Source: an uncultured Peptococcaceae bacterium (GTDB lineage Bacteria > Bacillota > Dehalobacteriia > UBA4068). Taken from it: a stretch of DNA of 64,000 nucleotides. The stretch lies in the NCBI GenBank assembly GCA_964372025.1, contig CAYJPF010000003.1:3334-67333 (forward strand), written 5' to 3'. Below, one piece after another: positions 1 to 64,000 of the stretch. The first letter of the stretch is position 1. Each line of letters opens with the position of its first letter. The notes beneath the pieces were generated by a model that made no database searches, was not told the origin of the DNA, and saw only the letters and a program-made list of their open reading frames with translations. Position numbers and translations under genes: made by a program.

Positions 1-62
1 CTTTTTTGACTATGTGCACAAACTAATTTCACGGGGCAAAATTCGTTTAAATGGAGGTTAAA

Positions 63-512
63 ATGAATTACAACAAAACAAAATTACCGTTTGAATGGTA
101 CGGTTTTACCGTTCAACCGGGCATGATTTTCGGCGACTACAAACGCAAATTAACGGTTACCAACGGCAAAACATACCATGACGCAACCGGCGCTTATATG
201 TACCGGTATGTCATGACATCGACCATGTTCGGCGATGAATGGAAACGCGAAAAGACCTATGATGAAGTCTATCATAATGCCATAGGCCGTATTATGCGCA
301 AAATGGCGAAAAAGGGAATAACCGAAGTCAAATATGCGAGTGCAATGGCGCTTGAGGAAAGTCGCGGTTATACCTATCATGAAAGCCGTGTACCCTATAA
401 GGCGAGCAACGGCAAAAACAAGAATGTCGGCTGCATTTCCGGCGGAGGTCATGGCCCGGAACACAGCTATATCAAAAAAGGTTTTATGTGGGTCAAAGTG
501 CCTGCACGATGA
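63..512 (+). CDS. hypothetical protein (150 aa)
   Basis: ORF with GGAGG RBS 5 nt upstream of ATG at 63; no recognisable motif. Confidence 0.5.
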   Translation: MNYNKTKLPFEWYGFTVQPGMIFGDYKRKLTVTNGKTYHDATGAYMYRYVMTSTMFGDEWKREKTYDEVYHNAIGRIMRKMAKKGITEVKYASAMALEESRGYTYHESRVPYKASNGKNKNVGCISGGGHGPEHSYIKKGFMWVKVPAR

Positions 513-525
513 AAGGAAAATAATT

Positions 526-693
526 ATGAAGAATAAAATAATAGCTATAATTATAGCTGCAACTCTATGTGTGACCGGGGTTATTGCGGTCACTTTGATT
601 GAAACGGTCAATGAATTAAACCGGCAACAATCACGCAACGCATCACTGAACACACAGCTCGTATTTGAGCAGTTAGGTCTTGATTACGAATAA
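526..693 (+). CDS. small membrane protein (55 aa, one TM helix)
   Basis: In-frame ATG at 526 after GAAAGGAAAA; hydrophobic N-terminus IIAIIIAATLCVTGVIAVTLI. Confidence 0.4.
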   Translation: MKNKIIAIIIAATLCVTGVIAVTLIETVNELNRQQSRNASLNTQLVFEQLGLDYE

Positions 694-769
694 GCCATGA
701 GCAAAATACACACTGACGGAGGGTAATTCCTCCGTTTTTTTACGCCCAAAATTAAGGAGGATTTTTTAT

Positions 770-1228
770 ATGAAGATTTTAAAAATTGAAGAATGGGAAG
801 GCAATTTATCAGGATTGCCGGTACATGTTAAAAAGCCAGATTACATAATTAGACAGTATTACGAAGGGTATCAAATTGTAACCAATGAAGAAATATGGTA
901 TTTTTTGATTAATGGCGAAGGGCAATGTTGCGAGCGTTGGGGATATTTTGATTGTGGCGATGATATTTCTGAAGTTATTGGCAAAGAGTTGAAAGAAATT
1001 TATGTCACTGACACGGCGCTGAAATCTGAAACGCTTTACTCTAAGATGGAAAAACATCAAATTAATAGGAAATACGACAGCCCTTCATTGTGTTTTGTAA
1101 ATGTTGTAACCACTTGCGGGGCATCTGTCCAACTGGCTGTGTACAATGAGCATGAGGGGTATTATGGTCATGATGTATTTGTGCTGAAAGTCCCCTGTGC
1201 TGAAATGATTCACGAAACAGGTGTGTAA
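770..1228 (+). CDS. hypothetical protein (152 aa)
   Basis: AAGGAGG RBS upstream; Cys-containing, no motif recognised. Confidence 0.5.
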   Translation: MKILKIEEWEGNLSGLPVHVKKPDYIIRQYYEGYQIVTNEEIWYFLINGEGQCCERWGYFDCGDDISEVIGKELKEIYVTDTALKSETLYSKMEKHQINRKYDSPSLCFVNVVTTCGASVQLAVYNEHEGYYGHDVFVLKVPCAEMIHETGV

Positions 1229-1238
1229 GGAGGAAATT

Positions 1239-1823
1239 ATGAACAGAGAATTTATGAGAGGCGATTTAATTCGTCTCAGCAACGAAAGCATAACCACATG
1301 GGGCATTTCACCTGACTGTGCGATGTTAAAAGACCGGAAGCTGATTATCCATGGTGTTGCCAAATTTTCGTTTGGAGTTCGATATCTTTTGGCGGACTAC
1401 AGAACCGATTTGGTGTTGCCATGGAGCTTTAAAGAGGAGCATTTAGTATTGCTACAAGAGGTAGGCTCATACCGTCATAAAAAAGACGAAGCTACTTTTG
1501 AAGACTATTGGCCGTTTCTCGAACATAGATTTCTTGATTTAACTTGTACAAATAGGAATGGTGATGAAGTGTTCGTTAAATATGTGGATAGGGCAAGGGT
1601 AATATGTGTCACAACGCTGCCTGCGGACGGTGGAGTGCCTGTGCGAGTTTGCTTTAAAAATTATGATGCCAAAACACAGCGTGAATGGGAAAACTATATG
1701 GAATACATAGACGACTGGCGACAAACCCATAATTCAGTGCAATTTCACGGCATGAGCCCTGCGAGCTTTGACGAATGGCGTGATAATGAAAACGCCGAAG
1801 AGGAAGATGAAGATGAACGCTGA
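1239..1823 (+). CDS. hypothetical protein with acidic C-terminus
   Basis: AAGGAGG RBS then ATG at 1239; C-terminal EEEDEDER tail. Confidence 0.5.
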   Translation: MNREFMRGDLIRLSNESITTWGISPDCAMLKDRKLIIHGVAKFSFGVRYLLADYRTDLVLPWSFKEEHLVLLQEVGSYRHKKDEATFEDYWPFLEHRFLDLTCTNRNGDEVFVKYVDRARVICVTTLPADGGVPVRVCFKNYDAKTQREWENYMEYIDDWRQTHNSVQFHGMSPASFDEWRDNENAEEEDEDER

Positions 1824-2061
1824 AACTATGTTTGCTATTCTTAAATACGAAAAGCGCGAATTTATTTATTGTGGTAGGAAAATTATTGATTATGTTTACG
1901 AACCGGGCCCTTATGAAAGCGTTATCCGTTTCGATGAAAACAAAGTGGAATGTTCATGCGTGGAATACGAACCTTTAGCTCTTAACTGGTTGACAGTCAG
2001 AGCAATTCTTGCGCAAATGGAAGAAATGGGGTGGGGGGAAAATGACGATGCCCAGATTTAA
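1807..2061 (+). CDS. hypothetical small protein
   Basis: ORF overlapping previous stop; GAGGAAG RBS. Confidence 0.4.
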   Translation: MKMNAETMFAILKYEKREFIYCGRKIIDYVYEPGPYESVIRFDENKVECSCVEYEPLALNWLTVRAILAQMEEMGWGENDDAQI

Positions 2062-2254
2062 AGTCGGAGATACCGTTCTAATTATTAACGCAGATTTTGA
2101 GCCGGCATGTCCCGGCATGGAAGTATATGTGAATATGATAGGCACAGTGATTGGCAATTCACATAATTATGAGGTAAGTATTCCGTACAAACCAACATGT
2201 TATTGGAACGAAAAGTCCCTCGCTCCGGTCAACGAATATAGAAAGGAAGATTAA
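2042..2254 (+). CDS. small SH3-like paralog-family protein
   Basis: N-terminal FKVGDTVLI and C-terminal W...LAPVNEY; shares signature with 8 other ORFs. Confidence 0.55.
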   Translation: MTMPRFKVGDTVLIINADFEPACPGMEVYVNMIGTVIGNSHNYEVSIPYKPTCYWNEKSLAPVNEYRKED

Positions 2255-2255
2255 T

Positions 2256-2720
2256 ATGAATAAAAGAAGAGAAACAGCCTTTGGCAAAAAAGTGTACCTA
2301 TTGGGCAAAGACCATGAAGGCATTTTATACTGGCTCGAAGAAAGTCAATGGGAATGCGACTGGTACTGGGGCATGGGGTATGTTGAAACTTACACTAATA
2401 ATAAGTATCCACACCTTTCGAGGGACATAAATAGCCACCAGCACTTTGATGGACTATTCTTTAATGGTAGAGTTGATGGGCACACTGCATGGAACAATTT
2501 CTTTGCCGAAAGTGTTTTATCGAGCAAAGAGTTATGGACGCTCATGGAACTCATGAAGACTGCATATACTTTGCAAGAAACTGCGGCAGTGCTCGGCAGA
2601 GGTGGCTCGCATTACACTGCAAATCCATGCGCTGATGTCAAACGTATCAACGAGGTAGTTTTGCCTGCGATATTTGAACAGGTGTATGAGTTTTTATCAC
2701 CAGAGGGAGGATTGAAATGA
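2256..2720 (+). CDS. hypothetical protein (154 aa)
   Basis: ORF with RBS; Trp-rich, no motif. Confidence 0.5.
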   Translation: MNKRRETAFGKKVYLLGKDHEGILYWLEESQWECDWYWGMGYVETYTNNKYPHLSRDINSHQHFDGLFFNGRVDGHTAWNNFFAESVLSSKELWTLMELMKTAYTLQETAAVLGRGGSHYTANPCADVKRINEVVLPAIFEQVYEFLSPEGGLK

Positions 2721-3091
2721 CGATTACTGAATACATAGCATTACACGAAACCGATATCGGCATCGAGGCCTTTGACCCTATAGTAACGGTAATCACCTCA
2801 CCTTCCGGTAGCTTAGAGCTGACACTTAAACAGATTGAATACTTGTCTCGCAAGTTGGATTTTACAATCGAAAAAATAATACTGCACAATAATGGGCACA
2901 GATTAGAGGCGGAATTCAAGTGCCCAAATATTATGTTTTTTGCCTTAACCAATGCTGCCAATAAGCTCGAAGAAGAAATCGAGCGCATGAGCAAAGAAAT
3001 AGATGAAAAAATGACAAAGCGCAAAAAGTTGACAAAAGAACTTGATGAAGAAATCCAAACACTTCAAAAAATAAAGGACGGTCTGAAATGA
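2717..3091 (+). CDS. hypothetical coiled-coil protein
   Basis: ATGA overlap with upstream gene; C-terminal K/E-rich heptad region. Confidence 0.5.
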   Translation: MTITEYIALHETDIGIEAFDPIVTVITSPSGSLELTLKQIEYLSRKLDFTIEKIILHNNGHRLEAEFKCPNIMFFALTNAANKLEEEIERMSKEIDEKMTKRKKLTKELDEEIQTLQKIKDGLK

Positions 3092-3360
3092 ATGAAATGA
3101 GATACGCACGAGACCTATTTACACCGCAGAACCCCATGAGTAGAGTAAAGGAAGTTTTAGAGAAACTGGGCGCTGTCCACGGATGCAAAAGCATCGACTG
3201 TAGGCAGTGCCCTTTTCATAACCTGCACTTAGGTGACAAAGAGCGTTGCCAAACCCAAATGATAGAACATCTACCGGCATTTATTAAGGTGGCGGAAGAC
3301 TGGCTCGAGAAACATAAATGCAGATGTGCGCATTGCACCTGCGGAAAGGAAAAACTATGA
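3088..3360 (+). CDS. Cys-rich zinc-binding small protein
   Basis: CxxC...C...CxxC motifs (CRQCPFH, CRCAHCTC). Confidence 0.5.
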   Translation: MNEMRYARDLFTPQNPMSRVKEVLEKLGAVHGCKSIDCRQCPFHNLHLGDKERCQTQMIEHLPAFIKVAEDWLEKHKCRCAHCTCGKEKL

Positions 3361-3731
3361 GACAATTTAAATGCAATGACTGCGGAGCAGAAATTAAACT
3401 ACCACCCAAAACAACGATGAATTTTTGCATTGAGTGTGGTTCAAATGATGTGCATGGCCTTTTGGGGCTTAGTACAGCCACCCGTTTGAAACGCTTTGAA
3501 AACTACAAAGCTGAACTCAATCAACTTGCTCCGCAGATGGACGAATTAAACACGCAACTAAACGAACTTGAAGTTCAACGCAAAGTCTTGAAGCAACGCT
3601 TTGACTACTTGCTAATGTATTTTGCAAGGCAAGTCGAAAGAGGTTTAATGTCGAAAGACGAACTTACAAAATTAAGGTCTTTGCCTAAAACACGCAAAGC
3701 GAAAGGAGCTAAGCATGAGAAAGAAAATTAA
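3357..3731 (+). CDS. zinc-ribbon plus coiled-coil protein
   Basis: CNDCG...CIECG zinc ribbon at N-terminus followed by helical region. Confidence 0.5.
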   Translation: MRQFKCNDCGAEIKLPPKTTMNFCIECGSNDVHGLLGLSTATRLKRFENYKAELNQLAPQMDELNTQLNELEVQRKVLKQRFDYLLMYFARQVERGLMSKDELTKLRSLPKTRKAKGAKHEKEN

Positions 3732-3738
3732 AAGAGTA

Positions 3739-3879
3739 ATGCCTATTGTAGCGTTCTTTTCGTTCATGTTACTACTGGGCACTTTCGGTTTAATTGAAAA
3801 TGGCGAGATGACGATTAAAGAGGGAGCTCTTAGGATTATTGGGAGCATCTTTGGTTTAGGAGCTTGGGAGGTGATTTGA
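3739..3879 (+). CDS. possible small TM protein (46 aa), not in ORF track
   Basis: MPIVAFFSFMLLLGTFGLIENGEMTIKEGALRIIGSIFGLGAWEVI read directly; fills intergenic gap; weak RBS. Confidence 0.25.
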   Translation: MPIVAFFSFMLLLGTFGLIENGEMTIKEGALRIIGSIFGLGAWEVI

Positions 3880-4088
3880 TGTTCAAGGTAGGCGATGTAG
3901 TGCGTGTCAAAGTCTATGAGCAACGCCCGTCTCGATGGAATAGCGAAGGTGACATGGACAAGTTTATGGGCACAATTCAAACAATCAGCATAGTAAGCGG
4001 TACTGCAATACATCTTCAGGGAGATATTAATTGGATGTGGCGAACAGAAGATTTAATGCCAGCAAATCAATACGAAAGGAGTGATTAA
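3879..4088 (+). CDS. small SH3-like paralog-family protein
   Basis: MFKVGDVVRV...WMWRTEDLMPANQY; GGGAGGTG RBS. Confidence 0.55.
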   Translation: MFKVGDVVRVKVYEQRPSRWNSEGDMDKFMGTIQTISIVSGTAIHLQGDINWMWRTEDLMPANQYERSD

Positions 4089-4331
4089 ATGCGATGGAAA
4101 ATAGGCGACAAAGTTGTCGTAAAGCCGAGAGACCAACTGCGAGGGCTACACATAGTAACACCTATGTATGCGTTTTGCGGAACTGTACAAACAATATACT
4201 CTGTCCCTGCAGAAACACAAATATATTTATTACGACTTGATAGCGCTGACAACCCCGAATGGCATAACGGGCACTGGATTTGGAAGGAGAACGATTTTGA
4301 ACCGCTAAACGAATACAATGGAGGTAAATGA
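4089..4331 (+). CDS. small SH3-like paralog-family protein
   Basis: MRWKIGDKVVV...WIWKENDFEPLNEY. Confidence 0.55.
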   Translation: MRWKIGDKVVVKPRDQLRGLHIVTPMYAFCGTVQTIYSVPAETQIYLLRLDSADNPEWHNGHWIWKENDFEPLNEYNGGK

Positions 4332-4570
4332 TGAATATACAAATAGGCGGCAAGTATAGATTGCGCTACTCAGGAGAAATTTTTTGGAGCGCTGGCATGA
4401 AACATCGGATAGGCAGTATTGTCACGATTCGATGCTATAACCAAAACAGAAGTCGTGGTTTAGATTGCTACAACATCGAAGAGGACTATGGCGAGTTTAA
4501 CGGAAAGGGCTGGACTTACCACAAACAAGATTTTGTACCGATAAACGAATACGACAAAAATAAAAACTAA
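4328..4570 (+). CDS. small SH3-like paralog-family protein
   Basis: IQIGGKYRL...GSIVTI...WTYHKQDFVPINEY. Confidence 0.55.
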   Translation: MMNIQIGGKYRLRYSGEIFWSAGMKHRIGSIVTIRCYNQNRSRGLDCYNIEEDYGEFNGKGWTYHKQDFVPINEYDKNKN

Positions 4571-4591
4571 TACATTTAAGGAGATTTAATT

Positions 4592-6703
4592 ATGGAAATT
4601 GAAATGAAAACAAACGAAACCTCTACAAAAGCTCGCTTTAAAGAAGGCGACAGAGTAAGAGTAACCCGACCCATGGCGATGACAGTGAACTGGGTTGAGC
4701 CTATGGCAAGACATATGAACGAAGTGTTTACCGTAAAAGAAGTCGTTTCTGACGGATATTTCTTTGTAGAACCGCAACACGGTCACCACGAGCGAATTAA
4801 GATGACCGGCAACTGGTGGTGGGCAGATGATTGCTTAGAACTTGAAAATGCAGTAGTACAAGCACCCGAAGAACCTAAGTTGCCGATAGAGAAACCGACT
4901 GAACCTCATAAGTATGCCACGGAAAACGCACAGTTTCTATCCGATTATCCGACTCGTGTAGACCAAATCAGATACTACACTCAAAAAGCTGTTGAGCACT
5001 TCGACCACAAACGTATCGAAGATGATTACAGCTACTCCGGCGTTGAGACAAATGTCGAAGCGTGGTATGACAGCAAACTGCACCTATTTGAGGCGTTCCG
5101 AAATCACCCGCTCTGGAACGAAGAGGCAAAAGCGGTTATAACGAGCGTAGCTATCGAGTACAAACCGCGTTATGTTGACTTTGATAATTACTTTAGGAGA
5201 CTTGTTGAATATAATGCCCAAAGCTCAAACTCGCCGCTGATGCAAAATACCGCTTATCGAGAAGGTGCGGCTAATTGCCGGTCAATCCTTACTCGTTACG
5301 TTAAATGTGGCGTAACAACAATCACTAAAGACTTTATAGACGGAGATGCAAGCACTCCAATCATGAACGGTATGGGCGTGGAGCTTAAAGCCGGACAGAA
5401 AGTCACGAGAGCAATAAACGCATGGCTTAAAAAGCTCGGAGCACACGGCACTCCGTTTGCAAACTCGGAAAACCATTTTATGAAGTGTCACCACGGCGTT
5501 CCGATGGATTTTCACGGACATACCGTAAAAGCTAATTATGTTTATGGAATATATGACAGATACCCGTTTGTTTCTGGCGACGAAGTAAACCGCATGGGCA
5601 TTGAAAAACGTTTACAAATGTATGTTAAAGTCGGCAGCAGTTGGAGCGCTCGAGAAGTTTCCGAAGAAGTTCGCGAAGGCGTTAGAGCCATTCACTACAA
5701 CAAAGTGTTTGCTCAAATGTGCGATGCTATGGTGGCTAAGACAGTCACGCAACCCTACGTTATATCGTTTAACTTCATGGACTTCCTAACTGTATCTAAC
5801 GGGAACTCGTGGTCTTCTTGTCACGCTCTCGATCGTAGCTATCGTGCAGGCGTTCTCTCGTATGCCAACGACGAAAGTTCTGCGGTAACTTATGTGCTCA
5901 GCAAGGAATACACCGGCAACGAATGGTGGGCTGAGCCGAAGGTTAATCGTCAGATGTACCACTTTGACCAAAACGGCGATTGTTTCCTTCAGAGCAGACT
6001 ATACCCGAACGACAACGCAGATGATATTTACGAACCTCTAAGGCACATTGTACAAAAGGCACAATCCGTTGCCTATGCTCGTGCAAATGCGTGGCAAATC
6101 TCTCGTAAGAGTAGAGAGTGCATTTATACTCACGACGATGCTCTGGGCTACAAAGATTACGAAGAGGGCTATAACTCGGTATTCTCCAGCCGTAAAGGTG
6201 CAGATAGAGCAAAAATGCGCATTACTATCGGTGCTCAAGGCTATTGTATCTACAGTGGCGATGACTTGCAGGATAGCGACTCTCTCAACTGCAACAGCGG
6301 CATGACGAAGTGCTATAATTGCGGTAACCGTATTGACGAAGACGATGCAATATACATTAACGACGAATATTACTGCACCGACTGCCTTAGCTACTGCGAC
6401 CACTGTAATGAGTATGTGTTGCCCGGCGACATCGTAGAAGATAGCAGTATCTGTGAAACATGCTATCGCGATGATTATTTCACTTGCGACCACTGCGGAA
6501 GTATTTGGCATAACGAAGATAGTTGCTTTGTTGACGGTGAGGATACTTATGTATGCCCAGACTGTTTGACGGAGTATTACTTCCAATGCGAAGAGTGTAG
6601 CAGGGTGTACACTAACGATGACAGACACGATAGATTGACACACATGTGCGAAAGCTGTGGTGATGAAGCTACAGAAAACGCTGACGAAGAAGGAGCGGAA
6701 TAA
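4592..6703 (+). CDS. large multidomain protein (703 aa)
   Basis: N-terminal SH3-like paralog domain (FKEGDRVRV...WWWADDCLEL), central unknown domain, C-terminal array of about six CxxC zinc-ribbon repeats. Confidence 0.6.
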   Translation: MEIEMKTNETSTKARFKEGDRVRVTRPMAMTVNWVEPMARHMNEVFTVKEVVSDGYFFVEPQHGHHERIKMTGNWWWADDCLELENAVVQAPEEPKLPIEKPTEPHKYATENAQFLSDYPTRVDQIRYYTQKAVEHFDHKRIEDDYSYSGVETNVEAWYDSKLHLFEAFRNHPLWNEEAKAVITSVAIEYKPRYVDFDNYFRRLVEYNAQSSNSPLMQNTAYREGAANCRSILTRYVKCGVTTITKDFIDGDASTPIMNGMGVELKAGQKVTRAINAWLKKLGAHGTPFANSENHFMKCHHGVPMDFHGHTVKANYVYGIYDRYPFVSGDEVNRMGIEKRLQMYVKVGSSWSAREVSEEVREGVRAIHYNKVFAQMCDAMVAKTVTQPYVISFNFMDFLTVSNGNSWSSCHALDRSYRAGVLSYANDESSAVTYVLSKEYTGNEWWAEPKVNRQMYHFDQNGDCFLQSRLYPNDNADDIYEPLRHIVQKAQSVAYARANAWQISRKSRECIYTHDDALGYKDYEEGYNSVFSSRKGADRAKMRITIGAQGYCIYSGDDLQDSDSLNCNSGMTKCYNCGNRIDEDDAIYINDEYYCTDCLSYCDHCNEYVLPGDIVEDSSICETCYRDDYFTCDHCGSIWHNEDSCFVDGEDTYVCPDCLTEYYFQCEECSRVYTNDDRHDRLTHMCESCGDEATENADEEGAE

Positions 6704-6704
6704 C

Positions 6705-7889
6705 ATGACATTTTTTGATATAGTTAAACTCAAACAACATGAACTCAAGCAACAGCTACACGCTGAACTGCGCAAGCATTACGACCAAAGTGACATCAAG
6801 TTTTGCCGAGGATTTCTATACGCTGAAGGCGATATCCCGGTCATGGTAGTCGCTCACCTCGACACAGTACACCGCAAGCCTGTAGAGACTGTATGTGTTA
6901 GCGACGATGGGCGATACGTGATGTCTCCACAAGGCATAGGCGGCGATGACAGGTGTGGGGTATACATTATACTTCAACTTCTCGAACGCTATGGCATTAA
7001 GCCGTATGTACTCTTTACAGAGGACGAAGAAGTGGGCGGTATAGGTGCAAGGATGTTCACCAAGAGCACATTCATGCCAGACTTGAAATATATTATCGAG
7101 TTCGACAGGCGTGGTGATAATGATGCTGTGTTCTATGACTGCGACAATCCTGCGTTTACCGCTTTCGTTGAGACATTCGGTTTCCGTGAAGAGTACGGTT
7201 CGTTCTCGGACATATCTTATATTGCTCCACATTTGAAAGCAGCAGCAGTCAATTTATCTTCGGGCTATTTCAACGAGCACACATTACATGAGATGGTAGA
7301 TTTGGTTGCGGTAGAGGACATCATTAAGCGTGGTGCAAAACTCGTAATGGCACACGATACGGTATCTGCTTATGAGTACATCGAACATGTCTATGTGCCC
7401 AAGCATTACTCATACCGCAATCAGCATAACTTCACCTCCACTTACGCTAAAGGATATGCTGGCGGAGGACTCTATCCTCATGACGAAGAGGAAGACGACA
7501 AATACGAATTTTATTTTCAAGATGATGCACCGAAAAAAACATTACTCGAAACTGAAGTAAGCTATGAGATGGAACTGCGAATTCTATGCGACGATGAATA
7601 CTATTTAAAAGATAGTGAAGGGCATTTCTACATGCCGGATTACTCACATATGGGTTGCGTAGACTCTCGCGGTAGGTTTTATGTAGCGATGGATGTAGGC
7701 GCTACGGACTTTAGCGAAGAATACCCTGTCTTTATCGGCACAGAGTTTACGGTAGTCAGTGAAAGCTTGGGTACGATTATGGCGGTAGAAGCAAACGAAG
7801 ATAATATCTTTGGCGAAATCTGGAGTGAAGCCGACTATGAATGGGAGTTCGGCATACCTTTGGATATGGCTGTAGAGCTGATTGCGTAG
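6705..7889 (+). CDS. M20/M42-type metallopeptidase-like domain protein with C-terminal extension
   Basis: Motifs VMVVAHLDTVH, GGDDRCGV, FTEDEEVGGIGA match the His-x-Asp / Asp / Glu-Glu metal ligands of MH-clan aminopeptidases. Confidence 0.55.
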   Translation: MTFFDIVKLKQHELKQQLHAELRKHYDQSDIKFCRGFLYAEGDIPVMVVAHLDTVHRKPVETVCVSDDGRYVMSPQGIGGDDRCGVYIILQLLERYGIKPYVLFTEDEEVGGIGARMFTKSTFMPDLKYIIEFDRRGDNDAVFYDCDNPAFTAFVETFGFREEYGSFSDISYIAPHLKAAAVNLSSGYFNEHTLHEMVDLVAVEDIIKRGAKLVMAHDTVSAYEYIEHVYVPKHYSYRNQHNFTSTYAKGYAGGGLYPHDEEEDDKYEFYFQDDAPKKTLLETEVSYEMELRILCDDEYYLKDSEGHFYMPDYSHMGCVDSRGRFYVAMDVGATDFSEEYPVFIGTEFTVVSESLGTIMAVEANEDNIFGEIWSEADYEWEFGIPLDMAVELIA

Positions 7890-7897
7890 GTGGTATT

Positions 7898-8095
7898 ATG
7901 TTTGCAAAGGGAGATGTCGTCAGAATTAACCCGGAATTGAAAGGCATAGGGGTGGTGTCAGCGATGTGTCGTTGGTGCGGCTCAGTGCAAGTTATCATGG
8001 AGGTGTCAGGGCAACACGCAACTTTGGTTAAAACACCGTGCAGATGGGATGTATGCGATTTAAGCCCTATAAACGCTTATAAAGGAGACGATTAA
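7898..8095 (+). CDS. small SH3-like paralog-family protein
   Basis: MFAKGDVVRI...GSVQVI...DLSPINAY. Confidence 0.55.
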   Translation: MFAKGDVVRINPELKGIGVVSAMCRWCGSVQVIMEVSGQHATLVKTPCRWDVCDLSPINAYKGDD

Positions 8096-8353
8096 ATGGA
8101 ACTTAAAGTTGGCGAGAAATATATACTAAAACAAAGTTTCGCTCGTAATTGGAACGATTTGATGAAAGCAAGAGATGGCTCGATTGTTACAATTAGAAAA
8201 ATATATTCATCCGGACATTCGCTAAAACCTGTATCTATAGAAGAAGACCAAAAAGAACGTGGGAGCAGTTTTGACGGCAACGGAGGTTGGTTCTATGCCA
8301 AAGAGGACTTCGCTCCCCTAAACCAGTATGACAGAGGTGACGATGATGTTTAA
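8096..8353 (+). CDS. small SH3-like paralog-family protein
   Basis: LKVGEKYIL...GSIVTI...WFYAKEDFAPLNQY. Confidence 0.55.
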   Translation: MELKVGEKYILKQSFARNWNDLMKARDGSIVTIRKIYSSGHSLKPVSIEEDQKERGSSFDGNGGWFYAKEDFAPLNQYDRGDDDV

Positions 8354-8750
8354 AATAGACGATATGGTATACATTAATCCAACCTTTTTATCCCCCAGCG
8401 CATCTCCGGGAAGCTATGCACGACTACTTCATCAACAACAAGCACAACGCATAACTCATTTTACGGATATGCAAGCCCCAGAACGCATGTTTAGTCTTAG
8501 CGAAAGCTTAGCGAAATGGGAAGCCTCTTGTCTTGTGCCGGCGAATATTTACAAACCGGCATTTCACGACTCTACCGAAGGAAGAGCAACCTTAAGGCAG
8601 GCCATGGGCTTGGACGAAGAATACAGGCAAGCACTTGAGCAGATACGTCAAGCAACGCTTTCTATAAATCCTGCTTGGATTGCGAGAACAAGGCGATGGG
8701 TTGAAGAACAAGAGGCTATAGCTTGGAGATTGGAGGGTGACGATGCTTAA
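8343..8750 (+). CDS. divergent SH3-like paralog-family protein with C-terminal extension
   Basis: MMFKIDDMVYI ... LVPANIY motif then about 60 extra residues. Confidence 0.45.
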   Translation: MMFKIDDMVYINPTFLSPSASPGSYARLLHQQQAQRITHFTDMQAPERMFSLSESLAKWEASCLVPANIYKPAFHDSTEGRATLRQAMGLDEEYRQALEQIRQATLSINPAWIARTRRWVEEQEAIAWRLEGDDA

Positions 8751-8982
8751 AGTTGGAGATAAAGTTATAATCGTAGACGCACCGGGAGGAGTAATTATCT
8801 TCCCCGAAATGAAACAATATGTGGGAAAATTAGCAACTGTAGACCACATTGAACGCACTGGTTTTTGTACTCGTGAAACCGGTTTTTTCATATGGTGCTT
8901 TGAAAATGCGATACCAGCGAATATATATCCTAAAAAGGAGGTAGATTACGACGACGACACATGGGAAATAGTACCATTCTAA
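8743..8982 (+). CDS. small SH3-like paralog-family protein
   Basis: MLKVGDKVIIV...GKLATV...FENAIPANIY. Confidence 0.55.
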   Translation: MLKVGDKVIIVDAPGGVIIFPEMKQYVGKLATVDHIERTGFCTRETGFFIWCFENAIPANIYPKKEVDYDDDTWEIVPF

Positions 8983-8997
8983 TTTTGGAGGAAAAAA

Positions 8998-9228
8998 ATG
9001 AACAAGAACAGACGAAAAATACTTGACCGGATAATTAACACTCTCACGGAAGTGAAAGATGACCTTGAGCTTTGCAAGGATGAAGAGCAAGATTGCTTAG
9101 ACAACATGCCCGAGAACCTGCAAGGGTCAAGCAGATACGAAGACGGTGAACAAGCAGTTGCACACATGGAAGACGCGATATATGAACTGGAAAACGCTTT
9201 GGAACATATCGAGGAAGCAAGGCATTGA
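8998..9228 (+). CDS. small acidic helical protein
   Basis: GGAGG RBS; D/E-rich helical sequence. Confidence 0.45.
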   Translation: MNKNRRKILDRIINTLTEVKDDLELCKDEEQDCLDNMPENLQGSSRYEDGEQAVAHMEDAIYELENALEHIEEARH

Positions 9229-9253
9229 CGGTTATCTGCACCTATGATATAAT
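9225..9253 (+). promoter_or_regulatory. sigma70-like promoter TTGACG-17-TATAAT with extended -10 TG
   Basis: TTGACG at 9225-9230, TGaTATAAT ending 9253, 17-nt spacer; followed by GGAGGTG RBS. Confidence 0.5.
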
Positions 9254-9271
9254 TTTTGCGGAGGTGCTATT

Positions 9272-9331
9272 ATGGCAGAGTTGTACTTAATTGTTATGAT
9301 TGTTGGCATAATAGTAGCCGCCGCATCATGA
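9272..9331 (+). CDS. 19-aa hydrophobic mini-ORF (MAELYLIVMIVGIIVAAAS)
   Basis: Strong GGAGGTG 6 nt upstream of ATG 9272; lies between promoter and integrase start. Confidence 0.3.
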   Translation: MAELYLIVMIVGIIVAAAS

Positions 9332-9344
9332 GAAAGGCACACAA

Positions 9345-10232
9345 ATGGACAATTTAAAATGTATAATTAAACAATTTAGCGAATATCAAAAGCGAAGAAA
9401 TCTAAGTTCAACAACCATTACACAGTACGCCACACTGCTCAACAAGTTTGCAGAAAGCGTAGGCGATGTCAGTGTGAGTGATTTAACCAAGCATGATGCC
9501 AACGACTTCCTTGACGGATTTTCCACACAGTCAGACGCTACGAGAGCGCAAAGGGCATGTATTATGAGAGCCTTCTTTCAGTGGGCACACGATGAAGAAC
9601 TGACAGAGCGAAACCTTGGAGCATCCATTATCATCCCAAAGCAAGAGAAGAAAGAAATCGACGTGATGACGGAAGTAAATGCCATGGAAGTTCTCTCGAA
9701 AGCGTACGATACTTACAAGAAAGGTGGGGTTTATGGTCTAAGAGATTACCTAATAGTCCTGTTGTTCCTAAATACAGGCATAAGACGACAGGAACTCCTA
9801 ACAATCACAGCAGAAGATGTAGACGAACCGGGCTGCAGGGTTCTTATTCATGGCAAGGGTAGCAAGCAACGCTTTGTCTATATCGACGCAAACACGGTTG
9901 AGCTAATACGAACTTATTGCAAATTAAACTCAATCGAAAATGGAGCGATTATATTTAACATATCGGTGCGCTCCGTAAATCGCATAATAAATAAGTACAT
10001 GGAAATGGCTGACTGCAAGAAACATGGACGGTCAGCGCATGGTTTGCGCAAAAGATTTGCCACTTCAGCTTATAAAGAAACTTTGGATATTTATTCAGTT
10101 TCTAAAGCTTTAGGGCATAGCACGATAGTCACCTCTGAGAGATATGTACAAGTAGCTCAGGACGAAATAAGAAAGGCATTTAATGCTGTAAAATTTAAAA
10201 TTGAAAGTGAGAATAATAATGAGAACAATTAG
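9345..10232 (+). CDS. int: tyrosine recombinase / phage integrase
   Basis: C-terminal catalytic signature HGLRKRFATSAY...LGHSTIVTSERYVQV (R..HxxR..Y); N-terminal SAM-like core-binding region. Confidence 0.85.
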   Translation: MDNLKCIIKQFSEYQKRRNLSSTTITQYATLLNKFAESVGDVSVSDLTKHDANDFLDGFSTQSDATRAQRACIMRAFFQWAHDEELTERNLGASIIIPKQEKKEIDVMTEVNAMEVLSKAYDTYKKGGVYGLRDYLIVLLFLNTGIRRQELLTITAEDVDEPGCRVLIHGKGSKQRFVYIDANTVELIRTYCKLNSIENGAIIFNISVRSVNRIINKYMEMADCKKHGRSAHGLRKRFATSAYKETLDIYSVSKALGHSTIVTSERYVQVAQDEIRKAFNAVKFKIESENNNENN

Positions 10233-10590
10233 AAGAGGCGAAGTTTACTGGTGCGATTTTTCGGCACCGATGCAACAAACATATGTACAAAAGTACAGCA
10301 GACCGGTCATCATAATGCAGAACGATTTAGGCAATGCAAATAGTGCGACAACGATTGTAGTTCCGCTAACCACGCAACTAAAAACTAAGCTATACCCTAC
10401 GCAGTTACCCTTCTATATGGGGCGTAAGCTTCAAATAGCACGTACAGAACAGATACAGACGATAGACAAAACAATCCTCGGTGATTACATCGACACGCTC
10501 AGCGAGGACATAATCGAGGAAGTAGAGCGCAAGATACACATAGCTATCGGGGCTGTCGGATACGATGTAGAGGAGGATGACGAGAACTAA
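10219..10590 (+). CDS. mazF: EndoA/MazF (PemK-family) endoribonuclease toxin homolog
   Basis: RGEVYWCDFS...RPVIIMQNDLGNANSATTIVVPLTTQ...EQIQTIDK aligns closely with B. subtilis EndoA/NdoA along its length; acidic C-terminal tail. Confidence 0.85.
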   Translation: MRTIRRGEVYWCDFSAPMQQTYVQKYSRPVIIMQNDLGNANSATTIVVPLTTQLKTKLYPTQLPFYMGRKLQIARTEQIQTIDKTILGDYIDTLSEDIIEEVERKIHIAIGAVGYDVEEDDEN

Positions 10591-10976
10591 TGTCAACTTA
10601 TAAGCTAATGGAAGTTTCAAAGGTCACAGGCATATCTCGCCAGACACTGCTCAATCGTATTCAGAAAGGCGAAATAAAGGCAGAGCTTAATGATGTAGGT
10701 GTGTACTCTATCACCGAGAAAGAACTCAAACGCATACACAAAGAGCATATACAGAGTCAGCAATGTATGCCTATCACAAGGGCTGCAGAAGAGCTTGGGG
10801 TAAGCTACAAAGCTTTAGCGGCGCAGGTGAGCAACGGCAACGTTAAGTCTATAGACGGTGGAAAACGTAGAGTGTACATTCCACTGAGCGAAGTCAAACG
10901 CCTGAAGGACATCATCGCAAAATCACGGAAAACTGTACAGCTCAACAACATACTTAAAAATTGGGAGGAAAATTAA
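10590..10976 (+). CDS. tandem excisionase/MerR-type HTH DNA-binding protein (possible Xis or atypical antitoxin)
   Basis: Two HTH units (VSKVTGISRQTLLNRIQKGEI; AAEELGVSYKALAAQVSNG); start overlaps toxin stop (TAATG). Confidence 0.55.
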   Translation: MSTYKLMEVSKVTGISRQTLLNRIQKGEIKAELNDVGVYSITEKELKRIHKEHIQSQQCMPITRAAEELGVSYKALAAQVSNGNVKSIDGGKRRVYIPLSEVKRLKDIIAKSRKTVQLNNILKNWEEN

Positions 10977-11390
10977 ATGAAAGATAACGCAAGGAAAATA
11001 TTTGACATGCTGGAGTTGAAACCCTTTGAACAATTTTATTTCAATGGGCAAGGGATTTACCATTTTGATTCCGAGTTGCAGCTACACTATACAGACGCAG
11101 ACGCAGACGGATGTACAGGCATCGCATACCGAAAGTTTGTATTGGATGTACTCTTAAATCCGGAGAAGATTGTAAAAAAGCCTTGGACGCCAAAAATAGG
11201 AAAAAACTATTGGTACATTACGACAGATGGAGTGCCAGTGTGGCATCCGTTTAGCGTAAACGTAGGGGCCGATGTCATGCGAGTAAGGCTTGGCAACTGT
11301 TATCCTAACAAAGAGGAAGCTCTTAAACCTGAAGTTCTTGCTAGATGGAAAGAGTTTTATAGTTCTACGGAGAGAATAGCATGGGAATAG
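10977..11390 (+). CDS. hypothetical protein (137 aa)
   Basis: GGGAGG RBS; no motif. Confidence 0.5.
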   Translation: MKDNARKIFDMLELKPFEQFYFNGQGIYHFDSELQLHYTDADADGCTGIAYRKFVLDVLLNPEKIVKKPWTPKIGKNYWYITTDGVPVWHPFSVNVGADVMRVRLGNCYPNKEEALKPEVLARWKEFYSSTERIAWE

Positions 11391-11566
11391 TGAGAAACAT
11401 ATCAAGCATCTTCAAAGACAAACAGCGACAACCTAAATACAATAGCCCGTACGACGTTCCACAAGCTCTGCACTGCGATAACTGTGCGTATAAGGGTAAA
11501 GACGAGTGCAATGGAGTTCGTTGCTTCACGGGCATCTTAAAACAAATACAGGAGGACAGGCAATGA
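11381..11566 (+). CDS. small Cys-containing protein
   Basis: ORF 61 aa with CDNCAYKGKDEC. Confidence 0.35.
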   Translation: MGIVRNISSIFKDKQRQPKYNSPYDVPQALHCDNCAYKGKDECNGVRCFTGILKQIQEDRQ

Positions 11567-11844
11567 TTAGAAGAGAGATACTGCAAGAGGCAGAAAAGTG
11601 CGTATGCACAGATAGGAACGACCAATACGGAAGTCCTGAGAATAACTTTGCACTGATAGCTAAGTATTGGAATTTGTATCTTGGTGAACCTTATAAAGTT
11701 ACAGCTGAAAACGTGGGGATGATGCTTGCACTAATGAAGGTAGCGAGGATACAGACTGGTAAATTTAAAATGGACTCGTGGATAGACGCTTGTGGGTATA
11801 TGGCAATTTCTGGAGAGATATCCCAAGAAGGGGGGCAAAATTAA
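11563..11844 (+). CDS. conserved phage protein resembling the DUF6378-type N-terminal domain of phage dNTP pyrophosphohydrolases
   Basis: RNDQYGSPENNFALIAKYWNLYLG...VTAENVGMMLALMKVARI pattern recalled from phage genomes; assignment by memory only. Confidence 0.4.
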   Translation: MIRREILQEAEKCVCTDRNDQYGSPENNFALIAKYWNLYLGEPYKVTAENVGMMLALMKVARIQTGKFKMDSWIDACGYMAISGEISQEGGQN

Positions 11845-12732
11845 ATGCGCCATTTTATTGAATTAACTGGACAAAAATTTACAAGGTTGCGTGTATTAAG
11901 TGTTACTAACCAAAGAGATAGCCACGGAGCTGTTAAATGGCTGTGCAAGTGCGATTGTGGCAACGAGAAGGTTGTTTCTTCACGGCTTTTAAGAAGTGGA
12001 CAGACTAAATCTTGCGGTTGTTTGAATACTGAATTGCGAATGCAAAGAGGTAGAGATGGCAAAATTCACGGAAAGACTGGCACTAAGCTTTATAACGTAT
12101 GGGCAGGCATAAAAAGACGTTGTTACAACCAAAATCAACAAAAATATAAACTCTATGGGGCGAGAGGCATTATAATGTGCGACGAATGGAAAAATGATTA
12201 TGCAGCATTTGAGAGGTGGGCTGTAAATAATGGATATAAGGAGGATTGTGATTTGAGCATAGACAGAATCGACAATGATGGCAATTACGAACCTGATAAT
12301 TGCAGAATAGTAAACAGATATATTCAAGCGAATAATACTCGTTTGAATAATTTGCTAACGTACAAAGGCGTAACCAAAACTATGGCACAATGGGGTAGAG
12401 AATTAGGCTTTCCAAGTTATTTGTTAGGATTAAGAATTACAAGGTATGGGTGGAGCATTGAAAAAGCCTTTGAAACGCCTTTAATAAGTCGAAATCGCTT
12501 TATAACTTTTAACGGAAAAACACAAACAATCACTGAATGGGCAAGAGAATATGGGTTGAGCTACAGTGTTTTAAAAGGACGACTTGATGTAAGCGGTTTA
12601 CCGATAGAAAAAGCATTAAATGCTCCTAAAGGGAAAAAAACACTTAGGGATTATCTGGTTTGCTCGGGGGAAATTGCAACTAAGGAGGAAGCGGATGAAT
12701 GGATTGACAACGCAATCAACACAGATAGCTGA
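11845..12732 (+). CDS. HNH homing-endonuclease-like protein with C-terminal NUMOD-like DNA-binding repeats
   Basis: KLYNVWAGIKRRCYN...YKLYGARGIIMCDEW...IDRIDNDGNYEPDNCRIV core; repeated G.T.T..EWaRE.G motifs at C-terminus. Confidence 0.65.
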   Translation: MRHFIELTGQKFTRLRVLSVTNQRDSHGAVKWLCKCDCGNEKVVSSRLLRSGQTKSCGCLNTELRMQRGRDGKIHGKTGTKLYNVWAGIKRRCYNQNQQKYKLYGARGIIMCDEWKNDYAAFERWAVNNGYKEDCDLSIDRIDNDGNYEPDNCRIVNRYIQANNTRLNNLLTYKGVTKTMAQWGRELGFPSYLLGLRITRYGWSIEKAFETPLISRNRFITFNGKTQTITEWAREYGLSYSVLKGRLDVSGLPIEKALNAPKGKKTLRDYLVCSGEIATKEEADEWIDNAINTDS

Positions 12733-13519
12733 GTTCGAGAAACGCTTACCGGCAATCATCGAACAAATCAAACAAAAGACTGAACTGGCGACAAGCTTAG
12801 TATGTAGCGAAGAAACGCGAGCAAGCGTTAAGAAAGTCCGGGCAGAACTAAATGCAGACAGTGCGGCCTTACACAAAGAGTTCGTGGATTTCGAGAAGCA
12901 ACTCCTCGCACCATGGCTTGAAGTAAAAGAAAAGTACCATGAGGAAATCCTTCAGCAGTACAGAAGAGCAGACCTCAATCTCAAAGCTAAAATCAATGAG
13001 GTTGAGGATGGGCTAATTCAAGAGAAAACTCTCGAACTCTATGGGTACATCCAACAGTACGCAACAAGCCTATACTTATCATGGGTAGTAGCGGATAAAC
13101 TGGGTATCAAAGTCAACCTCACAGCAAGCATAACATCGCTCAAAAAGAAAGCTCGTGCAAAACTGGATAGGATACGCAAAGATGTGGACATGATAACAAG
13201 CTTGGACAACGCAGATGTGGTTATGTCATTCTATCTTGAACGCTACGATGCCTCATACGCAATCACAGAAGCTCACAGAGCGACGATAAGGACTCAGGAG
13301 GGTAAAGCCACCCTTGAGAGCGTTAGCCCGCTGTGCGACAGCTATGAGCCTCCCACGGCTATGTCTGAAGTGGTAGCAACAGAAGCACCCACTATCCAAG
13401 ACGGCAAAGAAAACCAAGATGAACTCTTCTCAATCACTTTTACCGTTACTACAAGTAGGCAGAAGCTGAAGGAGTTGAAAGAATTTCTGGACGAGGGGGG
13501 GTATATTTTAGAAAGTTAG
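12695..13519 (+). CDS. hypothetical helical protein (274 aa)
   Basis: ATG at 12695 in frame; coiled-coil-rich; no motif. Confidence 0.5.
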   Translation: MNGLTTQSTQIAEFEKRLPAIIEQIKQKTELATSLVCSEETRASVKKVRAELNADSAALHKEFVDFEKQLLAPWLEVKEKYHEEILQQYRRADLNLKAKINEVEDGLIQEKTLELYGYIQQYATSLYLSWVVADKLGIKVNLTASITSLKKKARAKLDRIRKDVDMITSLDNADVVMSFYLERYDASYAITEAHRATIRTQEGKATLESVSPLCDSYEPPTAMSEVVATEAPTIQDGKENQDELFSITFTVTTSRQKLKELKEFLDEGGYILES

Positions 13520-13521
13520 TG

Positions 13522-13550
13522 TTGACAGCATGAGTAAATCGTGCTACAAT
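13522..13550 (+). promoter_or_regulatory. consensus sigma70 promoter TTGACA-17-TACAAT
   Basis: TTGACA 13522-13527, TACAAT 13545-13550, 17-nt spacer ending aTCGTGC. Confidence 0.55.
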
Positions 13551-13680
13551 ATATGTAAAGAAGCACAGACTATTCGTGGTAGTTTGAGGCTGATAATAAA
13601 TTTGTTAAATACCTTTCCCGGGGGTGCCACGAACACTCTTGGGAGAGGCATTTTTTATCTTAGCAAATAAGGAGCATAAA

Positions 13681-14352
13681 ATGAAACTTGAAACTAATAC
13701 TGGAGTGTATTTTTTATTCAACGATGACAAATTGGTGTATGTTGGAATGAGCTCTCATTTATCGAGACGCATTCAGCAATCTGTTGCCGAACGGAAAGCT
13801 GAAGGGCATGACATTACCGATTTCGCATATCACACAGTTAAAACGCGCAAAGAAGCTGAAATCTTAGAGAGAGTGTTGATATCAGAGTTGCGACCACCCG
13901 CTAACCGGATGTTCAACACGGACGATAGTCAAATGCCTACGATACAGCATCGCATCAACGTTTCCGAGCTTTCTAAAACAAGCTTGAATGCAGTAGAAAT
14001 TGTATTGCCACCTCCTATTGATGTTTCAGCTGTTTTTTCTCATTCCATGCTAATAAGTTCTGCATGGATAAGCCTTAGCCCCAAACAACAATCCTTGTAT
14101 TTGCACTGCAAGGTAGAGCAGGTGTACCAGCATCTGGATGAAAAAGAAGAACACCTTGAAGAAAATTGTTTTTATTTTAATAAAAAAATCTGGAATAAAA
14201 AGTATAAGCTGTACTCGGAAACGTCAGATGCACGTTTGGTGAAAGATATGCGTGGTTTAATTCAAAAAGGTTTTGTTGATTGCATACACTCGGGCCAAAA
14301 GACAAGAACGAAAAACGTCTATCGTCTTTCTGAAAGATGGCAGAACATATGA
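13681..14352 (+). CDS. GIY-YIG nuclease domain protein
   Basis: GVYFLFNDDKLVYVGMSSHLSRRIQQ = GIY...YIG...R motif; 130-nt leader from upstream promoter. Confidence 0.65.
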   Translation: MKLETNTGVYFLFNDDKLVYVGMSSHLSRRIQQSVAERKAEGHDITDFAYHTVKTRKEAEILERVLISELRPPANRMFNTDDSQMPTIQHRINVSELSKTSLNAVEIVLPPPIDVSAVFSHSMLISSAWISLSPKQQSLYLHCKVEQVYQHLDEKEEHLEENCFYFNKKIWNKKYKLYSETSDARLVKDMRGLIQKGFVDCIHSGQKTRTKNVYRLSERWQNI

Positions 14353-14379
14353 GCCAAAATACTTTTAAGGAGGAACAAA

Positions 14380-14694
14380 ATGATTAAATGCAAATTTTGC
14401 AACGGAACTAACCTGATTGCGAAGGTAGTTGGAACACACACCGGGCTATACTGTATTGACTGTGGCAATAAGTGGAACAAATGGCTCAGTAAAGGCGAAG
14501 TGTCCGAGCTTGCTAACCAGATAAGAAAAGGTAAAGCCAAGGCTGAGTGTCGAAACATCACACAAGCAAGGCACTCGGATGAATTTCAGTGTAGCGAATG
14601 TGGAATTAACTTGGGATGGTGGGCTTGCAACAATACTTATGAGCAGTTTGAATTCAAGTTTTGCCCTAACTGCGGAAGAAAGGTTACGGTGTGA
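14380..14694 (+). CDS. zinc-ribbon protein
   Basis: CKFCNG...CIDCGN and CSECG...CPNCG pairs; AGGAGG RBS. Confidence 0.5.
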   Translation: MIKCKFCNGTNLIAKVVGTHTGLYCIDCGNKWNKWLSKGEVSELANQIRKGKAKAECRNITQARHSDEFQCSECGINLGWWACNNTYEQFEFKFCPNCGRKVTV

Positions 14695-14697
14695 CAA

Positions 14698-14850
14698 TGA
14701 AGGTGTTGGCCGGAATAGTTGTTACAGTATTCAGTGCCTTGGTAATGCTGTTTATTCTTCAAGAGGGAAGCTTGCTTGCTCACATAATGGCTGTATTGTG
14801 GACAGCGGTATATATTGGAAGTATCGTAGTGCTGATAGTAGTAGATTGAG
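14698..14850 (+). CDS. possible 50-aa two-TM membrane peptide, not in ORF track
   Basis: MKVLAGIVVTVFSALVMLFILQEGSLLAHIMAVLWTAVYIGSIVVLIVVD read directly from sequence. Confidence 0.25.
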
Positions 14851-14855
14851 GAGGA

Positions 14856-15038
14856 ATGAAAATGCAACTAAAAGCTAAATGCCTTGGGCAAGAACTCGAG
14901 GTAAACGCAGAGATACCGATAGATAGGTCGTACTTGGACACTAAGACCGGGCAGGTCGTAGTAATTATTTTAGCAACTACAGTGCCGTTGGTGTTGGGGA
15001 TAACGGCGTATAACTTAACGAAGAAGGTGGCAGTATGA
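14856..15038 (+). CDS. small membrane protein
   Basis: GAGGAGG RBS; TM segment VVVIILATTVPLVLGITAY. Confidence 0.35.
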   Translation: MKMQLKAKCLGQELEVNAEIPIDRSYLDTKTGQVVVIILATTVPLVLGITAYNLTKKVAV

Positions 15039-15220
15039 GAGGACTATACGCAGCAATAGCAGATGATAATTACCGCACCAAGCTTATCGAACGGCTACAC
15101 AAGTACGATTACCATAAGTTATATACAAGGTCGGAGACAAGTCGAATGGATGTAACTCAACTCAAACGAGCAATAGATAGGGTGTTTGAACACAATAACA
15201 ATATGAAAGGCAGGAAATAA
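15035..15220 (+). CDS. hypothetical small protein
   Basis: overlapping start/stop; 61 aa. Confidence 0.35.
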   Translation: MRGLYAAIADDNYRTKLIERLHKYDYHKLYTRSETSRMDVTQLKRAIDRVFEHNNNMKGRK

Positions 15221-15221
15221 T

Positions 15222-16043
15222 ATGTCAACAGCAGTAGCTAAGCAAGTACCTTTTAGCGTAGCCATCTCAGGCGACCAGTACCAAGGAATGATTAAGAGGG
15301 CTTTAACAGACCCGAAAGACCAACAGCGTTTCATAGCGTCCATTACGAGTGCAGTAGCGGCAACACCGGCACTACAGGCTTGTACGCCCCAAACAATACT
15401 ATCCTCGGCTCTCGTGGGGCATAGCCTTAACCTCTCGCCTTCACCTCAGCTTGGGCAGTTTTACTTCTTACCCTTTAGAGACACAAAGAACGGCGTGACG
15501 AACGCAGTGCCGTGTATAGGCTATAAGGGATACATACAGCTTGCGTTAAGAACAGGAGCGTACAAGAAACTAAATGTTATCCCTATAAAGAAAGGCGAGT
15601 TCATAAGCTATAATCCGCTTACAGAGGACATCAACGTTAAGATGATAGAAGACCCAACGGAGCGTGAAATGGCCGAGACGGTCGGATACTACGCCTTCTT
15701 CGAGTACCTTAACGGTTTTACTAAGTCTATGTACTGGACAAAAGAAAAAGTCGAGATACACGGCAAGCGTTACTCTAAAGCATACAGCAAGCCTGACTCG
15801 TTCTGGCAAAGAGATTTCGATGCTATGGGCTGTAAGACACTCATTAGACAGCTTATCTCACACTGGGGCGTTATGTCTATTGAACTTCAATCGGCTATGG
15901 ACAACGATGGTGACTTCAGCGATGCGCTTGAAGCCGAAGAGTACGAAGTCCTTGAGCCTGAAACCGCTCCGGAACCGACACAAGAGCCTGAGAAGAAAGC
16001 CAAAGAGAGTAAGGCTATCGACTCATTCGACGACATTTTGTAA
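15222..16043 (+). CDS. recT: RecT-family single-strand annealing protein
   Basis: TPQTILSSALVGHSLNLSPSPQLGQFYFLPF...IGYKGYIQLALRTGAYKKLNVIPIKKGE matches RecT core pattern. Confidence 0.7.
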   Translation: MSTAVAKQVPFSVAISGDQYQGMIKRALTDPKDQQRFIASITSAVAATPALQACTPQTILSSALVGHSLNLSPSPQLGQFYFLPFRDTKNGVTNAVPCIGYKGYIQLALRTGAYKKLNVIPIKKGEFISYNPLTEDINVKMIEDPTEREMAETVGYYAFFEYLNGFTKSMYWTKEKVEIHGKRYSKAYSKPDSFWQRDFDAMGCKTLIRQLISHWGVMSIELQSAMDNDGDFSDALEAEEYEVLEPETAPEPTQEPEKKAKESKAIDSFDDIL

Positions 16044-16045
16044 CT

Positions 16046-16429
16046 ATGTATAAGTGTGAGAACTGCGGTTATACGACCGATGAATTGACTCTTGAAATTG
16101 AGTACATACCTTACGGCGACGAAATGGCAAGGCATGAAAGTTGCTCATACGATTGTGGCAGATGCGGTGGGGAGCTAATCCCTGCCGTTTCTTGCCATGA
16201 GTGCTCCGAAGATTTCCTTAAAGAAGAAATGGTTGGACAATTGTGCAAGGAGTGCTTTGAAGATTACAAGGCGCTTAAGTACATGAAGCAGTACATCTCA
16301 GAAAGAGGATTAACTCAAGAGTATCTAAGCTACAACAGAGACCCTCTGATTGAGGATGAAGAATTAATACTCCAGTTTGTAATGGAAGAGCCAGAAGACT
16401 TTGCAGACTGGATTTGCGGAAAGGAATAA
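16046..16429 (+). CDS. zinc-ribbon protein
   Basis: CENCG...CGRCG...CHEC...CKEC. Confidence 0.5.
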   Translation: MYKCENCGYTTDELTLEIEYIPYGDEMARHESCSYDCGRCGGELIPAVSCHECSEDFLKEEMVGQLCKECFEDYKALKYMKQYISERGLTQEYLSYNRDPLIEDEELILQFVMEEPEDFADWICGKE

Positions 16430-16431
16430 TT

Positions 16432-16659
16432 ATGTTAGTCAGGCAGGCAAAAGATACAGACGGAAAAGAAAAAATCGAAATCGTAAAGTATTGTGATTGC
16501 GCATCTTGCATGAACAATTTAAGGCAAAAAAAGGGCGTCAACTCTGTAGCCATTTACGCCAACACAGTGACAGATATCCTACTTGCTAAAGAAAAGGCAA
16601 ACAAGTGGATTTGTGGTGGAAGGCCATACAGCCATACGCCAGAGTTTGTTTATATTTAA
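16432..16659 (+). CDS. hypothetical small protein
   Basis: ATG 16432; CDCASC motif. Confidence 0.4.
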   Translation: MLVRQAKDTDGKEKIEIVKYCDCASCMNNLRQKKGVNSVAIYANTVTDILLAKEKANKWICGGRPYSHTPEFVYI

Positions 16660-16671
16660 AAGGAGAAAGCA

Positions 16672-16869
16672 ATGGAAGATAAAAGTAAAATAGTTTTCGA
16701 CATGCACCTATATGCAAAAGCAACACATAGAGAAACGCGCAACATACCTCTGTGGGCACAGAACAGCCACGGCAGAACGGTTGAAGATTTGGAAGCAATG
16801 GGGAGGGTGATTTACCCCGAGTGGACGACCCCAAAGGGACAGGGTGCAAAGGTGTTATCGCATGGGTGA
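16672..16869 (+). CDS. hypothetical small protein
   Basis: AGGAGAAAG RBS. Confidence 0.4.
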   Translation: MEDKSKIVFDMHLYAKATHRETRNIPLWAQNSHGRTVEDLEAMGRVIYPEWTTPKGQGAKVLSHG

Positions 16870-16926
16870 CACATATCAGCATGGTGATGCGTTTGAAATG
16901 AGAAAAAAGATTGGAGCATTTAAGAA

Positions 16927-17682
16927 ATGAGTACAGCATTAACAGTAATTACAGAACAAGAAGTTCTTGGTAAAGATTTTAAAATATACGGTACAGCAGA
17001 AGAACCTCTGTTCCTTGCAAAGGATGTCGCAGAGTGGATTGAACACAGTGATGTGTCTACCATGCTTCGGAATATAGACGACAGCGAAAAGGTGACAAAC
17101 ATTGTTTGTACCCTTGGCGGAGAGCAAACAGCATGGTTCTTAACTGAGGACGGAGTATACGAGGTGCTTATGCTGTCAAGAAAACCTATTGCTAAAGAGT
17201 TCAAGACGCAGGTGAAGGCAATCTTGAAAACTATTAGGAACACAGGAGGCTTTGTGTCCAGCGCTGACTTGATGGTGCAAACTTACTTTGGAGCACTTGA
17301 TGACACTTCTCAGAGTCTCGTGAAACAGTTGCTTGTAAATATACAAGAACAACAAAAACAAATTGCAGTTCTAACACCTAAAGGGGAGTTCTACGATGCC
17401 GTTACCGGTTCGGACACTGTTTGCGATATGGGCACTGTAGCGAAAACTTTGGACATGGGGATAGGTAGAAACAAGTTATTTGCTTTGTTAAAGAAAAAGA
17501 AAATCCTTCAATACAACAACAGACCGTATCAGAAACATGTAGACGTTGGGCGTTTTAGGGTAATCGAAAGCCGCTATTCTAAGCCTAACGGAGACGAGGC
17601 TGTCTACTTCAAAACGACGGTCACCCAAAAAGGAATGGATTTTATACGCAAGGTTTTAGTGGACGCAGGATATTCGGAATAG
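16927..17682 (+). CDS. ant: phage antirepressor (BRO-N domain + KilAC/ANT C-terminal domain)
   Basis: N-terminal FKIYGTAEEPLFLAKDVAEWIEHSDVSTMLRNIDDSEKV (Bro-N); C-terminal LTPKGEFYDAVTGSD...MGTVAKTL (KilAC). Confidence 0.75.
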   Translation: MSTALTVITEQEVLGKDFKIYGTAEEPLFLAKDVAEWIEHSDVSTMLRNIDDSEKVTNIVCTLGGEQTAWFLTEDGVYEVLMLSRKPIAKEFKTQVKAILKTIRNTGGFVSSADLMVQTYFGALDDTSQSLVKQLLVNIQEQQKQIAVLTPKGEFYDAVTGSDTVCDMGTVAKTLDMGIGRNKLFALLKKKKILQYNNRPYQKHVDVGRFRVIESRYSKPNGDEAVYFKTTVTQKGMDFIRKVLVDAGYSE

Positions 17683-17736
17683 CTGATTTTCACAACTTTT
17701 AAACGTACTTTAAATCAATAAAGCAAGGTGATGTAT

Positions 17737-18387
17737 ATGCAGATAAACATAATACAAACAGGGAGTAAAGGCAATGCGGTTTTACTTGATGGAGTTGTTT
17801 TAGTCGATTGCGGTGTGAGCTACTCCGCAGTCAAACAACACGCCAAAGACATTAAGCTTGTTCTATTAACGCACCAGCATTTTGACCATGCTAAGCCGTC
17901 TACTGTAAGAAGATTGGCTTACGAAAACCCAAATATTAGATGGGCATGTTGCGAATGGATGCTACCTATACTTGAAGCTTGCCAAGTGCCACGGCATAAG
18001 GTGGATGTTATTAAGCCGGAAGGTGTAGCTACGTATAGAAGGCTAATAGACACCAAAGTGGACTTGAGCATCTCCCCTGTTTTGCTCAAGCACGATGTGC
18101 CTAATTGCGGGTGGAAGATTAAGACTCCAAACTTCAAAGCTATATACGCTACAGATACTCGTGACTTGAACGATGTTGTAGCGAAAGATTACGACCTGTA
18201 CATGATTGAAGGAAACTACAGCGAGAAAGATATTGTTGACAGGGTGAAGCAGAAGCTCAACGACGGAGATTTCATCTATGAAAACCGAGTAGTAAATACC
18301 CATCTTTCAACAGAACAGGCTGAGCGTTGGATTGCGAATAACGCAGGACAAAAGTCGAAATACATACTTCTGCATGGGCACGAGTAG
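17737..18387 (+). CDS. metallo-beta-lactamase-fold hydrolase
   Basis: LLTHQHFDH (HxHxDH) motif. Confidence 0.7.
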   Translation: MQINIIQTGSKGNAVLLDGVVLVDCGVSYSAVKQHAKDIKLVLLTHQHFDHAKPSTVRRLAYENPNIRWACCEWMLPILEACQVPRHKVDVIKPEGVATYRRLIDTKVDLSISPVLLKHDVPNCGWKIKTPNFKAIYATDTRDLNDVVAKDYDLYMIEGNYSEKDIVDRVKQKLNDGDFIYENRVVNTHLSTEQAERWIANNAGQKSKYILLHGHE

Positions 18388-18394
18388 TCAGCAC

Positions 18395-18423
18395 TTGATT
18401 TTTCTGTATTAGTGTGGTATGGT
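18395..18423 (+). promoter_or_regulatory. candidate promoter TTGATT-17-TGgTATGGT
   Basis: -35 18395-18400, extended -10 18415-18423; precedes GAAAGGAG RBS and TTG start of fibre-like gene. Confidence 0.45.
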
Positions 18424-18461
18424 AAGGATAGAAACACTAATTCAGAAAGGAGTCGTTTGTT

Positions 18462-20312
18462 TTGAAGATAGGTACAACGCCGACTATATTGATTTCTATT
18501 CCCGAAGTGGTGGAATACGAAAGTCTATTCGTGACATTTAAAGGTACAGAGGGTAGTGTTACTTTTGAGAATCCCGAAAAGATTGAGGAGGATTTTCATT
18601 GTAAGTTTACCCAGTCTCAAACTCAAACCCTCGGAGTGGGATACGTAGATATTGAAGCGCAGATAGTTTTCTCAAATAAATCTACAGCTAAGACAGTTCT
18701 TGCGAGGATTTATAACGAGAAATCTATACACACTCACTCAGTAACTGGAGTAGGTGGAGTGCCGGAAACGGAAACTTTTTCACTCGCAGTAGCAGGCGAA
18801 ATTGTGTACTCTGGAGAAGGCGGAGCTGGCACTACAAACCATGCTGCGTTGGAAAATCTGGACTACCTTAACAGTGGGCACACAGGCTTTCAATCAGCTT
18901 TAACACAAGAACAGCTTGACAATATCTCGGATATATCAGGGTTCATCGTAGACAGTACGTACAACCAGACTACAGGCGTACTGACGCTGACAAAGCAAGA
19001 CGGTTCAACAATCACAATAGACCTACCTGTAGAAAATATAATCTCGTCCGGGAGTTTTGACACTACAACAAACGAAATAGTGTTGGAACTTGTATCAGGC
19101 GAAGAGATACGCATACCGGCAAGCTCTTTGGTGGATACGTATACAGGTGGTGAAACCGTAACCGTCAGCGTTGCAGTCAACGAAGGTGTTATTACAGCTA
19201 CAGTTAAAAGCGGTAGCATTACTAACTCACATCTCAGTGCGGAACTAAGTGCTTCCTTAAATGAACTGACCTTAGCGATGCACAGTCACGCAAACAAAGC
19301 TTTGCTGGACAGTCTCACTCAAGCTATGGTTGATAAGATAGCCGAGATAGATGACAAAGCAGACGCAAGTGATATCCCTACCGTTCTACCCAGCCCTGCA
19401 TCTATTAAATTTACAGGCGCATCTACTGCAACATACGATGGTAGTGTTGCGGTGACCGTTAACATCCCCGAAGCGTCAGGGCCTGTTACAACTAACCATG
19501 CAAGCCTACAAAACCTTGATTACGCTAATAGCAACCATACAGGATTTCAAGCTTCTTTAAGTTCAGGACAATTAGCAAACATTGCTGCCGTTCCTGACAA
19601 AGCATCTCAAACAGATTTAGAAGCCGTTAGAACAACAGCAAATAGTGCAATCCAAGAAGAGACAGACCCTACTGTCCCCGCATGGGCTAAGGCGAGTTCT
19701 AAACCGTCATATACTGCTACCGAAGTTGGAGCACTTCCTGCCTCGACAACAATCCCTACTAACACAAATCAACTTACTAACGGCAGTGGGTTTATTAACC
19801 AAACAGACGGAGATGCTCGCTACGAACGCATAATAGCAACCAAAAATACAGCCTTTAACAAAAACTTTGGTAGTAGTGCAGGAACAGTTGTCGAGGGAAA
19901 TCGAGTGCTAACAGATGTCCCAGTTGGTGCTGTATTTACTGATACCGTTTACGATGATACCCCCCTATCACAAGAGATAGCTCGTATTGCGGGTGAGATG
20001 GACGGCAAGGAGGACATCACAACCACAAGGACTATCACTGCTTCTACCGCTGCTACAGGTGTTGCACTTGTAGACAACGAAGACGTGACTATCAGTGCTA
20101 TAACAACGTCAATCAACGTCACCGCAAGTGAAGGCACAGGCACTATATCCCTCGTAGCAGGCGCAACACTAAGCGTAACGCTCCCTAGTGGCCAAGGCTT
20201 TGCCGGTCTCACACCTACAAGCGGCACTACGTACGAGCTCGAAATTACCGAAGGCTTAATTTACAACATGGTATATTTCAAAGGTACATACTATATAGAC
20301 GGGGGTAGGTAG
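18462..20312 (+). CDS. fibre-like protein with internal duplication (616 aa), TTG start
   Basis: S/T-rich; two copies of TNHAxLxNLDYxNSxHTGFQ...L.NI motif around aa 125 and 340; beta-rich composition typical of phage fibres. Confidence 0.55.
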   Translation: MKIGTTPTILISIPEVVEYESLFVTFKGTEGSVTFENPEKIEEDFHCKFTQSQTQTLGVGYVDIEAQIVFSNKSTAKTVLARIYNEKSIHTHSVTGVGGVPETETFSLAVAGEIVYSGEGGAGTTNHAALENLDYLNSGHTGFQSALTQEQLDNISDISGFIVDSTYNQTTGVLTLTKQDGSTITIDLPVENIISSGSFDTTTNEIVLELVSGEEIRIPASSLVDTYTGGETVTVSVAVNEGVITATVKSGSITNSHLSAELSASLNELTLAMHSHANKALLDSLTQAMVDKIAEIDDKADASDIPTVLPSPASIKFTGASTATYDGSVAVTVNIPEASGPVTTNHASLQNLDYANSNHTGFQASLSSGQLANIAAVPDKASQTDLEAVRTTANSAIQEETDPTVPAWAKASSKPSYTATEVGALPASTTIPTNTNQLTNGSGFINQTDGDARYERIIATKNTAFNKNFGSSAGTVVEGNRVLTDVPVGAVFTDTVYDDTPLSQEIARIAGEMDGKEDITTTRTITASTAATGVALVDNEDVTISAITTSINVTASEGTGTISLVAGATLSVTLPSGQGFAGLTPTSGTTYELEITEGLIYNMVYFKGTYYIDGGR

Positions 20313-20313
20313 C

Positions 20314-20892
20314 ATGAGCAGAGCAGCAATGTTGCTTAAACAAGGGATTGTTATGAGTGGCAAGAAAAGCGGAGGCAGTTGTTATATAGAATATGAAACC
20401 GACAATCAGGTACAAACGCGTGTAGAATTTTTAAGCACGATTGAAATGCGCGAATGGTTGGATACATACGGCAGTAGTGTGTTTGGCTCAATAAAAGTAG
20501 CAAATAATCACAATGCAGAAAAACGCACAAACTTTGAATTGATGTTTGCGTACATGCCTAATGTTACAACCATCGACCTTAGCGAGTTTAATTTGGATGG
20601 GGCTATAAGTATAAAAAACATGTTTCGAGAGAACATTAGTCTTACGAGTTTATATGTAGCTATAAACGACACTTCCGAATTACACAACATATCATATATG
20701 TGTTGGAAGTGTTCTTCACTTAAAAATATTGACTTTTCCGGTTCAGACTTGATGCAAGTTGGAGACACTCGATACGCCTTTAATGGGTGTACATCCGTTT
20801 TAACGGCTTACGCTAAAAATAACGCCGATGTCGCTAAACTAAACACCTCGACATCCAAACCAGTTACGTGGAACTTCGTAGTCAAACCTTAA
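20314..20892 (+). CDS. BspA-type leucine-rich-repeat protein
   Basis: Repeats F..M.NVTTIDLS / F.EN.SLTSLYV / CSSLKNIDFS / FNGCTSV characteristic of the LRR_5 (BspA) family. Confidence 0.6.
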   Translation: MSRAAMLLKQGIVMSGKKSGGSCYIEYETDNQVQTRVEFLSTIEMREWLDTYGSSVFGSIKVANNHNAEKRTNFELMFAYMPNVTTIDLSEFNLDGAISIKNMFRENISLTSLYVAINDTSELHNISYMCWKCSSLKNIDFSGSDLMQVGDTRYAFNGCTSVLTAYAKNNADVAKLNTSTSKPVTWNFVVKP

Positions 20893-20904
20893 GGAGGCAA
20901 CCAA

Positions 20905-21612
20905 ATGAAATACGGAAAAATAATAAGCGGTGAACTGGTGCTCGTAGACCCTACCAAGGCAGAACTAACCGAAGAGGGTATCTATACCAGAGTACCTAAG
21001 ACCGCAGAGGAGCTTGACGGAGCTAAACCCGTAGTCTATGGGGAATACCCCTCGGCTACTATATATCAGACAGTGGACAGGGTTTATAATGATGGTGCAG
21101 AAAATATTGCCGTTGACTACACTGTAACTGACAAAACAGCAGAGGAAGTTGCTGAAATAGATAGAAGTATTTGGGCTTCAGACGCAATCCAAATATTTGT
21201 TTCCGCTGAACTTGGTGAAGAAGTGCCCGAAGAGCAGTACGAAGTAGCTGTAGAAGAAATCATTAAGCAACAACGAAATAAGCTTACAAGCCCGCCTGTG
21301 CAGGGTGCAGCGTACAGCGAGACCAAGAACTACATCACCGGTGATACTATGCTCTTTACAGACGGCAATACTTACATGTCGTTGAAACACAATAGGGGCA
21401 TGTCACCTATAGACTATCCCGAAAGATGGCTGAACACTACGGTGCAGGGCAATCCTAATTGGGAAGATGACCCGATAGATTTCTACTACCTTGAGGGAGA
21501 TATTCGTGACTACGAAGGTCTAACTTATACCTGTAAAAATCCGCATAGCAAGAATGAGTTAAACTACCCGACATCTCAGAATGGTAAGCAAAACTGGAGA
21601 GTGCAGGTTTAA
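20905..21612 (+). CDS. protein with C-terminal tandem CBM5/12-like carbohydrate-binding repeats
   Basis: AYSETKNYITGDTMLFTDGNTYM and DFYYLEGDIRDYEGLTYTCKNPHSKNEL; paralogous to C-terminus of minus-strand ORF 34724-35206. Confidence 0.5.
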   Translation: MKYGKIISGELVLVDPTKAELTEEGIYTRVPKTAEELDGAKPVVYGEYPSATIYQTVDRVYNDGAENIAVDYTVTDKTAEEVAEIDRSIWASDAIQIFVSAELGEEVPEEQYEVAVEEIIKQQRNKLTSPPVQGAAYSETKNYITGDTMLFTDGNTYMSLKHNRGMSPIDYPERWLNTTVQGNPNWEDDPIDFYYLEGDIRDYEGLTYTCKNPHSKNELNYPTSQNGKQNWRVQV

Positions 21613-21613
21613 C

Positions 21614-22015
21614 ATGTTAAAAAAGAAAAAGAAACTGCCTATAATAGACAGTTTATTTAAAGAGTATACTGAAGCTGAGCTTAATGACATCCTTAAAGAC
21701 CTAAGCAATGAAGACAAGGCTAAGTTCTTAGGTATGGTTCAGTCAAACGCAATCAGTAATGGTATGCTTAGAGCTTACCCAGAGGTTATCCTTGCAGGAC
21801 AAGAGAGCGCTTTCATTTTACTCTACGAACGTTTTGTCAAACCTATGGTAGACGCAGACGAACGAATTAAGCGTGGCCTGACGGTAGACGAATTAAGCGA
21901 ACAGCTTATAACTCTTATAACCGTTAGAGCAGAAGAAGGCGTAGAGCGCAGAGAAAAGATGAAGGAGTACATCAAGAAACGCTCCGAAGGCAAGACAGTC
22001 GAAGATGTAATATAG
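21614..22015 (+). CDS. hypothetical helical protein
   Basis: ATG at 21614; last plus-strand gene before convergent terminator. Confidence 0.45.
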   Translation: MLKKKKKLPIIDSLFKEYTEAELNDILKDLSNEDKAKFLGMVQSNAISNGMLRAYPEVILAGQESAFILLYERFVKPMVDADERIKRGLTVDELSEQLITLITVRAEEGVERREKMKEYIKKRSEGKTVEDVI

Positions 22016-22019
22016 CAAA

Positions 22020-22046
22020 AGGAGAGGATAAATCCTCTCCTTTTTT
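22020..22046. terminator. bidirectional rho-independent terminator
   Basis: GGAGAGGAT-aa-ATCCTCTCC perfect 9-bp hairpin followed by TTTTTT on plus and preceded by AAAAG. Confidence 0.6.
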
Positions 22047-22667
22047 CTATGGCGTGTCATTCAAGTCAGCTACTATCCAGTTTAAATAACTTGCGTACAC
22101 TGTGCCACCTACAAATACGCTTGGAGAGCGACTTCCCGAACCCGACAAGGCACTTATAGCCGTCCTTGCTTGATTGTACATGGCAGCAGTGAAGTCATTG
22201 CCCGAGTACGCTGTGCTAAAGCTATAGTTGCTAAGCCCTTGGTAAGCTCTAAACTCATTGATACGAGAAGTGAACAAGTTCCATTCGTAAGCCGATAGAT
22301 TAAAATTGTTGCCCGAAACCTTAGCGGTGACCCATGAAAAATCATCAGGTCTTGGCTCGTAAGGTTCTTCGTCAGCCCTAAACTCTTGAGCACCTATCCA
22401 GTCAAACGAAAGTTCGTCATCAGAAGCAGAAGCAACATTTATTGTGTACCATTCATCTGGGTAAGGGAAAGTTATGTTTTGCTCAAACGATAAAGTAGAA
22501 GAAGATACAGTCGTAATACGGTCACGTATAGTTTCGCCTGTGCCATCACTTTCTCTACCTGTTCTTAAGAAAATGCGATACTTGGTAAAATTACTGTCTG
22601 TTGTAACTTCAATCCTAACGCTGTTATGGTCAAAACTTAGTATGTCGAATGAAGCAGTTGTAGCCAT
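22047..22667 (-). CDS. structural protein, FN3/Ig-like (206 aa)
   Basis: last gene of tail operon; AGGTGG RBS; S/T-rich beta composition. Confidence 0.5.
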   Translation of the reverse strand: MATTASFDILSFDHNSVRIEVTTDSNFTKYRIFLRTGRESDGTGETIRDRITTVSSSTLSFEQNITFPYPDEWYTINVASASDDELSFDWIGAQEFRADEEPYEPRPDDFSWVTAKVSGNNFNLSAYEWNLFTSRINEFRAYQGLSNYSFSTAYSGNDFTAAMYNQARTAISALSGSGSRSPSVFVGGTVYASYLNWIVADLNDTP

Positions 22668-22678
22668 TTAAACACCAC

Positions 22679-24622
22679 CTATCCAAACTTAGCAGTAACA
22701 CCGGTAACATTAGCAGAGCTAAAGTCCACGCTACCATAAAATATAGTAGAATGAGTGCTGTGCCCCACATCCCCCGGTCTTCTGCCTACATACAAGTTTC
22801 CGCTTCCCAATGAATGGGCACTAATGTATAAGCTGGAATTAGCGTCGAGACTAATGTTACCCTCGCTGGATAGTCGTATGTCTCCTAATTGGTTCCAGAA
22901 TTTTAAGTCAGCATTTACAGCCGACAGAACAGCTTCGTTATTAGCGTTATCTATTTCAAAATGCATCTTAGAGTCGTTGTCTATACCACCCATCTCGACA
23001 CCGTTATCAGAGACAACAAGATACCCTTGACCGAACATCATATCAGTATAGTCGTTAGCATCGCTTTCAGCAGCGTTAGCATACCCTCTGGCATCACTAC
23101 GTACCGCAGAAGCCGATAGCGTTATCTCTGACCCTAACTCACTGGATACTTGTGTAATGCGGCTCTCTGTGTCTATAAATCCTTGTGCTGTCTCTGCTTG
23201 GTACTGAGTGACTAAAGAGATGGTAGCATAAGTAGCGTCTGCGTATGTGTAGATGTTCGCTATAGAGACAACTGTGTCGGACATGTACTGACTAAGGGTA
23301 ACGTACCCGCCGTCAGTCTTGATATGCACATCATCGCCTTCGTAACTACCGTTCCAATCGAACTTAGGATTATCTACCGTTGAGTTGTCATAGGCAAGCT
23401 TGAACATCTCGACGACGTTAATTAGCTTATCACCTATCAATACTGTAGCTTCAGACATATTCCACACATCGTAAGACCAATCGATAACGCGTAGTTCTTT
23501 TACCTCTAACTCAGAGCCGTCTGTAGAACGAGCGTACACTCTAACGATATCTCCTATCTGGAAAGTCTCGTGAGCATAGTCAGGTTCTTCTCTACGGTCG
23601 TACAGTTGTACACTGTAGTTTTCTTTAGGCTTGCACCTATCTCTTAGTTCTCGCTGTCCCCAATACTTGAGCTGTGTCTGACCGCTGGTAGATGCAGCAC
23701 CTGTGTACTTAATGTTAGGGTTAACGAGATACCCCTCGTACACTTCGTCTGTATAGGAATAGTTCTCGAGGTAAGTCTTGTCGTTGTTTACAGCTTTAAT
23801 GTTTAGGTTTCCGTCTCCTAAGATGTAAGCCTTAGTGACTATGTTGTTGTCTACGGTGATTACAGGCTCAGCAAGCATGTTTTTACCGTACCGTACATCG
23901 TACCCTACCCACGTATTAAAGTCCGTCCCTATCTTGTCTGCGTCTCTTAGAGATACAGTCTTGGCTATACTATCATAAACAAGTACGCCTCCCCATAGAG
24001 TGCGTATATTTTTTATGTTTGTAAGCACATCTTTCATGTCGCTTTCTAAGTTGAAAACACCGTAATCTTCGTCAGGGTCAAATCCATCCACGAGAACATC
24101 ACAAACACCCAAAGACCAACCAAAGCGATTACCTTTAAGCACAGCCCATAGAGCATATCCTGCGCTACCTCTGGGCATAGTAATACCACGACCATCTTTA
24201 ACTTCGCTGTCATTATACTCAACGCCATTGACTGTAAGCTTATTGGTAGTGGGAGATTTAGGCAGTATCTTGACTGTGTGTTCGTCCATAGCCTCTACTT
24301 CTAAGTCCACATTATGCGCTTGAACATAAGTATTGGCAAGCTCATACCACTTTTCTACCAATATAACAGTGATAGTATCACCCTCATAGCGTACGGCTTC
24401 AGTGCTAAGAGCTTTATATATGCGTCCATTAACATGCCATTCATTACGTAAGTCTTTAACGTCTGCCCACTTCTTGCTGTCACGCAATATAGTAAAGGTA
24501 AAGGTGCTCTCACCATCTAACTGCGTATGAACAATAGGATTTATAATACTACCTTGTGCTACTGCTCCATTGGCAGGTTTATTAAAGACAGCTACTCTGT
24601 GCCCGTCTTTATCAAAAACTTG
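22679..24622 (-). CDS. tail-associated (Tal-like) minor structural protein, GTG start
   Basis: N-terminus VAIQVFDKDGHRVAVF...WHVNGRIYKALSTEA resembles the phage minor structural protein N-terminal region; GAAAGGAG RBS before GTG at 24622. Confidence 0.6.
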   Translation of the reverse strand, partial: QVFDKDGHRVAVFNKPANGAVAQGSIINPIVHTQLDGESTFTFTILRDSKKWADVKDLRNEWHVNGRIYKALSTEAVRYEGDTITVILVEKWYELANTYVQAHNVDLEVEAMDEHTVKILPKSPTTNKLTVNGVEYNDSEVKDGRGITMPRGSAGYALWAVLKGNRFGWSLGVCDVLVDGFDPDEDYGVFNLESDMKDVLTNIKNIRTLWGGVLVYDSIAKTVSLRDADKIGTDFNTWVGYDVRYGKNMLAEPVITVDNNIVTKAYILGDGNLNIKAVNNDKTYLENYSYTDEVYEGYLVNPNIKYTGAASTSGQTQLKYWGQRELRDRCKPKENYSVQLYDRREEPDYAHETFQIGDIVRVYARSTDGSELEVKELRVIDWSYDVWNMSEATVLIGDKLINVVEMFKLAYDNSTVDNPKFDWNGSYEGDDVHIKTDGGYVTLSQYMSDTVVSIANIYTYADATYATISLVTQYQAETAQGFIDTESRITQVSSELGSEITLSASAVRSDARGYANAAESDANDYTDMMFGQGYLVVSDNGVEMGGIDNDSKMHFEIDNANNEAVLSAVNADLKFWNQLGDIRLSSEGNISLDANSSLYISAHSLGSGNLYVGRRPGDVGHSTHSTIFYGSVDFSSANVTGVTAKFG

Positions 24623-24644
24623 TATAGCCACTTTAATTCTCCTT

Positions 24645-25439
24645 TCAATACAGCTCGTCTGATTTCCAAAGGAACATCGGATTATACTGCACAAGCATGT
24701 TTGCTTCAGTCTCAGCGTTGAGAGCAGTCACAGCATAACTCTTAGTCTTGGATATCTTAGTAAAGAGATACCCTTTGCTCAGATAACGCATAGCATTAAT
24801 CTGACTGCCATCTATGCCTAATAGGTAACACCTGTCCTCTACAGCGTCTATAACAAGCGAATAGCCTGTGGGTACAGTACTATCCCACTTGAACTCAACA
24901 TCGCCTACAGTGAAATTAGGAGTTACTACGCCTTCTCCTATCGTTGCTGTAAAGCCTATATCAGCATGACCCTTGTTATCTATCATGCCGTTGCCGTGGA
25001 AGGCTACAGGGGCAACCAACGTTCCATATGGTTGTGTCTCAAACGGTATAGACACCTTAATCATGTTGTATTCGTCAAGTATCTCAGCAGACCCGGAATA
25101 TTTCACCTTAAACATAATACCGGCCTTAGTAAACACAAAGTTTTGATACTTGTCTTTAGTACTGTCGAGAGCAAACACTAAGTCGCGTTTAATCTTTTCC
25201 CTTTGCTCGAATGTTCGCCCTGCATACGACACAGCAACTACAGAGAATACCCTGTTCAAGTACTTAGTATCCTTGACTATTTCGCCATCTACACCGGGGA
25301 TATTAACGATAACATTCTCAGCAACTGGGATAGCAGGGAAGTTAGTTTCATCTGTGTTGACAATCAAACCAAAAGGCATAAAGTATATCCTCGGGTCTGT
25401 ATCTCCCACTCTGCCTATAGTAAAGTTAAAATCACTCAT
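24645..25439 (-). CDS. distal tail protein (Dit)-like, siphovirus tail family
   Basis: MSDFNFTIGRVGDTDPRIYFMPFGL...IPGVDGEIV pattern; paralog of adjacent gene. Confidence 0.6.
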   Translation of the reverse strand: MSDFNFTIGRVGDTDPRIYFMPFGLIVNTDETNFPAIPVAENVIVNIPGVDGEIVKDTKYLNRVFSVVAVSYAGRTFEQREKIKRDLVFALDSTKDKYQNFVFTKAGIMFKVKYSGSAEILDEYNMIKVSIPFETQPYGTLVAPVAFHGNGMIDNKGHADIGFTATIGEGVVTPNFTVGDVEFKWDSTVPTGYSLVIDAVEDRCYLLGIDGSQINAMRYLSKGYLFTKISKTKSYAVTALNAETEANMLVQYNPMFLWKSDELY

Positions 25440-26590
25440 TCAGAAAACTCCTTTCCCCACAAATACATTGGGCTATAATCAGTGACTATACTTGCCAAAG
25501 TGCTTGAGTTGAGGCAAGTAAGCTTTGCACTCTCGTTAAGATTAAGCTTAAAGAACTCTCCGCCTTTAGTTAAATCAGTTATAGCGTTAATTCTATTTCC
25601 AAAACCGTCAATCAGATAGCATATGGATTTGTCTGCATCTATGATAAGCTTATAGCCTTCAGGCACAGTGCCTTCCCACAGAAACTCCAGCGTGCCTACA
25701 GTAAAGTTAGGATTAACACATCCAGCGGACAGGGTGAATATAGCGCCTATAGGCTTAGCGCCTGTATTAGTAATAGTGCCATCTCCGTAGAACTGTTCAG
25801 AGAACAATGTCTTGCCGTAGGGTGAAACTTCAAAAGGCACTGTAGCTCTCAACCAGCCATGTCCCTCACGAACCTCAGCACCGCCTGAGTACTTAACATC
25901 AAAGGTCATGTCGTTCTCTTGGATAGACAACTGCTGGCTCTCATTGCGTGTCCTGTCCAGCAACTCAGCGATGTGAGATTTCATTTCATTTAGCTGAGTA
26001 ACGCTTAGTCCTTGCATTGAGTAAGAGACAATATTAAAGAAACGATTAGTGTACAAAGTATCCTTAATCACTGTGCCATCAACGTTTGGAAGGTCGATAT
26101 AAGTACTTTCTGTAGAGGGCATAATCTGTATCTCGCTCTCTACAGGTGAAAGGAAAGTGTCGAAAGGCATGAACCACTTTTTGCGTGGGTCTCTATCCTC
26201 TGCACCACCAATATAAAAGTCGCTCTCAGCTACTCTGGGAATACCATCAGTAATTTCTACGCTATCAGACACAGGGATATGAGCAAAGGTACTCAAAACG
26301 TCACTTATGCCTATATCGTCTAAAATATCAAGAAACGCTGCAACTGAAGTACCATCTTGCATGTTTATTTGGTCGAACACATCTAATCGTGCTTCAGCAA
26401 GGCGTGTAGCATCGTCAACAATGACACTATCGCCGAATAAGTTAAGCACTTCCTGCAAGCCTATAGCGTCAGAAACATTGATAGTGTCGATTATGCTAAC
26501 CAAATAAGTAATAACTGCTCCATTGTAGGTCAACGCTCCTTCATAGCCATGCGCATTATAACGAGCGTTTTTGTTATAAATGTTGCTCAA
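25436..26590 (-). CDS. Dit-like paralog with about 130-aa N-terminal extension, TTG start
   Basis: Core ESDFYIGGAEDRDPRKKWFMPF...LPNVDGTVIKDT...PMYLW collinear with 24645-25439; AGGAGG 7 nt upstream of TTG at 26590. Confidence 0.55.
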   Translation of the reverse strand: MSNIYNKNARYNAHGYEGALTYNGAVITYLVSIIDTINVSDAIGLQEVLNLFGDSVIVDDATRLAEARLDVFDQINMQDGTSVAAFLDILDDIGISDVLSTFAHIPVSDSVEITDGIPRVAESDFYIGGAEDRDPRKKWFMPFDTFLSPVESEIQIMPSTESTYIDLPNVDGTVIKDTLYTNRFFNIVSYSMQGLSVTQLNEMKSHIAELLDRTRNESQQLSIQENDMTFDVKYSGGAEVREGHGWLRATVPFEVSPYGKTLFSEQFYGDGTITNTGAKPIGAIFTLSAGCVNPNFTVGTLEFLWEGTVPEGYKLIIDADKSICYLIDGFGNRINAITDLTKGGEFFKLNLNESAKLTCLNSSTLASIVTDYSPMYLWGKEFSE

Positions 26591-26597
26591 AAAAAGA

Positions 26598-26628
26598 CCT
26601 CCTAAAAAGAAAAGGGGCAAGCGCCCCT
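26598..26628 (-). terminator. rho-independent terminator (minus strand)
   Basis: GGGGCgcttGCCCC hairpin followed by TTTTCTTTTT on minus strand, immediately after stop of 26633 gene. Confidence 0.55.
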
Positions 26629-26632
26629 CGTC

Positions 26633-28039
26633 TTATATTCTTTCGTATAGATAATACCGCGGGCTTCTGTTTGCACAATCAAGTTCCAACGCTTCCCAAG
26701 AAGTATAGAAGTAATCTCCATTGATTTGCACGTATTTAGAACGATACGAAGAGTCGAACTTCCCGTCATACATATAAGCATCAGCACCCATCACAGTGTC
26801 GTTAATCATAGCCGCAAGGAAGATGTAATGCCCTCCGGTAGAAAAGATGCCGGTGTGACCAGACCTATCTCCACCTACATTAGCAATAACAGCTCCACCG
26901 CGCTTCAGAACCAACTCAGCTTCTTGCCAATCGCTTGTAGTCTGATAATCAACATCCCACTCGTCAGCTACTGCTTCAGAAAGCGTCTTCATGTTTGTTC
27001 CACCTGACACTCTTGCACCACACTCTAAAGCCAGCTCAACCATGCCCTCAACATCTACATTAAAACCCAAGCGAGACAGTACCATAGCCATAGAAGTAGG
27101 GCCACAACCACCGGATGCAACAGTTGCACTCTCGTAGCCCGGTGCAGGGTAAGGCATATTAGGGTAATCTCTTTGATTGAATACAGTAATGTCAGGCTTG
27201 AACTTACTTAAGCTTAACACAAAAGCAGCTCTGTAACCACTGGAAGTAGGATAGTAAATCCTTATTAGTCCATTGATAGTGACATCTCCGATAGCACATA
27301 CGTCACCTTCGGAAATATACCTTCCGCTCTCTATCAATCCAGCTTCGGTGTAAACAGACTGTTTCTCCGTTGAAACTAAAGTTACTTCTTGGTAGTACTC
27401 TGTATCTTCGGGCGGATGCGGCTCTGGTTGTTCTTCGGGCTCAGGCTCTACTATTGCAGGCGCATCATCATAAGCAACAACAGCGTTATATAGATAGTCC
27501 CTTGTGCTGGTGTCATGCCATTCACCTTCAAACAATAAGTACCTGCTTCCACCACCATCGTGATTAGACATGCTTACCATACCTGCGGACATAGCCTTAT
27601 TGCTAAATTGTTCTAAAGTGGTACCTTCATCAACCATGATTACATAGCAATCACCGTTAGCATCCATAGCGAAGCCTATACGATTAGGCTGTGAGTTAAA
27701 TGCAGGGTCACTCCAACTGGGAGGAACATACTTGCCATTGACTACGCTGCCTGTGAACCCGGTAAAGTATTCGTTCCAACCTAACCATGGAGTGCCAAAA
27801 CCAAGAGCTCCATCCTTAGTTATCCCCATACCATAACCATTGCCAGAGTCTTTTACTTGCTTGCCATCCTCAATGATTGTGCCAAGCGGAATGTTCCCTG
27901 TTTCTTTAGACCAATGCACAAATGAACCTGAAAACATAATCACAGGTTTTTCTTTTTGAGCGTTGTACCACTCTGTAGGCGTTTTGCCGCCGAGCCTCAC
28001 AACATCCCATCTTAATCCCTTTGGTAGCTTAAACTTTTT
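26633..28039 (-). CDS. two-domain protein: N-terminal phosphodiester-glycosidase-like domain + C-terminal C39-like cysteine peptidase domain (monocistronic moron)
   Basis: C-terminal GGCGPTSMAMVLSRLG ... GHYIFL (Cys/His dyad of Peptidase_C39_2-type); N-terminal assignment tentative; GTG start with AAGGGG RBS. Confidence 0.55.
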   Translation of the reverse strand, partial: KKFKLPKGLRWDVVRLGGKTPTEWYNAQKEKPVIMFSGSFVHWSKETGNIPLGTIIEDGKQVKDSGNGYGMGITKDGALGFGTPWLGWNEYFTGFTGSVVNGKYVPPSWSDPAFNSQPNRIGFAMDANGDCYVIMVDEGTTLEQFSNKAMSAGMVSMSNHDGGGSRYLLFEGEWHDTSTRDYLYNAVVAYDDAPAIVEPEPEEQPEPHPPEDTEYYQEVTLVSTEKQSVYTEAGLIESGRYISEGDVCAIGDVTINGLIRIYYPTSSGYRAAFVLSLSKFKPDITVFNQRDYPNMPYPAPGYESATVASGGCGPTSMAMVLSRLGFNVDVEGMVELALECGARVSGGTNMKTLSEAVADEWDVDYQTTSDWQEAELVLKRGGAVIANVGGDRSGHTGIFSTGGHYIFLAAMINDTVMGADAYMYDGKFDSSYRSKYVQINGDYFYTSWEALELDCANRSPRYYLYERI

Positions 28040-28074
28040 CACGTCAAAACCCCTTTTCAATTTAGTATGACTTT

Positions 28075-28103
28075 AATATACACCTATAAACATAAAATGT
28101 AAA
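28075..28103 (-). promoter_or_regulatory. candidate minus-strand promoter TTTACA-17-TATATT
   Basis: -10 at 28075-28080, -35 at 28098-28103 (reverse complement), about 35 nt upstream of GTG start. Confidence 0.4.
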
Positions 28104-28460
28104 GTTAATTAAGAGAAATTGTTAGATGTTGTATATATGGCCCTTTGGTGGGCTGGTTGAGCAAATAGCTACTCCCCCCCCCGCACGTGTTTAAAGCAAG
28201 AGAAAGGAGTAGCTACACATATGGCCCTTCGGAGCCGCCGCATATCGCTTTTTGCTATCAGCCGAAACTGAAATCGGATTAACCACCAAGGTCTTGTGTC
28301 AAACGTGGCGGGTGGTCATCCCTTTCCGATTCTCCCCTCATTGCTGAACAAGGACGGGGTCACTGCACTCACAGTGAAATCTTAAAAACAACGTGGCTCT
28401 AACCCACTACATACCGGTGACGAACACGGCACAGGGAATAACTCCACACCCCTGAACAAG

Positions 28461-28500
28461 AGTAAAAATATAAAAGCCCTACAGTGTAAGCGCACTGTAG
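28461..28500 (-). terminator. rho-independent terminator (minus strand)
   Basis: CTACAGTG-taagcg-CACTGTAG 8-bp hairpin followed on minus strand by GGCTTTTATATTTTTAC. Confidence 0.5.
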
Positions 28501-28587
28501 AGCCTTTGTATAACTTAGCATATGCTAAGTTATCATGTATGTAGTCGCTTACCTACAAACAAATAATAGCATACTCGAAAGCGTTTG

Positions 28588-29133
28588 TCAAGCCATGTAA
28601 TGAAAATAACAGTAAATACGCTCGTAAGGTTTTTTACCGCTATCTTCGTCAAACAAAAAGTCCTTAGCCAGCTCAACAAAAAAGCGAGCTTCACCGGTCA
28701 TTTCAGCAATCACAGCACTGCGGTAGTGGTCGTGCCACATAGCATTTAGGACAGCCCAGAACTCCATCTCTGTAAGGTCTGTCATGTCTACGCCATACTG
28801 CTTGCCCACGGCAGTAGTTTGTTGCATGTTCCAGTGTGCGCCCATATGCTTAGCACCGTTAGCTGTATGCCACATTCCGGCTACCCAGTCCTCAAGTTCT
28901 TTATCGCTCAAACGCATTTCGTGGTCTTCGCTATGCATTTCTGCGTCAGGGTAGGTAGCACCTAAAACTTCTGTGTGATAAGTTTTCCAAAACTCACGAC
29001 TACGCATAAGCTTACAAAACTCATACTCATGTACTACTTCGGCTTTCATTGCCGTAGTAAGGGGCATACCTGACTTGATGTCCTCTTGAAGCATTTGCAG
29101 TTTTTTCTCTGCATCAACGCAAGATTTATACAT
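28588..29133 (-). CDS. hypothetical His/Trp-rich protein (181 aa)
   Basis: AGGAGG 8 nt before second in-frame ATG (MYKSCVDAEKK...). Confidence 0.5.
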   Translation of the reverse strand: MYKSCVDAEKKLQMLQEDIKSGMPLTTAMKAEVVHEYEFCKLMRSREFWKTYHTEVLGATYPDAEMHSEDHEMRLSDKELEDWVAGMWHTANGAKHMGAHWNMQQTTAVGKQYGVDMTDLTEMEFWAVLNAMWHDHYRSAVIAEMTGEARFFVELAKDFLFDEDSGKKPYERIYCYFHYMA

Positions 29134-29314
29134 TAGTTTTATCCTCCTGTGTTTCATCTTCGCTTAGCACAGCGTTCATGTCTATGCCAAGCTTGTTTTT
29201 AAGCACCTTGTCGCCCATCTTTAATGCCATCTTGCTGGTGCTTTCAACTATCTTCCGCCCTTCAGCCGTTGTGAATAGGCAAGCAAAAGTAGCTCCCATT
29301 ACAAACTGCTTCAT
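29126..29314 (-). CDS. hypothetical small protein
   Basis: 62 aa from internal ATG; weak RBS. Confidence 0.35.
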   Translation of the reverse strand: MKQFVMGATFACLFTTAEGRKIVESTSKMALKMGDKVLKNKLGIDMNAVLSEDETQEDKTNV

Positions 29315-29315
29315 C

Positions 29316-29762
29316 TTAATTAGCACACTTTCTCTTGCCTTTTACGCCTTGAAGAGTTAAAGAGCACGATGCCGGTGCAAACCTCAAGACGAGTATACTT
29401 CTGCATTGAAGCGTAGTCTGCCACAGGTCAGCAACGCAACCACCTGTACGGCAAGGTAATACTTCATAGACAGGGAGCGTAGTAGTGCCGTCTGTAATCT
29501 CTACAAGATTGCACGAGCTGTCAAGCGGGATGCTGGCAAATAGACCAACCTCGACACATTCGCAAGCACAGAGACCTGTTAAAGCTCCATCCGATACAGT
29601 TACGGTGTACTTGCCGCTCTTTAAAGTTACACTGCTGGCTCGCAGTACGCAGTTACAATTACTCATTTTAGTAGTTCTCCTTTTAAGTTTTATTTCGTTA
29701 GTCGCAGTCGCAACTACAATTCCGTTAATGCTAAAAGACGCTGTGTTTATGATACTAAGCAT
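29316..29762 (-). CDS. Cys-rich protein (12 Cys in C-terminal 116 aa); start ambiguous (29762 or 29666)
   Basis: N-terminus MLSIINTASF resembles MSIVNTANF of upstream gene (shared TAAACACAGC DNA); internal AAGGAG RBS before MSNCNCVLRAS. Confidence 0.4.
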   Translation of the reverse strand: MLSIINTASFSINGIVVATATNEIKLKRRTTKMSNCNCVLRASSVTLKSGKYTVTVSDGALTGLCACECVEVGLFASIPLDSSCNLVEITDGTTTLPVYEVLPCRTGGCVADLWQTTLQCRSILVLRFAPASCSLTLQGVKGKRKCAN

Positions 29763-30106
29763 TGATAGAGTATCAAGTGGCTCGAGTTAGGCATCCAGTT
29801 GACTTCTATATGTGAAGGATTGCCTTCTAAGGGTTCGGCATCTACAGTAAGCGTACCTTCTATATAGCTTAATGCTGAAGGCAGGGTGTCACTAAAGACT
29901 TGATTGGTAAGTTGACCGTTGAAGTCGCTTATTTCGATGGTAACAGCATAGGTAATCACGTCTCCACGATAAACTGAACTTGGGTGAGCTTTTTTGCTAA
30001 TAGTCACAATAGGCTCAACAAGTTGCTCTACAGTGGAGCTGGCATTAACTACAAAGTCTTCATCTCGGAAGCGATAATTAAAGTTAGCTGTGTTTACAAT
30101 TGACAT
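29747..30106 (-). CDS. DUF11-like beta-sandwich (conserved repeat domain) protein
   Basis: YRGDVITYAVTIEISDFNGQLTNQVFSDTLPSALSYIEGTLTVD resembles the DUF11/B_ant repeat pattern. Confidence 0.45.
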   Translation of the reverse strand: MSIVNTANFNYRFRDEDFVVNASSTVEQLVEPIVTISKKAHPSSVYRGDVITYAVTIEISDFNGQLTNQVFSDTLPSALSYIEGTLTVDAEPLEGNPSHIEVNWMPNSSHLILYQCLVS

Positions 30107-30192
30107 GATAGCCTCCTAAATTAAAAGAGGACGGTCTCCCGCCCTCTAAGTCACGCCGAAGCGGAAAGTCACAATAATTTCTTATTGGAAAA

Positions 30193-30711
30193 TTAGCAGC
30201 CGAATCCGCCTACAGGACTACCACTGCATACATAAGCCTGACCGTAAAGTCTGGGCTCTTTCAGCATCTCGCAACGGATAGCGTTAAGCTCTGCTTTGAT
30301 AGCAGCAGTCTCAGCTTGCGAAACGAGGTCGCGCTTAAGGGTTGCTACCTCAAGGTTAAGTGCGTTCTTCTCTTGTCCATCAAGGATAGCACGTGATTGT
30401 GCATCAAGCTTGAGGTCAAAGATACGCTCTTGAAGTCCAGCCTCATACTGGCGCGAAGACTGGTCATACAGTCTCTGAGTGTTGGCGTTATTAGCTTCGA
30501 TTGTGCGGTTTGTGGTTTGCTCAATCAGATACTGAGTACGAGCGGTATCTATAATGCCTTGTTTTTCAACTTCGCAGTTAGATACACGGTTGCAACCAGC
30601 TTCATTGTAGCGATTACCAAACAGTCCGCCGCCGAAAATCAGCCAAATGATAACGATGATAAACAGGATACCAATGGTTGAGTTCGAGCTTGTGTCTCTT
30701 GTTTCCCACAT
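30193..30711 (-). CDS. membrane-anchored coiled-coil protein with Cys-rich ends
   Basis: N-terminal TM IGILFIIVIIWLIFGGGLFG, long helical region, C-terminal YVCSGSPVGGFGC. Confidence 0.5.
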   Translation of the reverse strand: MWETRDTSSNSTIGILFIIVIIWLIFGGGLFGNRYNEAGCNRVSNCEVEKQGIIDTARTQYLIEQTTNRTIEANNANTQRLYDQSSRQYEAGLQERIFDLKLDAQSRAILDGQEKNALNLEVATLKRDLVSQAETAAIKAELNAIRCEMLKEPRLYGQAYVCSGSPVGGFGC

Positions 30712-30749
30712 AGTGTTTTGCTCCTTTCAAAAAATATTTATTTCGTCGC

Positions 30750-31115
30750 CTATTTCAGACGAGGAAATTTAGGTTTATTGCTGTTGGAGCTGGATTTATT
30801 TGAGCTTTGTGGCCTGTTTACTCCGCCACTTTTAACTATATTTAATCCTTGTTGTTTTAACTGTTCGGGACTTGTTCCTACAAGGCTTAGCAGAGTCTTA
30901 GCCATTGGATTACTCCCGTATCTATTATACAGTTCGTTTATTCCTTGCTCAGTAATACCAAAGTTACGAGCAATGTCACCTGCTTGGTCGTCAGTTGCTC
31001 CCTGAACTGCTTGGCTTGCTCGTTTTACTGCTTCCTGTATTTCGTTTTGGTTGCCCGGAAACATCTTCATCAACTGTGACAGTATCATTTGTGTGTTGAA
31101 CATTTGCATTACCAC
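30750..31115 (-). CDS. hypothetical protein
   Basis: ORF; overlaps 30991-31416 by about 115 nt in another frame; true start uncertain. Confidence 0.4.
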   Translation of the reverse strand: MVMQMFNTQMILSQLMKMFPGNQNEIQEAVKRASQAVQGATDDQAGDIARNFGITEQGINELYNRYGSNPMAKTLLSLVGTSPEQLKQQGLNIVKSGGVNRPQSSNKSSSNSNKPKFPRLK

Positions 31116-31416
31116 CTTTCAGTTCTTTTAACAACTGTAGTATCTCAAGGTTAGCCGCTTGGCTCTGCCTAAGAGCTTCTTGCGTCTCTTGCAAAATCTC
31201 TTCAGAAGTCTTTTCAGGTACGATGATGCCTACTTCGACAAGCTTGTTGTAATATTCAACTGTAGTCTCTTCTAAGGCGTTGTAGCGGTCGTTAGTATGC
31301 CCTATAGGTTGCTTGCCTGTATGGAAGTCTATGGCGTATATAACACCATCTTCTACTACACAAGGGATACGTGCGTTGCCTGTACTAAACTGGGCGTTGT
31401 AAGAAAAATCACTCAT
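30991..31416 (-). CDS. hypothetical protein (142 aa)
   Basis: AAAGGTG RBS before ATG at 31416 (MSDFSYNAQ...). Confidence 0.45.
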   Translation of the reverse strand: MSDFSYNAQFSTGNARIPCVVEDGVIYAIDFHTGKQPIGHTNDRYNALEETTVEYYNKLVEVGIIVPEKTSEEILQETQEALRQSQAANLEILQLLKELKGGNANVQHTNDTVTVDEDVSGQPKRNTGSSKTSKPSSSGSN

Positions 31417-31582
31417 AATTAACACACCTTTCTTTGTTGCAGCGACTGAGTGGGTGCAGGTGTGATACACCCACGTCTGCCGCCGCTATATACATGGGGG
31501 GAAGGAACGGGAATAAAAAACTCCCTACCTTGATACTACAAGATAGAGAGTATATTCATAAGTACTCTAAAGGTACTAATTA

Positions 31583-32932
31583 TTATTTTTTCTTTTGGTT
31601 TTTCTTTAGCTCTGGGAACACCTTAGCAACCTCACCAAAGTAGTTCTTACACGTTTGTTCAGAATAGCCAATCTCTAAAGAGACCTGCTTCATTGTCATG
31701 TTATCCACACAATACATTAAGGTTATCTTCTCGTGTAAGTTTCTAAAACCAGCTTCATTAAGTTTTAGCTTCAACTCATGTTTAGGTGAAAACAACATCT
31801 TTAGTTTAGCAATGAAGGGTTTGTCTGCTATATAATCAAATGCCTCTCTTATCATATACAGAATAAAGTCAACAATCAGTGCGACGATAACTGTGTTGAA
31901 GATAGAGAAAGCAATTCCGGTTGTATTAAATAACGCTACACACAAAGTGATTGTAGTGATACATACGCAAGCAATCTTGACCAGATTAGCTCTAATGTTA
32001 GGAATATAGTCTGCGTGAAACTGCTTTGGAAATAGCTTTCTTAGTGCTAAGTATGCAACGTAAAGAAAAACTGCCTCAACTACTCTGCCTATAAAGTACG
32101 CATAAAGCAAGTACAATCCATAGACAAATATAAGCGGAGGCAAATTCTTCTTCAAGTCGTGCCGAAACTCAAGCTTCAGGTAATGCTTGAAGTTCTTCGA
32201 GTTCCGTGTGAAGCTTGTGCAAACGCCAGCGAATATACTCTTTTTCGCTTTCGTCTGTCGAACCTTCAAAGCGCTTGACAAGGTTTGCAATGCTTCCTTG
32301 AATACGCTTGCGCTCTTCTTCCATGAAGCCGAGGCCCCATCTAAACACAATAGCCATTTGCGTCCACCTACCTTTATATTTATTAGAGTTATAATCCATA
32401 AAAGATAATAGTCAACAGAATATATCGCAGACATTGCAAAAGACTGTGATTGTTCTATTAAAGATAAATTAAGAACAAACAGCGAACAAAAACTGAAAAT
32501 GCTATCTAAAACAAACAAGCACATCGTAGGCGCAAGGCGCTTCGTAAATAATAACGGAATTGCATAAAAAGAAAAACTTAGAATTGCTACTAACACATTC
32601 CATTCTTCCCCTGCGAATAAAGTGTTGATAACAATTAAATAAGATGTTACAAAAGTATTAACAATTAAGGCTCTACTTTTGTAATTTGGGATAACACAGG
32701 CGTACATTAGGTTAATGCCTATCATGCCCTTGATTACGTTAATTATACCTCTCGCCCAGTCGTTGCTGTCTACAAAATAAATAAAAGCGTTGAGTCGAGA
32801 ATTAGTTATCTCTACACCAAACGCTTCTATGCCGAAAAGCTTCAGTGTAAACGTAGCAAACAAGAACACCCAACACAAGGTTAGCACTCGACTCATTATA
32901 GCCGTGAAATGTGCTCTTGTCATAATAGTCAC
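31583..32932 (-). CDS. polytopic membrane protein with C-terminal sigma70-region4/LuxR-like HTH
   Basis: multiple TM helices at both ends; C-terminal MTMKQVSLEIGYSEQTCKNYFGEVAKV; hydrophilic central linker contains an alternative-frame ORF. Confidence 0.5.
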   Translation of the reverse strand: MTIMTRAHFTAIMSRVLTLCWVFLFATFTLKLFGIEAFGVEITNSRLNAFIYFVDSNDWARGIINVIKGMIGINLMYACVIPNYKSRALIVNTFVTSYLIVINTLFAGEEWNVLVAILSFSFYAIPLLFTKRLAPTMCLFVLDSIFSFCSLFVLNLSLIEQSQSFAMSAIYSVDYYLLWIITLINIKVGGRKWLLCLDGASASWKKSASVFKEALQTLSSALKVRQTKAKKSIFAGVCTSFTRNSKNFKHYLKLEFRHDLKKNLPPLIFVYGLYLLYAYFIGRVVEAVFLYVAYLALRKLFPKQFHADYIPNIRANLVKIACVCITTITLCVALFNTTGIAFSIFNTVIVALIVDFILYMIREAFDYIADKPFIAKLKMLFSPKHELKLKLNEAGFRNLHEKITLMYCVDNMTMKQVSLEIGYSEQTCKNYFGEVAKVFPELKKNQKKK

Positions 32933-33015
32933 ACCTGCTTTATAATTGAGGGAGGCCGCCGCCCGGCGAGAAACGACGACCTCGGAGGTTTTAAATGGAA
33001 TCCAACTGTACCTTT

Positions 33016-33044
33016 ATAGTAGCACGATACCCACTATTTGTCAA
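33016..33044 (-). promoter_or_regulatory. minus-strand promoter TTGACA-17-TACTAT
   Basis: -35 at 33039-33044, -10 at 33016-33021 (reverse complement); spacer ends aTCGTGC as in promoter at 13522. Confidence 0.5.
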
Positions 33045-33095
33045 CACACTTCTAAAGAAATAGTGTTTAAAAATATATTAACAAAAGATTAAGTT

Positions 33096-33572
33096 TCACT
33101 TAGCTCTTTTTTCAAGCTTATTAAAGCTTTCAATCCATGTAGGCATCGTTCCATTGCCATTGCTCTTTTCATAAGCATTGTAAAGTTTAATTACCGTCTC
33201 TACTTCGTCATAGGTGCTGTACCCACGTTCTAAAGCTCGTGTAATCAAATAATGCAGTCGTTCGTGAAGCACGGCAATGTTTGCTTCCTGCAATGCCGGA
33301 AGATTGTCTGCAACAGCGTTTAAACTTTCAATCGCTGTGGTTAGCTTGACAATCTGTCCGCTACAGTCTTTCCGGCATTGCAGCCCTGTTTCTAACTTTT
33401 CTCCCATCACTCTTACCTTTTCTTCAAGAGTTGCAATTTTGTTGTTTTGCAATCGTTTGTCTTGAATACGCCTTGCAATTTTCTTGCAAAGAGGGACAAT
33501 AATTTTTGCCAAAGTTAAATACGCACCTCCAATAATGCCAATTAACCCTGCAGCCTCTACAACTTCAAACAC
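33096..33572 (-). CDS. TM + coiled-coil protein, paralog A (holin-associated)
   Basis: N-terminal TM, C-terminal ERGYSTYDE...NGNGTMPTWIE..NKLEKRAK; paralog of 33594-34085. Confidence 0.5.
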   Translation of the reverse strand: MFEVVEAAGLIGIIGGAYLTLAKIIVPLCKKIARRIQDKRLQNNKIATLEEKVRVMGEKLETGLQCRKDCSGQIVKLTTAIESLNAVADNLPALQEANIAVLHERLHYLITRALERGYSTYDEVETVIKLYNAYEKSNGNGTMPTWIESFNKLEKRAK

Positions 33573-33593
33573 ACCTTGCCCCCCTTAGCAAAA

Positions 33594-34085
33594 CTAACTG
33601 GCTCTTTTTTCAAGCCCTCCGTATACTTCCATCCACTTTGCCATAACGCCGTTACCATCGTTTTCTAAATACGCTCGGTGCAGATTGTGGATAACATCAA
33701 ACTCGTCAAAAGTCGTATACCCACGCTCTACAGCCTTTGTAATTAAATGATGAAGCTTGTCGTACATCATAGCAAGATTTGCCGCTTGAAGAGCTCTTAA
33801 CGCAGGTCTGAACCCTTCTGCTTCTTTAATTAACTCCTTTAAGGCGATGCTGTCTTCTTCGTACTTTTCGTCTAATTCAGCACCGGCTTTTACTGCCTCT
33901 TTCAACTCCCTCAAAACCTCCTCCAACTTGGCTATGCGTTCGCCTTGCATTTTTGTTGCCTGTCTTGCATCCCACCATCTACGAATGGGAGGCATGATTA
34001 GTTTTTGAACGGCTATAATGGCTCCGGCTACAATTGAAATTCCACCAAACCAGCCAAGTATTACGTCCATTTGCAAGCTAATCAT
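33594..34085 (-). CDS. TM + coiled-coil protein, paralog B
   Basis: C-terminal ERGYTTFDE...NDGNGVMAKWME..GGLEKRAS collinear with paralog A. Confidence 0.5.
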   Translation of the reverse strand: MISLQMDVILGWFGGISIVAGAIIAVQKLIMPPIRRWWDARQATKMQGERIAKLEEVLRELKEAVKAGAELDEKYEEDSIALKELIKEAEGFRPALRALQAANLAMMYDKLHHLITKAVERGYTTFDEFDVIHNLHRAYLENDGNGVMAKWMEVYGGLEKRAS

Positions 34086-34106
34086 CCTTTCGTTGGGAAG
34101 AATGTT

Positions 34107-34289
34107 TTACAGATGTCCGCTGTCTGTAGGATTGTTTACAATACCAAACGCTACAAGTACCGGCAACAGCACATTTAGGAGTCCGTCAACGGTTGCTGAA
34201 ATGTCAATACCGGCAAACTCTTTTACACAAAAAGTTACCAGTGCTGCGATAGACACCCAAAGTGCCCAACTCTTAAATCTGTTTTGCAT
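34107..34289 (-). CDS. holin, phiLC3/Phage_holin_1-like (60 aa, two TM)
   Basis: NRFKSWALWVSIAALVTFCV...GIDISA...LLPVLVAFGIVNNPTDSG matches phiLC3-family pattern. Confidence 0.6.
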   Translation of the reverse strand: MQNRFKSWALWVSIAALVTFCVKEFAGIDISATVDGLLNVLLPVLVAFGIVNNPTDSGHL

Positions 34290-34291
34290 AG

Positions 34292-34702
34292 TTATACCTC
34301 GTTTTCTTTCTGAGCTTCTTGCTCCTTAATGTTCAACTTAGCGTACTCGTCGGCAAGGGTAGAAATGAGTTCCATATCCCAGTGGTCGTGAGTCTCGTAC
34401 CACTTTTCAACGGCTTTGAACATTGCAAACGACCATTTGTATTCAGGATTTGCACCCATAAAATACATTTGGTTGTTCTCTGCAAATTCGTTACGCCATG
34501 CGTTAATCTGCTCAGCTGTTGCCACCTCAAACTCTGCAATAACTACAGGGTCATAAGCAGGGGCTACGGCAATGCCAAGTTTCAAAGCTTTCATGTCTGC
34601 TGCAAACATGTCTACATGCTGGTCAATGGTGTGAATACTGTCAGGGGTAGACTTATCGACTACCTCAACTTGCGTGATGTGCTTCAAGATTAGATTGTTC
34701 AT
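34292..34702 (-). CDS. hypothetical protein (136 aa)
   Basis: ORF; no motif. Confidence 0.5.
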   Translation of the reverse strand: MNNLILKHITQVEVVDKSTPDSIHTIDQHVDMFAADMKALKLGIAVAPAYDPVVIAEFEVATAEQINAWRNEFAENNQMYFMGANPEYKWSFAMFKAVEKWYETHDHWDMELISTLADEYAKLNIKEQEAQKENEV

Positions 34703-34723
34703 TTTGTTTGCCTCCTTTTTATT

Positions 34724-35206
34724 TTAAATGCTTATCCAATACTTTTTGCCTGTAATAGTATCAGGAGCATTTAATTCGTTTCTGCTGTGACTCTGCTTAC
34801 ATTCGTAATTAGCACCATTCCACGACACCCTGTCGGTGCCGTCCAAAAAGTAATAATCAATAGCATAGCTATCCCAAGAGGGATAACCAGCCTCAAGCCT
34901 TAGCCAGAATGCCTTTTCGTCGCTATAAGTAGCGGTCACAGGGTCAATACCTTTAACAGGCTTCTCTGCCATGTATTCTGCTCCGTCAGAGCCTGTAACA
35001 ATATCGCCCCTGATGTACCGTTGCTCAGGGTTATACGCGTCACCTGCTTTAGGTATACCGCTTAATTGTCCGTCTACAATAGTGAGAGCTGACAGCCTTG
35101 TTGTAGTTTCGCTAAGTGCAATTTCCATCTCGAGTATCTCATTAGCCTTTGCTTCTGCAAGCACAAGGTCTACTGTAAATCTGCTATCTGCTTTAGGCAT
35201 TTTCAA
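34724..35206 (-). CDS. protein with tandem CBM5/12-like carbohydrate-binding repeats
   Basis: AYNPEQRYIRGDIVTGSDGAEYMAEKPVKGIDP and YYFLDGTDRVSWNGANYECKQSHSRNEL. Confidence 0.5.
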   Translation of the reverse strand: MKMPKADSRFTVDLVLAEAKANEILEMEIALSETTTRLSALTIVDGQLSGIPKAGDAYNPEQRYIRGDIVTGSDGAEYMAEKPVKGIDPVTATYSDEKAFWLRLEAGYPSWDSYAIDYYFLDGTDRVSWNGANYECKQSHSRNELNAPDTITGKKYWISI

Positions 35207-35606
35207 TTACCTCCGTTCCGGGTAAAGTCGGCCACACTACAGCATCGGGAAATCCCTCTTGCTCTGTGACATCTCGCAAAGCTTGTTTGTATATCTGCCA
35301 CTCAACCTTCTCTTCGGGAGATTTAAGCTCCCAGTTAGATGCGTTGCAATAGGTTAAGTCACATTCAAGCAGTAGTGCGTTACGCTGGTCGCGGATTACT
35401 TGTTCTTTCTGTGGGTCGAGTTCGGAGTGCTCAACTTTATCCCACCAGAGTTCTTCGGTCTCCACGTTAACCTTAAGGATGTAATCAAAAGGTACTGAAC
35501 CCGGCGGAGGCGGAATAGTGTCCGTAAGGAAATATGGACGGTCTGTCGGTGGTTTAGTTGAATATGACGCTAAGTCCCCACCGAACGTAAAAACATAATA
35601 AATCAT
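35193..35606 (-). CDS. tail fibre assembly protein (Caudo_TAP/Tfa-like)
   Basis: C-terminal KVEWQIYKQALRDVTEQEGFPDAVVWPTLP matches Tfa W..YR..L...WP..P signature. Confidence 0.55.
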   Translation of the reverse strand: MIYYVFTFGGDLASYSTKPPTDRPYFLTDTIPPPPGSVPFDYILKVNVETEELWWDKVEHSELDPQKEQVIRDQRNALLLECDLTYCNASNWELKSPEEKVEWQIYKQALRDVTEQEGFPDAVVWPTLPGTEVIENA

Positions 35607-35618
35607 TTTACTTCTCCT

Positions 35619-36878
35619 TTATAGTGGTAAAACTATAGCACCGCAAAAACTACCAGACCCCATCGATATGGCCGCTGAGTTACTGCTGATAGCAATGACT
35701 AAAGACGTCTTCGGGGAATGACCATACTCTTGGTCGTAGATAGAGATGGTGTTTTTGTTGGTAGACTGAACAATAATTAGGTCTGTTCCAGCGTTTTCGC
35801 TGGAGTATATCATAAAATAATCAAATGGGTTATCGTTGCTCAAATAGGTTGTATAATTACTTTTATTAATTCTAAAGTTGTGTGCCGATGCGCCGACTCC
35901 TATGTACACGGCCATCCCGGAGCTATTGTCCACATATTGTTTATTAACCGCGTCTCCGTCGTCAGTAGGAGTTGCAAGATTGAGTATCTTATTTGTCGCC
36001 ATGTTAATGGCACCTGACATATTCCCACCACTTGTTGTTAAATAACTTAGTAACCTTTCAAGCAAAAAGCTTTGAGGAACAGCGTCATTGGCCTCAGCAG
36101 GAGAGGAGACATTCTGGATAGGGTTCCCACCCATGTTTAAGGTGCCACTCATTGTTCCTCCAATTTTGGGCAAAGCGTCTATAGGTGTAGCCCATTGCTC
36201 ACCGGTAGCTGTCTTGGTTAGAACTTGCCCAGCTTCTCCGGCTACAGTAGGCTTGGCTATAACGTCCTCTTTTAAAGCATAAGGTGTTAAGTCTATTTTA
36301 GCAGCAGAAGGCACCCAATCGCCTGTCACGCTGTCCCAGATATAGAACATATTCTCCGTGCCCAACACAAGAGCATAGTCACCACTAAGGCTTGTAGGTA
36401 AAGCTGTACGCAAAGCTTCTACAGAGGCATAATCACCCTTGTAGTTATCTATATGCTCCTCTATGGCTGCCAGCGATGCATTTATAGCCGATATAACGGC
36501 ACTTACATCGTTGACACATACAGCACTAACAGTAATCGTATCGTCCGCTGTGGGATACGTAGAAGGCTGCCCGACGAACTCTATACTACCACCTATATAA
36601 CTTACAGCAAATTGCGCAGACTCAGGAGTGATTATGACTCCATTCTTCTTAACAATAGGAGCAGGGCTTTCAAGCCAACCCTTCTTATCGTTAGGCACTT
36701 GGAATATACGATAGCGGTCGTCTGCGTCTATATAGACCTCAGTCATAGCCAAATCAGTTATTTCAGTAGTGCCAAGATTAAGCGCAGTAGCTAATTTAGT
36801 TATAGCTCCAGAGAGACCGGCAATGTCCGCACTCTTAGCAGCAGTTGAGCCGGGGTCAAATGATACAAATGTAGCCAT
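35619..36878 (-). CDS. tail fibre protein
   Basis: two copies of the fibre repeat GGTMSGTLNMGGNPIQNVSSPAEANDAVPQSFL / GGNMSGAINMATNKILNLATPTDDGDAVNKQYVD. Confidence 0.65.
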   Translation of the reverse strand: MATFVSFDPGSTAAKSADIAGLSGAITKLATALNLGTTEITDLAMTEVYIDADDRYRIFQVPNDKKGWLESPAPIVKKNGVIITPESAQFAVSYIGGSIEFVGQPSTYPTADDTITVSAVCVNDVSAVISAINASLAAIEEHIDNYKGDYASVEALRTALPTSLSGDYALVLGTENMFYIWDSVTGDWVPSAAKIDLTPYALKEDVIAKPTVAGEAGQVLTKTATGEQWATPIDALPKIGGTMSGTLNMGGNPIQNVSSPAEANDAVPQSFLLERLLSYLTTSGGNMSGAINMATNKILNLATPTDDGDAVNKQYVDNSSGMAVYIGVGASAHNFRINKSNYTTYLSNDNPFDYFMIYSSENAGTDLIIVQSTNKNTISIYDQEYGHSPKTSLVIAISSNSAAISMGSGSFCGAIVLPL

Positions 36879-36898
36879 AATTTCCCTCCTTTCTTAGA

Positions 36899-37489
36899 TT
36901 AAGCAGACAGAATGGTTATAGTGCCCTGAAGCGTCCAAGTAGAGCCAAGAGCCTTAGTACCCATATTCTGCACAGTCCTATTAAGGGCAACAGCTTCGCC
37001 TGTGTTCCCGTTAAGGATACAAACCTCACGCCAGTTGCCATTAGCTGCATCGTCATCGAATACAGCTCTAAATATGACAGAGCGCCCACTAACTTGAGGA
37101 TAGCCCGATTGCACTTTAGCTGTACCCAAGGAAGCAAGAACACCTACTTGGTCTGCGGCAGAGGGAGTTTCGCTTGAACCGACAGCCATATATGCGTTAG
37201 CCTCAGAATACGGAGTAGCAGACGCGCCTACAAGGGCTTTAAGCAGCTCAGCAGCGCCGCCGTTAAGGATTATATTCCCACCGTCTTCGTACACTTCATA
37301 AGGGACAGCTCCTTCAGCAAGAGCTAAATAGTCCTCAGTATGGTACTTGTTAATCAGAGTATGAAAGCACCATCTAACATGCTCAGATACGCCAAGCTTC
37401 TTACCAACCTGCCGGAGCAGGTCAGTAAGTTGGTCGGTATTTAAATCCTTGAGATTGTCGAGTATAAAGTTAAAATTCTTGTCTTGCAT
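36899..37489 (-). CDS. hypothetical structural protein (196 aa)
   Basis: GAAAGG RBS before ATG (MQDKNF...); directly downstream of tape measure. Confidence 0.5.
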   Translation of the reverse strand: MQDKNFNFILDNLKDLNTDQLTDLLRQVGKKLGVSEHVRWCFHTLINKYHTEDYLALAEGAVPYEVYEDGGNIILNGGAAELLKALVGASATPYSEANAYMAVGSSETPSAADQVGVLASLGTAKVQSGYPQVSGRSVIFRAVFDDDAANGNWREVCILNGNTGEAVALNRTVQNMGTKALGSTWTLQGTITILSA

Positions 37490-37551
37490 AATAAAGCCGC
37501 CTTTCTTCGATTGCTTCTCTGTTTTCATCATACACCCATTTGTTCGAAAAA

Positions 37552-40500
37552 TCAATAGGGCAGTAGCCTAAAGTCTAAGCTACTATATCCCGACTGTCTT
37601 TTCGTAGGTGTAAGATTTACTACTGTATTGTTCGTTGTGCGGGTGTTGTTGTAGTTGTTTTGAGAACCGGTATAACCTGAGCTTCCGCCGGGACTTGTAG
37701 GCATAGAAGGTGTCATCTTCTTCTGTTCTTCTTGGAATTGCCTTAGAACCGCAGCAAAATCTTCCGAGATAGGCTGTATCCAGCCATCACGCCATGCTTC
37801 ATACAAGATTTGAGCACTGCTCTCTCCAACTGATACCATGCCGTGGATAAAGATATCGTCTATCTCTAACCTTGCAGGGTCTGCCCATTCCTCTCCAAAG
37901 ACTTTAGATAGGTCTACAGCAGCAAGTTTGTTGTCTTTCTCCATCTGTTCAAGAACATCAGCCCACATCTTCTCGGCTAAATCGGTAGCCGGTATCATGT
38001 AATCTGTTTTATAGCTCTCCAGCAAGGCTTGATTGTCGTAGGATAGGTTATCCGCATCCAGCTCATTAACTTCATCTACGAGGGCAGATAAAGCGTCAAT
38101 AAGCCTATCAATGACTTCAAGCTCAGCATCTCTTAACGACTCAAGTTGCTCAATCTGGTCATCAATACGCCAGTCCTCAAGTTGCTCATTCCAATCCTTG
38201 TTGATATCAGAAATCTCTTCCATGATATCAGCTTCTTGTTCACGGTACTCTACACCGCTTCGAGCAGAAGCTTCAGCCAAAGACTTACTTGCTTCATCAA
38301 GACGCTCATAGTACTCTTCCTTAGCACGTATACGGTCGTTCTCTTGTTCGACATCCCTAAGCGCATCAATCTGAGCCTGATACCTGTCCTCAATAGCTTC
38401 TTTTTCGCGCTCTAAAGCTTCGATATTAAGCTCAAAGTTCTTTGTTATCTCTTCTTGGGTTTCTGCAAAATTAGACTGTATCTCTACAATTTCATTCTGC
38501 AAGTCCCACCAAGCGGTACTGTTAGCAAGGATGTCTGTAGCATACTCGTTAGGGTCAATAGCACGATATAAATTATTGACCTCGTGTAGTTTCTGCTGTA
38601 TAATCTGAAGCAATGCTACTTGCTCTTCGTCAGATGCGCCTCTTGCTCTTGAAAACTCCAACTCTGCTTCAGCTAAAGCCAAAGCCTCTTCTGCAGCTGT
38701 GATGCGTGGGTCTTCCGTGTCGCTACCGCCATAGCTATCATAGCTGTACGTATCGCCGGAAACATCTGGTAGCTGTACCCCAGCTTCAAGGTTGGCAAGC
38801 TCTTCTTGTATCTGACCTACCATGTCTAAAGCTGAAAGATATTCTTGCTCAGCAGCGATAAAGTCTGCGGTAGCTTCCTCTGCCAAAGAAGAAAACCCTT
38901 TGCGAATGTTAGCTATTTGGATATCTTTTTCGGCTTGTTCTGCAACATTAAGCCACTTCTCCAGCTCTGAGGTAAGCCCTTCAACATTAGTAGAAACAAC
39001 AAGGTTATTGACATTCATACCTTGTGCAAACAAAGCCGAAACCATTTGTGCCTGAGTAAGCAAGCCCTCGGTAGCTTCTTTCATTTGCTCGATACGAGTA
39101 ATAGCGTCTACTATTTCGTTTCCGACATCAACCCAAGCATTAGCGTAGTCCTCTAAGACTCCATTAACGATATCTTGAAGTAACTCTCCAGCCTCTCCAT
39201 TCTCTCGTATATACGCCTGCACATAGCTTTGAATAGCATCCCATGCTTCGCCTTCGCCCTTTACTCTTGCAGCGTTATAAGCATCAAAGTATCCGGACAT
39301 AGCATCTATTGCGTCTTCTACTTCAGCACCGTATAGCTCTTCTACTTCAAGTGCGGCTATCTGGGCTTTTCTTAGGATGTCATCGTTGATTGTATCCCAA
39401 TGCTCCTGATAGTCAGCTTCATATTCACTCATACGAGCTTCAATCGCAGTATATACTTCCTGAACTTCCGAAGGCCATTCGCTGAAGTCCATAGTGTATT
39501 GCTGATTTAACAGTTCCTGCAAACGCTCTAAGTTTTTGTAGATATCAAGAGCGCTGTCTCCAGAAATCTCAAAGGTTCTAAAAAGCTCCTCACCCTTAGA
39601 GTTGATTGTATCTATAGAGCCACCTACCTGTTCAATAAGGTGCTCTATTTCGGTAAGCTCTGGTACAGACTCTCCAAAAGTAAATCCTGTACTTTCAGAT
39701 GACTCCATAAGAAGCCCGCCTTGTTCGTTAATACGATTGGCGTTTGCAACTGCAACTTGATTTTCTATTTCTAAAGCTTTAAGTCGCTCTATAGACTCTT
39801 GCGCTATAAGAGCTATACCAGATTGACGACCATCGTTAAGCTTCTCAATCTGTTCTGCCTCAAGTGCATAAGCTTCAGTGACATCTTTTACCCAACCGCC
39901 AAGAACCTGCCTCTGAGATGCTTCTTCAGTCTGTAATAGCACTGTAGACTTGTACTGGTCTGACAGTTTTTGCATAGCAGAAAGCTCGTCAAACACCTCT
40001 TGTGCTCTATCATTAGCAGCAACAGACATCTCGCGTTGTTTTTCGTTATAATCTTCGATGGCACTAACTATTGCGTTTACAGCAAGAGTGCCGATAGCAA
40101 AGGCGGTAGTCCAACCAGTTATACTTTGGCTAAGAGTTTTGCTGACTTTAGCTGCTGCTTCTACGTTTGGATTGAACTTATTTGCTATGTTTTTTCCAGC
40201 ATTAACAAACGCAGTCCCAACACCACCAATAAACTTAGCAATGTTCTCTTGTTTGATAAGCAAGAAGGCTATCCACACTGCATTGAGCAGAGAAGGTATA
40301 CCACCGATTACGCCTACAAACTTTACAAGTTCGGTAAGCGCAGAAGTTAATCCTTTGAAGAAACTTAGTCCGCTCTCTTCACTAAAAGCTACTGCCAGCA
40401 ATTCAGCTTCATTACGCAGTACTTGGAAACGTACAGCAAGTGTGTTCATAACCTTGACGTTTTCTTCAACTGAATAATTAGAAGCAGTAAGCATACCCTC

Positions 40501-41757
40501 AAGAGCCTTCTCATAGGTGTCCGTACTACCCAACAAACCTATAAAGTAATTCTGCCTAAGAGTACCTGCTGTAGTATAAACGTCCGTAATTGTAGAGGTA
40601 ATATCAGTAGCTTCGGCTTCTAATTGGTCGGCAAACTCACCATACGCCTCAGATGCAAATAATTCATTGAGTACAGCCTGACGCTCTACGTCTAAATTAT
40701 TTATCTCTACAGATAGTGCCTGCCATACTTCAGCTATAGATGCTGCGCCCATTCGGTATCGTTCTACCGTGTCAGCAACGCTACCGCCCAACTGGGCAAA
40801 TACGTCTAAAGAAGATGCACGTGAAGAAAAGTTAATCAAAGAGTTAAGCGCCGTACCAATATTAGCACCGCTACGACCAAGCTCTTCAGACATACCTGTA
40901 ATCAAAGCTATAGTAGATTGCAAAGACAGTCCTGCGTTATCAGCCGCACCACCGGCACGTTGCAAAGCATCGACTATTTTTTCTGAAGTAACAGGAAAGT
41001 TATCAGCAGTTTTGTTTATCTGGTCGATAATGCTTTCCATATCGGAAGCTTCAAGGTTAAACTGAGAGATAACAGCGATAAGCCCTGTTGTAGCATCCTC
41101 AACTTCAAGCTCAGCAGTGTTAACTGCAAGCATGGTAGCACGAGTAAGGTCAAGCACTTCAGCCCACTCAGCACCTGTCTGAGCAAACTTAACAGCCGTA
41201 TCAGATACTTCTTCAAAAGTACGACCGAACTCAATAGCCATATCATAAAGTTCGCCCTGAATAGCTACATCGCCGACATCTTCGTTCAAAACCCTCTGGA
41301 GCTCAACAACAGCCGTTTCGGTTTCAGTGATAACCCTTAGTGTCTCGGTAAAGGCTTCTTTAATTTGGGTGACTAAATAGAACGCCGCCAACCATCTGGC
41401 TTTGTCTGTGATTGTTTTTAAAAACTGAAAAGATGCTCCTTCAGCCTTGGTCGTTGCATCGCTAATGTCAACCATAGACTGTTTGTGTTTAGCTGTTTCA
41501 GGAGCCTGACCCTTATAAGCATCAGTGGCACTTTTAGTAGCCGTAGCAAGTCTCTCTGTGCTTTTGGCAGCTTTATCTACAGCATCACTACTGCCGCTCT
41601 CAACGCCTAATGCCTTATTGAGGTTAATCTGATACTGCGGGTCTGAAGCCATATCTGAGGCAGCTTTCTGAAGGGCAGCCTTTGCCTCGAGAATATCTTG
41701 GTTAAATTGGGTTAAGTCTAAGCCTACCGACGTAAGCCTTGTTAATCCGTCGCTCAC
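37552..41757 (-). CDS. tail tape measure protein (1401 aa)
   Basis: length, extreme helical A/E/L composition, TP901-type core (FQFLKTITDKARWLAAFYL...LISQFNLEASD...LSLQSTIALITGMSEELG). Confidence 0.85.
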   Translation of the reverse strand: MSDGLTRLTSVGLDLTQFNQDILEAKAALQKAASDMASDPQYQINLNKALGVESGSSDAVDKAAKSTERLATATKSATDAYKGQAPETAKHKQSMVDISDATTKAEGASFQFLKTITDKARWLAAFYLVTQIKEAFTETLRVITETETAVVELQRVLNEDVGDVAIQGELYDMAIEFGRTFEEVSDTAVKFAQTGAEWAEVLDLTRATMLAVNTAELEVEDATTGLIAVISQFNLEASDMESIIDQINKTADNFPVTSEKIVDALQRAGGAADNAGLSLQSTIALITGMSEELGRSGANIGTALNSLINFSSRASSLDVFAQLGGSVADTVERYRMGAASIAEVWQALSVEINNLDVERQAVLNELFASEAYGEFADQLEAEATDITSTITDVYTTAGTLRQNYFIGLLGSTDTYEKALEGMLTASNYSVEENVKVMNTLAVRFQVLRNEAELLAVAFSEESGLSFFKGLTSALTELVKFVGVIGGIPSLLNAVWIAFLLIKQENIAKFIGGVGTAFVNAGKNIANKFNPNVEAAAKVSKTLSQSITGWTTAFAIGTLAVNAIVSAIEDYNEKQREMSVAANDRAQEVFDELSAMQKLSDQYKSTVLLQTEEASQRQVLGGWVKDVTEAYALEAEQIEKLNDGRQSGIALIAQESIERLKALEIENQVAVANANRINEQGGLLMESSESTGFTFGESVPELTEIEHLIEQVGGSIDTINSKGEELFRTFEISGDSALDIYKNLERLQELLNQQYTMDFSEWPSEVQEVYTAIEARMSEYEADYQEHWDTINDDILRKAQIAALEVEELYGAEVEDAIDAMSGYFDAYNAARVKGEGEAWDAIQSYVQAYIRENGEAGELLQDIVNGVLEDYANAWVDVGNEIVDAITRIEQMKEATEGLLTQAQMVSALFAQGMNVNNLVVSTNVEGLTSELEKWLNVAEQAEKDIQIANIRKGFSSLAEEATADFIAAEQEYLSALDMVGQIQEELANLEAGVQLPDVSGDTYSYDSYGGSDTEDPRITAAEEALALAEAELEFSRARGASDEEQVALLQIIQQKLHEVNNLYRAIDPNEYATDILANSTAWWDLQNEIVEIQSNFAETQEEITKNFELNIEALEREKEAIEDRYQAQIDALRDVEQENDRIRAKEEYYERLDEASKSLAEASARSGVEYREQEADIMEEISDINKDWNEQLEDWRIDDQIEQLESLRDAELEVIDRLIDALSALVDEVNELDADNLSYDNQALLESYKTDYMIPATDLAEKMWADVLEQMEKDNKLAAVDLSKVFGEEWADPARLEIDDIFIHGMVSVGESSAQILYEAWRDGWIQPISEDFAAVLRQFQEEQKKMTPSMPTSPGGSSGYTGSQNNYNNTRTTNNTVVNLTPTKRQSGYSSLDFRLLPY

Positions 41758-42011
41758 TTCTGCACCTCCTGCAAAGATTGTATCTGCTGATACGCTTTAT
41801 AGCCGTCCGGGTCTGCACTCTTGAACTCTTCTGTACCCCAAGTTGGGTACTCACTGTCCGGCAAAACCATAGGGACTGTATCGTCTTTTTTCTTTCCACT
41901 TACGCCTAAGTTCTCACATGCACGTTTAGGATATTCCGAGTACATACTTAAAAGATAGGGGTAAGAATGTTTGGAAATCTCTTCATCAGTAAATCCGTAG
42001 TAGTAACGCAT
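41754..42011 (-). CDS. tail assembly chaperone-like small protein
   Basis: position between major tail and tape measure; acidic. Confidence 0.4.
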   Translation of the reverse strand: MRYYYGFTDEEISKHSYPYLLSMYSEYPKRACENLGVSGKKKDDTVPMVLPDSEYPTWGTEEFKSADPDGYKAYQQIQSLQEVQK

Positions 42012-42097
42012 TACTGAGTGAAAATGTTCCCAAGTAAACTCGTTTTCAGCGTCCGCATCATCTGCGTTATCTGCATCGTCCTTGGACGCAGACGCTT

Positions 42098-42574
42098 TTA
42101 AAAACCCGAAAGCTTATGTAACTCCACAAGCATTAGTTCAATTTCGCTCTTGCTAAGTTCAAACTTCCGCTCTAAGTCGTAGAAACAGACAGACTTGCCT
42201 TTATAAAAGACTTTCTTTTGTATCCACTTAACGTTGCTGTGAGCAGGGCTATCTACATAATAATGTTTTTTAAAGCCCAGTTTCTTTAGCAGTAAGCACC
42301 ATACACGCCTGAAGCTCTTTAAATCTTTCTCAGAGTTGCGTCTTGAACCGGCAGAGAACAAAGCTATAATGTGTTGTTTAAGCTGCTTATCGGTAAAATC
42401 TTCGTCTTGCCCATCTTCTTTAATAGGCACAGGCGTAACAGCTAAATCGTTAAGATACTCTTCCTCTTCCCCAAGGAACACAGGTATAATTTTAAACTCA
42501 AATCCGTTTAATGTAATATGCCCTCTCTCAAGCATCTTATCTTTTGCTTCACGAGAAACATCTATATCTGCCAT
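42098..42574 (-). CDS. tail assembly chaperone-like protein
   Basis: position upstream of tape measure. Confidence 0.4.
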   Translation of the reverse strand: MADIDVSREAKDKMLERGHITLNGFEFKIIPVFLGEEEEYLNDLAVTPVPIKEDGQDEDFTDKQLKQHIIALFSAGSRRNSEKDLKSFRRVWCLLLKKLGFKKHYYVDSPAHSNVKWIQKKVFYKGKSVCFYDLERKFELSKSEIELMLVELHKLSGF

Positions 42575-42665
42575 GCTAATCCTCCTTTACAAAAAACCCG
42601 CCGCCCACATGGTTGTCAGATGTGGAACGACGGGTCTTTGCCTTAATTGTTAAGTGTAAATGCGG

Positions 42666-43493
42666 TTACGGTGTGACTGCCGAAGGTTCATAGACAGGCA
42701 AGAACTGCTCTGTAAATGCACGCTTTCCAACAGGCGGTGTCTGCGATACGAAGGTGTACGAAACGGTAGAAACAGGTGATTTCTGGCTGGCCATCGAAGT
42801 AAGGTCGCCCGAAACAGCAGCTCTTTGAACTACCCAGTATCTACGGTGTTTGGTCTTACCGGCAACAGACTGAACAACACCGAAGAACTCGAGTTTAAAC
42901 TCGGTAGCACTAAGGATTTCGGCACTCTCAATAGTAGTAACATCGTCTACCATAGAGAAATACATAATCTCAAAGTTCTTTACGCCATAGCTTGATGCTA
43001 CCGAAAGAGTCTTGGTGTCTACGTCGTACTTGTACTGACCTTCAGCAAGTGCTTCCGAGCTATCGCCCATGTCCACAAACATTGTACCCTCGTCATCGGT
43101 AAGGTAAATGTAAATGTGTCCTTCGGCGTTAGCTGTGGGGAAGTTCTCAGTGCCAAAAGTATAAGTGCCAGCTGCGATGGGCTGGATGCTACCCATAACA
43201 GGTGCATAAGCCTGACCTTGTACAACCTGACGACCGGCAATTTTGCCATGGAATATCGGGTCAAACGTACTGAACTCAACAGCAATACTCTCTTGCTCCG
43301 ACTGGGGAAGAGTGTAGTCCGGGCCATCACCCGAAGGTACTGTTTCATCTGTACGGGATGTAGTGGGGGTTGACGCTGTTAGAAAGTTCTTGAACGTTTT
43401 GAGGTGCTCAAGTTCTACTCCGCCCTCACCAATCGGAGTCATTACCATTGTGCCGCCATTAAAGGGGGCGAGGTCTCTGGGTATCATGCTCAT
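42666..43493 (-). CDS. major tail protein
   Basis: 275 aa beta-rich protein immediately upstream of chaperone/tape-measure genes. Confidence 0.55.
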   Translation of the reverse strand: MSMIPRDLAPFNGGTMVMTPIGEGGVELEHLKTFKNFLTASTPTTSRTDETVPSGDGPDYTLPQSEQESIAVEFSTFDPIFHGKIAGRQVVQGQAYAPVMGSIQPIAAGTYTFGTENFPTANAEGHIYIYLTDDEGTMFVDMGDSSEALAEGQYKYDVDTKTLSVASSYGVKNFEIMYFSMVDDVTTIESAEILSATEFKLEFFGVVQSVAGKTKHRRYWVVQRAAVSGDLTSMASQKSPVSTVSYTFVSQTPPVGKRAFTEQFLPVYEPSAVTP

Positions 43494-43516
43494 AATGTGT
43501 GTCTCCCTTCAGTTTG

Positions 43517-43942
43517 TTAGTTTACTTTTCTTATCGGATTAAATAAAGTAGCCTCGCAGTAGAACTGCATTGAATATAATAACGTGCCAGCAGGAGAGGT
43601 TAGCTTCTTAGGGGCTCGTTTAAGGTTGAGCACGTGTAAGTTGCCAATATCTCTGTTCTGCAACAACGCTAATATCTGGTCACAAGCGTTAGAAACGGTA
43701 CCAATTTTCTTTGTATTAGCTGCTACCAAGATTTCGTACACAACACGTGTGCTAATCTCAGAGGCATCAAAATCAGTATCAGCCTTAATGAAGATAGCTT
43801 GAGTGGTAAGCGTAATCTCTTCATCAATCATATCATAAAGATAAATCTCTTCGGGAATAAAACCTACAGCAAGCAAGTACTCGTCTGTCTCAAGAATGGT
43901 CTTGATTTCTCGCATGTCTTCAAATGTTGTTAAAGCCATCAA
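43517..43942 (-). CDS. tail terminator / head-tail joining protein
   Basis: synteny in head-tail connector cluster. Confidence 0.4.
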   Translation of the reverse strand: MMALTTFEDMREIKTILETDEYLLAVGFIPEEIYLYDMIDEEITLTTQAIFIKADTDFDASEISTRVVYEILVAANTKKIGTVSNACDQILALLQNRDIGNLHVLNLKRAPKKLTSPAGTLLYSMQFYCEATLFNPIRKVN

Positions 43943-44523
43943 GCATTCCCCCAGTACTTAGTTGCATTTTTTGAGAGCCACTCTGTAAACTCTTTAGAAA
44001 TGTAATCAGCAAGCTCACCGTCGTCAAAGTAAATCTTCTCTACGTCCTGTATACGCATCGTAGGTGTAATGCCCGGACTCCCTATAGGCACACCAGCATG
44101 AGTTCCGCTTGAAACTGCACTTCCAAAGATGCTCTTATATGTGCCACCTTCTCTGCCTACTATTGTATTGCCGGAACGCAATTTATTGAAATACTCAGAC
44201 TCTTTATAGTCTCCCCATTGCTTGTTGCTCTTGTCACGTCTATCACCAGTACCAAAGCTATCCATAATAGCCAAAGCACCAGCTTCTATATACGCAACCG
44301 CTCTTTTTTCAAAGGCTTGCACCTCAGCAGGTATTATTTGAAAATCATCTGCAGCTTTATTCTTGTCGTAAATGCCGATATCAAATATCCTACCGGCAGG
44401 GTTGTGTTGCATCTCAGACATAATGGTCATAGCAATAACGTCGAGTTTCTTAGACATATACTCAAGCAAGTCCATCATCATCTTATCAATATCAACTGTG
44501 ATAGTCAAAAGCTTGTTAGACAT
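43939..44523 (-). CDS. head-tail joining protein
   Basis: synteny; overlapping stop/start. Confidence 0.4.
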   Translation of the reverse strand: MSNKLLTITVDIDKMMMDLLEYMSKKLDVIAMTIMSEMQHNPAGRIFDIGIYDKNKAADDFQIIPAEVQAFEKRAVAYIEAGALAIMDSFGTGDRRDKSNKQWGDYKESEYFNKLRSGNTIVGREGGTYKSIFGSAVSSGTHAGVPIGSPGITPTMRIQDVEKIYFDDGELADYISKEFTEWLSKNATKYWGNA

Positions 44524-44530
44524 GCTCCAC

Positions 44531-45229
44531 CTATATATCTTTCGTCAGCTCTATCTTAAGCACTCCAAATACAGCACTCTCGTCAAAGCTGTCTACAAAG
44601 GTCTGGTCTATACTCTCTACTTTATAAGATTGATTGCCCCATATCGTAGTGTGGTCTGTTTTGCTAACAGGGACAAACTCTTTTCTTAAAACAAAGTTAG
44701 ATGCGTTTACGGGGTACGCAACAGGAATAATTACATTGATAACATTCCTTGGATATCCACCCATTTGTGTAGATTGCTGAGCGGTCATCGTTGTATTTGA
44801 GTAAACCAAAACACCTTCGTGTATATTAACAAACACATCTTTAAGGTCGCCCGTAAGAGGGTCTTCCTCTTTATCTTTATAAGCAACGTCAACCTTTTCG
44901 TTACACTCAGCTATATAAATCTCAGTAAGCCTATCTGTGTACGGAGTTTCGGTAGTAGACATTAAGATATAAGTTTTGCCCGGAACCTCTTCACGCGTAA
45001 AGTAATGCCCTCTAAGTTTATCTGCAATAATGCCTTCGGGACAAAGCATAGTGCCTACAAACTCGTATTCTTTAGCACCGGAGATGTGGCTCTTTGCCAT
45101 CGTAGTTTCCATTGCAATATAACACTCAATCGAAGCTGAGCCATCATACTGCTGTATATAAATCTTCTCGCCAAGCTCTTGAACAGTTTCAATAAGCGAT
45201 AACGCTATTTCATTCTTATCTATTTCCAT
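44531..45229 (-). CDS. hypothetical structural protein (232 aa)
   Basis: synteny. Confidence 0.4.
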   Translation of the reverse strand: MEIDKNEIALSLIETVQELGEKIYIQQYDGSASIECYIAMETTMAKSHISGAKEYEFVGTMLCPEGIIADKLRGHYFTREEVPGKTYILMSTTETPYTDRLTEIYIAECNEKVDVAYKDKEEDPLTGDLKDVFVNIHEGVLVYSNTTMTAQQSTQMGGYPRNVINVIIPVAYPVNASNFVLRKEFVPVSKTDHTTIWGNQSYKVESIDQTFVDSFDESAVFGVLKIELTKDI

Positions 45230-45645
45230 TAGGTCACCCTAATTCCAAAGAAGGTAGTGCTACCCTCGATTAACTGAGACAGCAGACTATCAAGCATATC
45301 ACTTAGGCTCATAGACGCTTGACTAAACAAGTTGTAATCAGTTGCGTGATATTCTACGTTTACATCTGCAACTTGCCTGCGCTTAACCTTAGCACTACGA
45401 GCATAGCCTTCAAACATGATTGCTGTCTTATAAACGATACACGATTGGAATATTTCAAACTTATCTTTATCTTCAAGTTGAAAAGTTTCCCAATTAGTAA
45501 CGATAGCCTTAATGTCTCGCTCTGCCATAGGAGCTTTCTCAGGCATATCTATAAGCATATTAGAAATAGACGCTTCGGATATATTATCCAACAACGCTCT
45601 AACACGAGAATGAAAGTTAGTTATCCGCAAATAGTTCCAGCTCAC
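45229..45645 (-). CDS. head-tail connector/adaptor protein
   Basis: synteny downstream of capsid gene. Confidence 0.4.
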   Translation of the reverse strand: MSWNYLRITNFHSRVRALLDNISEASISNMLIDMPEKAPMAERDIKAIVTNWETFQLEDKDKFEIFQSCIVYKTAIMFEGYARSAKVKRRQVADVNVEYHATDYNLFSQASMSLSDMLDSLLSQLIEGSTTFFGIRVT

Positions 45646-45672
45646 GTACTATTCCACCTTTCAGCTTATTAC

Positions 45673-45858
45673 CTACATAGTAGCACGATAGTCCATGTTT
45701 GTCAAGAGCGGTTCAAGGAAGGTGATGTCGTGTATGCCATACGCTTCGCATCTTCCGTTTTCAAACTCCACTATTCCCATAACACAACTGTCTACTACTA
45801 ACCACTGAATAAAAGTAGCAATCTCGTTAGAGCCGTCTATAACGCACTGTCTATACAT
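45673..45858 (-). CDS. hypothetical small protein
   Basis: 61-aa ORF. Confidence 0.3.
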   Translation of the reverse strand: MYRQCVIDGSNEIATFIQWLVVDSCVMGIVEFENGRCEAYGIHDITFLEPLLTNMDYRATM

Positions 45859-45859
45859 A

Positions 45860-46060
45860 CTAACCTCTCCTGACTTTCAATGAGTTATCTCCACTAAATA
45901 CTCGTGAAGGCTTATCTGTGGTATAGCCATATCTGACACCGTTAATTATTACTTGACCTGAAGTCTGCCTTGCTATAGAATATACTCCTCTTGAACTTTT
46001 ACTACGCATAGCATCGCGCTCGTAGTCCTTATAAGTATGTTTGGGCGTTACCCTTGCCAT
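45860..46060 (-). CDS. hypothetical small protein
   Basis: 66-aa ORF. Confidence 0.3.
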   Translation of the reverse strand: MARVTPKHTYKDYERDAMRSKSSRGVYSIARQTSGQVIINGVRYGYTTDKPSRVFSGDNSLKVRRG

Positions 46061-46157
46061 TCACATCACCCTTTCTAAGTTGAACATAGCACAAAAAACC
46101 ACAAAAGTCAATTTAAAAAGCCTCCCGGAATTACCCGAGAGGCCTTGAAAAGGAGGA

Positions 46158-47237
46158 TTACTTCGAGACAAGCTCAGCGACTGAGTACTTATCCAGCTTC
46201 TGGAACACAGCGTTCTCAGACATGGTGTAGTAAACAGTTTGGTTAGTGCTCTCAGTCTTGCTTTCCGAGATAAGCGAACCGCCCTCGACCATTTTGCGAA
46301 TACCGTTTGCCTTATTAAGCATAAGGATACGGTCTTTCGAACCGGTGGCCAACGGAAGGTTTCTTACATAGAAGACTCTTGCACCGTTGAGTATCTCTTG
46401 CGGGAATGTGAACGCAGCGCCCGGAGCAAATCCGTTAAACTTATCATTGTCTGTAAGCAGTTGCAGAAGAGCACTAAAAGCACCCTTTGTGCAGAGATAA
46501 GTGTCAGCATTGAGACCTTCAGAAACATCATTGAAGTTGATGCTTGCAGTGATAAGGTCATTTGCAGTCCAAGTGCCTGCAGTAGTTGTGGTGAACTTAA
46601 GGTCAGACGGAATAGCGTTATCGTTGCCATCACCGTTAATCATCGTGTAGATGACTTCATCAAGGTTCTGCGAACCAAAGCGACGAGCAAGTCTGTTCAG
46701 GTGTTCTTGAGCGATGTCTATAGTAATGCGGCGCATAGCTTCGTAGGTTTGCTTAACACCGATTGCATTTTTATAGACTTTCAGGCTCTTTTCACCTGTT
46801 TTGACTTGTACGAACGGAATGTCTGCACCCTCTGCTACGCCCTGCCACATCATCGCTTTCTTATTGCCATCAGTACCAAAGTCCATATAAGTTCCCTTAT
46901 AGGAGTCGGAAGGAATGGTGGTCTCTCCTGCGATAAGCGAAGGATAGATTATATCCTGCGGATTAGCAGTTCTGATTTCCTGAAGCACTGTGTCGATGTA
47001 TGCAGGGAACAGGATATCGTTGTTCATTGTGGACTGCGAGTAGTTGAAGATGTCATACATGTTGCTGTAGCTATCAAAGCCAGCGTTCTCCATGGCAATC
47101 TCAACGAGTCTGCGGTCGTCACCGGAAGCACGAATTTCGTCAACTTCCTTTTTGTGTACGCTTGCAACAGCGTCATCAAGCTTCATGCCCTTCGTTGCGG
47201 AAAGGTCATAAACTTCTTGTGTAAACTTAAAAGCCAT
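46158..47237 (-). CDS. major capsid protein (HK97-fold)
   Basis: 359 aa; position after protease/scaffold; strong RBS. Confidence 0.7.
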   Translation of the reverse strand: MAFKFTQEVYDLSATKGMKLDDAVASVHKKEVDEIRASGDDRRLVEIAMENAGFDSYSNMYDIFNYSQSTMNNDILFPAYIDTVLQEIRTANPQDIIYPSLIAGETTIPSDSYKGTYMDFGTDGNKKAMMWQGVAEGADIPFVQVKTGEKSLKVYKNAIGVKQTYEAMRRITIDIAQEHLNRLARRFGSQNLDEVIYTMINGDGNDNAIPSDLKFTTTTAGTWTANDLITASINFNDVSEGLNADTYLCTKGAFSALLQLLTDNDKFNGFAPGAAFTFPQEILNGARVFYVRNLPLATGSKDRILMLNKANGIRKMVEGGSLISESKTESTNQTVYYTMSENAVFQKLDKYSVAELVSK

Positions 47238-47259
47238 AATTCTATCTCCTTTCCGTCAA

Positions 47260-47670
47260 TTAGACAATTTGTACGTCAACAAACAGGTCACTTGCAGTAG
47301 ATGCTTTAGTGACAAAAGCTTTGCTGAACGGAGTGGTTTCGCCACCAGCAGCTACTTGACCGTCATTAGTGACGACAAGATTAGATATGCCCTTAGCAAG
47401 AGCAACTTTAGCCGGAAGGTTTACTGCGAAGTTGTTGTACTGAACACCGACGGTGTTTGCGCCCTCGTAGCTACGGATAACTCCGAAGAAAGCGTCAGTA
47501 GCTGCACCAGCAGCAGTTGTGCCAAAACCGACAGTGTTGTTGCCGGTCAGTGTGACAGCCAGCCCATTCTCGGGGATAGTGGTCATAGCGTCAAGTAGAG
47601 CTTTAGTGGTTGTGTCTACATACATCGTTACGATATTGTATGCAACATTCATGCTAATTGTTTGAGTCAT
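47260..47670 (-). CDS. head protein (possible decoration/scaffold-associated), 136 aa
   Basis: G/A/T-rich beta protein between protease and capsid genes. Confidence 0.45.
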   Translation of the reverse strand: MTQTISMNVAYNIVTMYVDTTTKALLDAMTTIPENGLAVTLTGNNTVGFGTTAAGAATDAFFGVIRSYEGANTVGVQYNNFAVNLPAKVALAKGISNLVVTNDGQVAAGGETTPFSKAFVTKASTASDLFVDVQIV

Positions 47671-47673
47671 GGA

Positions 47674-48987
47674 TTAGTCCTCCTTCTTAGTATTGATAAA
47701 TCGTTTTCTTTCAGCGGTCTTAGTCTCTGCGGTAGGAACACTGGCTCTGCCACCTGCATTAAGAGTAGCCTTAGCGTGAGCTTCATAGGTGTTATGCATA
47801 GCACACACGTGGTCGTAGTCTTGCAGGGTGTCAAAGGTTTTCTTAAGGGGCTTTTCGTCAAACGACTCAGCTCCATAAGCTCTTACGCCCATCTCGATAG
47901 TTTCTTTGACCTTAGCGTCATAAATCTTATCGAATTGTGCTGCTTTGCTTGCGTTAAGCTCGTTAAGAGCCTTAGCTTGTGCGTCCTCAATTACCTCGAC
48001 AGGTGCGTTCTTTCCGGCAACAGCGAAAGCGAGAAGCTGCTCTGCGGTTATTTCCTCAGTTTCAAGAGCTTCATTGACAGTCTCTGTCTCCAAAATCAAA
48101 CTACCTTCGGGGAGCGATTGAGGTTCCGGCTCGGGAGTGGGCTCAGGCTCTGCGACTGCTGTAGCCTCAGTAATCTTAGCAACAAACTCTTCTGCCGTCA
48201 TGCTTGCAAACTCTTCTTCGGTAATACCGAACTTTTCCTCAAAGATTGCATCATACTTCATTTCATCGTCCACCTCGCTTTCACTTTTAATTTCGTTGAA
48301 CATTTCTTTATATTTATCAACAGCACCGGAGTGACTGAAAATAACATCTTGTATCTTTAGACGGTCGCCTGTAAGTGCTGCTGCATACATCTCGTCTTCG
48401 ATAATCTCGTCAGCAAAGCCCCATTCAAGCACTTCTTTAGGAGTCATCCAAGTTTCTTCGTCCATCATATCGCGAAGGTCTTCTTCAGAACCCTTAAAGC
48501 GTTTCATGTACAGCGCAACCATGTTTTCCTTAATCATATCTAAGCGGTCTGCAGCCTTGCGCATATCTTCAGACTCACCCATTGCACCGCCCCATGGGTT
48601 GTGTATCATGAACATAGCGTTAGAATAAATCCTAATAGTGTCACTCGCTAAAGGGATAACAGTGCCCATGCTTGCCGCATAAGATATATCTGAAGTTATC
48701 TTGGCACCGGTTCTTTCTTTATAACGCTCAAGTACGTGAAGCAGTGCAATCCCCGCTTTGCAGGAGCCACCAAAAGTATTGATGAACAAATTCAATTTTT
48801 GAACGCTACCAAACGAGTCAAGGGCTTCCAACACGCTCACGGGAGATACGTCTTCGTCAAACCATCTTTCATCCACAATATCGCCATTGATGTGCAACTC
48901 AGCTTCGCCATAGGCGTATTGCTTAGCCATCATATACTCGTTAATCTTAACACTCTTAGGTGTTTTGAGTTTCCTCGGCATCTGCAT
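47674..48987 (-). CDS. ClpP-family prohead protease fused to scaffold-like C-terminal domain
   Basis: ISYAASMGTVIPLA...MFMIHNPWGGAMG (Ser/His ClpP motifs); acidic helical C-terminus. Confidence 0.75.
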   Translation of the reverse strand: MQMPRKLKTPKSVKINEYMMAKQYAYGEAELHINGDIVDERWFDEDVSPVSVLEALDSFGSVQKLNLFINTFGGSCKAGIALLHVLERYKERTGAKITSDISYAASMGTVIPLASDTIRIYSNAMFMIHNPWGGAMGESEDMRKAADRLDMIKENMVALYMKRFKGSEEDLRDMMDEETWMTPKEVLEWGFADEIIEDEMYAAALTGDRLKIQDVIFSHSGAVDKYKEMFNEIKSESEVDDEMKYDAIFEEKFGITEEEFASMTAEEFVAKITEATAVAEPEPTPEPEPQSLPEGSLILETETVNEALETEEITAEQLLAFAVAGKNAPVEVIEDAQAKALNELNASKAAQFDKIYDAKVKETIEMGVRAYGAESFDEKPLKKTFDTLQDYDHVCAMHNTYEAHAKATLNAGGRASVPTAETKTAERKRFINTKKED

Positions 48988-50407
48988 TTTCCTCCGTTTC
49001 TACAATTTCAGTTGTTTGGGTCGCAGTTGTATTAGTTGCTGTAGCTTCCGCAGCCGCCAGAGTAGAAAGCGATACTTTCAGGTACTCGTAAATGCCTTCG
49101 TCGTTAGTATTGTCGGCCTTATCCGCACCATGCAACACGTTAGCTGCTTCGTCTTTGGAGATATATCCATACTCTTCACTGCGCCTGTAATACTCTTGCT
49201 TCTTAAGCTCTGCGTCCCATTTGTCGATTAGCTTATCCCACTCTAAAGGAGTAGCCTCGAACTTTGCTACTGCGTTAAAGCCGTGAACTCTACACCACAT
49301 GTTTGCGATGTACTCATTAGCTCTCTTTAAGTCCTTAGCTGTAGCTTCTACGCCATCAACAAAAGCTTTAAAGGTCGCAGTACCTAATGCATACGAGCCT
49401 GTAGTCTGCCTACCCATTAGGATAGGCTGCAAGCTAAAGCTGTTGCATATAAGTGGTTCATCTACTTCAAGCCAACCTCGAATATCTATACCGCTACCAG
49501 CAAGACCACCCAACGTATCCACTTTCATGTGGTTGAATGTTAGCAAGTCACTGTCTCGCCCAATTAAAGCGAGTTGCTCTTGAGCTGAGTCGAACGCATT
49601 TTCAAGAAGCTCTTGTCTCGAAGCAAAGTCTTTTTTCTCTTCGTAAGTAGCAGTTTCAAGAATTGCGTTAGCGTCAAGCTCAATATGGTAACGAGGATAA
49701 CCAATACGGTTAAGTACCGTAGTAGCGTCCAGTATGTGCTGGTAATAAGTTGTCATTGCCTGTATCGCAGGTTCAAACTTCAACGTACCTACAGGACTGC
49801 CGACAGCAGGCTGATAGGGGAAGTAAACAAAGTTTCCATCATATAGGTCAACTCTGCTTCCATCTGTTCGTCTTTGGTAGATAGCATACCGTTGCTCTGC
49901 TTCAAGCCATACAAACGTGTCAAAAGTAGCGGGGTCTACTACAGCAATGTCCGATATCTCTTTCGCATCGTCGCTTACGATTACCTCAAAGGCAAAACCA
50001 CCTCGAGTGTAAGCACTACGCGCAAGCACGTCCATTATACCGTCTAATCCGCTACCATTGTTAAAGCCTATCTTCTCACACCAACTTCTAAACGCCGTTT
50101 CAGGTCTCTTAGTGCGTCTGCCAGTGCTCGGGTTATAAAATGTAAAGTTGCCACCACGATTGGTAAAGGTCACATAAACGTTCAAAGCGGTCTTACCGTC
50201 AGGCGTTTGTGTAACAATAGTGTCGATAGCGTCAAACTTGTTATTAGTAGAAGTGATTTGGGTTAACACATCACTTATCACTTGAGTAGATTGCCTTATA
50301 TCTCTTCTGTCAGACGGTATTTGAGAAACACGACCGGACACAAGCTCTACATTCCCATCAGCATCCACTTGTTTTGTTGCACCAAATATAGTGTCGAAAA
50401 CTCCCAA
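48956..50407 (-). CDS. portal protein
   Basis: 483 aa, position between terminase and protease, acidic C-terminal tail. Confidence 0.75.
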   Translation of the reverse strand: MGVFDTIFGATKQVDADGNVELVSGRVSQIPSDRRDIRQSTQVISDVLTQITSTNNKFDAIDTIVTQTPDGKTALNVYVTFTNRGGNFTFYNPSTGRRTKRPETAFRSWCEKIGFNNGSGLDGIMDVLARSAYTRGGFAFEVIVSDDAKEISDIAVVDPATFDTFVWLEAEQRYAIYQRRTDGSRVDLYDGNFVYFPYQPAVGSPVGTLKFEPAIQAMTTYYQHILDATTVLNRIGYPRYHIELDANAILETATYEEKKDFASRQELLENAFDSAQEQLALIGRDSDLLTFNHMKVDTLGGLAGSGIDIRGWLEVDEPLICNSFSLQPILMGRQTTGSYALGTATFKAFVDGVEATAKDLKRANEYIANMWCRVHGFNAVAKFEATPLEWDKLIDKWDAELKKQEYYRRSEEYGYISKDEAANVLHGADKADNTNDEGIYEYLKVSLSTLAAAEATATNTTATQTTEIVETEENADAEETQNT

Positions 50408-50472
50408 AAAACATCACCGCCTTTTCTTAATCCAGTTGTTCATCTCAACTTTAGCACGATTTACACTTCTTG

Positions 50473-51777
50473 TCAAGCCTTGCGCCTCGCTTTGCTGTTG
50501 ACACCGGCAACCATCCCTGTATAGTGCGCTTTAAACTCAGGAACAGAGCTGTAATCATAGTAAGTAGCATACAACGCTGAAACATAGTCATCATTTGCTT
50601 CGTTAGAGTTTGAAAACTTACCGGTCTTCTCTGACTCTGTATAGTCTTCCATCTGAAAGATAAGAGATTGTATTTCCGTACTACCATCATCGATAACCAT
50701 AATATCCTCGTTCTGAACTGCCCTTTGTAGGCTTTGAACAAGCATACGCTTTTGAGTGCCCTGCTCGCCTATTGGAGTAACATTGCAGCCACGTTTTCGC
50801 AACTGCCCCTCAACAAGCATATTACCAAGAGTAAGAACGCAAATCTCGGCATTGTTATAAGACTTAGCCCAGAACGCAACCTCGTCAAGCTGGTCATCGT
50901 CAATCTTGCCGTACATGTCTATAGCACGAACTATGTTATCAGTAGACATCTCTCGTATAACAAGCACGGGCATATCTCCACTACTACCGGATGCAGGGTC
51001 ATAACCAACGCGATACATAGTAGCTACTTTAGGTTTCTGCAAATCCTGTATTTCCTTACGAAGCTCTTCTTTAGTCTTGCCAAGGTTGGCCTCATACACA
51101 TCGTGTACGCACCGCTCCTTGAAATTAGAGAACACAGTGCCACCGCTCTCTAAAAACTCAGCTCCGAAGTCCTGTCGAGCCTCTTTTCCGTATCTGCGGT
51201 ACAAGCTTTCCTTGTAGCTAATAACCTCTCCGGTTTTAGTCTTAACAGGTTGCTTAAACTCTTTGTCTATCTCGGGGTTCTCCCAACTGGGAAGCTGATA
51301 GCTAATCCAGTTACTATCGAAGTTAGGGTGGCTTCTCTGTCCCCAAGTCCAGATATTATAAAAGAAGTTCTTGCCCAGTGGCGAACTGTTAACAACAAGT
51401 CTGCCACCTTTGCCACCGATGCCTCTGCCCGGAGATTTTAGACGTGCTTCTATGTTTCTCATAACCGTCTTTAAATCTTTAACACGAGCAGCCTCAGTGA
51501 TTGAACAGAAATCAACGCCGACACCGACAAGGCTTTGAGTATCGTATGCAGACCTGCACTCAATTACACAACCGCCGATAAGCTCCATCGTTTTAGTACC
51601 GTTGGAAATATCTACAATCCACTCTTTGGGGATAAACGCTTTGAGTTCTCTCCAGTTCTGGTTTATAATACGGTCAATAGGCGCAAGTATCCAACACAGA
51701 ATACTCGGCACGAGGGTAGGCTGTTCGATATGTCTGTTCTCGTTAAGCAACTGCATAATATCGAAAATCATCTGCAT
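50473..51777 (-). CDS. terL: terminase large subunit, 3' exon (ATPase remainder + RNaseH-like nuclease)
   Basis: IGGCVIECRSA, VDFCSITEAA (Walker B-like), nuclease motif YRVGYDPASGSSGDMPVLVI; frame open upstream only to TGA at 51803-51805, so exon 2 begins no further upstream than 51802 (likely 51790-51802). Confidence 0.8.
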   Translation of the reverse strand: MQMIFDIMQLLNENRHIEQPTLVPSILCWILAPIDRIINQNWRELKAFIPKEWIVDISNGTKTMELIGGCVIECRSAYDTQSLVGVGVDFCSITEAARVKDLKTVMRNIEARLKSPGRGIGGKGGRLVVNSSPLGKNFFYNIWTWGQRSHPNFDSNWISYQLPSWENPEIDKEFKQPVKTKTGEVISYKESLYRRYGKEARQDFGAEFLESGGTVFSNFKERCVHDVYEANLGKTKEELRKEIQDLQKPKVATMYRVGYDPASGSSGDMPVLVIREMSTDNIVRAIDMYGKIDDDQLDEVAFWAKSYNNAEICVLTLGNMLVEGQLRKRGCNVTPIGEQGTQKRMLVQSLQRAVQNEDIMVIDDGSTEIQSLIFQMEDYTESEKTGKFSNSNEANDDYVSALYATYYDYSSVPEFKAHYTGMVAGVNSKARRKA

Positions 51778-52172
51778 GTTGGTAGCACGGTCTTTCCTTT
51801 GTCATTCGCTTCAGCTCGCAACACTGAAACCGCCTTTCGGCTGCTCACTCTTTCAAGTGAGAGTGGATTATATGTCACCCCGTAAGGGTAAGGATTTTTC
51901 TTCCCGCATTAGCTTCGGGCTTTACTCTCCCGTAAGGAGATAATCTCTGAACGTCTCCCATATCTTTCGACTTAGGGCTTTCGCTGCTGAACTTCCATTG
52001 TTACTGCACTTAGCACCTTTCGGCTTTTATTTCAGCTTATGCAATCCCTACGTTTTTTCCGCTTTCGCACTTCGCACTTGCCGTTTCCAGCTTTGCTTTA
52101 GTGTAGGGCTTTAGGATTTACCAGCAATTAACTCTTAAATACGCACAAATTGCTCTGTACGCAGGGCGACTT
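51778..52172 (-). ncRNA. ORF-less structured intervening sequence in terL (candidate group I-type self-splicing intron)
   Basis: about 395 nt with stops in all frames splitting terL immediately after the P-loop-encoding region; contains GNRA hairpins (GCGAAAGC x2, GCCGAAAGGC, CUCACUU-GAAA-GAGUGAG) and the 11-nt tetraloop-receptor module CCUAAG-ucGAAAga-UAUGG. Confidence 0.6.
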
Positions 52173-52958
52173 TTACCCCGCACGTGCTCCTGCTGCTATA
52201 CATGCAAATCTTTTCTTCTGCATATCTTTGTGGAACTTCTTCTGCCACGGATAAGGCTTGTAGCTGAGAGAAGAAACTACATAGGCAACCTCTTCACCTT
52301 TTTTCTTAGCACCTTCATGTGCTTTCTTGTTGCGACACGAATGACAAGTTTTAAAATCTGAGTAACGATTAACATAAGGCTTGTAGTCTTGCTCAAATAC
52401 TGTTCCACACTCAGCACACTTTGTAAATTGTTCTCCATTTGCAAACTGCTTGTCAAGTGGGTCTACATGCCTAATGTACTTAGGAACCTCCGGTGGTTTT
52501 CCAGCCGCAGCGTCTTGATTTGCCTTAATCCTCTGCTGACGTATCGACTTGCGCAATGCAAGCATATCAGGGTGCGTTGACCCTAATGTCTCCTCAAGGC
52601 TACGCATCATCTCGTCAACGTCTTCATCAGACAGCTCTTCCTTCTCTACAACACTATCATTGTCAAACAAGTCAACCATAGAACGGTCAACATCTTCTTC
52701 ACTCATAGGCGGCGGTGCAGGCTTACGACCAATATTGCCTTCAGGTTTTGGAAGATTGCGAAGAAGGTCAGGGTTCTTATTGATAGCCATTTGTTCTTCC
52801 CGTGTACGAAGAGGGATTTTATACTTCTTCAACACATCACGCACACTCGGTCTGGAATAACCCATTCGTTCTGCAACATGAGTTATAGACATTCCATTGG
52901 AATACAGGTCGCAAATCTCTTTCTGCTCGACGTGAGTTATTTTATACGCATATCCCAT
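52173..52958 (-). CDS. terL: terminase large subunit 5' exon with N-terminal HTH + zinc-ribbon DNA-binding extension
   Basis: ends YKPYPWQKKFHKDMQKKRFACIAAGARAG-stop (TerL N-terminus/P-loop start); N-terminal ITHVAERMGYSRPSVRDVLKKY HTH; CAECG...CHSC. Confidence 0.7.
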   Translation of the reverse strand: MGYAYKITHVEQKEICDLYSNGMSITHVAERMGYSRPSVRDVLKKYKIPLRTREEQMAINKNPDLLRNLPKPEGNIGRKPAPPPMSEEDVDRSMVDLFDNDSVVEKEELSDEDVDEMMRSLEETLGSTHPDMLALRKSIRQQRIKANQDAAAGKPPEVPKYIRHVDPLDKQFANGEQFTKCAECGTVFEQDYKPYVNRYSDFKTCHSCRNKKAHEGAKKKGEEVAYVVSSLSYKPYPWQKKFHKDMQKKRFACIAAGARAG

Positions 52959-52966
52959 AAATCCCC

Positions 52967-53428
52967 CTAATCGATTTCAATGCCAAACGAACCGCCTATT
53001 GTTCGCCCATCACCTATATCCAACGCTACAGCTATTCTTGCGGCAGTACTGCCTGTGCCAACGCTGTCCATACGCATAAGGTTCTGGAGCATCTTCAAAC
53101 GCTTCTCTGCGGCTTCCATAAACAACTTGTCGTCAAACGGAGTAGCAATGTTGTCAGCTACCCTCTTGTTTTTCTCAGGGTCTATCATAACCGAAATATC
53201 GTGCCAAAGTGCATCAATCAAGTGGTTGGCCATCGCAAGCTTCTGCCCATCAAAACGAAGAGCTGCAGCTTTACGCATACTCGTTAGAGTGTCACGAGCG
53301 GCAGTTTCGTCTGCAAGAGATATGCCACTGGCATCGCTACCTACGACTAAACTGCTACCTGCTAATTTGGCTAAGCTGAGATTGTCGTCTGATACTTCAG
53401 CAAGTGCGCTGTTCTTCAAATCAACCAT
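52967..53428 (-). CDS. hypothetical protein (153 aa)
   Basis: ORF upstream of terminase; no HTH. Confidence 0.45.
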   Translation of the reverse strand: MVDLKNSALAEVSDDNLSLAKLAGSSLVVGSDASGISLADETAARDTLTSMRKAAALRFDGQKLAMANHLIDALWHDISVMIDPEKNKRVADNIATPFDDKLFMEAAEKRLKMLQNLMRMDSVGTGSTAARIAVALDIGDGRTIGGSFGIEID

Positions 53429-54473
53429 TTTGACGCTCCTCTCTTTCTGCCGCTAATGCAGCTCGTACTTCTTCGTCTTTTATCTGTCTATACAACTTAG
53501 GGTTACTGTACTTGAGGTTTATTGTAGTATTGAGTAAAGCAATCGCATCTTTGATATAAGAAGACATAGACCACAACGGCTTGCCTTTATTCTCGTATGC
53601 GTTGTTGTAATTCTTGATTATCCGTTCCATTGTAAGCGCCATCTCATACCCAATGCCAACTGTCACGTTTACGTCTCTTGTAGCTGGGCGAGGCACGTCT
53701 GCGTATGCTTCAAGAACGCTCTCTTCGTTTTCGTAAAACTCAGGCGGATGCATCCCCTCGAACTCGTTGTTCTCAAAGAAATCCTGCAATATCCTCACCA
53801 TAGCTTGACTGTACGTCAATTTGTTCAGCAAAGCCCAATGCTTAAACATTCGATTGCAGACAATGCGCTGCAAAAACACACGAGCGTCTTTTATAGATGC
53901 GTTTGCCGGAGACGCAGATGCATGGACAACTTCCTTGTAAAAATCAGTCTTCATTATAGGGGCAGGATACCTGACTGCTTTGGGTGGTGGAACAAACTCA
54001 ACGCCTGTTGCTTCAGCTTCTTGCTTAGCATCAAAATAGCTCTTAATAACATGTTTGTTCAAGCCAAAAGAAATGTGAGTGGTAAGTCCAGTTTTTTTCC
54101 GATTTGGAAGTTTTCGTTCAAAACACTCGATATACTGACACAATCCCTCAAGAGGTTCATACTGGTGAAATTCTACCATACCTGAAGCTACTATCTCAAA
54201 GGCATAGTAGTTCCAAAAGTTCGCAAAGTTATCCGCTTTCACACGTTTAAATTCAGCAAGCACATTTTTGTACATAGCCTTGCGCCTCAGCTCACCAGTG
54301 TCTACAGAAAACAGGTCTCGACTTTGCTCCGGCTCAATGAAAAGTGCGTAAAGAGGAATGTGCGATGCGGGCACAAATTCGTCACGGTCGGTAAGGAGTA
54401 AATACTTAAGGTCTGTATAACGAAGTTCATCGCCAGCGTTCTTGATTGGCTTTGAGGGCCTACGTTTAGCCAA
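53421..54473 (-). CDS. hypothetical protein (350 aa)
   Basis: ORF; no motif recognised. Confidence 0.5.
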   Translation of the reverse strand: MAKRRPSKPIKNAGDELRYTDLKYLLLTDRDEFVPASHIPLYALFIEPEQSRDLFSVDTGELRRKAMYKNVLAEFKRVKADNFANFWNYYAFEIVASGMVEFHQYEPLEGLCQYIECFERKLPNRKKTGLTTHISFGLNKHVIKSYFDAKQEAEATGVEFVPPPKAVRYPAPIMKTDFYKEVVHASASPANASIKDARVFLQRIVCNRMFKHWALLNKLTYSQAMVRILQDFFENNEFEGMHPPEFYENEESVLEAYADVPRPATRDVNVTVGIGYEMALTMERIIKNYNNAYENKGKPLWSMSSYIKDAIALLNTTINLKYSNPKLYRQIKDEEVRAALAAEREERQNG

Positions 54474-54813
54474 TCAAATCAGCCCCAGTCTCCCTTGCTT
54501 TAAGATAGTTCTCTTGCAGTTTTGCCTTGTACGCTTTAAGGCAAGTTGGGCATATTTTACGCTCAGACAAGCTGGTCTCGACACCGCAAAGGTAGCACTT
54601 ACCTTTTCCGGTACTCTTAACAGCAAACACTTGATACGGGTCTCCGAGATAAGTTACCAGTGTTTCCAGATACTCTATTTTGCTAATGGTAGGCATCCTT
54701 ACTTCGGCACTTGCTTCTTCGATAGCAGCTTCTACAACTTTCGGTTCACTCTTCTCAACTACAAAAGCCTCAGCCATAGTAGTCTCAACCGCAAAATTCT
54801 CATTTTTTTTCAA
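54466..54813 (-). CDS. zinc-ribbon protein
   Basis: CYLCG...CPTC. Confidence 0.45.
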   Translation of the reverse strand: MKKNENFAVETTMAEAFVVEKSEPKVVEAAIEEASAEVRMPTISKIEYLETLVTYLGDPYQVFAVKSTGKGKCYLCGVETSLSERKICPTCLKAYKAKLQENYLKARETGADLIG

Positions 54814-55349
54814 AATAAAAACCCTCTTTCAAATAATTTATTCTTAACAAAGGCATCAATACCCTTGCCAAACGACATTGTCGGATAACGCTGACTCATT
54901 TCAAACTTAGCCGGCTCATATCCATTCTCTAAGCTTATAAAACCGTTATACACGGCGTATAAGAAAGCAACAGACACGCTACGGCTCATACCTTGGTCGC
55001 AACAGATAAGCACATCTCTACCCATTCTACGTTGCTCGCAGACGAACTCAACAGCCGTATCCATACCCAACTTGGATATATAATCCATACTGGGTGCATC
55101 AATCAAGTTTATGGCTATCATCTTTCGTTCGGGTCTAAAAGCTACGATGTACTCTTCACTATCCTTTGGCATATTACCGTGGTAACCCTCTACAGCGTTA
55201 CCGTCAAGCTTTGCGATTTGCTTGTGTAGAGTTTTCGCCACAAAACACATCGCCTGCCCCTCTTTAGGGCTTTCCATAGCATCTATAGCATCAGAGAAAT
55301 CTCCAATATAAATGCCATCAAACACCTTCACTGCCATTTTCGTCCTCAC
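54810..55349 (-). CDS. protein-tyrosine/dual-specificity phosphatase-like protein
   Basis: VLICCDQGMSRSVSVAFLY = CX5R(S) catalytic loop. Confidence 0.6.
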   Translation of the reverse strand: MRTKMAVKVFDGIYIGDFSDAIDAMESPKEGQAMCFVAKTLHKQIAKLDGNAVEGYHGNMPKDSEEYIVAFRPERKMIAINLIDAPSMDYISKLGMDTAVEFVCEQRRMGRDVLICCDQGMSRSVSVAFLYAVYNGFISLENGYEPAKFEMSQRYPTMSFGKGIDAFVKNKLFERGFLF

Positions 55350-55992
55350 TTTCCTTCACTGTAGCACTTTTTTGTGCTTGTGTCAACTCCGCTTTGGGGT
55401 CTCTAGGCTTGTGTATGCCCCAAACCAGCTCTGCAAATCGTTTCTCTTCTCGTTTTTCTGCGTTAGTTTCTTTTACATCTTTCGTCCACCGTTCGTCAAG
55501 CACATTCATCCGTACCTCGAAGTTATCCGTTGACCCTTTGAAGGTGCTGGTTATACACGCCTCAGCGCCAAGAATCAATAAGCGGTTTACAGTTTCAGTT
55601 ATCGGAACTTTAAAAGAGTACGACATATTTTTTACTATAGCTTTTAGGCGAGGGTGAATGTCAGCGTGTAACCTATGGTCGCCCTTAAGCTCAAAGAAAG
55701 GCTGGACGCGATGCTTTGGCACTCTCTTTGACTTTTCTCTTGGAGGAGGCGGTGGTGGTCTTCGTGCTATCGCTTCCATTCGAGCTTCAGTTCTTTTAGC
55801 AATAACTTTCATTTTTTCCTCAACTTCGGCATTTCTTTGAGAGCGAAGCTTTGCACGTTCACGTAAATACTTTTCGTGAGCCTTCTTAGCTTTTAACGCC
55901 GCTTCCTGTTTCCTTTTAGCTTCGGCTTCAGCCTTTCGTTGCTCTTGCGTTTTCTTCGGTTTGACGTTTGGGATAGGTGGCAAAAAACTCAT
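55318..55992 (-). CDS. lysine-rich hypothetical protein
   Basis: GAAAGGAAAA RBS before ATG (MSFLPP...); KAEAEAKRKQEA low-complexity N-terminus. Confidence 0.5.
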   Translation of the reverse strand: MSFLPPIPNVKPKKTQEQRKAEAEAKRKQEAALKAKKAHEKYLRERAKLRSQRNAEVEEKMKVIAKRTEARMEAIARRPPPPPPREKSKRVPKHRVQPFFELKGDHRLHADIHPRLKAIVKNMSYSFKVPITETVNRLLILGAEACITSTFKGSTDNFEVRMNVLDERWTKDVKETNAEKREEKRFAELVWGIHKPRDPKAELTQAQKSATVKESEDENGSEGV

Positions 55993-56330
55993 AAAATTTT
56001 CCTTTCTACAGTTATTCCAAGCCGAGCAAACCAAACTCTCAAATCTGAAGACTTAACCTTTTCTCGCTTGGATATTTCATAAATCGACATGCCTGCATTA
56101 TACATCTCCAACCTACGTTTCCTGCGTTCTTCGTGAGTAGTTGGTGCTTTGCCTTTTGGCTCGACAGGAGAAAAATGACACTTCTTTCCTGCAGGGCATG
56201 GTCGTTCCGTTCCCATCAAGTTGCGGTAATCACAGCCTTCACTAATAGGCGAATAATACTCGCAACTTTCAATACTGCACTCGTATCTGTCTTTGTCGTT
56301 ATAAAAGCTTTCCCATCTGGGCACAAGCAT
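55989..56330 (-). CDS. Cys-rich protein with C-terminal HTH
   Basis: CSIESC...C...CPAGKKCH then MSIYEISKREKVKSSDLRVWFARLGI. Confidence 0.5.
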   Translation of the reverse strand: MLVPRWESFYNDKDRYECSIESCEYYSPISEGCDYRNLMGTERPCPAGKKCHFSPVEPKGKAPTTHEERRKRRLEMYNAGMSIYEISKREKVKSSDLRVWFARLGITVERKIL

Positions 56331-56344
56331 CCCCCTCTCTCTGC

Positions 56345-58354
56345 TTAGAACGGTAACGTTGGGTCTTCGTCGATATATCCAGCCACTTCCACTAACGAGC
56401 GTTTATCCCAACCAAAAACAATATTTTCTGCGTTAAAGTTCAAAAATCGCTTACTTTCTACTTCAAAAAACAAAGGGACGCAAACGTCCTGAATACCAAT
56501 ATCTCTATTCTTCATTATTTCAATAAAGTTAGAGCACTTCTTCAAATGCTCGTGTTCAATAGTGCCAAAAACAGTAGCCCCTAAATTTTCAAAATCACGA
56601 TTGACGCGATGCACCATTAAAACATTGTCTGCAGCATTGGTAATATCTGAAGTTCCGCTGATATCTTCTTTGCGAGGAACGCCCTGAGATTTTTTAGGGT
56701 GACAAATGAAATGAATGTGTATGTTGTATTTCTTAGCCATTTCTGAAAGTTTCAAAACAATAGCAGTTTGGTTTTCATACTTGTCTCTTCCAATATCACT
56801 CGTATCGAAACTCATTAAATTGTCCACAATCATCACGTCACATGGGTGTTTTGCAAAATCCTGTTCAAAACGCTTCAGCACTTCCCCCACCTTCAAACCA
56901 TAAGAATTGAGATAAACTCTTAATCTGTCTCCAATCCAGTCGTCAATTTTAAGCGAAGCAACGTCGCTTGCCTTGTACCTCACCCCGCTTGCGTCTAATG
57001 CAACGTTGTGCTTTCCAGCTGCCTGCAAATGCAGCCATTCTTTCACTCTGAAATCCCGAAGCTCTCCACTAAACATGGCAACAGAAAAACCCTTATCTAT
57101 GCAATTAAGAGCTAAATGAGATAAAACACTTGATTTCCCCGAACCGTTTATACCCGACCAAACCGAAAATTCACCCTTGTTGAAACCTAACATAGCCTTA
57201 TCTAATGCAATAAAACCAGAAGGCATAGACACAAGCTTGCTCCTATCAGGAGCCGTTATCTCGTGCAGACTCCTAAACGCTTCTTCAGGCAAGTCGTCTT
57301 CTTTCATAATCTTATCAAGAGAATGTGTTGCAGTTCGAGGTGATAAAGAATATCGGTCTTCGAAAGTCCGCTCATATGCTGTCGGCTCAAACAACCGGCG
57401 AACATCCTTCCATGATTTATCAGCGCAGCTGTCGTGAAAACAATGATAACACAACACTCCGTCGTTGCGCACTAATATTGCACTATCTGGAGATTTGTGA
57501 CTGGGGTCAAACACACATTCGTCTAAAACAAATTTAGTTCCGTATGCAAAATTGCCTTCGCTTTTTACGGAAATTCCATGCTTCGCAATAAAATCTCTAA
57601 CGTCAAACTCTTTTCCGCTATATTTGCGTTGGTATTCAGATTGAGGCTTAGGGTCGGGATACTTATTTGCTAACTTACTAAGTATACCTGTAGGTGTCGC
57701 AACAATAGAATGAGGGATGTGCAAAAGAGCACTCTCTCTATGAGGCCTCTCCTTGGTGTTTGCACCTTTGCAAGCCGTTGTTCCATAAAGTTTAGTAATT
57801 CGACTGGGATTGAAAACAGAAGTGTCTACCTTTACATCCTCTGTGCTAAAAAACATATCTAAAGTCTTCAGCACTTTCTTTGCAAGCTCGTCGTTTTCTT
57901 TTTCTAAACCCATAAAAACGCTATACAGTAAATGAAAGCCATTGCCACTGTCTGCTATAACTGGAGGAGTAAAACCTAAGTTATGAAGATAGTTGTACAT
58001 TTTCTGAGTAACTTCTTTAGCCTTAAGTTTTTCTTCGTCAGTAGCCGAAACGCCAGTTGCTCTAACCGGGTCAGCGTCTATCAACAGCCATCTACGAGAA
58101 ACAATGTCCTTGTCAGTAGTAGCGGTTTTAACAGGAATAAGTTTTTCTTGCTGTTCTCTAGAATAACAAGCGTCGTTTATTTTATTGAAAACAAAATACC
58201 ACGTTTTATCTTGATGTTTTTCTAAGCAACGAAATAAATTGTCTTTATTCCTAAAATACCCACTCAGCGGAGTTCTGCCAAAACATCTTACTTCTATAAG
58301 CGAGTCTTCGGGTTTGAAAAGGTCTATCGTTCTTGCAATCATTTCAAAATTCAC
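56345..58354 (-). CDS. bifunctional AEP-type primase / DnaB-like (SF4) helicase
   Basis: LLIDADP and SGNGFHLLY (AEP motifs), CYHCFHDSC zinc finger, Walker A GINGSGKSS and IHFICHPKK in C-terminal RecA-like domain. Confidence 0.8.
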   Translation of the reverse strand: MNFEMIARTIDLFKPEDSLIEVRCFGRTPLSGYFRNKDNLFRCLEKHQDKTWYFVFNKINDACYSREQQEKLIPVKTATTDKDIVSRRWLLIDADPVRATGVSATDEEKLKAKEVTQKMYNYLHNLGFTPPVIADSGNGFHLLYSVFMGLEKENDELAKKVLKTLDMFFSTEDVKVDTSVFNPSRITKLYGTTACKGANTKERPHRESALLHIPHSIVATPTGILSKLANKYPDPKPQSEYQRKYSGKEFDVRDFIAKHGISVKSEGNFAYGTKFVLDECVFDPSHKSPDSAILVRNDGVLCYHCFHDSCADKSWKDVRRLFEPTAYERTFEDRYSLSPRTATHSLDKIMKEDDLPEEAFRSLHEITAPDRSKLVSMPSGFIALDKAMLGFNKGEFSVWSGINGSGKSSVLSHLALNCIDKGFSVAMFSGELRDFRVKEWLHLQAAGKHNVALDASGVRYKASDVASLKIDDWIGDRLRVYLNSYGLKVGEVLKRFEQDFAKHPCDVMIVDNLMSFDTSDIGRDKYENQTAIVLKLSEMAKKYNIHIHFICHPKKSQGVPRKEDISGTSDITNAADNVLMVHRVNRDFENLGATVFGTIEHEHLKKCSNFIEIMKNRDIGIQDVCVPLFFEVESKRFLNFNAENIVFGWDKRSLVEVAGYIDEDPTLPF

Positions 58355-59382
58355 AGAGTGTCACCATCCTTTAAAGTTTGAGAAAAATCAGTTACGTAAA
58401 CTTGCTTGGATTGCTGTGAAGCAACAGGAACAAGCTGCTCTAAAATTCTTGTGGCATTTTTAGGGTTAACTATCCAGTCGAAATCTGCCTTCCAAGAACT
58501 GTTATTGCCACCAGTATGCCAAGAGCTGGCATTTACAGCCTTGCAAATACTTCTAAAGTCTTCAAGATTGAAATGCTTTTCAAAAGCTTTTATCAATTTC
58601 TTTCGACTTTGATTGATTACCAAGCACTTTGGGAGTAACGGGCAAAGCTCTGAATAAACTATCTTGAAAGACTCGAAGTCAGGCTCACTCTTCTCTTTTT
58701 TGTTTTTGTATTCTGAAGCGGTATCACCGTGCCTTGATGAATGAGGGGGGTAGGGGGGAGCAGTGTTGTTTCCAGCTGGGGATGCTTCGCAATACGGCTC
58801 TTCGTAAGTAACCTCGCCTAATCCTCGTATTGCGTCCTCGTCCATATCCTCGTCGAGAGGATGGTATCCGTCCCCTGCATAGGGGACCATACTAACTATA
58901 TTATCTTTACCTATACTTACCTTACCTAACCTATCCTTACCTATGCCGTCCATTGGTTGTCCATGGGACGTCCCGTGTGTGTCCCAAGCTTCTTTGGTAG
59001 TCGTATCATTTCTGTCTGCTCTTGGTTTTTTCTCCAAAAGCACTGCATCTGGAACGATTTGCAGTAAAAGGTTCTTGTAGATGCTATCGACTTTTCTGTC
59101 AGCTCTCAACTTGTTGTTTTCGTTCCAATCTGTAATAAACGATACTAAATCTTCGTTGAGTACCACAATGAATTGCTTCGCAGAGAGTATCTTAATATCA
59201 TCCTCGGTTGCCCCAATGCTTCGCATTACGCTGTATGCTTCAACGACACCATCATCATCTGCGTTTAAGCTAAGATGAAAATAAAGATTCTGTGTAGTTT
59301 GTGGCATTTTCAAAAACCTTGCGCTGGAACAAATACGTTTAGAAAACATTCTTCGCTCAGCCATCCTCAAAACTCCTTCCAT
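58351..59382 (-). CDS. replication initiator (phage replisome organiser N-terminal domain + DnaD-like C-terminus)
   Basis: RRMFSKRICSSARFLKMPQTTQNLYFHLSLNADDDGVVEA. Confidence 0.6.
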   Translation of the reverse strand: MEGVLRMAERRMFSKRICSSARFLKMPQTTQNLYFHLSLNADDDGVVEAYSVMRSIGATEDDIKILSAKQFIVVLNEDLVSFITDWNENNKLRADRKVDSIYKNLLLQIVPDAVLLEKKPRADRNDTTTKEAWDTHGTSHGQPMDGIGKDRLGKVSIGKDNIVSMVPYAGDGYHPLDEDMDEDAIRGLGEVTYEEPYCEASPAGNNTAPPYPPHSSRHGDTASEYKNKKEKSEPDFESFKIVYSELCPLLPKCLVINQSRKKLIKAFEKHFNLEDFRSICKAVNASSWHTGGNNSSWKADFDWIVNPKNATRILEQLVPVASQQSKQVYVTDFSQTLKDGDTL

Positions 59383-59624
59383 TCGGCTTTGCTTAGTTCT
59401 GGTTCCAAACTTGAAACTAAGCCCGAAATAGACGGAAACACTGTACTATAGTAAATATGACTCTTAAGTCTTTCCTCTACGTCAATAAAACTATAGTCAA
59501 CAAGCACAAGACCCCAAGCTGCTCCCAGCATCTCGTCAATGTTTCCGTTTTGGTCTATAGGGAGCGGTTTTCCGTAGGCCAAATAGGCACAAGTAGCAAT
59601 AGTTTTCGCTTCATTAATTGTCAT
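59367..59624 (-). CDS. hypothetical small protein
   Basis: 85-aa ORF. Confidence 0.4.
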   Translation of the reverse strand: MTINEAKTIATCAYLAYGKPLPIDQNGNIDEMLGAAWGLVLVDYSFIDVEERLKSHIYYSTVFPSISGLVSSLEPELSKAEWKEF

Positions 59625-59783
59625 AATAATCTTCCTTTCAAGATAAAAGAACGCTCCTACGGTAGTACAAGTACCGCAAGAGCGTCGTATATCATTGTCG
59701 CAACAATAGATATTAAGTTCAAGTAATCTTGTACATTACTCTCTTATTATACCCTATGCGGGCTTGTAAGTCAAGAACTTTTT

Positions 59784-60662
59784 TTACTTTTCAAGCCACC
59801 AGTCCATGACTTCTTGTGCAGTTTTCCAATCTCTTGGCTGACCTTTATCTTGCCATACTCTAAGCATCTTTTCAAAGGCATTGAGATAGTAACGTTCAAA
59901 GTTAAACACCTTCATTTCGTGTTTCCTTTGAGAGTTATTTGGACACCCAACGCAGCCTAATCGGCTATAACCTTGGTCGTATAGCTCGCAGTATGGCACA
60001 CTGTTTGACTTTATAAAATCCCACAGCAAATCATCAGTCCAAGCAATCATAGGATTTATAGCGCGTATTCCTTTGATGGTGCAGCTTTCAAATTGTTTTC
60101 GCTTCTCACTGTTTTCGTCAAACAGCATTACCTCACCCTTGATTGTTTCTTCCGAGAAAACCAATTGCGCTTCTTGTTCGCTCATATCGAGGTCAAACCT
60201 TCGTCCTAAGTGCATACGTCGATTATGAACTACTTCCAGAGCTTCTCTTGAGTTTCTTGTGGCACTTTCTGATTTTCTAACGCCAAAAGAATGAAAACAA
60301 TCTCGATTTTCCGGTATGCGTCTCTCCTTAAACTCCTTGCAGCAATAGCGTATTAGTCTCGTTGGTGGCATTCCTTTGTGTACGATAAGGTCAAACATGG
60401 ATATTCTGGGTTTTACTACAAATACTCCTATACCCATATTCTCTAATCGTTCTATTTCTTGTCTCGCAAAATATACAAGGGGAGGAGGGTCAATTCCGGT
60501 TATATTATGCTGAACAAAAAACTTCACCCCAGCTTGGATAAACAGCTCAACCAAAGCTACAGAGTCCTTGCCAAAGCTACTGCACACACAGTAGCCTCGG
60601 CTGTCCATCCTTAAAGCCATAGGTTCCATTTCTTGTATCAAAGCAATGCTTTTACTTACCAT
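59784..60662 (-). CDS. PAPS reductase-family (PP-loop ATP pyrophosphatase) protein
   Basis: SFGKDSVAL PP-loop and C-terminal CVGCP. Confidence 0.7.
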   Translation of the reverse strand: MVSKSIALIQEMEPMALRMDSRGYCVCSSFGKDSVALVELFIQAGVKFFVQHNITGIDPPPLVYFARQEIERLENMGIGVFVVKPRISMFDLIVHKGMPPTRLIRYCCKEFKERRIPENRDCFHSFGVRKSESATRNSREALEVVHNRRMHLGRRFDLDMSEQEAQLVFSEETIKGEVMLFDENSEKRKQFESCTIKGIRAINPMIAWTDDLLWDFIKSNSVPYCELYDQGYSRLGCVGCPNNSQRKHEMKVFNFERYYLNAFEKMLRVWQDKGQPRDWKTAQEVMDWWLEK

Positions 60663-60665
60663 ACT

Positions 60666-61061
60666 TTAAAAAGGCAAAGAAAAATCAGTGGCTACCTCTG
60701 CGCTTACGTGAGGGATGTCTTGAGCAGGAGCTTGTTGTCTGGGCCTATTAAGACCAAAATCCAGCTCGTCTATTTGGATAGACCAAGAGATGCGTTTGTT
60801 GCCATCTTTATCTTCCCATTTGTTGCTTTCCATGCGCCCCATTATCATGACTTCAGAGCCTTTGTCTAAATGCTTATTGCAAACTTCGGCTAATCTAGCC
60901 CAAGCCGTACAGTCAAAATAATCCGTAACTTTGTCTTGTCCTTTTGGAGCAAAAGTTCTTTGCACCGCTACAGTGAAATTGGTAAAAGAAGTGCCGGTTT
61001 TAGTTTGTCTTAGTTCAGGCTGGCGAACCACTGCCCCGTGAATGATTGTTTTATTTAACAT
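60666..61061 (-). CDS. ssb: single-stranded DNA-binding protein
   Basis: OB-fold pattern GAVVRQPELRQTKTGTSFTNFTVAV...WARLAEVCNKHLDKGSEVMIMGRMESNKWEDKDGNKR; C-terminal DFSLPF tail. Confidence 0.75.
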   Translation of the reverse strand: MLNKTIIHGAVVRQPELRQTKTGTSFTNFTVAVQRTFAPKGQDKVTDYFDCTAWARLAEVCNKHLDKGSEVMIMGRMESNKWEDKDGNKRISWSIQIDELDFGLNRPRQQAPAQDIPHVSAEVATDFSLPF

Positions 61062-61063
61062 GA

Positions 61064-61654
61064 TTATTTCTCCTCTTCTTTCTTTTCGTCTAAGTAAGTT
61101 GCTACCAAGTCAGCACAATGCAACAGCATACCGAGCGGGTACTTTTCCCAAGCTCCGCTGAGTGCATAAGAACCGCCTTTAACCCTGTCATCAAAGCCAC
61201 CCATATGCCAGTTGATAGCAAGAGCCTCTTCACGAGTTAGCCTGATAAAGCTGGAAATTATATAGACGCTTCCTTCGCCGTGACCGTAGCAGAGCGAGTC
61301 TTCTACCGTGTAGTACGGGACTTGAACCCACTCGCCGTTTTGCTTTACATTTCGGGTATCTTGCTTATAGAAGTTGACTTTGCAGAGGTCGTGTAGAAGT
61401 GACACAACTGCTATTGTTTCCCCACCCAATTGCAGGTCTAAAAGCTTGTTTAGATGCAATAGTCGGTGGTAAACATTGATACTGTGCTGGGCTAAACCAC
61501 CTTCATAAGAACCGTGGTATTTGGTGCTTGCCGGAGCGGTAAAAAAGTCGCTACTGTCCAGCCAAGCTAACAGCTTATCCGCTCCCTCTCTCTTGATATT
61601 TGCCGTAAAAATAGCAGCAAATTCTTTTCTCAAATCGCCGGTTGGACTACTCAT
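61064..61654 (-). CDS. HD-domain phosphohydrolase
   Basis: H..NV...L...LLHDLCK (HD motif). Confidence 0.65.
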   Translation of the reverse strand: MSSPTGDLRKEFAAIFTANIKREGADKLLAWLDSSDFFTAPASTKYHGSYEGGLAQHSINVYHRLLHLNKLLDLQLGGETIAVVSLLHDLCKVNFYKQDTRNVKQNGEWVQVPYYTVEDSLCYGHGEGSVYIISSFIRLTREEALAINWHMGGFDDRVKGGSYALSGAWEKYPLGMLLHCADLVATYLDEKKEEEK

Positions 61655-62138
61655 TTACTAATTTCCCCTTTACAAATTTTAGTTTAGAAATAATGTGGTC
61701 GTATTTGTCTATTATGCTCAAAAGTTCTTCTTCTCTTTGTGCAAATTCATCAAGCAAAGCTTCGGGAGTAATAAATCCTTCGTAGCCTCTTTTGACAAAT
61801 GCTTGTAGTAGTTGCCTAAAGTTTCCGTAATAGCCTGTAATGCGTACATCTTTCATGTTGTGAGACTTTCGTCTTGCGTTATAAACCATCTTACGCTGCG
61901 TGATATACATGTTCATAGACGTAATAACAAGCGTAAAGCCGTGCCCTAAGCTTATATAGTAACCGCCTTTAAAGCCCTCGGGTTTTACATCAAGGAAGCC
62001 CCTGTCTCTATCGCTAAGTTCCTCGCCTTCCTCGACAATTTCTTCTTCATCAAGCCCGTCGTAGAACTCGTCTTCATCATCAAAGTCCTCAATGTCTTCG
62101 TCAAAATCTTCTTCCAAATAAAACTCTCTGTCTGACAC
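61647..62138 (-). CDS. hypothetical protein with highly acidic N-terminus
   Basis: EEDFDEDIEDFDDEDEFYDGLDEEE. Confidence 0.45.
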   Translation of the reverse strand: MSDREFYLEEDFDEDIEDFDDEDEFYDGLDEEEIVEEGEELSDRDRGFLDVKPEGFKGGYYISLGHGFTLVITSMNMYITQRKMVYNARRKSHNMKDVRITGYYGNFRQLLQAFVKRGYEGFITPEALLDEFAQREEELLSIIDKYDHIISKLKFVKGKLVNE

Positions 62139-62140
62139 TT

Positions 62141-62371
62141 TTATTTCCTCCCTTTCTTAATGAATTCGTCAATATCCGCCTTGGGTATTCTGTGCATACG
62201 CCCCAGCCTAATAGATGTCAAATCCCCTGTCGAGATTGCCTGTCTAATCCAGCTATTGGACACCGCAAGTAGGGCGGCAGCCTCCGAAACTGAGTAATAT
62301 TCACGCAACTCTTCGTGCTTCTTAGGCTTCTTTTCAACTTTCTCTTTCTTTTCTACCTTTTTATTTGCCAC
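62141..62371 (-). CDS. excisionase-family HTH DNA-binding protein
   Basis: YSVSEAAALLAVSNSWIRQAISTGDLTSIRLGRMHRIPKADIDEF. Confidence 0.55.
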   Translation of the reverse strand: MANKKVEKKEKVEKKPKKHEELREYYSVSEAAALLAVSNSWIRQAISTGDLTSIRLGRMHRIPKADIDEFIKKGRK

Positions 62372-62582
62372 TTTTTCTTCTTCCTTCCTTAATTTTGCCG
62401 TCTATTAGGTCTGAGAGCAGTCTCAAAACAACAGACACTCCCCACGTTAGCACTGTAACGTGTAACGAAAACTCCAGATTTCCTGCCATGCAAATCAACA
62501 AGACTAATGCAGTTGTAATTGCCCAGTCTATAACAAGCGTGAATAGGAAATACAGTGTCAATAAAACCTTAACTTTCTTCAC
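62361..62582 (-). CDS. small membrane protein (two TM)
   Basis: hydrophobic 73-aa ORF. Confidence 0.4.
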   Translation of the reverse strand: MKKVKVLLTLYFLFTLVIDWAITTALVLLICMAGNLEFSLHVTVLTWGVSVVLRLLSDLIDGKIKEGRRKSGK

Positions 62583-62585
62583 TTC

Positions 62586-63275
62586 TTAATCTCCTTGTTC
62601 AGGGAAAGTATAATACTCTCCGTTATCAACGTAATTTATCCTAAACAGGTTCTCAGTTCCAGCTCCGTGAAAGTAAACATACTCTTTTGGAAGCACTCTT
62701 CCGGCATCGTTACCGTACTTTTGTTCAAAAGAATACAACTCCAACACGCTTTCAGCCATATCATAGAACTCTTGTTCGACGGGATTGGTTATATTATAAC
62801 CAGTAAAGGCTCCGTTTTGCAGGATAACTGTAACAATACTATCTGGGAACTCAGGGCTGTCAACTCGATTTAGCACACACCATGCAACTGCGGCTTGCTC
62901 GTCATACGATTGAACACCTCTTGCTTCGCCCCAAATCAACATAGCCAGCATTTTTACTTCAGCATCCGTATACTCAAAGTTATCGCTAATCGGTTCGGCT
63001 TCCACAACGCTTTGGATGCTTTGAATATTAAGCTCGAGTCTTTCGTTTTTTTGCTTTAACACGCTAACCTGTTCCTCTAAGTTCTCAATCTCGTCATCTT
63101 TGTTTTCAACTTGGTCATTTAACTCAAAAATGACTGAATTAGCAACCTCTGCATTTTCTCTCCACAGTTGTATTTCTGACTGCAAAAGCCATACAACTAA
63201 ACCGATGGTTGATATCAAACAAATACTGATTGCGATGGACATAAGCATGAAAAGGTTACTCTTGGTTTTCCACAT
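62586..63275 (-). CDS. membrane-anchored SleB-like cell wall hydrolase (Hydrolase_2 family)
   Basis: N-terminal TM, coiled coil, C-terminal AEVKMLAMLIWGEARGVQSYDEQAAVAWCVLNRVDSPEFPDSIVTVILQNGAFTGY. Confidence 0.65.
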   Translation of the reverse strand: MWKTKSNLFMLMSIAISICLISTIGLVVWLLQSEIQLWRENAEVANSVIFELNDQVENKDDEIENLEEQVSVLKQKNERLELNIQSIQSVVEAEPISDNFEYTDAEVKMLAMLIWGEARGVQSYDEQAAVAWCVLNRVDSPEFPDSIVTVILQNGAFTGYNITNPVEQEFYDMAESVLELYSFEQKYGNDAGRVLPKEYVYFHGAGTENLFRINYVDNGEYYTFPEQGD

Positions 63276-63285
63276 TCTGCACCTC

Positions 63286-63747
63286 CTAAGTTTCTAAAAT
63301 CTTGATGCCGAGGACAGACATCATCATTTTTTTCTTTGTACGATAAGTCTGAGTTTGCCTGCCCTTAACATCTTCTACAATGCGCTCACCAGTCTTGCAT
63401 ACGGTATAGGTGAAATCAGCTTGGTAGCTTATAGCCCTAATGCGTTCGCCTTCCGGTGTGGTATACGGTCTCTGCAATACAAAGGTTTCTTGAAGCCGTA
63501 AGTCGGATATCTCGCCAAGGCTTAACATAGCCATAAGTTCACGATATCGTATAGCTTCCTTCTTGCTATCAAAGGTAATCGCTCCAACATCTGTCTTGAC
63601 ATTTCGCCATTTCGAAGTCTTGTCTTTCTTGACTTGCTCTATAGCAGAGTCGATTTGTTTGTTTAGCTTTCGCTCTTCTTGCTCTTTGATTTTAGCAAGG
63701 GCTTGCTTTAAAACTTTATCAGACAAATCCTTTAACTCGATAGCCAT
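63286..63747 (-). CDS. DUF1064-family protein
   Basis: GAITFDSKKEAIRYRELMAMLSLGEISDLRLQETF...YQADFTY pattern. Confidence 0.5.
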   Translation of the reverse strand: MAIELKDLSDKVLKQALAKIKEQEERKLNKQIDSAIEQVKKDKTSKWRNVKTDVGAITFDSKKEAIRYRELMAMLSLGEISDLRLQETFVLQRPYTTPEGERIRAISYQADFTYTVCKTGERIVEDVKGRQTQTYRTKKKMMMSVLGIKILET

Positions 63748-63977
63748 TACTTTCCTGCCTTGGCTCTACGCTCTGCTTCGACCTGACCTATCATTAAGAA
63801 GTTGATAAAATCTTCTCCATCGTGCGGATACTCACCAAGATAACGCTGGGGTCTATCACCTACAAACTTAACAAACGGGCCGTGTTCGGATTTAAGCCAG
63901 TAACACATAGTCGTGCAAGTATCGCCTCTCCAACGAACTATCTCGATAATTTTGTTTTCATCCGAACGTAACTCCAT
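63747..63977 (-). CDS. hypothetical small protein
   Basis: 76-aa ORF near window end. Confidence 0.4.
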   Translation of the reverse strand: MELRSDENKIIEIVRWRGDTCTTMCYWLKSEHGPFVKFVGDRPQRYLGEYPHDGEDFINFLMIGQVEAERRAKAGK

Positions 63978-64000
63978 ATTATTGCAACGGATGTTTATAA

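Follow-up and report, generated by a model that had tools for sequence, protein, structure and literature searches.

Introduction

Mind bomb 1 (MIB1) is a eukaryotic RING ligase that carries tandem copies of the Mind bomb SH3 repeat domain (Mib repeat; Pfam SH3_15, PF18346; REP structures 4tse and 4xi6). The REP of MIB1 binds a short peptide epitope (C-box) of JAG1/Delta (PMC11887331), and a role in substrate recognition is attributed to SH3_15 domains (PMC11701565). Many phages also have genes for small SH3-like barrels without a known function. In phage T4, the early LSm-like small barrels GoF, MotB.1, and Frd.2 have very dissimilar sequences and were recognised by structure prediction (PMC12152347).

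Here, we analysed a window of 64,000 nucleotides (the whole stretch of DNA under study) that encodes nine small SH3-like domains, m1–m9. Sequence comparison gave good support for regarding them as diverged relatives of the Mib repeat, each a predicted beta-barrel of approximately 65–85 residues that mostly stands alone, and as a lineage-specific expansion in an uncultivated gut-type tailed phage.

Results

All nine ORFs that the original prediction had grouped as a paralogous family were present on the + strand at the positions it had assigned to them. Their homology was assessed by a leave-one-out test, in which each copy in turn was scored with an HMM of the other eight and compared with 500 shuffles of itself. 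The resulting scores (in bits) are included in the following list.

2042..2254, + strand: m1, stand-alone SH3_15-like protein, 70 aa, solitary; tail PVNEY; pI 4.9; 24.7 bits (shuffle maximum 6.7); Shine-Dalgarno-like GGGGTGGGGGG 5' of the ATG
3879..4088, + strand: m2, 69 aa, opens array A; tail PANQY; 54.2 bits
4089..4331, + strand: m3, 80 aa, begins right at the end of the m2 stop; tail PLNEY; 45.8 bits; Shine-Dalgarno-like AAAGGAGTGAT within the final codons of m2
4328..4570, + strand: m4, 80 aa, ATGA overlap with m3; tail PINEY; pI 8.95; 30.8 bits
4592..4891, + strand: m9, N-terminal SH3_15-like domain of the 703-aa protein (fusion), approximately residues 14–92 (by HMM, residues 18–96 of the stop-to-stop ORF); tail degenerated to LENAV; 23.7 bits
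4592..6703, + strand: 703-aa protein; besides the SH3_15-like domain it has a helical region, four zinc-ribbon units (CxxC...CxxC), and a central domain that is conserved
6657..7889, + strand: M28/M42-like metallopeptidase, 410 aa, between the arrays; forms a conserved gene pair with the 703-aa protein
7898..8095, + strand: m5, 65 aa, opens array B 8 nt past the peptidase stop; tail PINAY; 24.8 bits
8096..8353, + strand: m6, 85 aa, begins right at the end of the m5 stop; tail PLNQY; 26.6 bits; Shine-Dalgarno-like AAAGGAG within the final codons of m5
8343..8750, + strand: m7, 135 aa, SH3_15-like residues 1–75, tail PANIY, and a C-terminal extension of approximately 60 aa; 14.3 bits (shuffle maximum 7.0; 33.6 bits with the wider family HMM)
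8743..8982, + strand: m8, 79 aa; tail PANIY followed by the acidic end DYDDDTWEIVPF; 23.7 bits

Every copy scored above its own shuffles (14.3–54.2 bits versus maxima of 4.3–10.4 bits across the copies), and even m7, the weakest member, was recognised through its first ~75 of 135 residues. A multiple alignment recovered the three predicted motifs, namely N-terminal F-K-V-G-D-x-V, central G-x-x-x-T-I, and C-terminal W-x-W...D-L-x-P-x-N-x-Y, in collinear order in 9/9 copies. The family thus withstood both the alignment and the shuffled-sequence control that the original prediction had named as its refuting test, and the homology of the nine ORFs to one another is confirmed at the sequence level. 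No tenth copy was found in the window when the nine-copy HMM was compared with all its six-frame ORFs of 40 aa or more (677 ORFs; next best E=0.24).

Pairwise identity among the copies was 21–48% with a median of 31%, the closest pair being m4 and m6 (48%). The barrel core was kept (F2, G5, D6, V8, M26, G31, T35, I36, W54, L59, and P61; G5 in 8/9), and two variable loops, one linking strand 1 to the helix and the other strand 3 to strand 4, differed in sequence and, by 0–16 residues, in length. By score, most copies were nearer to consensus-like sequences from outside the window than to one another; hence, they need not stem from a single recent radiation within this genome. The domain pI was acidic to neutral (4.6–6.5) in 8/9 copies, m4 being the sole basic one.

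Apart from m1, the copies lie in one tight block in the order m2-m3-m4-[m9::703 aa]-peptidase-m5-m6-m7-m8, where two packed arrays flank the zinc-ribbon protein and peptidase pair. The predicted back-to-back arrangement was seen throughout, as stops and starts abut or overlap: 0 nt between the m2 stop and the m3 ATG, the ATGA overlap of m3 and m4, and a 21-nt gap containing AAGGAG before m9 on one side; 8 nt from the peptidase stop to m5, 0 nt between m5 and m6, and overlaps of 11 nt (m6/m7) and 8 nt (m7/m8) on the other. A Shine-Dalgarno-like sequence was located 5' of the chosen ATG in every copy. A simple duplication of a four-gene block was considered for the arrays and rejected: only the pair (m3, m4)/(m5, m6) corresponded, and m3/m5 weakly.

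Direct scans of the nine copies against Pfam, PHROGs, NCBIfam, and PADLOC yielded nothing significant; the PHROGs matches were weak (E>=7e-4) and to families of unknown function. None of the copies reached the SH3_15 gathering threshold of 24 bits (best, m2 with 12.3 bits, E=0.21; the other eight were unmatched), so the link to the Mib repeat runs via intermediate sequences. The closest stand-alone homologs were also under this threshold, and tandem homologs of the prokaryotic/phage type scored 21–65 bits, some of them over it. Searched against a library of 1.8 billion, a profile built from the window alone matched (E<=1e-3) 1,158 cluster representatives, mostly proteins with 2–17 repeats. Its best non-self match was a 17-repeat fish protein (Pfam SH3_15 at 7e-71, in ten called stretches), and 22 of 42 sampled matches hit SH3_15. 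When the nine copies were combined with 46 database domains, the profile matched the MIB1 REP with E=1.5e-12 (4tse_A) and 1.7e-11 (4xi6_A), and both REP repeats of 4tse aligned in full length over profile positions 2–65. With the 55-sequence alignment as query, a word-indexed search gave just 3 proteins.

The SH3/KOW-like barrel of the original prediction held for its SH3 half, since the predicted fold was an SH3-like five-stranded barrel nearest to the Mib repeat, but not for KOW (PF00467, the motif of ribosomal L24 and NusG/Spt5). The Pfam models for KOW, S1, LSm, and Tudor matched none of the nine copies, whose charge is acidic to neutral in 8/9. A cell-wall-binding SH3b assignment was rejected: Pfam SH3_3 and SH3_5 were unmatched, and the genes lie outside the lysis and structural modules.

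The copies share with the MIB1 REP the collinear pattern F-x-V-G-D-x-V ... W ... M ... G-K-V-G ... W-x-(Y/W). Unlike the tandem repeats accompanied by RING and ankyrin domains in Mind bomb 1, they form eight single-domain phage proteins and one single N-terminal domain, the window contains no ubiquitin machinery, and the copies bear a private P-x-N-x-Y tail. Metagenomic prokaryotic and phage SH3_15-like proteins (for example, P0007, P0116, P0086, and P0019; loci L001, L006, L008, and L013) were direct relatives (E 1e-9 to 1e-17) with the same consensus, FKVGDKV..(R)P..WN..G.M..(W)MG..VTI....IEED...W.W...DF.P. Their genes lie in non-structural phage regions; many of the domains occur in tandem or at the N-terminus of 210–330-aa proteins, and none has a described function. 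L001 likewise contains three adjacent overlapping genes. The P-x-N-x-Y tail is lacking in these relatives, and L001 has a different private tail. The T4 set, with which no sequence relationship was expected, likewise comprises several small beta-barrels among the early genes of one phage. It differs in barrel family, in its link to RNA, and in having three members, whereas the window copies are mostly acidic and related to a peptide-binding domain.

The tail P-x-N-x-[YFW] was found in 8/9 window copies and 0/204 outside domains (2/212 in a relaxed test), and is essentially private to this locus. Its N is retained in 9/9 copies and its P and Y in 8/9, the fused m9 alone having lost them. Its pLDDT was approximately 63 in the predicted model. 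This conservation suggests one feature common to the copies, for example a barrel cap or a shared docking peptide; common descent with a structural role alone could also explain it.

Each of 17 other loci carries 1–3 family genes, and one was found in a related prophage-like contig from Lachnospiraceae. Although this sample is small, nine copies in one phage are an outlier, in line with the predicted unusual expansion; the domain in general is not rare, as the ~1,158 cluster representatives indicate. Megablast of positions 2000–9300 and tblastn of a consensus-like member and the three-repeat P0019 gave no match among the INPHARED phages, so that the copy-number comparison is confined to the loci above. 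In IMG/VR, a subfamily alignment detected three loci, and the family alignment, being too degenerate, and the 703-aa protein detected none. The + strand block of the window also encodes RecT, Bro-N/ANT, GIY-YIG, integrase, and PemK, and placement of the copies in an early region is plausible. Pfam was uninformative on the C-terminal partners of N-terminal-domain homologs in L010, L012, L015–L018, and L021.

The fusion of one copy to a large zinc-ribbon protein was also borne out: besides m9, the 703-aa protein contains four Cys4 units of zinc-ribbon/LIM-like type and a central domain with an invariant SNGNSWSSCH motif. Homologs of approximately 525 aa lack the fused SH3_15-like domain. The adjacent peptidase matched Pfam Peptidase_M42 at 23.5 bits (cut-off 23.2), just missed Peptidase_M28 (21.1 bits; cut-off 21.3), and matched PHROG 34186 at 8.8e-46 and the peptidase PHROG 4191 at 5e-33; PADLOC matched neither protein. 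The gene pair recurred in L002, L004, L005, and L013. In L004, the 522-aa homolog is immediately preceded by a gene whose product begins with an SH3-like domain (92.6% to the family by hhalign), and in L013 a family copy lies 2 kb downstream of the pair. In L002 and L005, no family member was found by HMM, and an 82-aa gene upstream aligned to the family over the first strand only. A 639-aa protein beside the L006 homolog was considered as a relative of the 703-aa protein and rejected (hhalign probability 1.9%).

Discussion

We propose that the copies are probably small protein-binding modules, each presenting a protein- or peptide-binding surface on a constant barrel core. Since the two loop regions differ in sequence and length, the copies would be expected to bind different partners, and the P-x-N-x-Y tail may be the feature that they have in common. 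The m9 fusion, together with an SH3-like gene that immediately precedes the homolog in one or more related phages, points to the zinc-ribbon protein and peptidase pair as the most likely shared partner; the tie to the 703-aa protein is slender, as the HMM found no family member in L002 and L005. Overall, we give a probability of about 55% to a lineage-specific expansion of Mib-repeat-like binders with this pair as their likely shared partner.

The most serious competitor, possible yet clearly less probable, also treats the copies as binders and parts from our proposal only on whether they share a partner. Each copy would independently block a different host protein, in anti-defence or host takeover, and the arrays would be tandem duplications in an accessory region. 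It fits the accessory/early-type surroundings on the same strand (RecT, Bro-N/ANT, integrase, and PemK), the other loci that carry family members without the 703-aa/peptidase pair, and the SSB-tip-like end in m8 alone, which hints at copy-specific targets. The three-gene L001 array adjoins RadC and DUF5688, and Tad4, a weak Apyc1-like match, and a DNA methylase are encoded a few genes away from the L006 homolog, so that the context for anti-defence comes from loci other than the window. However, no known defence or anti-defence family was matched in PADLOC-DB 2.0 or PHROGs, and independent inhibition leaves unexplained why every free copy retains the private tail and the fused copy alone has lost it, and why the arrays flank a conserved pair. 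The predicted host-takeover or anti-defence proteins with a different target each were thus not borne out by PADLOC, PHROGs, NCBIfam, or Pfam, and such a role is only suggested by context. Regulation of the phage's own proteins is a further candidate role.

Action on RNA, ssDNA, or the ribosome in the manner of KOW, Tudor, or LSm domains, for instance on early transcript stability or translation, is unlikely. The T4 barrels are linked to RNA stability (PMC12152347) and m4 is basic, but the acidic to neutral character of 8/9 domains argues for protein rather than nucleic-acid binding, Pfam models of those families were unmatched, and the top sequence and fold matches were to a peptide-binding domain. 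Somewhat less likely still is that the arrays descend from or replace a multi-repeat SH3_15 protein and assemble non-covalently as beads on a string, possibly head to tail via P-x-N-x-Y. Most outside homologs have 2–17 repeats per chain (three in one 230-aa protein of the phage-borne L008), and abutting and overlapping genes would suit coupled translation in equimolar amounts. The Mib-type domains that have been characterised bind short peptides, and in the N-box, to which the related MZM (Mib-Herc2) domain binds, a central Asn is pivotal. Yet each gene has its own start and Shine-Dalgarno sequence, the copies are only 21–48% identical, and the Y-x-x-(G/S)-D ends, an initial hint of a vestigial F-K-V-G-D start of the next repeat, proved to be the next gene's Shine-Dalgarno sequence read as codons. 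Neutral decay of functionless duplicates is very improbable. High divergence and the barely recognisable m7 would suit it, but all nine ORFs are intact and keep core residues, Shine-Dalgarno sequences, compact overlaps, and a conserved tail motif at a median identity of 31%, which argues for functional genes.

A more elaborate form of the shared-partner reading, which we consider unlikely, would make the copies interchangeable target-recognition subunits, analogous to the substrate receptors of ubiquitin ligases. Docked via the tail on a 703-aa/peptidase effector, each would bring a different host protein; m9 would have lost a tail that it no longer needed, and m8 would mimic the C-terminal tip of SSB to reach host SSB-interacting enzymes.

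The link to a characterised peptide-binding domain gives these anonymous small phage genes a concrete candidate activity, the binding of short peptide epitopes. Previous descriptions of the Mib-repeat SH3 domain come from eukaryotic E3 ligases; its prokaryotic/phage branch is large, for the most part unannotated, and lies mostly under the Pfam threshold. With their constant core, constant private tail, and variable loops, the nine copies form a natural panel for the retargeting of a minimal barrel. If they serve as adaptors for the zinc-ribbon protein and peptidase, they would belong to a new phage effector system recurring in gut phage metagenomes; if they are only independent small binders, the result is a useful annotation without surprise.

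Three of the 677 ORFs end in PF, namely m8, the phage SSB, and the replicative helicase; among the copies, the SSB-tip-like end is confined to m8.

Nine copies of an SH3-like domain

The original prediction described nine ORFs with shared motifs. All were present as described: eight small stand-alone genes (m1–m8) and the N-terminal domain of a 703-aa protein (m9). Alignment of the nine copies confirmed that the motifs are collinear, with a conserved core of F2, K3, G5, D6, V8, M26, G31, T35, I36, W54, D58, L59, and P61. In a leave-one-out analysis, the profile of the other eight scored each copy at 14.3–54.2 bits, while 500 shuffled versions of each copy, the control proposed for this family, reached at most 4.3–10.4 bits; m7 was the weakest member. 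No tenth copy was detected among the 677 six-frame ORFs of the window with the nine-copy profile. Pairwise identity between the copies was 21–48% (median 31%). At the level of sequence, the nine copies are old, real paralogs and not chance motifs.

Eight of the copies form a compact run in the order m2, m3, m4, the 703-aa protein (m9 at its N-terminus), a 410-aa peptidase, m5, m6, m7, and m8. The first and last copies are as follows:

2042–2254: m1, solitary, outside the compact run
8743–8982: m8, ending in DYDDDTWEIVPF

The junctions of the nine family genes and the peptidase/m5 junction ranged from an 11-nt overlap to a 21-nt gap, and these overlapping or near-abutting junctions bore out the proposed back-to-back arrays. 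A larger overlap was found at one junction only, that of the 703-aa ORF with the peptidase at its listed GTG start. A Shine-Dalgarno-like sequence was located 5–10 nt upstream of the originally assigned ATG in every copy. At five sites (4060–4090, 4315–4331, 8070–8096, 8325–8345, and 8725–8745), the Shine-Dalgarno sequence of the next gene falls within the final codons of its predecessor, where the upstream proteins end in ERSD, NGGK, KGDD, RGDD, and EGDD, respectively. The G/S-D ends of m2, m3, m5, m6, and m7 arise because the ribosome-binding site of the next gene is read as codons, and these C-terminal ends are thus constrained by it. The idea that they are remnants of where another repeat once began was rejected for the same reason. 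A consensus scan, which yields pattern matches only, detected no strong + strand terminator within 3879–8982. The closest pair was m4/m6; m3/m5 were mutual best matches by phmmer among the nine, and m2/m3 scored slightly higher by local alignment. The m4/m6 and m3/m5 pairing hints at a duplication of a two-gene unit.

Relationship to the Mib repeat

No copy was named by Pfam, PHROGs, NCBIfam, or PADLOC; the single hint was a sub-threshold match of m2 (E = 0.21) to SH3_15, the Pfam family of the Mib repeat in the E3 ligase Mind bomb. The nine-copy profile was then searched against 1.84 billion cluster representatives and matched 1,158 proteins at E ≤ 1e-3 and 74 at E ≤ 1e-10, with 2–17 domain copies per chain in most of the 1,158. 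The top outside match was a fish protein of 1,319 aa, in which Pfam SH3_15 was assigned at 7e-71 over ten stretches, and 22 of 42 sampled proteins from this search had an SH3_15 match. Furthermore, a profile of the nine copies and 46 outside domains matched full-length both repeats of the REP domain of MIB1, for which a structure has been solved (E = 1.5e-12). This match and the SH3_15 calls identify the family, by profile comparison, as a diverged branch of the Mib repeat; the SH3-like fold had been assigned correctly. The stand-alone relatives nearest to the family, and the majority of tandem relatives of prokaryotic or phage type, scored just below the Pfam cut-off and for this reason are unannotated. 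Our literature search found no paper that mentions the Mib-repeat/SH3_15 domain in phages. The family can now be given an identity, as Mib-repeat relatives that stand alone, have expanded in number, and bear a tail.

Copy number at other loci

We compared the window with 17 other family loci (metagenomes, IMG/VR, and a single MAG); for seven of these, approximately 10 kb of sequence flanked the gene on one side or both. A single family gene was present at each locus, except L010 (two genes), L001 (three adjacent, overlapping genes), and L008 (one gene with three repeats). Within this small sample, nine is clearly the highest number, in agreement with the predicted unusual expansion. Uncharacterised small SH3-like barrels occur widely among phages, and some genomes encode several; Citrobacter phage CVT22, for instance, appeared three times among the best 40 BFVD matches. 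In seven loci (L010, L012, L015, L016, L017, L018, and L021), the domain forms the N-terminal ~70 residues of 210–330-aa proteins, the C-terminal parts of which gave no informative Pfam match (borderline DUF6273 in L012). This suggests that the barrel is often an N-terminal module on other domains.

C-terminal tail

The motif P-x-N-x-(Y/F/W) directly follows the last strand in eight of the nine copies. N63 is present in all nine and Y65 in eight; P and Y were lost only in the fused copy m9, which has the tail LENAV. The motif was found in none of 204 outside domains in a strict test and in two of 212 when only N and an aromatic residue were required. Most window copies scored higher against consensus-like outside sequences than against one another (m2: 57.5 bits outside vs 19.6 inside). 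The tail is thus conserved more strongly than the remainder of the protein, which argues for a selected role, putatively as a structural cap or as a docking peptide common to the copies.

On the metagenomic scaffold L001 (2269–3000), the three overlapping stand-alone copies lie beside RadC and DUF5688 genes and have their own C-terminal tail, DSIE(Y/M)L(L/I)EKEK, instead of P-x-N-x-Y.

The end of m8, an acidic run followed by hydrophobic-Pro-Phe, resembles the C-terminal tip of bacterial SSB. Among the 677 six-frame ORFs, just three end in PF, where chance would give about one; besides m8, these are:

60669–61109, − strand: phage SSB (PDB search, E = 1e-24), ending in ATDFSLPF
56345–58354, − strand: DnaB-like primase/helicase, ending in DEDPTLPF

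m8 may mimic the SSB tip or compete for its binding site.

The 703-aa protein and the peptidase

The predicted fusion of one copy to a large zinc-ribbon protein was found as m9 of the 703-aa protein, which contains four Cys4 units with weak LIM-like similarity. A fold search gave no convincing structural match. Its 38 homologs, mostly ~525 aa and aligning to about 80% of its length, have neither the N-terminal barrel nor a Pfam domain. An invariant SNGNSWSSCH motif marks the conserved central domain of the large protein (residues ~370–535 of the 703). An M28/M42-like peptidase always lies 3′ of the protein or its homolog (window 4592–7889; L002, L004, L005, and L013), and no PADLOC match was obtained for the pair. 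The ~525-aa zinc-ribbon protein and the peptidase look like an uncharacterised two-gene phage module. L013, a Lachnospiraceae contig, has this pair and a single family copy 2 kb downstream; no family copy was found by HMM in three metagenomic phages with the same synteny.

The large-protein homolog in L004 is immediately preceded by a gene whose product opens with an SH3-like domain (92.6% to the family by hhalign). The corresponding position in L002 and L005 is taken by an 82-aa K-Y-K-V-G-D-R-V protein, which aligns to the first strand of the family only. Fusion here and adjacency elsewhere provide a modest Rosetta-stone argument that the small barrel works with the 703-aa protein.

Possible function of the copies

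Characterised relatives of the domain bind short peptide epitopes of target proteins (PMC11701565, PMC11887331). Eight of the nine domains are acidic to neutral, and the core is fixed, with the strand 1–helix and strand 3–4 loops varying in sequence and, by 0–16 residues, in length. Taken together, these features favour protein- or peptide-binding modules. Nucleic-acid binding by the copies, their non-covalent assembly into a split repeat scaffold, and neutral decay are each less supported. As binding modules, the copies would each have a different specificity, and one partner could be common to them through the tail. The neighbours of homologs elsewhere (Tad4, a weak Apyc1-like match, a methylase, RadC, and DUF5688) are compatible with a role in phage-host conflict.

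P0015, an 802-aa bacterial homolog from a metagenome, has an N-terminal caspase-like Peptidase_C14/CHAT domain and C-terminal SH3_15-like repeats. This protease-plus-binder architecture, typical of conflict systems, would fit a recognition module for an effector.

Phage setting and host

By gene content, the window is a tailed phage: PHROGs matches on the − strand identified tape measure protein, large terminase, portal, and major head protein, and one on the + strand an integrase. The block of + strand genes between 1 and ~21.6 kb houses the SH3 family genes and also codes for RecT, GIY-YIG, Bro-N/ANT, an MBL-fold hydrolase, DUF7448, and a PemK/MazF-like toxin; it has the look of a non-structural region of early or accessory type. 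No near-identical DNA was found among 50,697 deposited phage records. Since an uncultured Lachnospiraceae MAG contig has homologs of three genes from this block, we infer that the host is likely a gut clostridium.

Downstream of array B (m5–m8), the following features were located:

9225–9253: promoter-like site before the integrase, extended −10, 11/12 (consensus scan, pattern match only)
9345–10232, + strand: integrase (PHROGs)
10201–10590, + strand: PemK/MazF-like toxin ORF (Pfam, 1.2e-22), overlapping the integrase end

A PemK-then-integrase neighbourhood was also present downstream of the zinc-ribbon/peptidase pair in L002 and L005, and DUF7448 in L002 only. At ~21600–22050, gene orientation flips from + to −, coinciding with a sign change in GC skew; genes for tail, head, packaging, and replication occupy the − strand half.

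What the first reader, a model, noticed from the sequence alone, without database searches (positions are those of the whole stretch)
9225..10976. Orphan EndoA/MazF toxin homolog wedged between integrase and a double-HTH gene, downstream of a consensus promoter and a 19-aa hydrophobic leader ORF
Seen directly: the 124-aa ORF at 10219-10590 aligns almost residue-for-residue with B. subtilis EndoA/NdoA (RGEVYWCDFS, RPVIIMQNDLGN, TIVVPLTTQ, EQIQTIDK).

No MazE/EndoAI-like antitoxin gene precedes it; its start overlaps the integrase stop. Its stop overlaps (TAATG) the start of a 128-aa protein made of two excisionase/MerR-type HTH units. That protein could be the recombination directionality factor, an inverted-order antitoxin, or both.

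The cassette is driven by a TTGACG-17-TGaTATAAT promoter (9225-9253). The promoter is followed by GGAGGTG and a 19-codon hydrophobic ORF (MAELYLIVMIVGIIVAAAS), then the integrase. The toxin carries an acidic C-terminal tail absent from EndoA.

This could be a phage-borne addiction, abortive-infection or anti-host RNase module tied to lysogeny control.
Basis: partly seen in the sequence, partly recalled or inferred. Interest (0 to 1): 0.75.

Follow-up and report, generated by a model that had tools for sequence, protein, structure and literature searches.

The report
Antitoxin-less MazF RNase gene in phage
A bacteriophage carries an apparently active MazF-type RNA-cutting toxin gene with no recognisable antidote, packed between a Xer-like recombinase gene and a DNA-binding protein gene; such lone phage MazF genes are already annotated in many phages, so this is a further example, not a new kind of system.

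Summary
These are a near-consensus extended -10 promoter, an SD plus 19-codon hydrophobic ORF, a 295-aa tyrosine recombinase, a 123-aa MazF/PemK homologue whose start overlaps the recombinase stop, and a 128-aa tandem winged-HTH protein joined by TAATG.

MazF membership is solid: Pfam PemK_toxin scores 80.8 bits, and the catalytic Arg and Thr are conserved as R28 and T51. Identity to EndoA is only about 33%, so "residue-for-residue" overstates it.

No MazE, AbrB or RHH antitoxin was found anywhere in the 64 kb.

One diverged relative (L013) keeps the recombinase, MazF and 2xHTH order at 30-44% identity. However, two other 2xHTH homologues sit next to RecT with no MazF in the short stretches of contig held. 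None of 166 MazF-relative loci carries the 2xHTH protein. The acidic tail is unique to this protein.

Lone MazF genes occur in 85 phage records (PHROG 1936).

Best reading: a phage-deployed solitary endoribonuclease in an early operon. The HTH protein is more likely a regulator or recombination directionality factor than an antitoxin.

Verdict: new member of a known kind, moderate interest.

The parts
9225..9253 (+). Sigma-A/sigma-70-type promoter with extended -10 (TTGACG, 17 nt, TGaTATAAT). The -35 hexamer overlaps the stop codon of the upstream 76-aa gene.
   Evidence: It ties for top score in 4000-23000. In the whole window, 3 sites have at most 1 mismatch plus TG, against 0.15 expected. 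All 8 sites with at most 2 mismatches are oriented with the local genes.
9258..9324 (+). Predicted 5'-terminal RNA hairpin of the transcript. It pairs the SD and AUG of the small ORF with the ORF's own 3' half. It contains the inverted repeat CTATTATGGCA / TGGCATAATAG.
   Evidence: RNA fold gives -29.3 kcal/mol, z -2.6, with 4 of 200 shuffles folding as well. Inverted repeat I19. Its function is inferred only.
9273..9332 (+). 19-codon hydrophobic ORF (MAELYLIVMIVGIIVAAAS), preceded by GGAGGTG at 9260-9266.
   Evidence: Read directly from the sequence. Of 36 sense-strand GGAGG motifs followed by a start codon within 4-11 nt, 30 start long ORFs. No homologue is available and translation is untested.
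9345..10232 (+). Xer-like tyrosine recombinase, 295 aa, with no arm-binding domain. Catalytic residues are R148, K171/K174, H232, R235, H258 and Y267.
   Evidence: Pfam Phage_integrase 1.9e-20 plus SAM-like N-domains, and PHROG 1 integrase 6.4e-40. Best PDB relatives are XerC-like 4a8e, XerH, XerD and XerA. It is 44% identical to the L013 recombinase, with the catalytic residues invariant.
10219..10590 (+). MazF/PemK-family endoribonuclease homologue, 123 aa. Its start overlaps the recombinase stop by 14 nt. Catalytic residues are R28 and T51. It ends in a C-terminal tail, YDVEEDDEN.
   Evidence: Pfam PF02452 80.8 bits and PHROG 1936. PDB hits to EndoA and MazF at about 1e-13. Alignment with 8 homologues. 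The catalytic roles of Arg25 and Thr48 are taken from PMC7354611.
10590..10976 (+). Tandem winged-HTH (excisionase/MerR-type, HTH_17) DNA-binding protein, 128 aa, with a long C-terminal helix. Its start shares one base with the MazF stop (TAATG).
   Evidence: Pfam HTH_17. The PADLOC mad1 model matches both units. The AlphaFold2 model has pLDDT 80.8 and shows two beta-alpha-alpha-beta-beta-alpha units. Foldseek finds MerR N-domains, RacA, BldC and TraN. The profile's best PDB hit is 4j2n Gp37.
10977..13519 (+). Rest of the same probable transcription unit. It holds a 137-aa ORFan, a DUF6378 protein, an HNH endonuclease-like protein and a DUF1351/PHROG 674 protein. It runs up to the next strong promoter at 13522.
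   Evidence: No + strand terminator-like site lies between 9253 and 13612.

Best explanation
The window is a tailed-phage genome. Its + strand early block contains a host-RNA-polymerase promoter at 9225. That promoter drives a tightly packed operon: a structured leader with a possible 19-aa peptide, a Xer-like tyrosine recombinase, a solitary MazF/PemK endoribonuclease, a tandem winged-HTH DNA-binding protein, and further early genes.

Shown:
- The identities of the three proteins.
- Intact catalytic residues in MazF (R28, T51).
- Absence of any recognisable MazE, AbrB or RHH antitoxin.
- The overlapping gene junctions.
- The strength of the promoter.

Inferred:
- MazF is made early in infection and cuts single-stranded RNA at a short sequence motif. 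This damps host translation, or that of a competing element, to the phage's benefit.
- No dedicated protein antitoxin is needed, because the infected cell is expendable or because the amount and timing of MazF are limited.
- The 2xHTH protein is mainly a DNA-binding regulator or a recombination accessory factor of the early/recombination module, not the MazF antidote.
- The recombinase-MazF-HTH order is inherited synteny of one rare phage lineage.
For: - MazF family membership and catalytic residues.
- No MazE-type hit in 50 small ORFs by Pfam. No hit in all six-frame ORFs of at least 35 aa by BLASTP with recalled MazE, PemI and EndoAI sequences.
- Lone MazF homologues occur in 85 phage records. 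In four sampled phages they sit among early or replication genes, and the 10 flanking proteins scanned have no Pfam-recognisable antitoxin domain.
- The closest viral MazF (46% identity, same RGEVYWCD motif) lies in a small contig with a protein-primed PolB.
- The 2xHTH homologues P0007 and P0028 lie beside RecT, with no MazF in the short stretches of contig held.
- 0 of 166 MazF-relative loci carry the 2xHTH.
- The operon context shows a strong promoter and no terminator until 13612.
- Sense-strand-only depletion of ACATA, TACAT and TAACA fits some selection against MazF/EndoA-type sites, though weakly.
- GC content of the block matches its surroundings, so it is not a recent island.
Against: - One diverged relative (L013) keeps the recombinase, MazF and 2xHTH together while the small genes between and after them differ. 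This hints at functional linkage.
- MazF and the HTH gene are joined by TAATG, and the nearest GGAGG is 13 nt from the HTH start codon. HTH synthesis may therefore depend on MazF translation, as in toxin-first toxin-antitoxin operons.
- An unrecognised antitoxin among the ORFans cannot be excluded.
- There are no expression, toxicity or cleavage data.
- The phage's lifestyle is unknown, and 6.4 kb of the contig was not seen.
- The motif depletion is modest and was found by exploration.
Confidence: 0.5

Rival explanations
1. Toxin-first type II toxin-antitoxin pair. The tandem-wHTH protein is the antitoxin and autorepressor. It binds MazF through its C-terminal helix and tail, and binds operator repeats around the promoter. 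The pair then acts as an addiction, abortive-infection or superinfection-exclusion module of a lysogen or plasmid-prophage, next to its recombinase.
For: - The TAATG stop/start overlap with poor SD spacing suggests translational coupling.
- The HTH protein is a DNA binder with a lower-confidence C-terminal helix.
- The trio is retained in L013 at 30-44% identity.
- Some other phage or metagenome MazF genes are followed by HTH genes: L102 sigma70_r4 (overlapping), L118 HTH_17, L126.
- Three copies of CTATKATR lie within 73 nt at the promoter and leader, although the motif was chosen after seeing the region.
Against: - In L013 a 106-aa Cys-rich gene separates MazF from the HTH gene. A Zn-ribbon gene occupies the classical upstream antitoxin position there.
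- Two of three HTH homologues have no MazF in the short flanks held.
- 0 of 166 MazF relatives have this partner.
- Only about 4-5 of 70 small downstream neighbours (up to 200 aa) carry any HTH domain.
- Overlapping junctions are the rule throughout this phage.
- No MazF antitoxin with an HTH_17 fold came up in the literature searches.
Confidence: 0.22
2. Lysogeny or mobility module. The recombinase is the phage integrase and the 2xHTH protein is its excisionase (recombination directionality factor). MazF is a passenger gene ('moron') that benefits the lysogen, for example by excluding other phages. It would be kept in check by host MazE or by an unrecognised phage inhibitor.
For: - HTH_17 is the excisionase family. 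The best PDB sequence hit of the HTH profile is 4j2n Gp37, which I recall to be a mycobacteriophage Xis. Foldseek finds TraN, an internal dimer of excisionase-like folds.
- The HTH gene lies near the recombinase gene in both the window and L013.
- An Ant-like anti-repressor at 16927-17682 hints at temperate ancestry.
- Heliusvirales phages that carry lone MazF genes are mostly temperate (PMC11283538).
Against: - No repressor, attP, tRNA or divergent switch was found in 64 kb.
- The recombinase lies mid-operon among co-directional early genes.
- The HTH homologues in L011 and L015 lie next to RecT, with no recombinase in the DNA held.
- Typical excisionases have a single unit of 50-80 aa.
- The direct repeat flanking the block is not an outlier among gene-start pairs.
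Confidence: 0.18
3. Counter-defence decoy. The phage MazF homologue does not act mainly as an RNase. Instead it interferes with the host MazEF system, for example by forming inactive heterodimers with host MazF or by binding host MazE.
For: - Phages are known to target host MazF: phi3T AimX and YosL bind and inactivate it (PMC10769878).
- The beta1-beta2 loop is divergent, and the otherwise invariant PTH motif is changed to PTQ in this protein.
Against: - Both catalytic residues and most family-invariant positions are kept.
- Nothing specific supports a decoy role.
- The host is unknown.
Confidence: 0.07

Closest known systems
B. subtilis EndoA/MazF (NdoA, PDB 4MDX/4ME7) and Firmicutes MazF toxins
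   Same: Same Pfam family (PF02452). Full-length alignment. Catalytic Arg25 and Thr48 equivalents (R28, T51). Conserved RPV..QND.GN and EQ..T.D motifs.
   Different: - Only about 33% identical.
- No upstream EndoAI/MazE (RHH) gene.
- Phage-borne.
- Longer and different beta1-beta2 loop.
- PTH changed to PTQ.
- A 4-residue deletion before the EQ motif.
- Nine extra acidic C-terminal residues.
PHROG 1936 'MazF-like growth inhibitor': lone MazF genes of Firmicutes phages (Heliusvirales NatCom phages, Lactobacillus phage Maenad, Enterocloster CB473P1)
   Same: A solitary MazF homologue embedded in a co-directional early or replication gene cluster, with no recognisable antitoxin. Sequence identity is 32-38%.
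   Different: The neighbours differ. In those phages they are helicase, HNH or methyltransferase genes. Here, and in L013, they are a Xer-like recombinase and a tandem-wHTH protein.
Toxin-first type II toxin-antitoxin operons (HigBA, MqsRA, HicAB)
   Same: The toxin gene comes first and overlaps a downstream gene for an HTH DNA-binding protein. The unit is driven by a strong promoter.
   Different: The toxin family is MazF. The partner is a tandem excisionase/MerR-type winged HTH, not an Xre-type HTH. No binding or neutralisation has been shown. The partner is not conserved beside MazF relatives.
Excisionase/MerR-type wHTH proteins: phage Xis proteins (PDB 4j2n Gp37), RacA, BldC, and pIP501 TraN (two fused excisionase-like units)
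   Same: The beta-alpha-alpha-beta-beta-alpha winged-HTH fold. TraN also has two such units in one chain.
   Different: Sequence similarity is marginal (E 0.004-0.05). This protein has a long extra C-terminal helix. Its DNA targets are unknown.
Xer-type tyrosine recombinases (XerA, XerD, XerH) and small phage integrases
   Same: Two-domain architecture of about 295 aa without an arm-binding domain. All catalytic residues are present.
   Different: It is encoded mid-operon in a phage early block. Its recombination site and role (integration, dimer resolution or other) are unknown.

Membership tests
MazF/PemK toxin family (PF02452) | Full-length match to the family profile above the curated threshold | tested here: met
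   80.8 bits against a cut-off of 23.1; residues 5-108 match profile positions 1-107 of 109. PHROG 1936 at 1.4e-20. PDB MazF/EndoA hits at about 1e-13.
MazF/PemK toxin family (PF02452) | Catalytic Arg (Bs/Bc Arg25) and Thr/Ser (Thr48) | tested here: met
   R28 and T51 align with Arg25 and Thr48. Their catalytic roles are from PMC7354611.
MazF/PemK toxin family (PF02452) | SH3-like beta-barrel fold forming a homodimer | tested here: inconclusive
   The AlphaFold2 model from a 3-sequence alignment failed (pLDDT 38.9). The fold is inferred from sequence homology only.
MazF/PemK toxin family (PF02452) | Sequence-specific endoribonuclease activity and growth inhibition | not testable with these tools
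   Needs expression and cleavage assays.
Canonical MazEF type II toxin-antitoxin system | Cognate MazE-type (AbrB/SpoVT or RHH) antitoxin gene immediately upstream in the same operon | tested here: not met
   - The upstream gene is the recombinase.
- No MazE, AbrB or RHH Pfam hit appears in 50 small ORFs of the window.
- There is no BLASTP similarity to recalled MazE, PemI or EndoAI sequences.
- For comparison, 7 of 67 small upstream ORFs of MazF relatives hit RHH_1.
Toxin-first type II toxin-antitoxin pair (HigBA/MqsRA-like organisation) | Toxin gene followed by, and coupled to, a DNA-binding antitoxin gene | tested here: met
   TAATG overlap at 10588-10592. The downstream protein is a tandem winged-HTH protein. 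This covers organisation only.
Toxin-first type II toxin-antitoxin pair (HigBA/MqsRA-like organisation) | The partner gene is conserved next to the toxin across relatives | tested here: inconclusive
   It is kept nearby, though not adjacent, in L013. It is absent beside 166 MazF relatives. Two HTH homologues have no MazF in the short flanks held.
Toxin-first type II toxin-antitoxin pair (HigBA/MqsRA-like organisation) | The antitoxin binds and neutralises the toxin | not testable with these tools
   No multimer prediction was available. Needs co-expression or pull-down.
Tyrosine recombinase / phage integrase (PF00589) | Catalytic domain with the R-K-H-R-H-Y residues, plus a SAM-like core-binding domain | tested here: met
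   Pfam hits. R148, K171/K174, H232, R235, H258 and Y267 are invariant with L013. Xer-like PDB relatives.
Tyrosine recombinase / phage integrase (PF00589) | Acts as the integrase of a temperate phage (attP next to the gene, prophage copies, repressor switch) | tested here: inconclusive
   No tRNA, no repressor domain and no convincing att repeats. However, 6.4 kb of the contig and the host genomes were not examined.
Excisionase / recombination directionality factor (HTH_17, PF12728) | MerR/excisionase-type winged HTH | tested here: met
   HTH_17 scores 35.1 bits against a cut-off of 27. The AlphaFold2 topology agrees. PDB hits are Gp37 4j2n and MerR N-domains.
Excisionase / recombination directionality factor (HTH_17, PF12728) | Consistent genetic linkage to a recombinase gene | tested here: inconclusive
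   Linked in the window and in L013. In L011 and L015 the homologue sits beside RecT, with no recombinase in the DNA held.

The most novel reading that the evidence does not exclude
The recombinase, MazF and tandem-wHTH trio may be a self-contained maintenance module of a rare phage lineage. In this reading MazF plus the 2xHTH protein form a toxin-first type II toxin-antitoxin pair, with a new antitoxin fold made of two fused excisionase-like winged-HTH units. That protein might also serve as the recombinase's directionality factor. Post-segregational killing would thereby be coupled to integration or dimer resolution, as Cre and Phd/Doc together do for the P1 plasmid-prophage.
Probability: 0.15. 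Interest if true: 0.6.

Novelty: new member of a known kind. Interest (0 to 1): 0.38.

Why it matters
Lone MazF genes are annotated in many Firmicutes phages (PHROG 1936). None of the nine full-text searches I ran, in an open-access library, turned up an experimental study of what a phage does with an antitoxin-less MazF.

This locus is a clean test case:
- the catalytic residues are intact;
- a strong promoter drives it;
- there is a candidate coupled partner;
- one diverged relative shares the same three genes.

Two outcomes would be informative. Showing that the phage uses MazF as an offensive RNase would add a host-takeover or inter-element competition mechanism. Showing that the tandem-wHTH protein neutralises MazF would add a new antitoxin fold.

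As it stands, the finding is an ordinary annotation with one open question.

Tried and rejected
- Close relatives. Megablast of the locus and of 25 kb against phage records found nothing. Single-protein scans of IMG/VR with MazF and the recombinase found nothing. All three proteins are singletons at 90% clustering. The exact-sequence contig look-up failed.\n- HTH protein searches. tblastn against phages and plasmids gave no match. The metagenome scan with the HTH alignment found nothing. The IMG/VR scan gave one single-unit HTH_17 and one spurious hit.\n- Recombinase alignment scan of IMG/VR gave only 23-28% relatives.\n- The AlphaFold2 model of MazF was unusable (pLDDT 38.9), so no fold search was run on it.\n- Acidic tail as a built-in pseudo-antitoxin: rejected. 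It is absent from L013 and all other homologues, and its codons hold a GGAGG motif 13 nt before the next start codon.\n- The 47-nt direct repeat at 8981-9027 and 10958-11006 as attL/attR of a mobile cassette: rejected. It consists of the SD plus first 10 codons of two genes. At 20 of 30 matches it is the top of 4560 gene-start pairs, but the next pairs score 19 and 18. The 76-aa protein is an ordinary, widespread phage family across its full length.\n- The block as a recently acquired island: rejected, because GC content is unremarkable.\n- PADLOC defence models gave nothing for MazF or the recombinase.\n- Rfam found no family anywhere in the window.\n- Avoidance of the EndoA motif UACAU in phage mRNAs is only weak (53 observed against 73 expected, z -3.0).\n- I did not try to submit an artificial MazF-linker-HTH fusion for structure prediction, because only window sequences are admitted.
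Full report
**Observation**

- The promoter is TTGACG, 17 nt, TGaTATAAT at 9225-9253.
- GGAGGTG lies at 9260-9266.
- A 19-codon ORF (MAELYLIVMIVGIIVAAAS) runs from 9273 to 9332.
- A 295-aa ORF runs from 9345 to 10232.
- A 123-aa ORF runs from 10219 to 10590. Its ATG lies 14 nt inside the previous ORF.
- A 128-aa ORF runs from 10590 to 10976. Its ATG shares one base with the preceding TAA.

The promoter is more than a chance match. Sites with at most one mismatch plus the TG extension occur 3 times in the window, against 0.15 expected. Sites with at most two mismatches occur 8 times, against 1.7 expected. All eight point in the direction of the local genes.

**What the genes are**

The 295-aa protein is a two-domain tyrosine recombinase.
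- Pfam gives Phage_integrase at 1.9e-20 plus SAM-like N-terminal domains. PHROG 1 gives 6.4e-40.
- Its closest solved relatives are Xer-type enzymes: 4a8e, XerH, XerD and XerA.
- The catalytic R, K, H-x-x-R, H and Y residues are present.

The 123-aa protein is a MazF/PemK family member.
- PF02452 scores 80.8 bits against a cut-off of 23.1. PHROG 1936, 'MazF-like growth inhibitor', scores 1.4e-20.
- Against solved structures it matches EndoA and MazF of Bacillus and Staphylococcus at about 1e-13.
- Identity is only about 33%, so "almost residue-for-residue" holds only for the quoted motifs.
- The two residues shown by mutagenesis to be needed for MazF catalysis, Arg25 and Thr48 (PMC7354611), are conserved as R28 and T51.
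- Peculiarities are a longer, different beta1-beta2 loop, PTQ in place of the PTH found in all eight other sequences of the alignment, and the acidic tail.

The 128-aa protein is a DNA-binding protein.
- It hits HTH_17, and both halves match the small HTH model mad1.
- Its AlphaFold2 model (pLDDT 80.8) shows two tandem beta-alpha-alpha-beta-beta-alpha winged-HTH units followed by a long helix.
- Foldseek finds MerR N-terminal domains, RacA, BldC and pIP501 TraN.
- A four-sequence profile hits 4j2n Gp37 best, at E 0.004. From memory this is a mycobacteriophage Xis.

**Context**

The window is a tailed-phage genome.
- Early genes occupy the + strand from 51 to 22015. They include RecT, an Ant-like protein, SSB, HNH and GIY-YIG endonucleases, and DUF6378.
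- Structural and tail genes occupy the - strand from 22047 to 63977.
- The source is a 70,377-bp NCBI contig. All three proteins are singletons at 90% clustering.
- Between the promoter at 9225 and the next strong promoter at 13522 there is no terminator-like site on the + strand. The three genes are therefore part of a roughly 4.3-kb early operon, not an insulated cassette.
- GC content is unremarkable across the region.
- No repressor, tRNA or divergent lysogeny switch was seen. However, 6.4 kb of the contig lies outside the window.

**Is MazF really orphan?**

Yes, as far as sequence methods can see.
- Fifty small ORFs of the window gave no MazE, AbrB, SpoVT or RHH hit in Pfam.
- BLASTP with MazE, PemI and EndoAI sequences recalled from memory found nothing in any six-frame ORF of at least 35 aa.

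This is not unusual for phages.
- 85 phage records encode homologues.
- In four that I inspected (two Heliusvirales phages, Enterocloster CB473P1 and Lactobacillus Maenad), MazF sits among co-directional early genes. The 10 flanking proteins I scanned have no recognisable antitoxin domain.

Bacterial and metagenomic relatives differ somewhat. Among them, 7 of 67 small upstream neighbours hit RHH_1 and 5 hit RHH_5.

**Is the HTH protein the partner?**

An exhaustive HMMER search of 1.84 billion representative proteins found only 31 relatives at E up to 1e-3. Most are proteins with several HTH_17 repeats, and three share the two-unit architecture. Their contexts are informative.

L013 (NCBI GCA_028748325.1) carries the same three genes in the same order:
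- a recombinase 44% identical to the window's;
- a 73-aa Zn-ribbon gene;
- a PemK gene at 32-37% identity;
- a 106-aa Cys-rich gene;
- the 2xHTH homologue at 30% identity;
- an unrelated 156-aa gene.

So the trio persists across deep divergence while the small genes around it turn over.

Other evidence points the other way.
- The other two homologues lie directly upstream of RecT, with no MazF or recombinase in the short stretches of contig held (L011/L012 and L015).
- None of 166 loci encoding MazF relatives, drawn from species-representative genomes, metagenomes and IMG/VR, carries the 2xHTH protein or a close recombinase.
- Downstream HTH genes of any kind follow only a few of them. Examples are L102 with a sigma70_r4 gene that overlaps MazF, and L118 with an HTH_17 gene.

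I conclude that the HTH family is not a dedicated MazF partner. The trio is best described as lineage-specific synteny with two known instances. An antitoxin role in this lineage is not excluded.

**Small features**

The acidic tail is unique to this protein. Its codons (GAGGAGGATGACGAG) hold a GGAGG motif 13 nt before the next start codon. The HTH tail (NWEEN) likewise encodes the SD of the next gene, with 8-nt spacing. I regard the tails as by-products of gene packing.

The 19-codon ORF has an ideal SD. In this phage, 30 of 36 GGAGG motifs followed by a start codon within 4-11 nt are starts of long ORFs. However, the transcript's first 67 nt are predicted to form one hairpin. The hairpin scores -29.3 kcal/mol with z -2.6, and it sequesters that SD and AUG. 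Whether this element is a peptide, an mRNA 5' stabiliser or a regulatory element cannot be decided here.

The motif CTATKATR occurs three times within 73 nt at the promoter and leader, out of 14 copies in the window. I picked it after seeing the region, so it is only a candidate operator.

**Mechanism**

I favour (0.5) a solitary, phage-deployed endoribonuclease. Host RNA polymerase would transcribe the operon early, and MazF dimers would cut host or competitor RNA at a short motif. No dedicated antitoxin would be needed.

A weak supporting hint is sense-strand-specific depletion of three motifs relative to synonymous-codon shuffles, while their reverse complements are not depleted:
- ACATA: 48 observed against 80 expected;
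- TACAT: 53 against 73;
- TAACA: 50 against 88.

Rivals:
- a toxin-first toxin-antitoxin pair with the HTH protein as antitoxin (0.22);
- an integrase-plus-excisionase lysogeny module with MazF as a passenger gene (0.18);
- a decoy acting on host MazEF (0.07). Phages are known to target host MazF (PMC10769878).

**Novelty**

Phage-borne lone MazF genes already form an annotated family, but the full-text searches I ran found no experimental study of them. This is a new member of that kind. Its neighbourhood (Xer-like recombinase plus tandem-wHTH protein) did not appear in any other locus examined here except L013.

It becomes interesting only if the HTH protein proves to be a new type of MazF antitoxin, or if the phage is shown to use MazF offensively.

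Noticed in passing
window 1-64000: Extreme avoidance of short palindromes. GATC occurs once, against about 148 expected within genes. CTAG occurs 5 times, against about 129 expected. CCWGG is absent. GANTC, GGWCC, GCWGC, AATT, GGCC, GCATGC and GTCGAC are strongly depleted on both strands. The pattern looks like restriction-site avoidance.
   Followed up: partly
window 13522-13660: A second near-consensus extended -10 promoter (TTGACA, 17 nt, TGcTACAAT) is followed within about 100 nt by a strongly folding RNA. The fold scores -36 kcal/mol with z -4.4, and 0 of 200 shuffles fold as well. It ends in a 15-bp GC-rich hairpin plus a U-run. This could be a phage sRNA of about 100 nt or an attenuator ahead of the GIY-YIG gene. 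No Rfam family matches.
   Followed up: partly
window, all genes (sense strand): Depletion on the sense strand only, relative to synonymous-codon shuffles: TAACA (50 observed against 88 expected, z -4.9), ACATA (48 against 80, z -4.1), ACAT and TACAT. The reverse complements are not depleted. This may reflect selection against MazF/EndoA-type cleavage sites, or it may be a codon-pair effect.
   Followed up: partly
window 8981-9027 and 10958-11006: The SD plus first 10 codons of the genes flanking the block resemble each other (MNKNRRKILD against MKDNARKIFD; 20 of 30 nt after the ATG). This is the best of 4560 gene-start pairs, but other pairs score 19 and 18, so it is probably compositional.
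   Followed up: yes
L013 808-1685 (NCBI JAMHJL010003881.1): In the only lineage relative, MazF is flanked by two small Cys-rich genes that are absent from the window. A 73-aa double-Zn-ribbon protein overlaps the MazF start, which is the classical antitoxin position. A 106-aa Cys-rich protein lies downstream.
   Followed up: partly
L102 3974-4649 (IMG/VR UViG_3300001528_000398): The closest viral MazF (46% identity, same RGEVYWCD motif) lies just after a protein-primed family-B DNA polymerase gene in a 15.7-kb contig. A 110-aa sigma70-region-4-type HTH gene overlaps its 3' end by 20 nt.
   Followed up: partly
L011 1816-3304, L015 247-1077, L009 704-2568: Tandem or single HTH_17 genes recur immediately upstream of RecT or exonuclease recombination modules in unrelated phage contigs. 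This suggests a role for this HTH family at the head of the recombination module.
   Followed up: partly
window 11845-12732 and 13624-14352: An HNH endonuclease-like gene (PHROG 374, 1.2e-75) and a GIY-YIG domain gene lie in the same early block. They may be homing endonucleases.
   Followed up: no
window 62141-62371 (- strand): A second, single-unit HTH_17 protein of 76 aa lies near the start of the - strand block. It is unrelated in position to the finding.
   Followed up: no
L008 5001-7308 (ENA k141_4101017): A 39%-identical lone MazF lies in an apparent conjugative element with sortase and TED/SpaA surface-protein genes. A 64-aa ORF and a large serine recombinase follow it. This is another case of a MazF gene next to a recombinase.
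   Followed up: no

Follow-up and report, generated by a model that had tools for sequence, protein, structure and literature searches.

Two genes in the 64-kb stretch of DNA analysed here (hereafter the window), p1 on the plus strand and p2 on the minus strand, encode proteins that end in a similar unit of about 110 residues (Table 1). Both open reading frames were found where an earlier note on this DNA had placed them (20905-21612 and 34724-35206, respectively), and the start of p2 was then corrected to the ATG at 35200. This ATG is the most likely start, because GGAGG lies 8 nt 5' of it and because it shares nucleotides with the stop of the chaperone gene that precedes p2 (ATGCCTAA); the public gene call for p2 (158 aa) agrees, and the TTG at 35206 is less favoured. 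Similarly, GGAGG lies 7 nt 5' of the ATG of p1. The two proteins differ in their N-termini, since p2 begins with a long helix and p1 with a part of ~125 aa that had no match in Pfam, PHROG, or NCBIfam and nothing significant in BLASTP comparisons with the family described below. A third, degenerate module in this part of p1, for which there was a BLAST hint (E=0.06), was rejected on HMM evidence (score ~3, E ~5). A signal-peptide-like N-terminus was not seen in either protein on inspection by eye, which is more in keeping with a virion protein than with one on the host surface.

Table 1. Positions of p1, p2, their parts, and neighbouring features in the window
Feature	Position	Strand	Basis and remarks
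616-aa tail-fibre-like protein	18462..20312	+	First gene of the plus-strand cluster; own match to phrog_36886 weak
DUF285 / BspA-like LRR protein	20314..20892	+	Pfam DUF285 30.7 bits (cut-off 25); LRR_5 20.3 (cut-off 27.7)
p1, 235-aa protein	20905..21612	+	ORF; ~125-aa N-terminal part, then C-terminal tandem CBM5/12 unit
p1 CBM5/12 module 1, residues ~131-178	21295..21438	+	Module-1 HMM, domain score 69.5 (inflated, because the profile contains the query itself)
p1 CBM5/12 module 2, residues ~182-234	21448..21606	+	Module-2 HMM, domain score 67.1
Small ORF, 133 aa from ATG 21614	21614..22015	+	ORF; last gene of the plus-strand cluster
Hairpin GGAGAGGA-TAAA-TCCTCTCC	22017..22046		T-run after, A-run before; read directly from the sequence, missed by the pattern scan
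Holin	34107..34289	-	Pfam Phage_holin_1, 22.1 bits (cut-off 22); two genes downstream of p2
p2, 158-aa protein (160 aa from TTG 35206)	34724..35200	-	Long N-terminal helix, then tandem CBM5/12 unit; AlphaFold2 model
p2 CBM5/12 module 2, residues 107-159	34730..34888	-	Module-2 HMM, score 58.7
p2 CBM5/12 module 1, residues 52-102	34901..35053	-	Module-1 HMM, score 55.7
p2 N-terminal alpha-helix, residues 8-47 (TTG numbering)	35066..35185	-	DSSP; pLDDT mostly >90
Tail fibre assembly chaperone	35193..35606	-	Pfam Phage_tail_APC E=2.6e-17; PHROG tail fibre assembly families; stop overlaps p2 start
Tail fibre protein, 419 aa	35619..36878	-	PHROG tail fibre families, best E=5.2e-9

The minus strand carries terminase, portal, protease, and major head protein genes and then the tape measure (37552-41757), followed by a 218-aa protein, the tail fibre, the Phage_tail_APC chaperone, p2, a 136-aa unknown protein, and the holin, and lastly by two paralogous membrane proteins, further genes, and two Dit-like proteins plus one Tal-like protein at 22679-26620. 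Because of this order (fibre, chaperone, p2, 136-aa gene, holin), p2 is coupled to the tail-fibre genes, at their end and close to the holin, and its earlier description as a minus-strand tail-region gene is borne out by the adjoining fibre and chaperone genes and the stop overlap. No lysin gene was found beside p2, and nowhere in the window was an endolysin identified in which a wall-binding domain could be recognised.

On the plus strand, the strand of the early genes, p1 lies in a separate small cluster. The first gene of this cluster had been called fibre-like in the earlier note, and 148 viral ORFs, most of them 800-1500 aa long, do contain a segment matching residues ~405-480 of its 616-aa product; those ORFs that were sampled match PHROG tail and tail-fibre families. 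The label BspA-LRR given to the second gene held for DUF285, which matched above its cut-off, and fell short for LRR_5, which stayed below threshold, while the last gene of the cluster had no family matches in Pfam, PHROG, or NCBIfam. As had been claimed, the cluster is convergent with the tail operon, and the hairpin after its last gene faces the end of that operon; from its sequence and its position between convergent gene ends, this hairpin likely acts as a bidirectional terminator. The promoter proposed at 18395-18423 was not supported, since it matches only 8 of 12 consensus positions and promoter-like sites were not in excess over shuffled sequences in our scan. Apart from the C-terminal unit, we found nothing common to the minus- and plus-strand clusters. 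Duplication of a whole cassette was thus rejected, as the 419-aa and 616-aa proteins are not similar, nor are the 136-aa and 144-aa proteins, and the presence of a Mu G-type invertible tail-fibre segment was rejected because no long inverted repeats were present within 16-38 kb.

We next consider the likeness of the two C-termini, which the earlier note had described as collinear over roughly 100 residues. Residues 126-231 of p1 aligned with residues 47-157 of p2 (BLASTP, E=2e-22), with 42 identities in 112 positions (38%) and 54% positives. The comparison with shuffled controls, named beforehand as the refuting test, left the Smith-Waterman score of 195 far above the shuffles (33.1 +/- 5.4, maximum 57, n=2000; z ~30), and the first and second halves of the unit separately reached z=14.6 and z=21.4. 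Both of the motifs quoted for this region are present, the first of them having been slightly mis-spaced (the true strings are AYSETKNYITGD and AYNPEQRYIRGD). Within one protein, the two halves were not significantly similar by pairwise alignment (z ~1-2), which is the one point that might favour chance or composition, with no common domain, as the source of the p1/p2 likeness; the E-value and z-score above rule this out, and with the independent Pfam, PDB, and structure-library matches given below we regard it as vanishingly improbable. Profile-profile comparison of the first with the second half gave an hhalign E-value of 2.2e-5 (probability 76%). A six-frame scan with the family HMMs detected no copy of the unit in the 64-kb window other than those in p1 and p2.

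The two copies are mutual best BLAST hits (75 bits), with the next hits at 73.6 bits for p1 and 48.9 bits for p2, and in a neighbor-joining tree both fall inside a clade of six. These mutual best hits and the common clade place p1 and p2 in the same divergent branch of the family. A recent, tandem-style duplication within the genome was not supported, as the two were exclusive sisters in only 39 of 100 bootstraps despite being mutual best hits.

Several lines of evidence identified the shared unit, in which the earlier note had seen a CBM5/12-like module fitted by each half. The Pfam model CBM_5_12 (PF02839; CAZy CBM5 and CBM12) matched p2 with 25.8 bits (E=1.1e-5; best stretch residues 125-140, in module 2), just missing the gathering cut-off of 26.2, and matched module 2 of p1 weakly (residues 195-216, 10.8 bits, E=0.54), so that neither protein reached the gathering score as a single sequence. 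The public precomputed annotation of p2 lists PF02839.20, and 21 of the 26 aligned small-family members match PF02839 (best E=4.4e-11). A profile built from p1 and p2 alone returned 49 hits at E<1e-3 in an exhaustive HMMER search of 1.84 billion representatives. About half of these hits were small proteins (143-274 aa) matched over the whole double unit at the C-terminus, and the others were large multi-repeat proteins in which one half matched several times; all eight of the large hits that were checked proved to be CBM_5_12 proteins (29-122 bits); among them were a GH19 chitinase, a protein combining collagen with CBM96, and one that carries phage fibre repeats. Homology to accepted CBM5/12 members was thus present at the profile level, and it extended to proteins of known structure. 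In the PDB search, positions 14-101 of the family profile spanned both CBM12 modules of the Vibrio chitin oligosaccharide deacetylase (E ~1e-4), and the Bacillus circulans ChiA1 chitin-binding domain (1ED7) was matched by the module-2 profile with E=7.8e-6 and by the module-1 profile with E=5.2e-5 (1.2e-3 for module 1 against the Streptomyces ChiC ChBD).

The structure model agreed with this assignment. An AlphaFold2 model of p2 made from the family alignment (mean pLDDT 89.4) replaced a single-sequence model that was unusable (pLDDT 33.9), and shows the helix of residues 8-47 followed by two small modules, each with the compact antiparallel-beta form of ~45-60 aa that characterises CBM5/12. 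Foldseek searches of the PDB with this model returned the Vibrio deacetylases with E ~2e-4 and single chitin-binding domains (MmChi60, ChiC, ChiB) with an rmsd of 2-4 A over ~50 aa and a probability of ~1.0. Among predicted viral structures, the matches included numerous phage proteins to which the names CBM5/12, ChiA1-BD, or chitin-binding type-3 had been given before, and some of these were proteins of 100-150 aa from gut Siphoviridae and Myoviridae assemblies. On the Pfam, profile, PDB, model, and Foldseek evidence together, the shared C-terminal unit consists of two consecutive CBM5/12 modules. The CBM5/12 domain itself is not new, as it is known in chitinases and is already annotated publicly in many phage tail proteins, and p1 and p2 are therefore a rather divergent addition to a known kind.

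This divergence is visible at positions linked to ligand binding. Trp687 of ChiA1 (chain position 33 in 1ED7) falls in a column where 80% of the family members sampled have Tyr, a figure that, like the other residue percentages here, is indicative only because the sample is dominated by one sub-family. The equivalent position in module 2 is Asn in both p1 and p2, and in module 1, where most of the family has Lys, the window copies have Ile or Met. Both proteins also carry Tyr at two positions that are otherwise Trp in ~95% of the sample (again indicative only), and they share further departures from the majority, such as NELN.P against KSTVYKP. Besides the missing aromatic of the Trp687 type, other Tyr and Trp residues are present. 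With Asn at the Trp687 site and Trp replaced by Tyr twice, the ligand of this unit may not be chitin-like.

Beyond the window, p2 belongs to a widespread phage family of small proteins with an N-terminal helix of ~45 aa and a tandem CBM5/12 unit, defined here as proteins of 140-275 aa in total (members P0003-P0051 and L001-L083) and found in more than 80 gut viral contigs. The relatives came from 80 IMG/VR loci (the closer sub-alignment), two metagenome contigs, and one GenBank gut-phage scaffold, and their origin is human gut viromes. In the short members, the N-terminus before the modules is always 43-48 aa, a layout of helix plus double module that p2 fits exactly. p1 has the double module after a longer, unrelated N-terminus, as do about one third of the members; these N-termini are of several unrelated kinds, none of which matches the 125-aa N-terminus of p1.

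The loci of the relatives, as far as crude gene calls resolve them, fall into four recurrent layouts with the same overall pattern. Upstream of the CBM gene (in the 80 IMG/VR loci and L001) are BppU_N+collagen fibre proteins or DUF6273 proteins, in some loci adjoined by a reverse transcriptase, and in the majority of loci the CBM gene starts 3-19 nt before the end of a small gene that precedes it. Downstream are DUF6275, holin-like membrane proteins, and endolysins of the types NlpC/P60+PG_binding_1, Amidase_2+SPOR, Phage_lysozyme2, and Peptidase_C1+PG_binding_1. The family gene is the last of the tail-fibre or receptor-binding block, directly before the lysis genes, a slot that p2 occupies and p1, remote from any lysis gene in its plus-strand cluster, does not. 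The single GTDB match to the wider family among species-representative genomes was an Acutalibacteraceae assembly (Clostridia). In gut phages of Gram-positive anaerobes, the family therefore commonly supplies the final gene of the receptor-binding block, and a small gene that very often closes the tail-fibre block of gut Clostridia phages can be interpreted as "helix + tandem CBM5/12".

Within this family, p1 and p2 stand apart. Neither exceeds ~40% identity to any family member; searches of GenBank phages, IMG/VR, and JGI metagenomes gave no close relatives of either, and none of the collections searched held a relative with more than ~50% identity. When p1, p2, and the family profile were used as queries in word-index protein searches, almost nothing but the queries came back, and no homology was found between genes of the window and the genes flanking family members elsewhere. 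A literature search found no experimental work specific to phage CBM5/12 proteins.

Each module aligns end to end with the ChiA1 ChBD of Bacillus circulans (CBM12, 1ED7) along the pattern W...Y..G..V...G..Y.C...H.....P.....W and has the same small beta fold, whereas p1 and p2 lack the Trp687 residue, have no catalytic domain, and belong to a phage tail rather than to a secreted enzyme. The Vibrio chitin oligosaccharide deacetylases (3WX7, 4NY2, 9JT0), the best Foldseek PDB hits of the p2 model, offer a parallel in that the family profile matches their two adjoining CBM12 modules as a single unit; however, the pair comes after a NodB deacetylase domain there, and the orientation of the modules differs from that in the p2 model (rmsd ~11-12 A over the pair). 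Small phage proteins in BFVD named 'ChiA1-BD-binding domain protein' or 'chitin-binding type-3 domain' (for example A0A8S5P9X0 and A0A8S5PXP3) resemble p1 and p2 in size (100-250 aa), in fold, and in their kind of source, namely gut Siphoviridae and Myoviridae metagenome assemblies. A purely functional analogy is offered by receptor-binding and accessory baseplate proteins of lactococcal phages, namely BppL of TP901-1 and BppA of Tuc2009 (PMC4742702). The genes for these small proteins close the tail block, between BppU and the lysis genes, and each protein has an N-terminal part that inserts into the baseplate and, at its C-terminus, a carbohydrate-binding head that faces the host. The relatives of p2 likewise come after BppU_N-containing proteins, but no sequence or fold relationship to BppL or BppA was found and the type of CBM is different.

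Judging from sequence and layout, we lean slightly towards the view that p1 and p2 are accessory adhesins of the virion with a glycan-binding unit, acting through the whole mechanism of tethering and wall-glycan binding described here. The N-terminal helix of p2 would be a stalk for attachment or oligomerisation and would tether the protein to the tail fibre or baseplate, and in p1 the different 125-aa N-terminal part would do the tethering. The distal tandem CBM5/12 unit may bind a GlcNAc-type or related wall glycan of a Gram-positive, probably clostridial, host, and such binding could add avidity or give the first reversible contact during adsorption. A binding unit at the C-terminal, distal end is the usual layout of receptor-binding proteins, and the position of the CBM unit in p1 and p2 fits this layout. 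In addition, p1 might serve a second adhesion set, together with the fibre-like protein of 616 aa and the DUF285/LRR protein, in a cluster that runs convergently to the tail operon. The unit would have been joined to unrelated N-termini by domain shuffling, with both copies derived from one divergent sub-branch.

The solved phage structures closest to this unit count against the adhesin reading, and would instead make the tandem module a protein-protein docking unit that fixes p1 and p2 to parts of the virion and binds no sugar. These structures are the N-terminal modules of the tail spike gp124 of Agrobacterium phage Milano and of the long tail fibre gp015 of phage 7-7-1 (8FQC, 9RKV; Foldseek E=6e-4 to 5e-3, with 5.8e-4 for 9rkv_M and ~2e-3 to 5e-3 for 8fqc_Q1/P1), and they show CBM5/12-like modules within phage adhesion complexes of known structure; the module-1 profile also weakly matches residues 29-53 of Milano gp124 (E=0.034). 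The N-termini of these proteins anchor to the baseplate and are not receptor-binding tips, residues 1-175 in Milano and 1-120 in 7-7-1 being described as a tail- or baseplate-binding module (PMC10811340, PMC12796354), and the loss of the canonical aromatic residue in the window copies would also suit a unit that docks rather than binds sugar. However, the module is N-terminal in the Milano and 7-7-1 proteins and C-terminal in p1 and p2, where a separate N-terminal helix or domain is free for docking, the phage hits reach TM-scores of only 0.22-0.24, and the sequence likeness to true chitin-binding domains is much stronger than that to the Milano or 7-7-1 proteins. With these points taken together, we consider docking unlikely.

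Compared with this, a role of p2 in the lysis system, as a wall-targeting subunit supplied in trans to the endolysin or the holin complex, is quite improbable. It would account for the constant position of the family gene beside the lysis cassette, for the holin close downstream of p2, and for the lack in the window of an identified endolysin with a recognisable wall-binding domain. It is weakened because the endolysins of the related loci carry wall-binding domains of their own (PG_binding_1, SPOR, SH3_3), so that no neighbouring lysin lacking such a domain, as expected of a subunit supplied in trans, was found there, and because the overlap couples the CBM gene to the tail gene before it rather than to the gene after it; p1, moreover, is far from any lysis gene. 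The modules might also bind environmental glycans, for example GlcNAc of gut mucin, and hold the phage in mucus, a form of retention that has been proposed for Ig-like capsid decorations. The gut origin of the relatives would suit this idea, and CBM5/12 modules are reported to be linked to mucin-directed enzymes of gut microbes (PMC3267712), but the position of the gene in a receptor-binding block points to the host surface, and we hold mucus retention to be very doubtful.

A further possibility, bolder than the accessory-adhesin reading and in our judgement decidedly unlikely, is that p1 and p2 represent a divergent CBM5/12 sub-branch without the canonical aromatics, with a non-chitin ligand, deployed twice in a two-adhesin system. 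If so, the unit would be used twice, in the late operon's tail fibre set and in a separately transcribed set on the opposite strand (the fibre-like protein, the LRR protein, and p1), possibly as a two-receptor or two-host system, in a phage lineage without a close relative in the databases searched. The family gene is a cheap candidate for cell-wall-binding probes and host-range studies, and the presence of two copies on different scaffolds in one phage provides a natural experiment on whether the unit acts as a portable adhesion cassette.

The order of the genes in the tail region (window 22047-41757, minus strand) is unusual, in that about 11 kb separates the tape measure gene from the two Dit-like genes and the Tal-like Prophage_tail gene (see table below), and this interval is occupied by the fibre gene, the Phage_tail_APC tail fibre assembly (chaperone) gene, the gene of p2 (the 158-aa protein with a C-terminal pair of tandem CBM5/12 modules), the holin gene, and genes without an assigned function. 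For p2, the ATG at 35200 is a better placed start than the TTG at 35206 (minus strand), and it overlaps the stop codon of the chaperone gene as ATGCCTAA (window 35193-35206, minus strand), which suggests that the two genes are translationally coupled.

Coordinates of features in the window and in related gut-phage loci
Feature	Location	Strand	Remarks
Tape measure gene	37552-41757	-	
Paralogous ~160-aa protein	33594-34085	-	phrog_4257 match
Paralogous ~160-aa protein	33096-33572	-	phrog_4257 match
475-aa protein	26633-28060	-	NAGPA phosphodiester glycosidase and Peptidase_C39_2 domains
Dit-like gene	25436-26620	-	
Dit-like gene	24645-25439	-	
Tal-like Prophage_tail gene	22679-24694	-	
Hairpin GGAGAGGA-TAAA-TCCTCTCC	22017-22046		A-run and T-run on its flanks
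CBM gene with reverse transcriptase and DUF6273 neighbours	L001 3425-6065; L010 3985-6872; L043 5607-6734		

Directly 3' of the holin gene lie two neighbouring paralogues (33096-34085), whose shared phrog is a family of unknown function. Both proteins have a membrane segment at the N-terminus and a region resembling a coiled coil, and the pair may be part of the lysis system. The 475-aa protein, whose gene sits immediately 5' of the Dit-like pair, is a candidate for the endolysin or for a wall hydrolase associated with the tail.

The tail operon ends with a gene for a 206-aa protein (22047-22667, minus strand) that matched phrog_37329 (E=6.6e-22) over only the C-terminal 100 of the 594 profile positions, and this protein may represent a distal domain split off from a larger tail protein. 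Exactly between the ends of the convergent genes is the hairpin, which was not picked up by the pattern scan and is likely a bidirectional terminator. In the convergent plus-strand cluster, the 616-aa fibre-like protein (18462-20312) has two internal copies, at residues ~113-134 and ~342-363, of the repeat TTNHA(A/S)L(E/Q)NLDY(L/A)NS(G/N)HTGFQ.

Among relatives of p2, two proteins (P0023 and P0027) carry an extra, very canonical third CBM5/12 module (…YNDQLYVCQKTHIAKAEWPPDGTYDLW…) N-terminal to the tandem pair. In several related gut-phage loci, the family's CBM gene has a reverse transcriptase gene and the gene of a DUF6273 protein next to it, an arrangement that looks like a diversity-generating retroelement targeting the receptor-binding block. 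A SocA/Panacea antitoxin-domain gene (L043 7509-8066) follows the CBM gene, in the slot expected for a lysis gene, in one synteny type.
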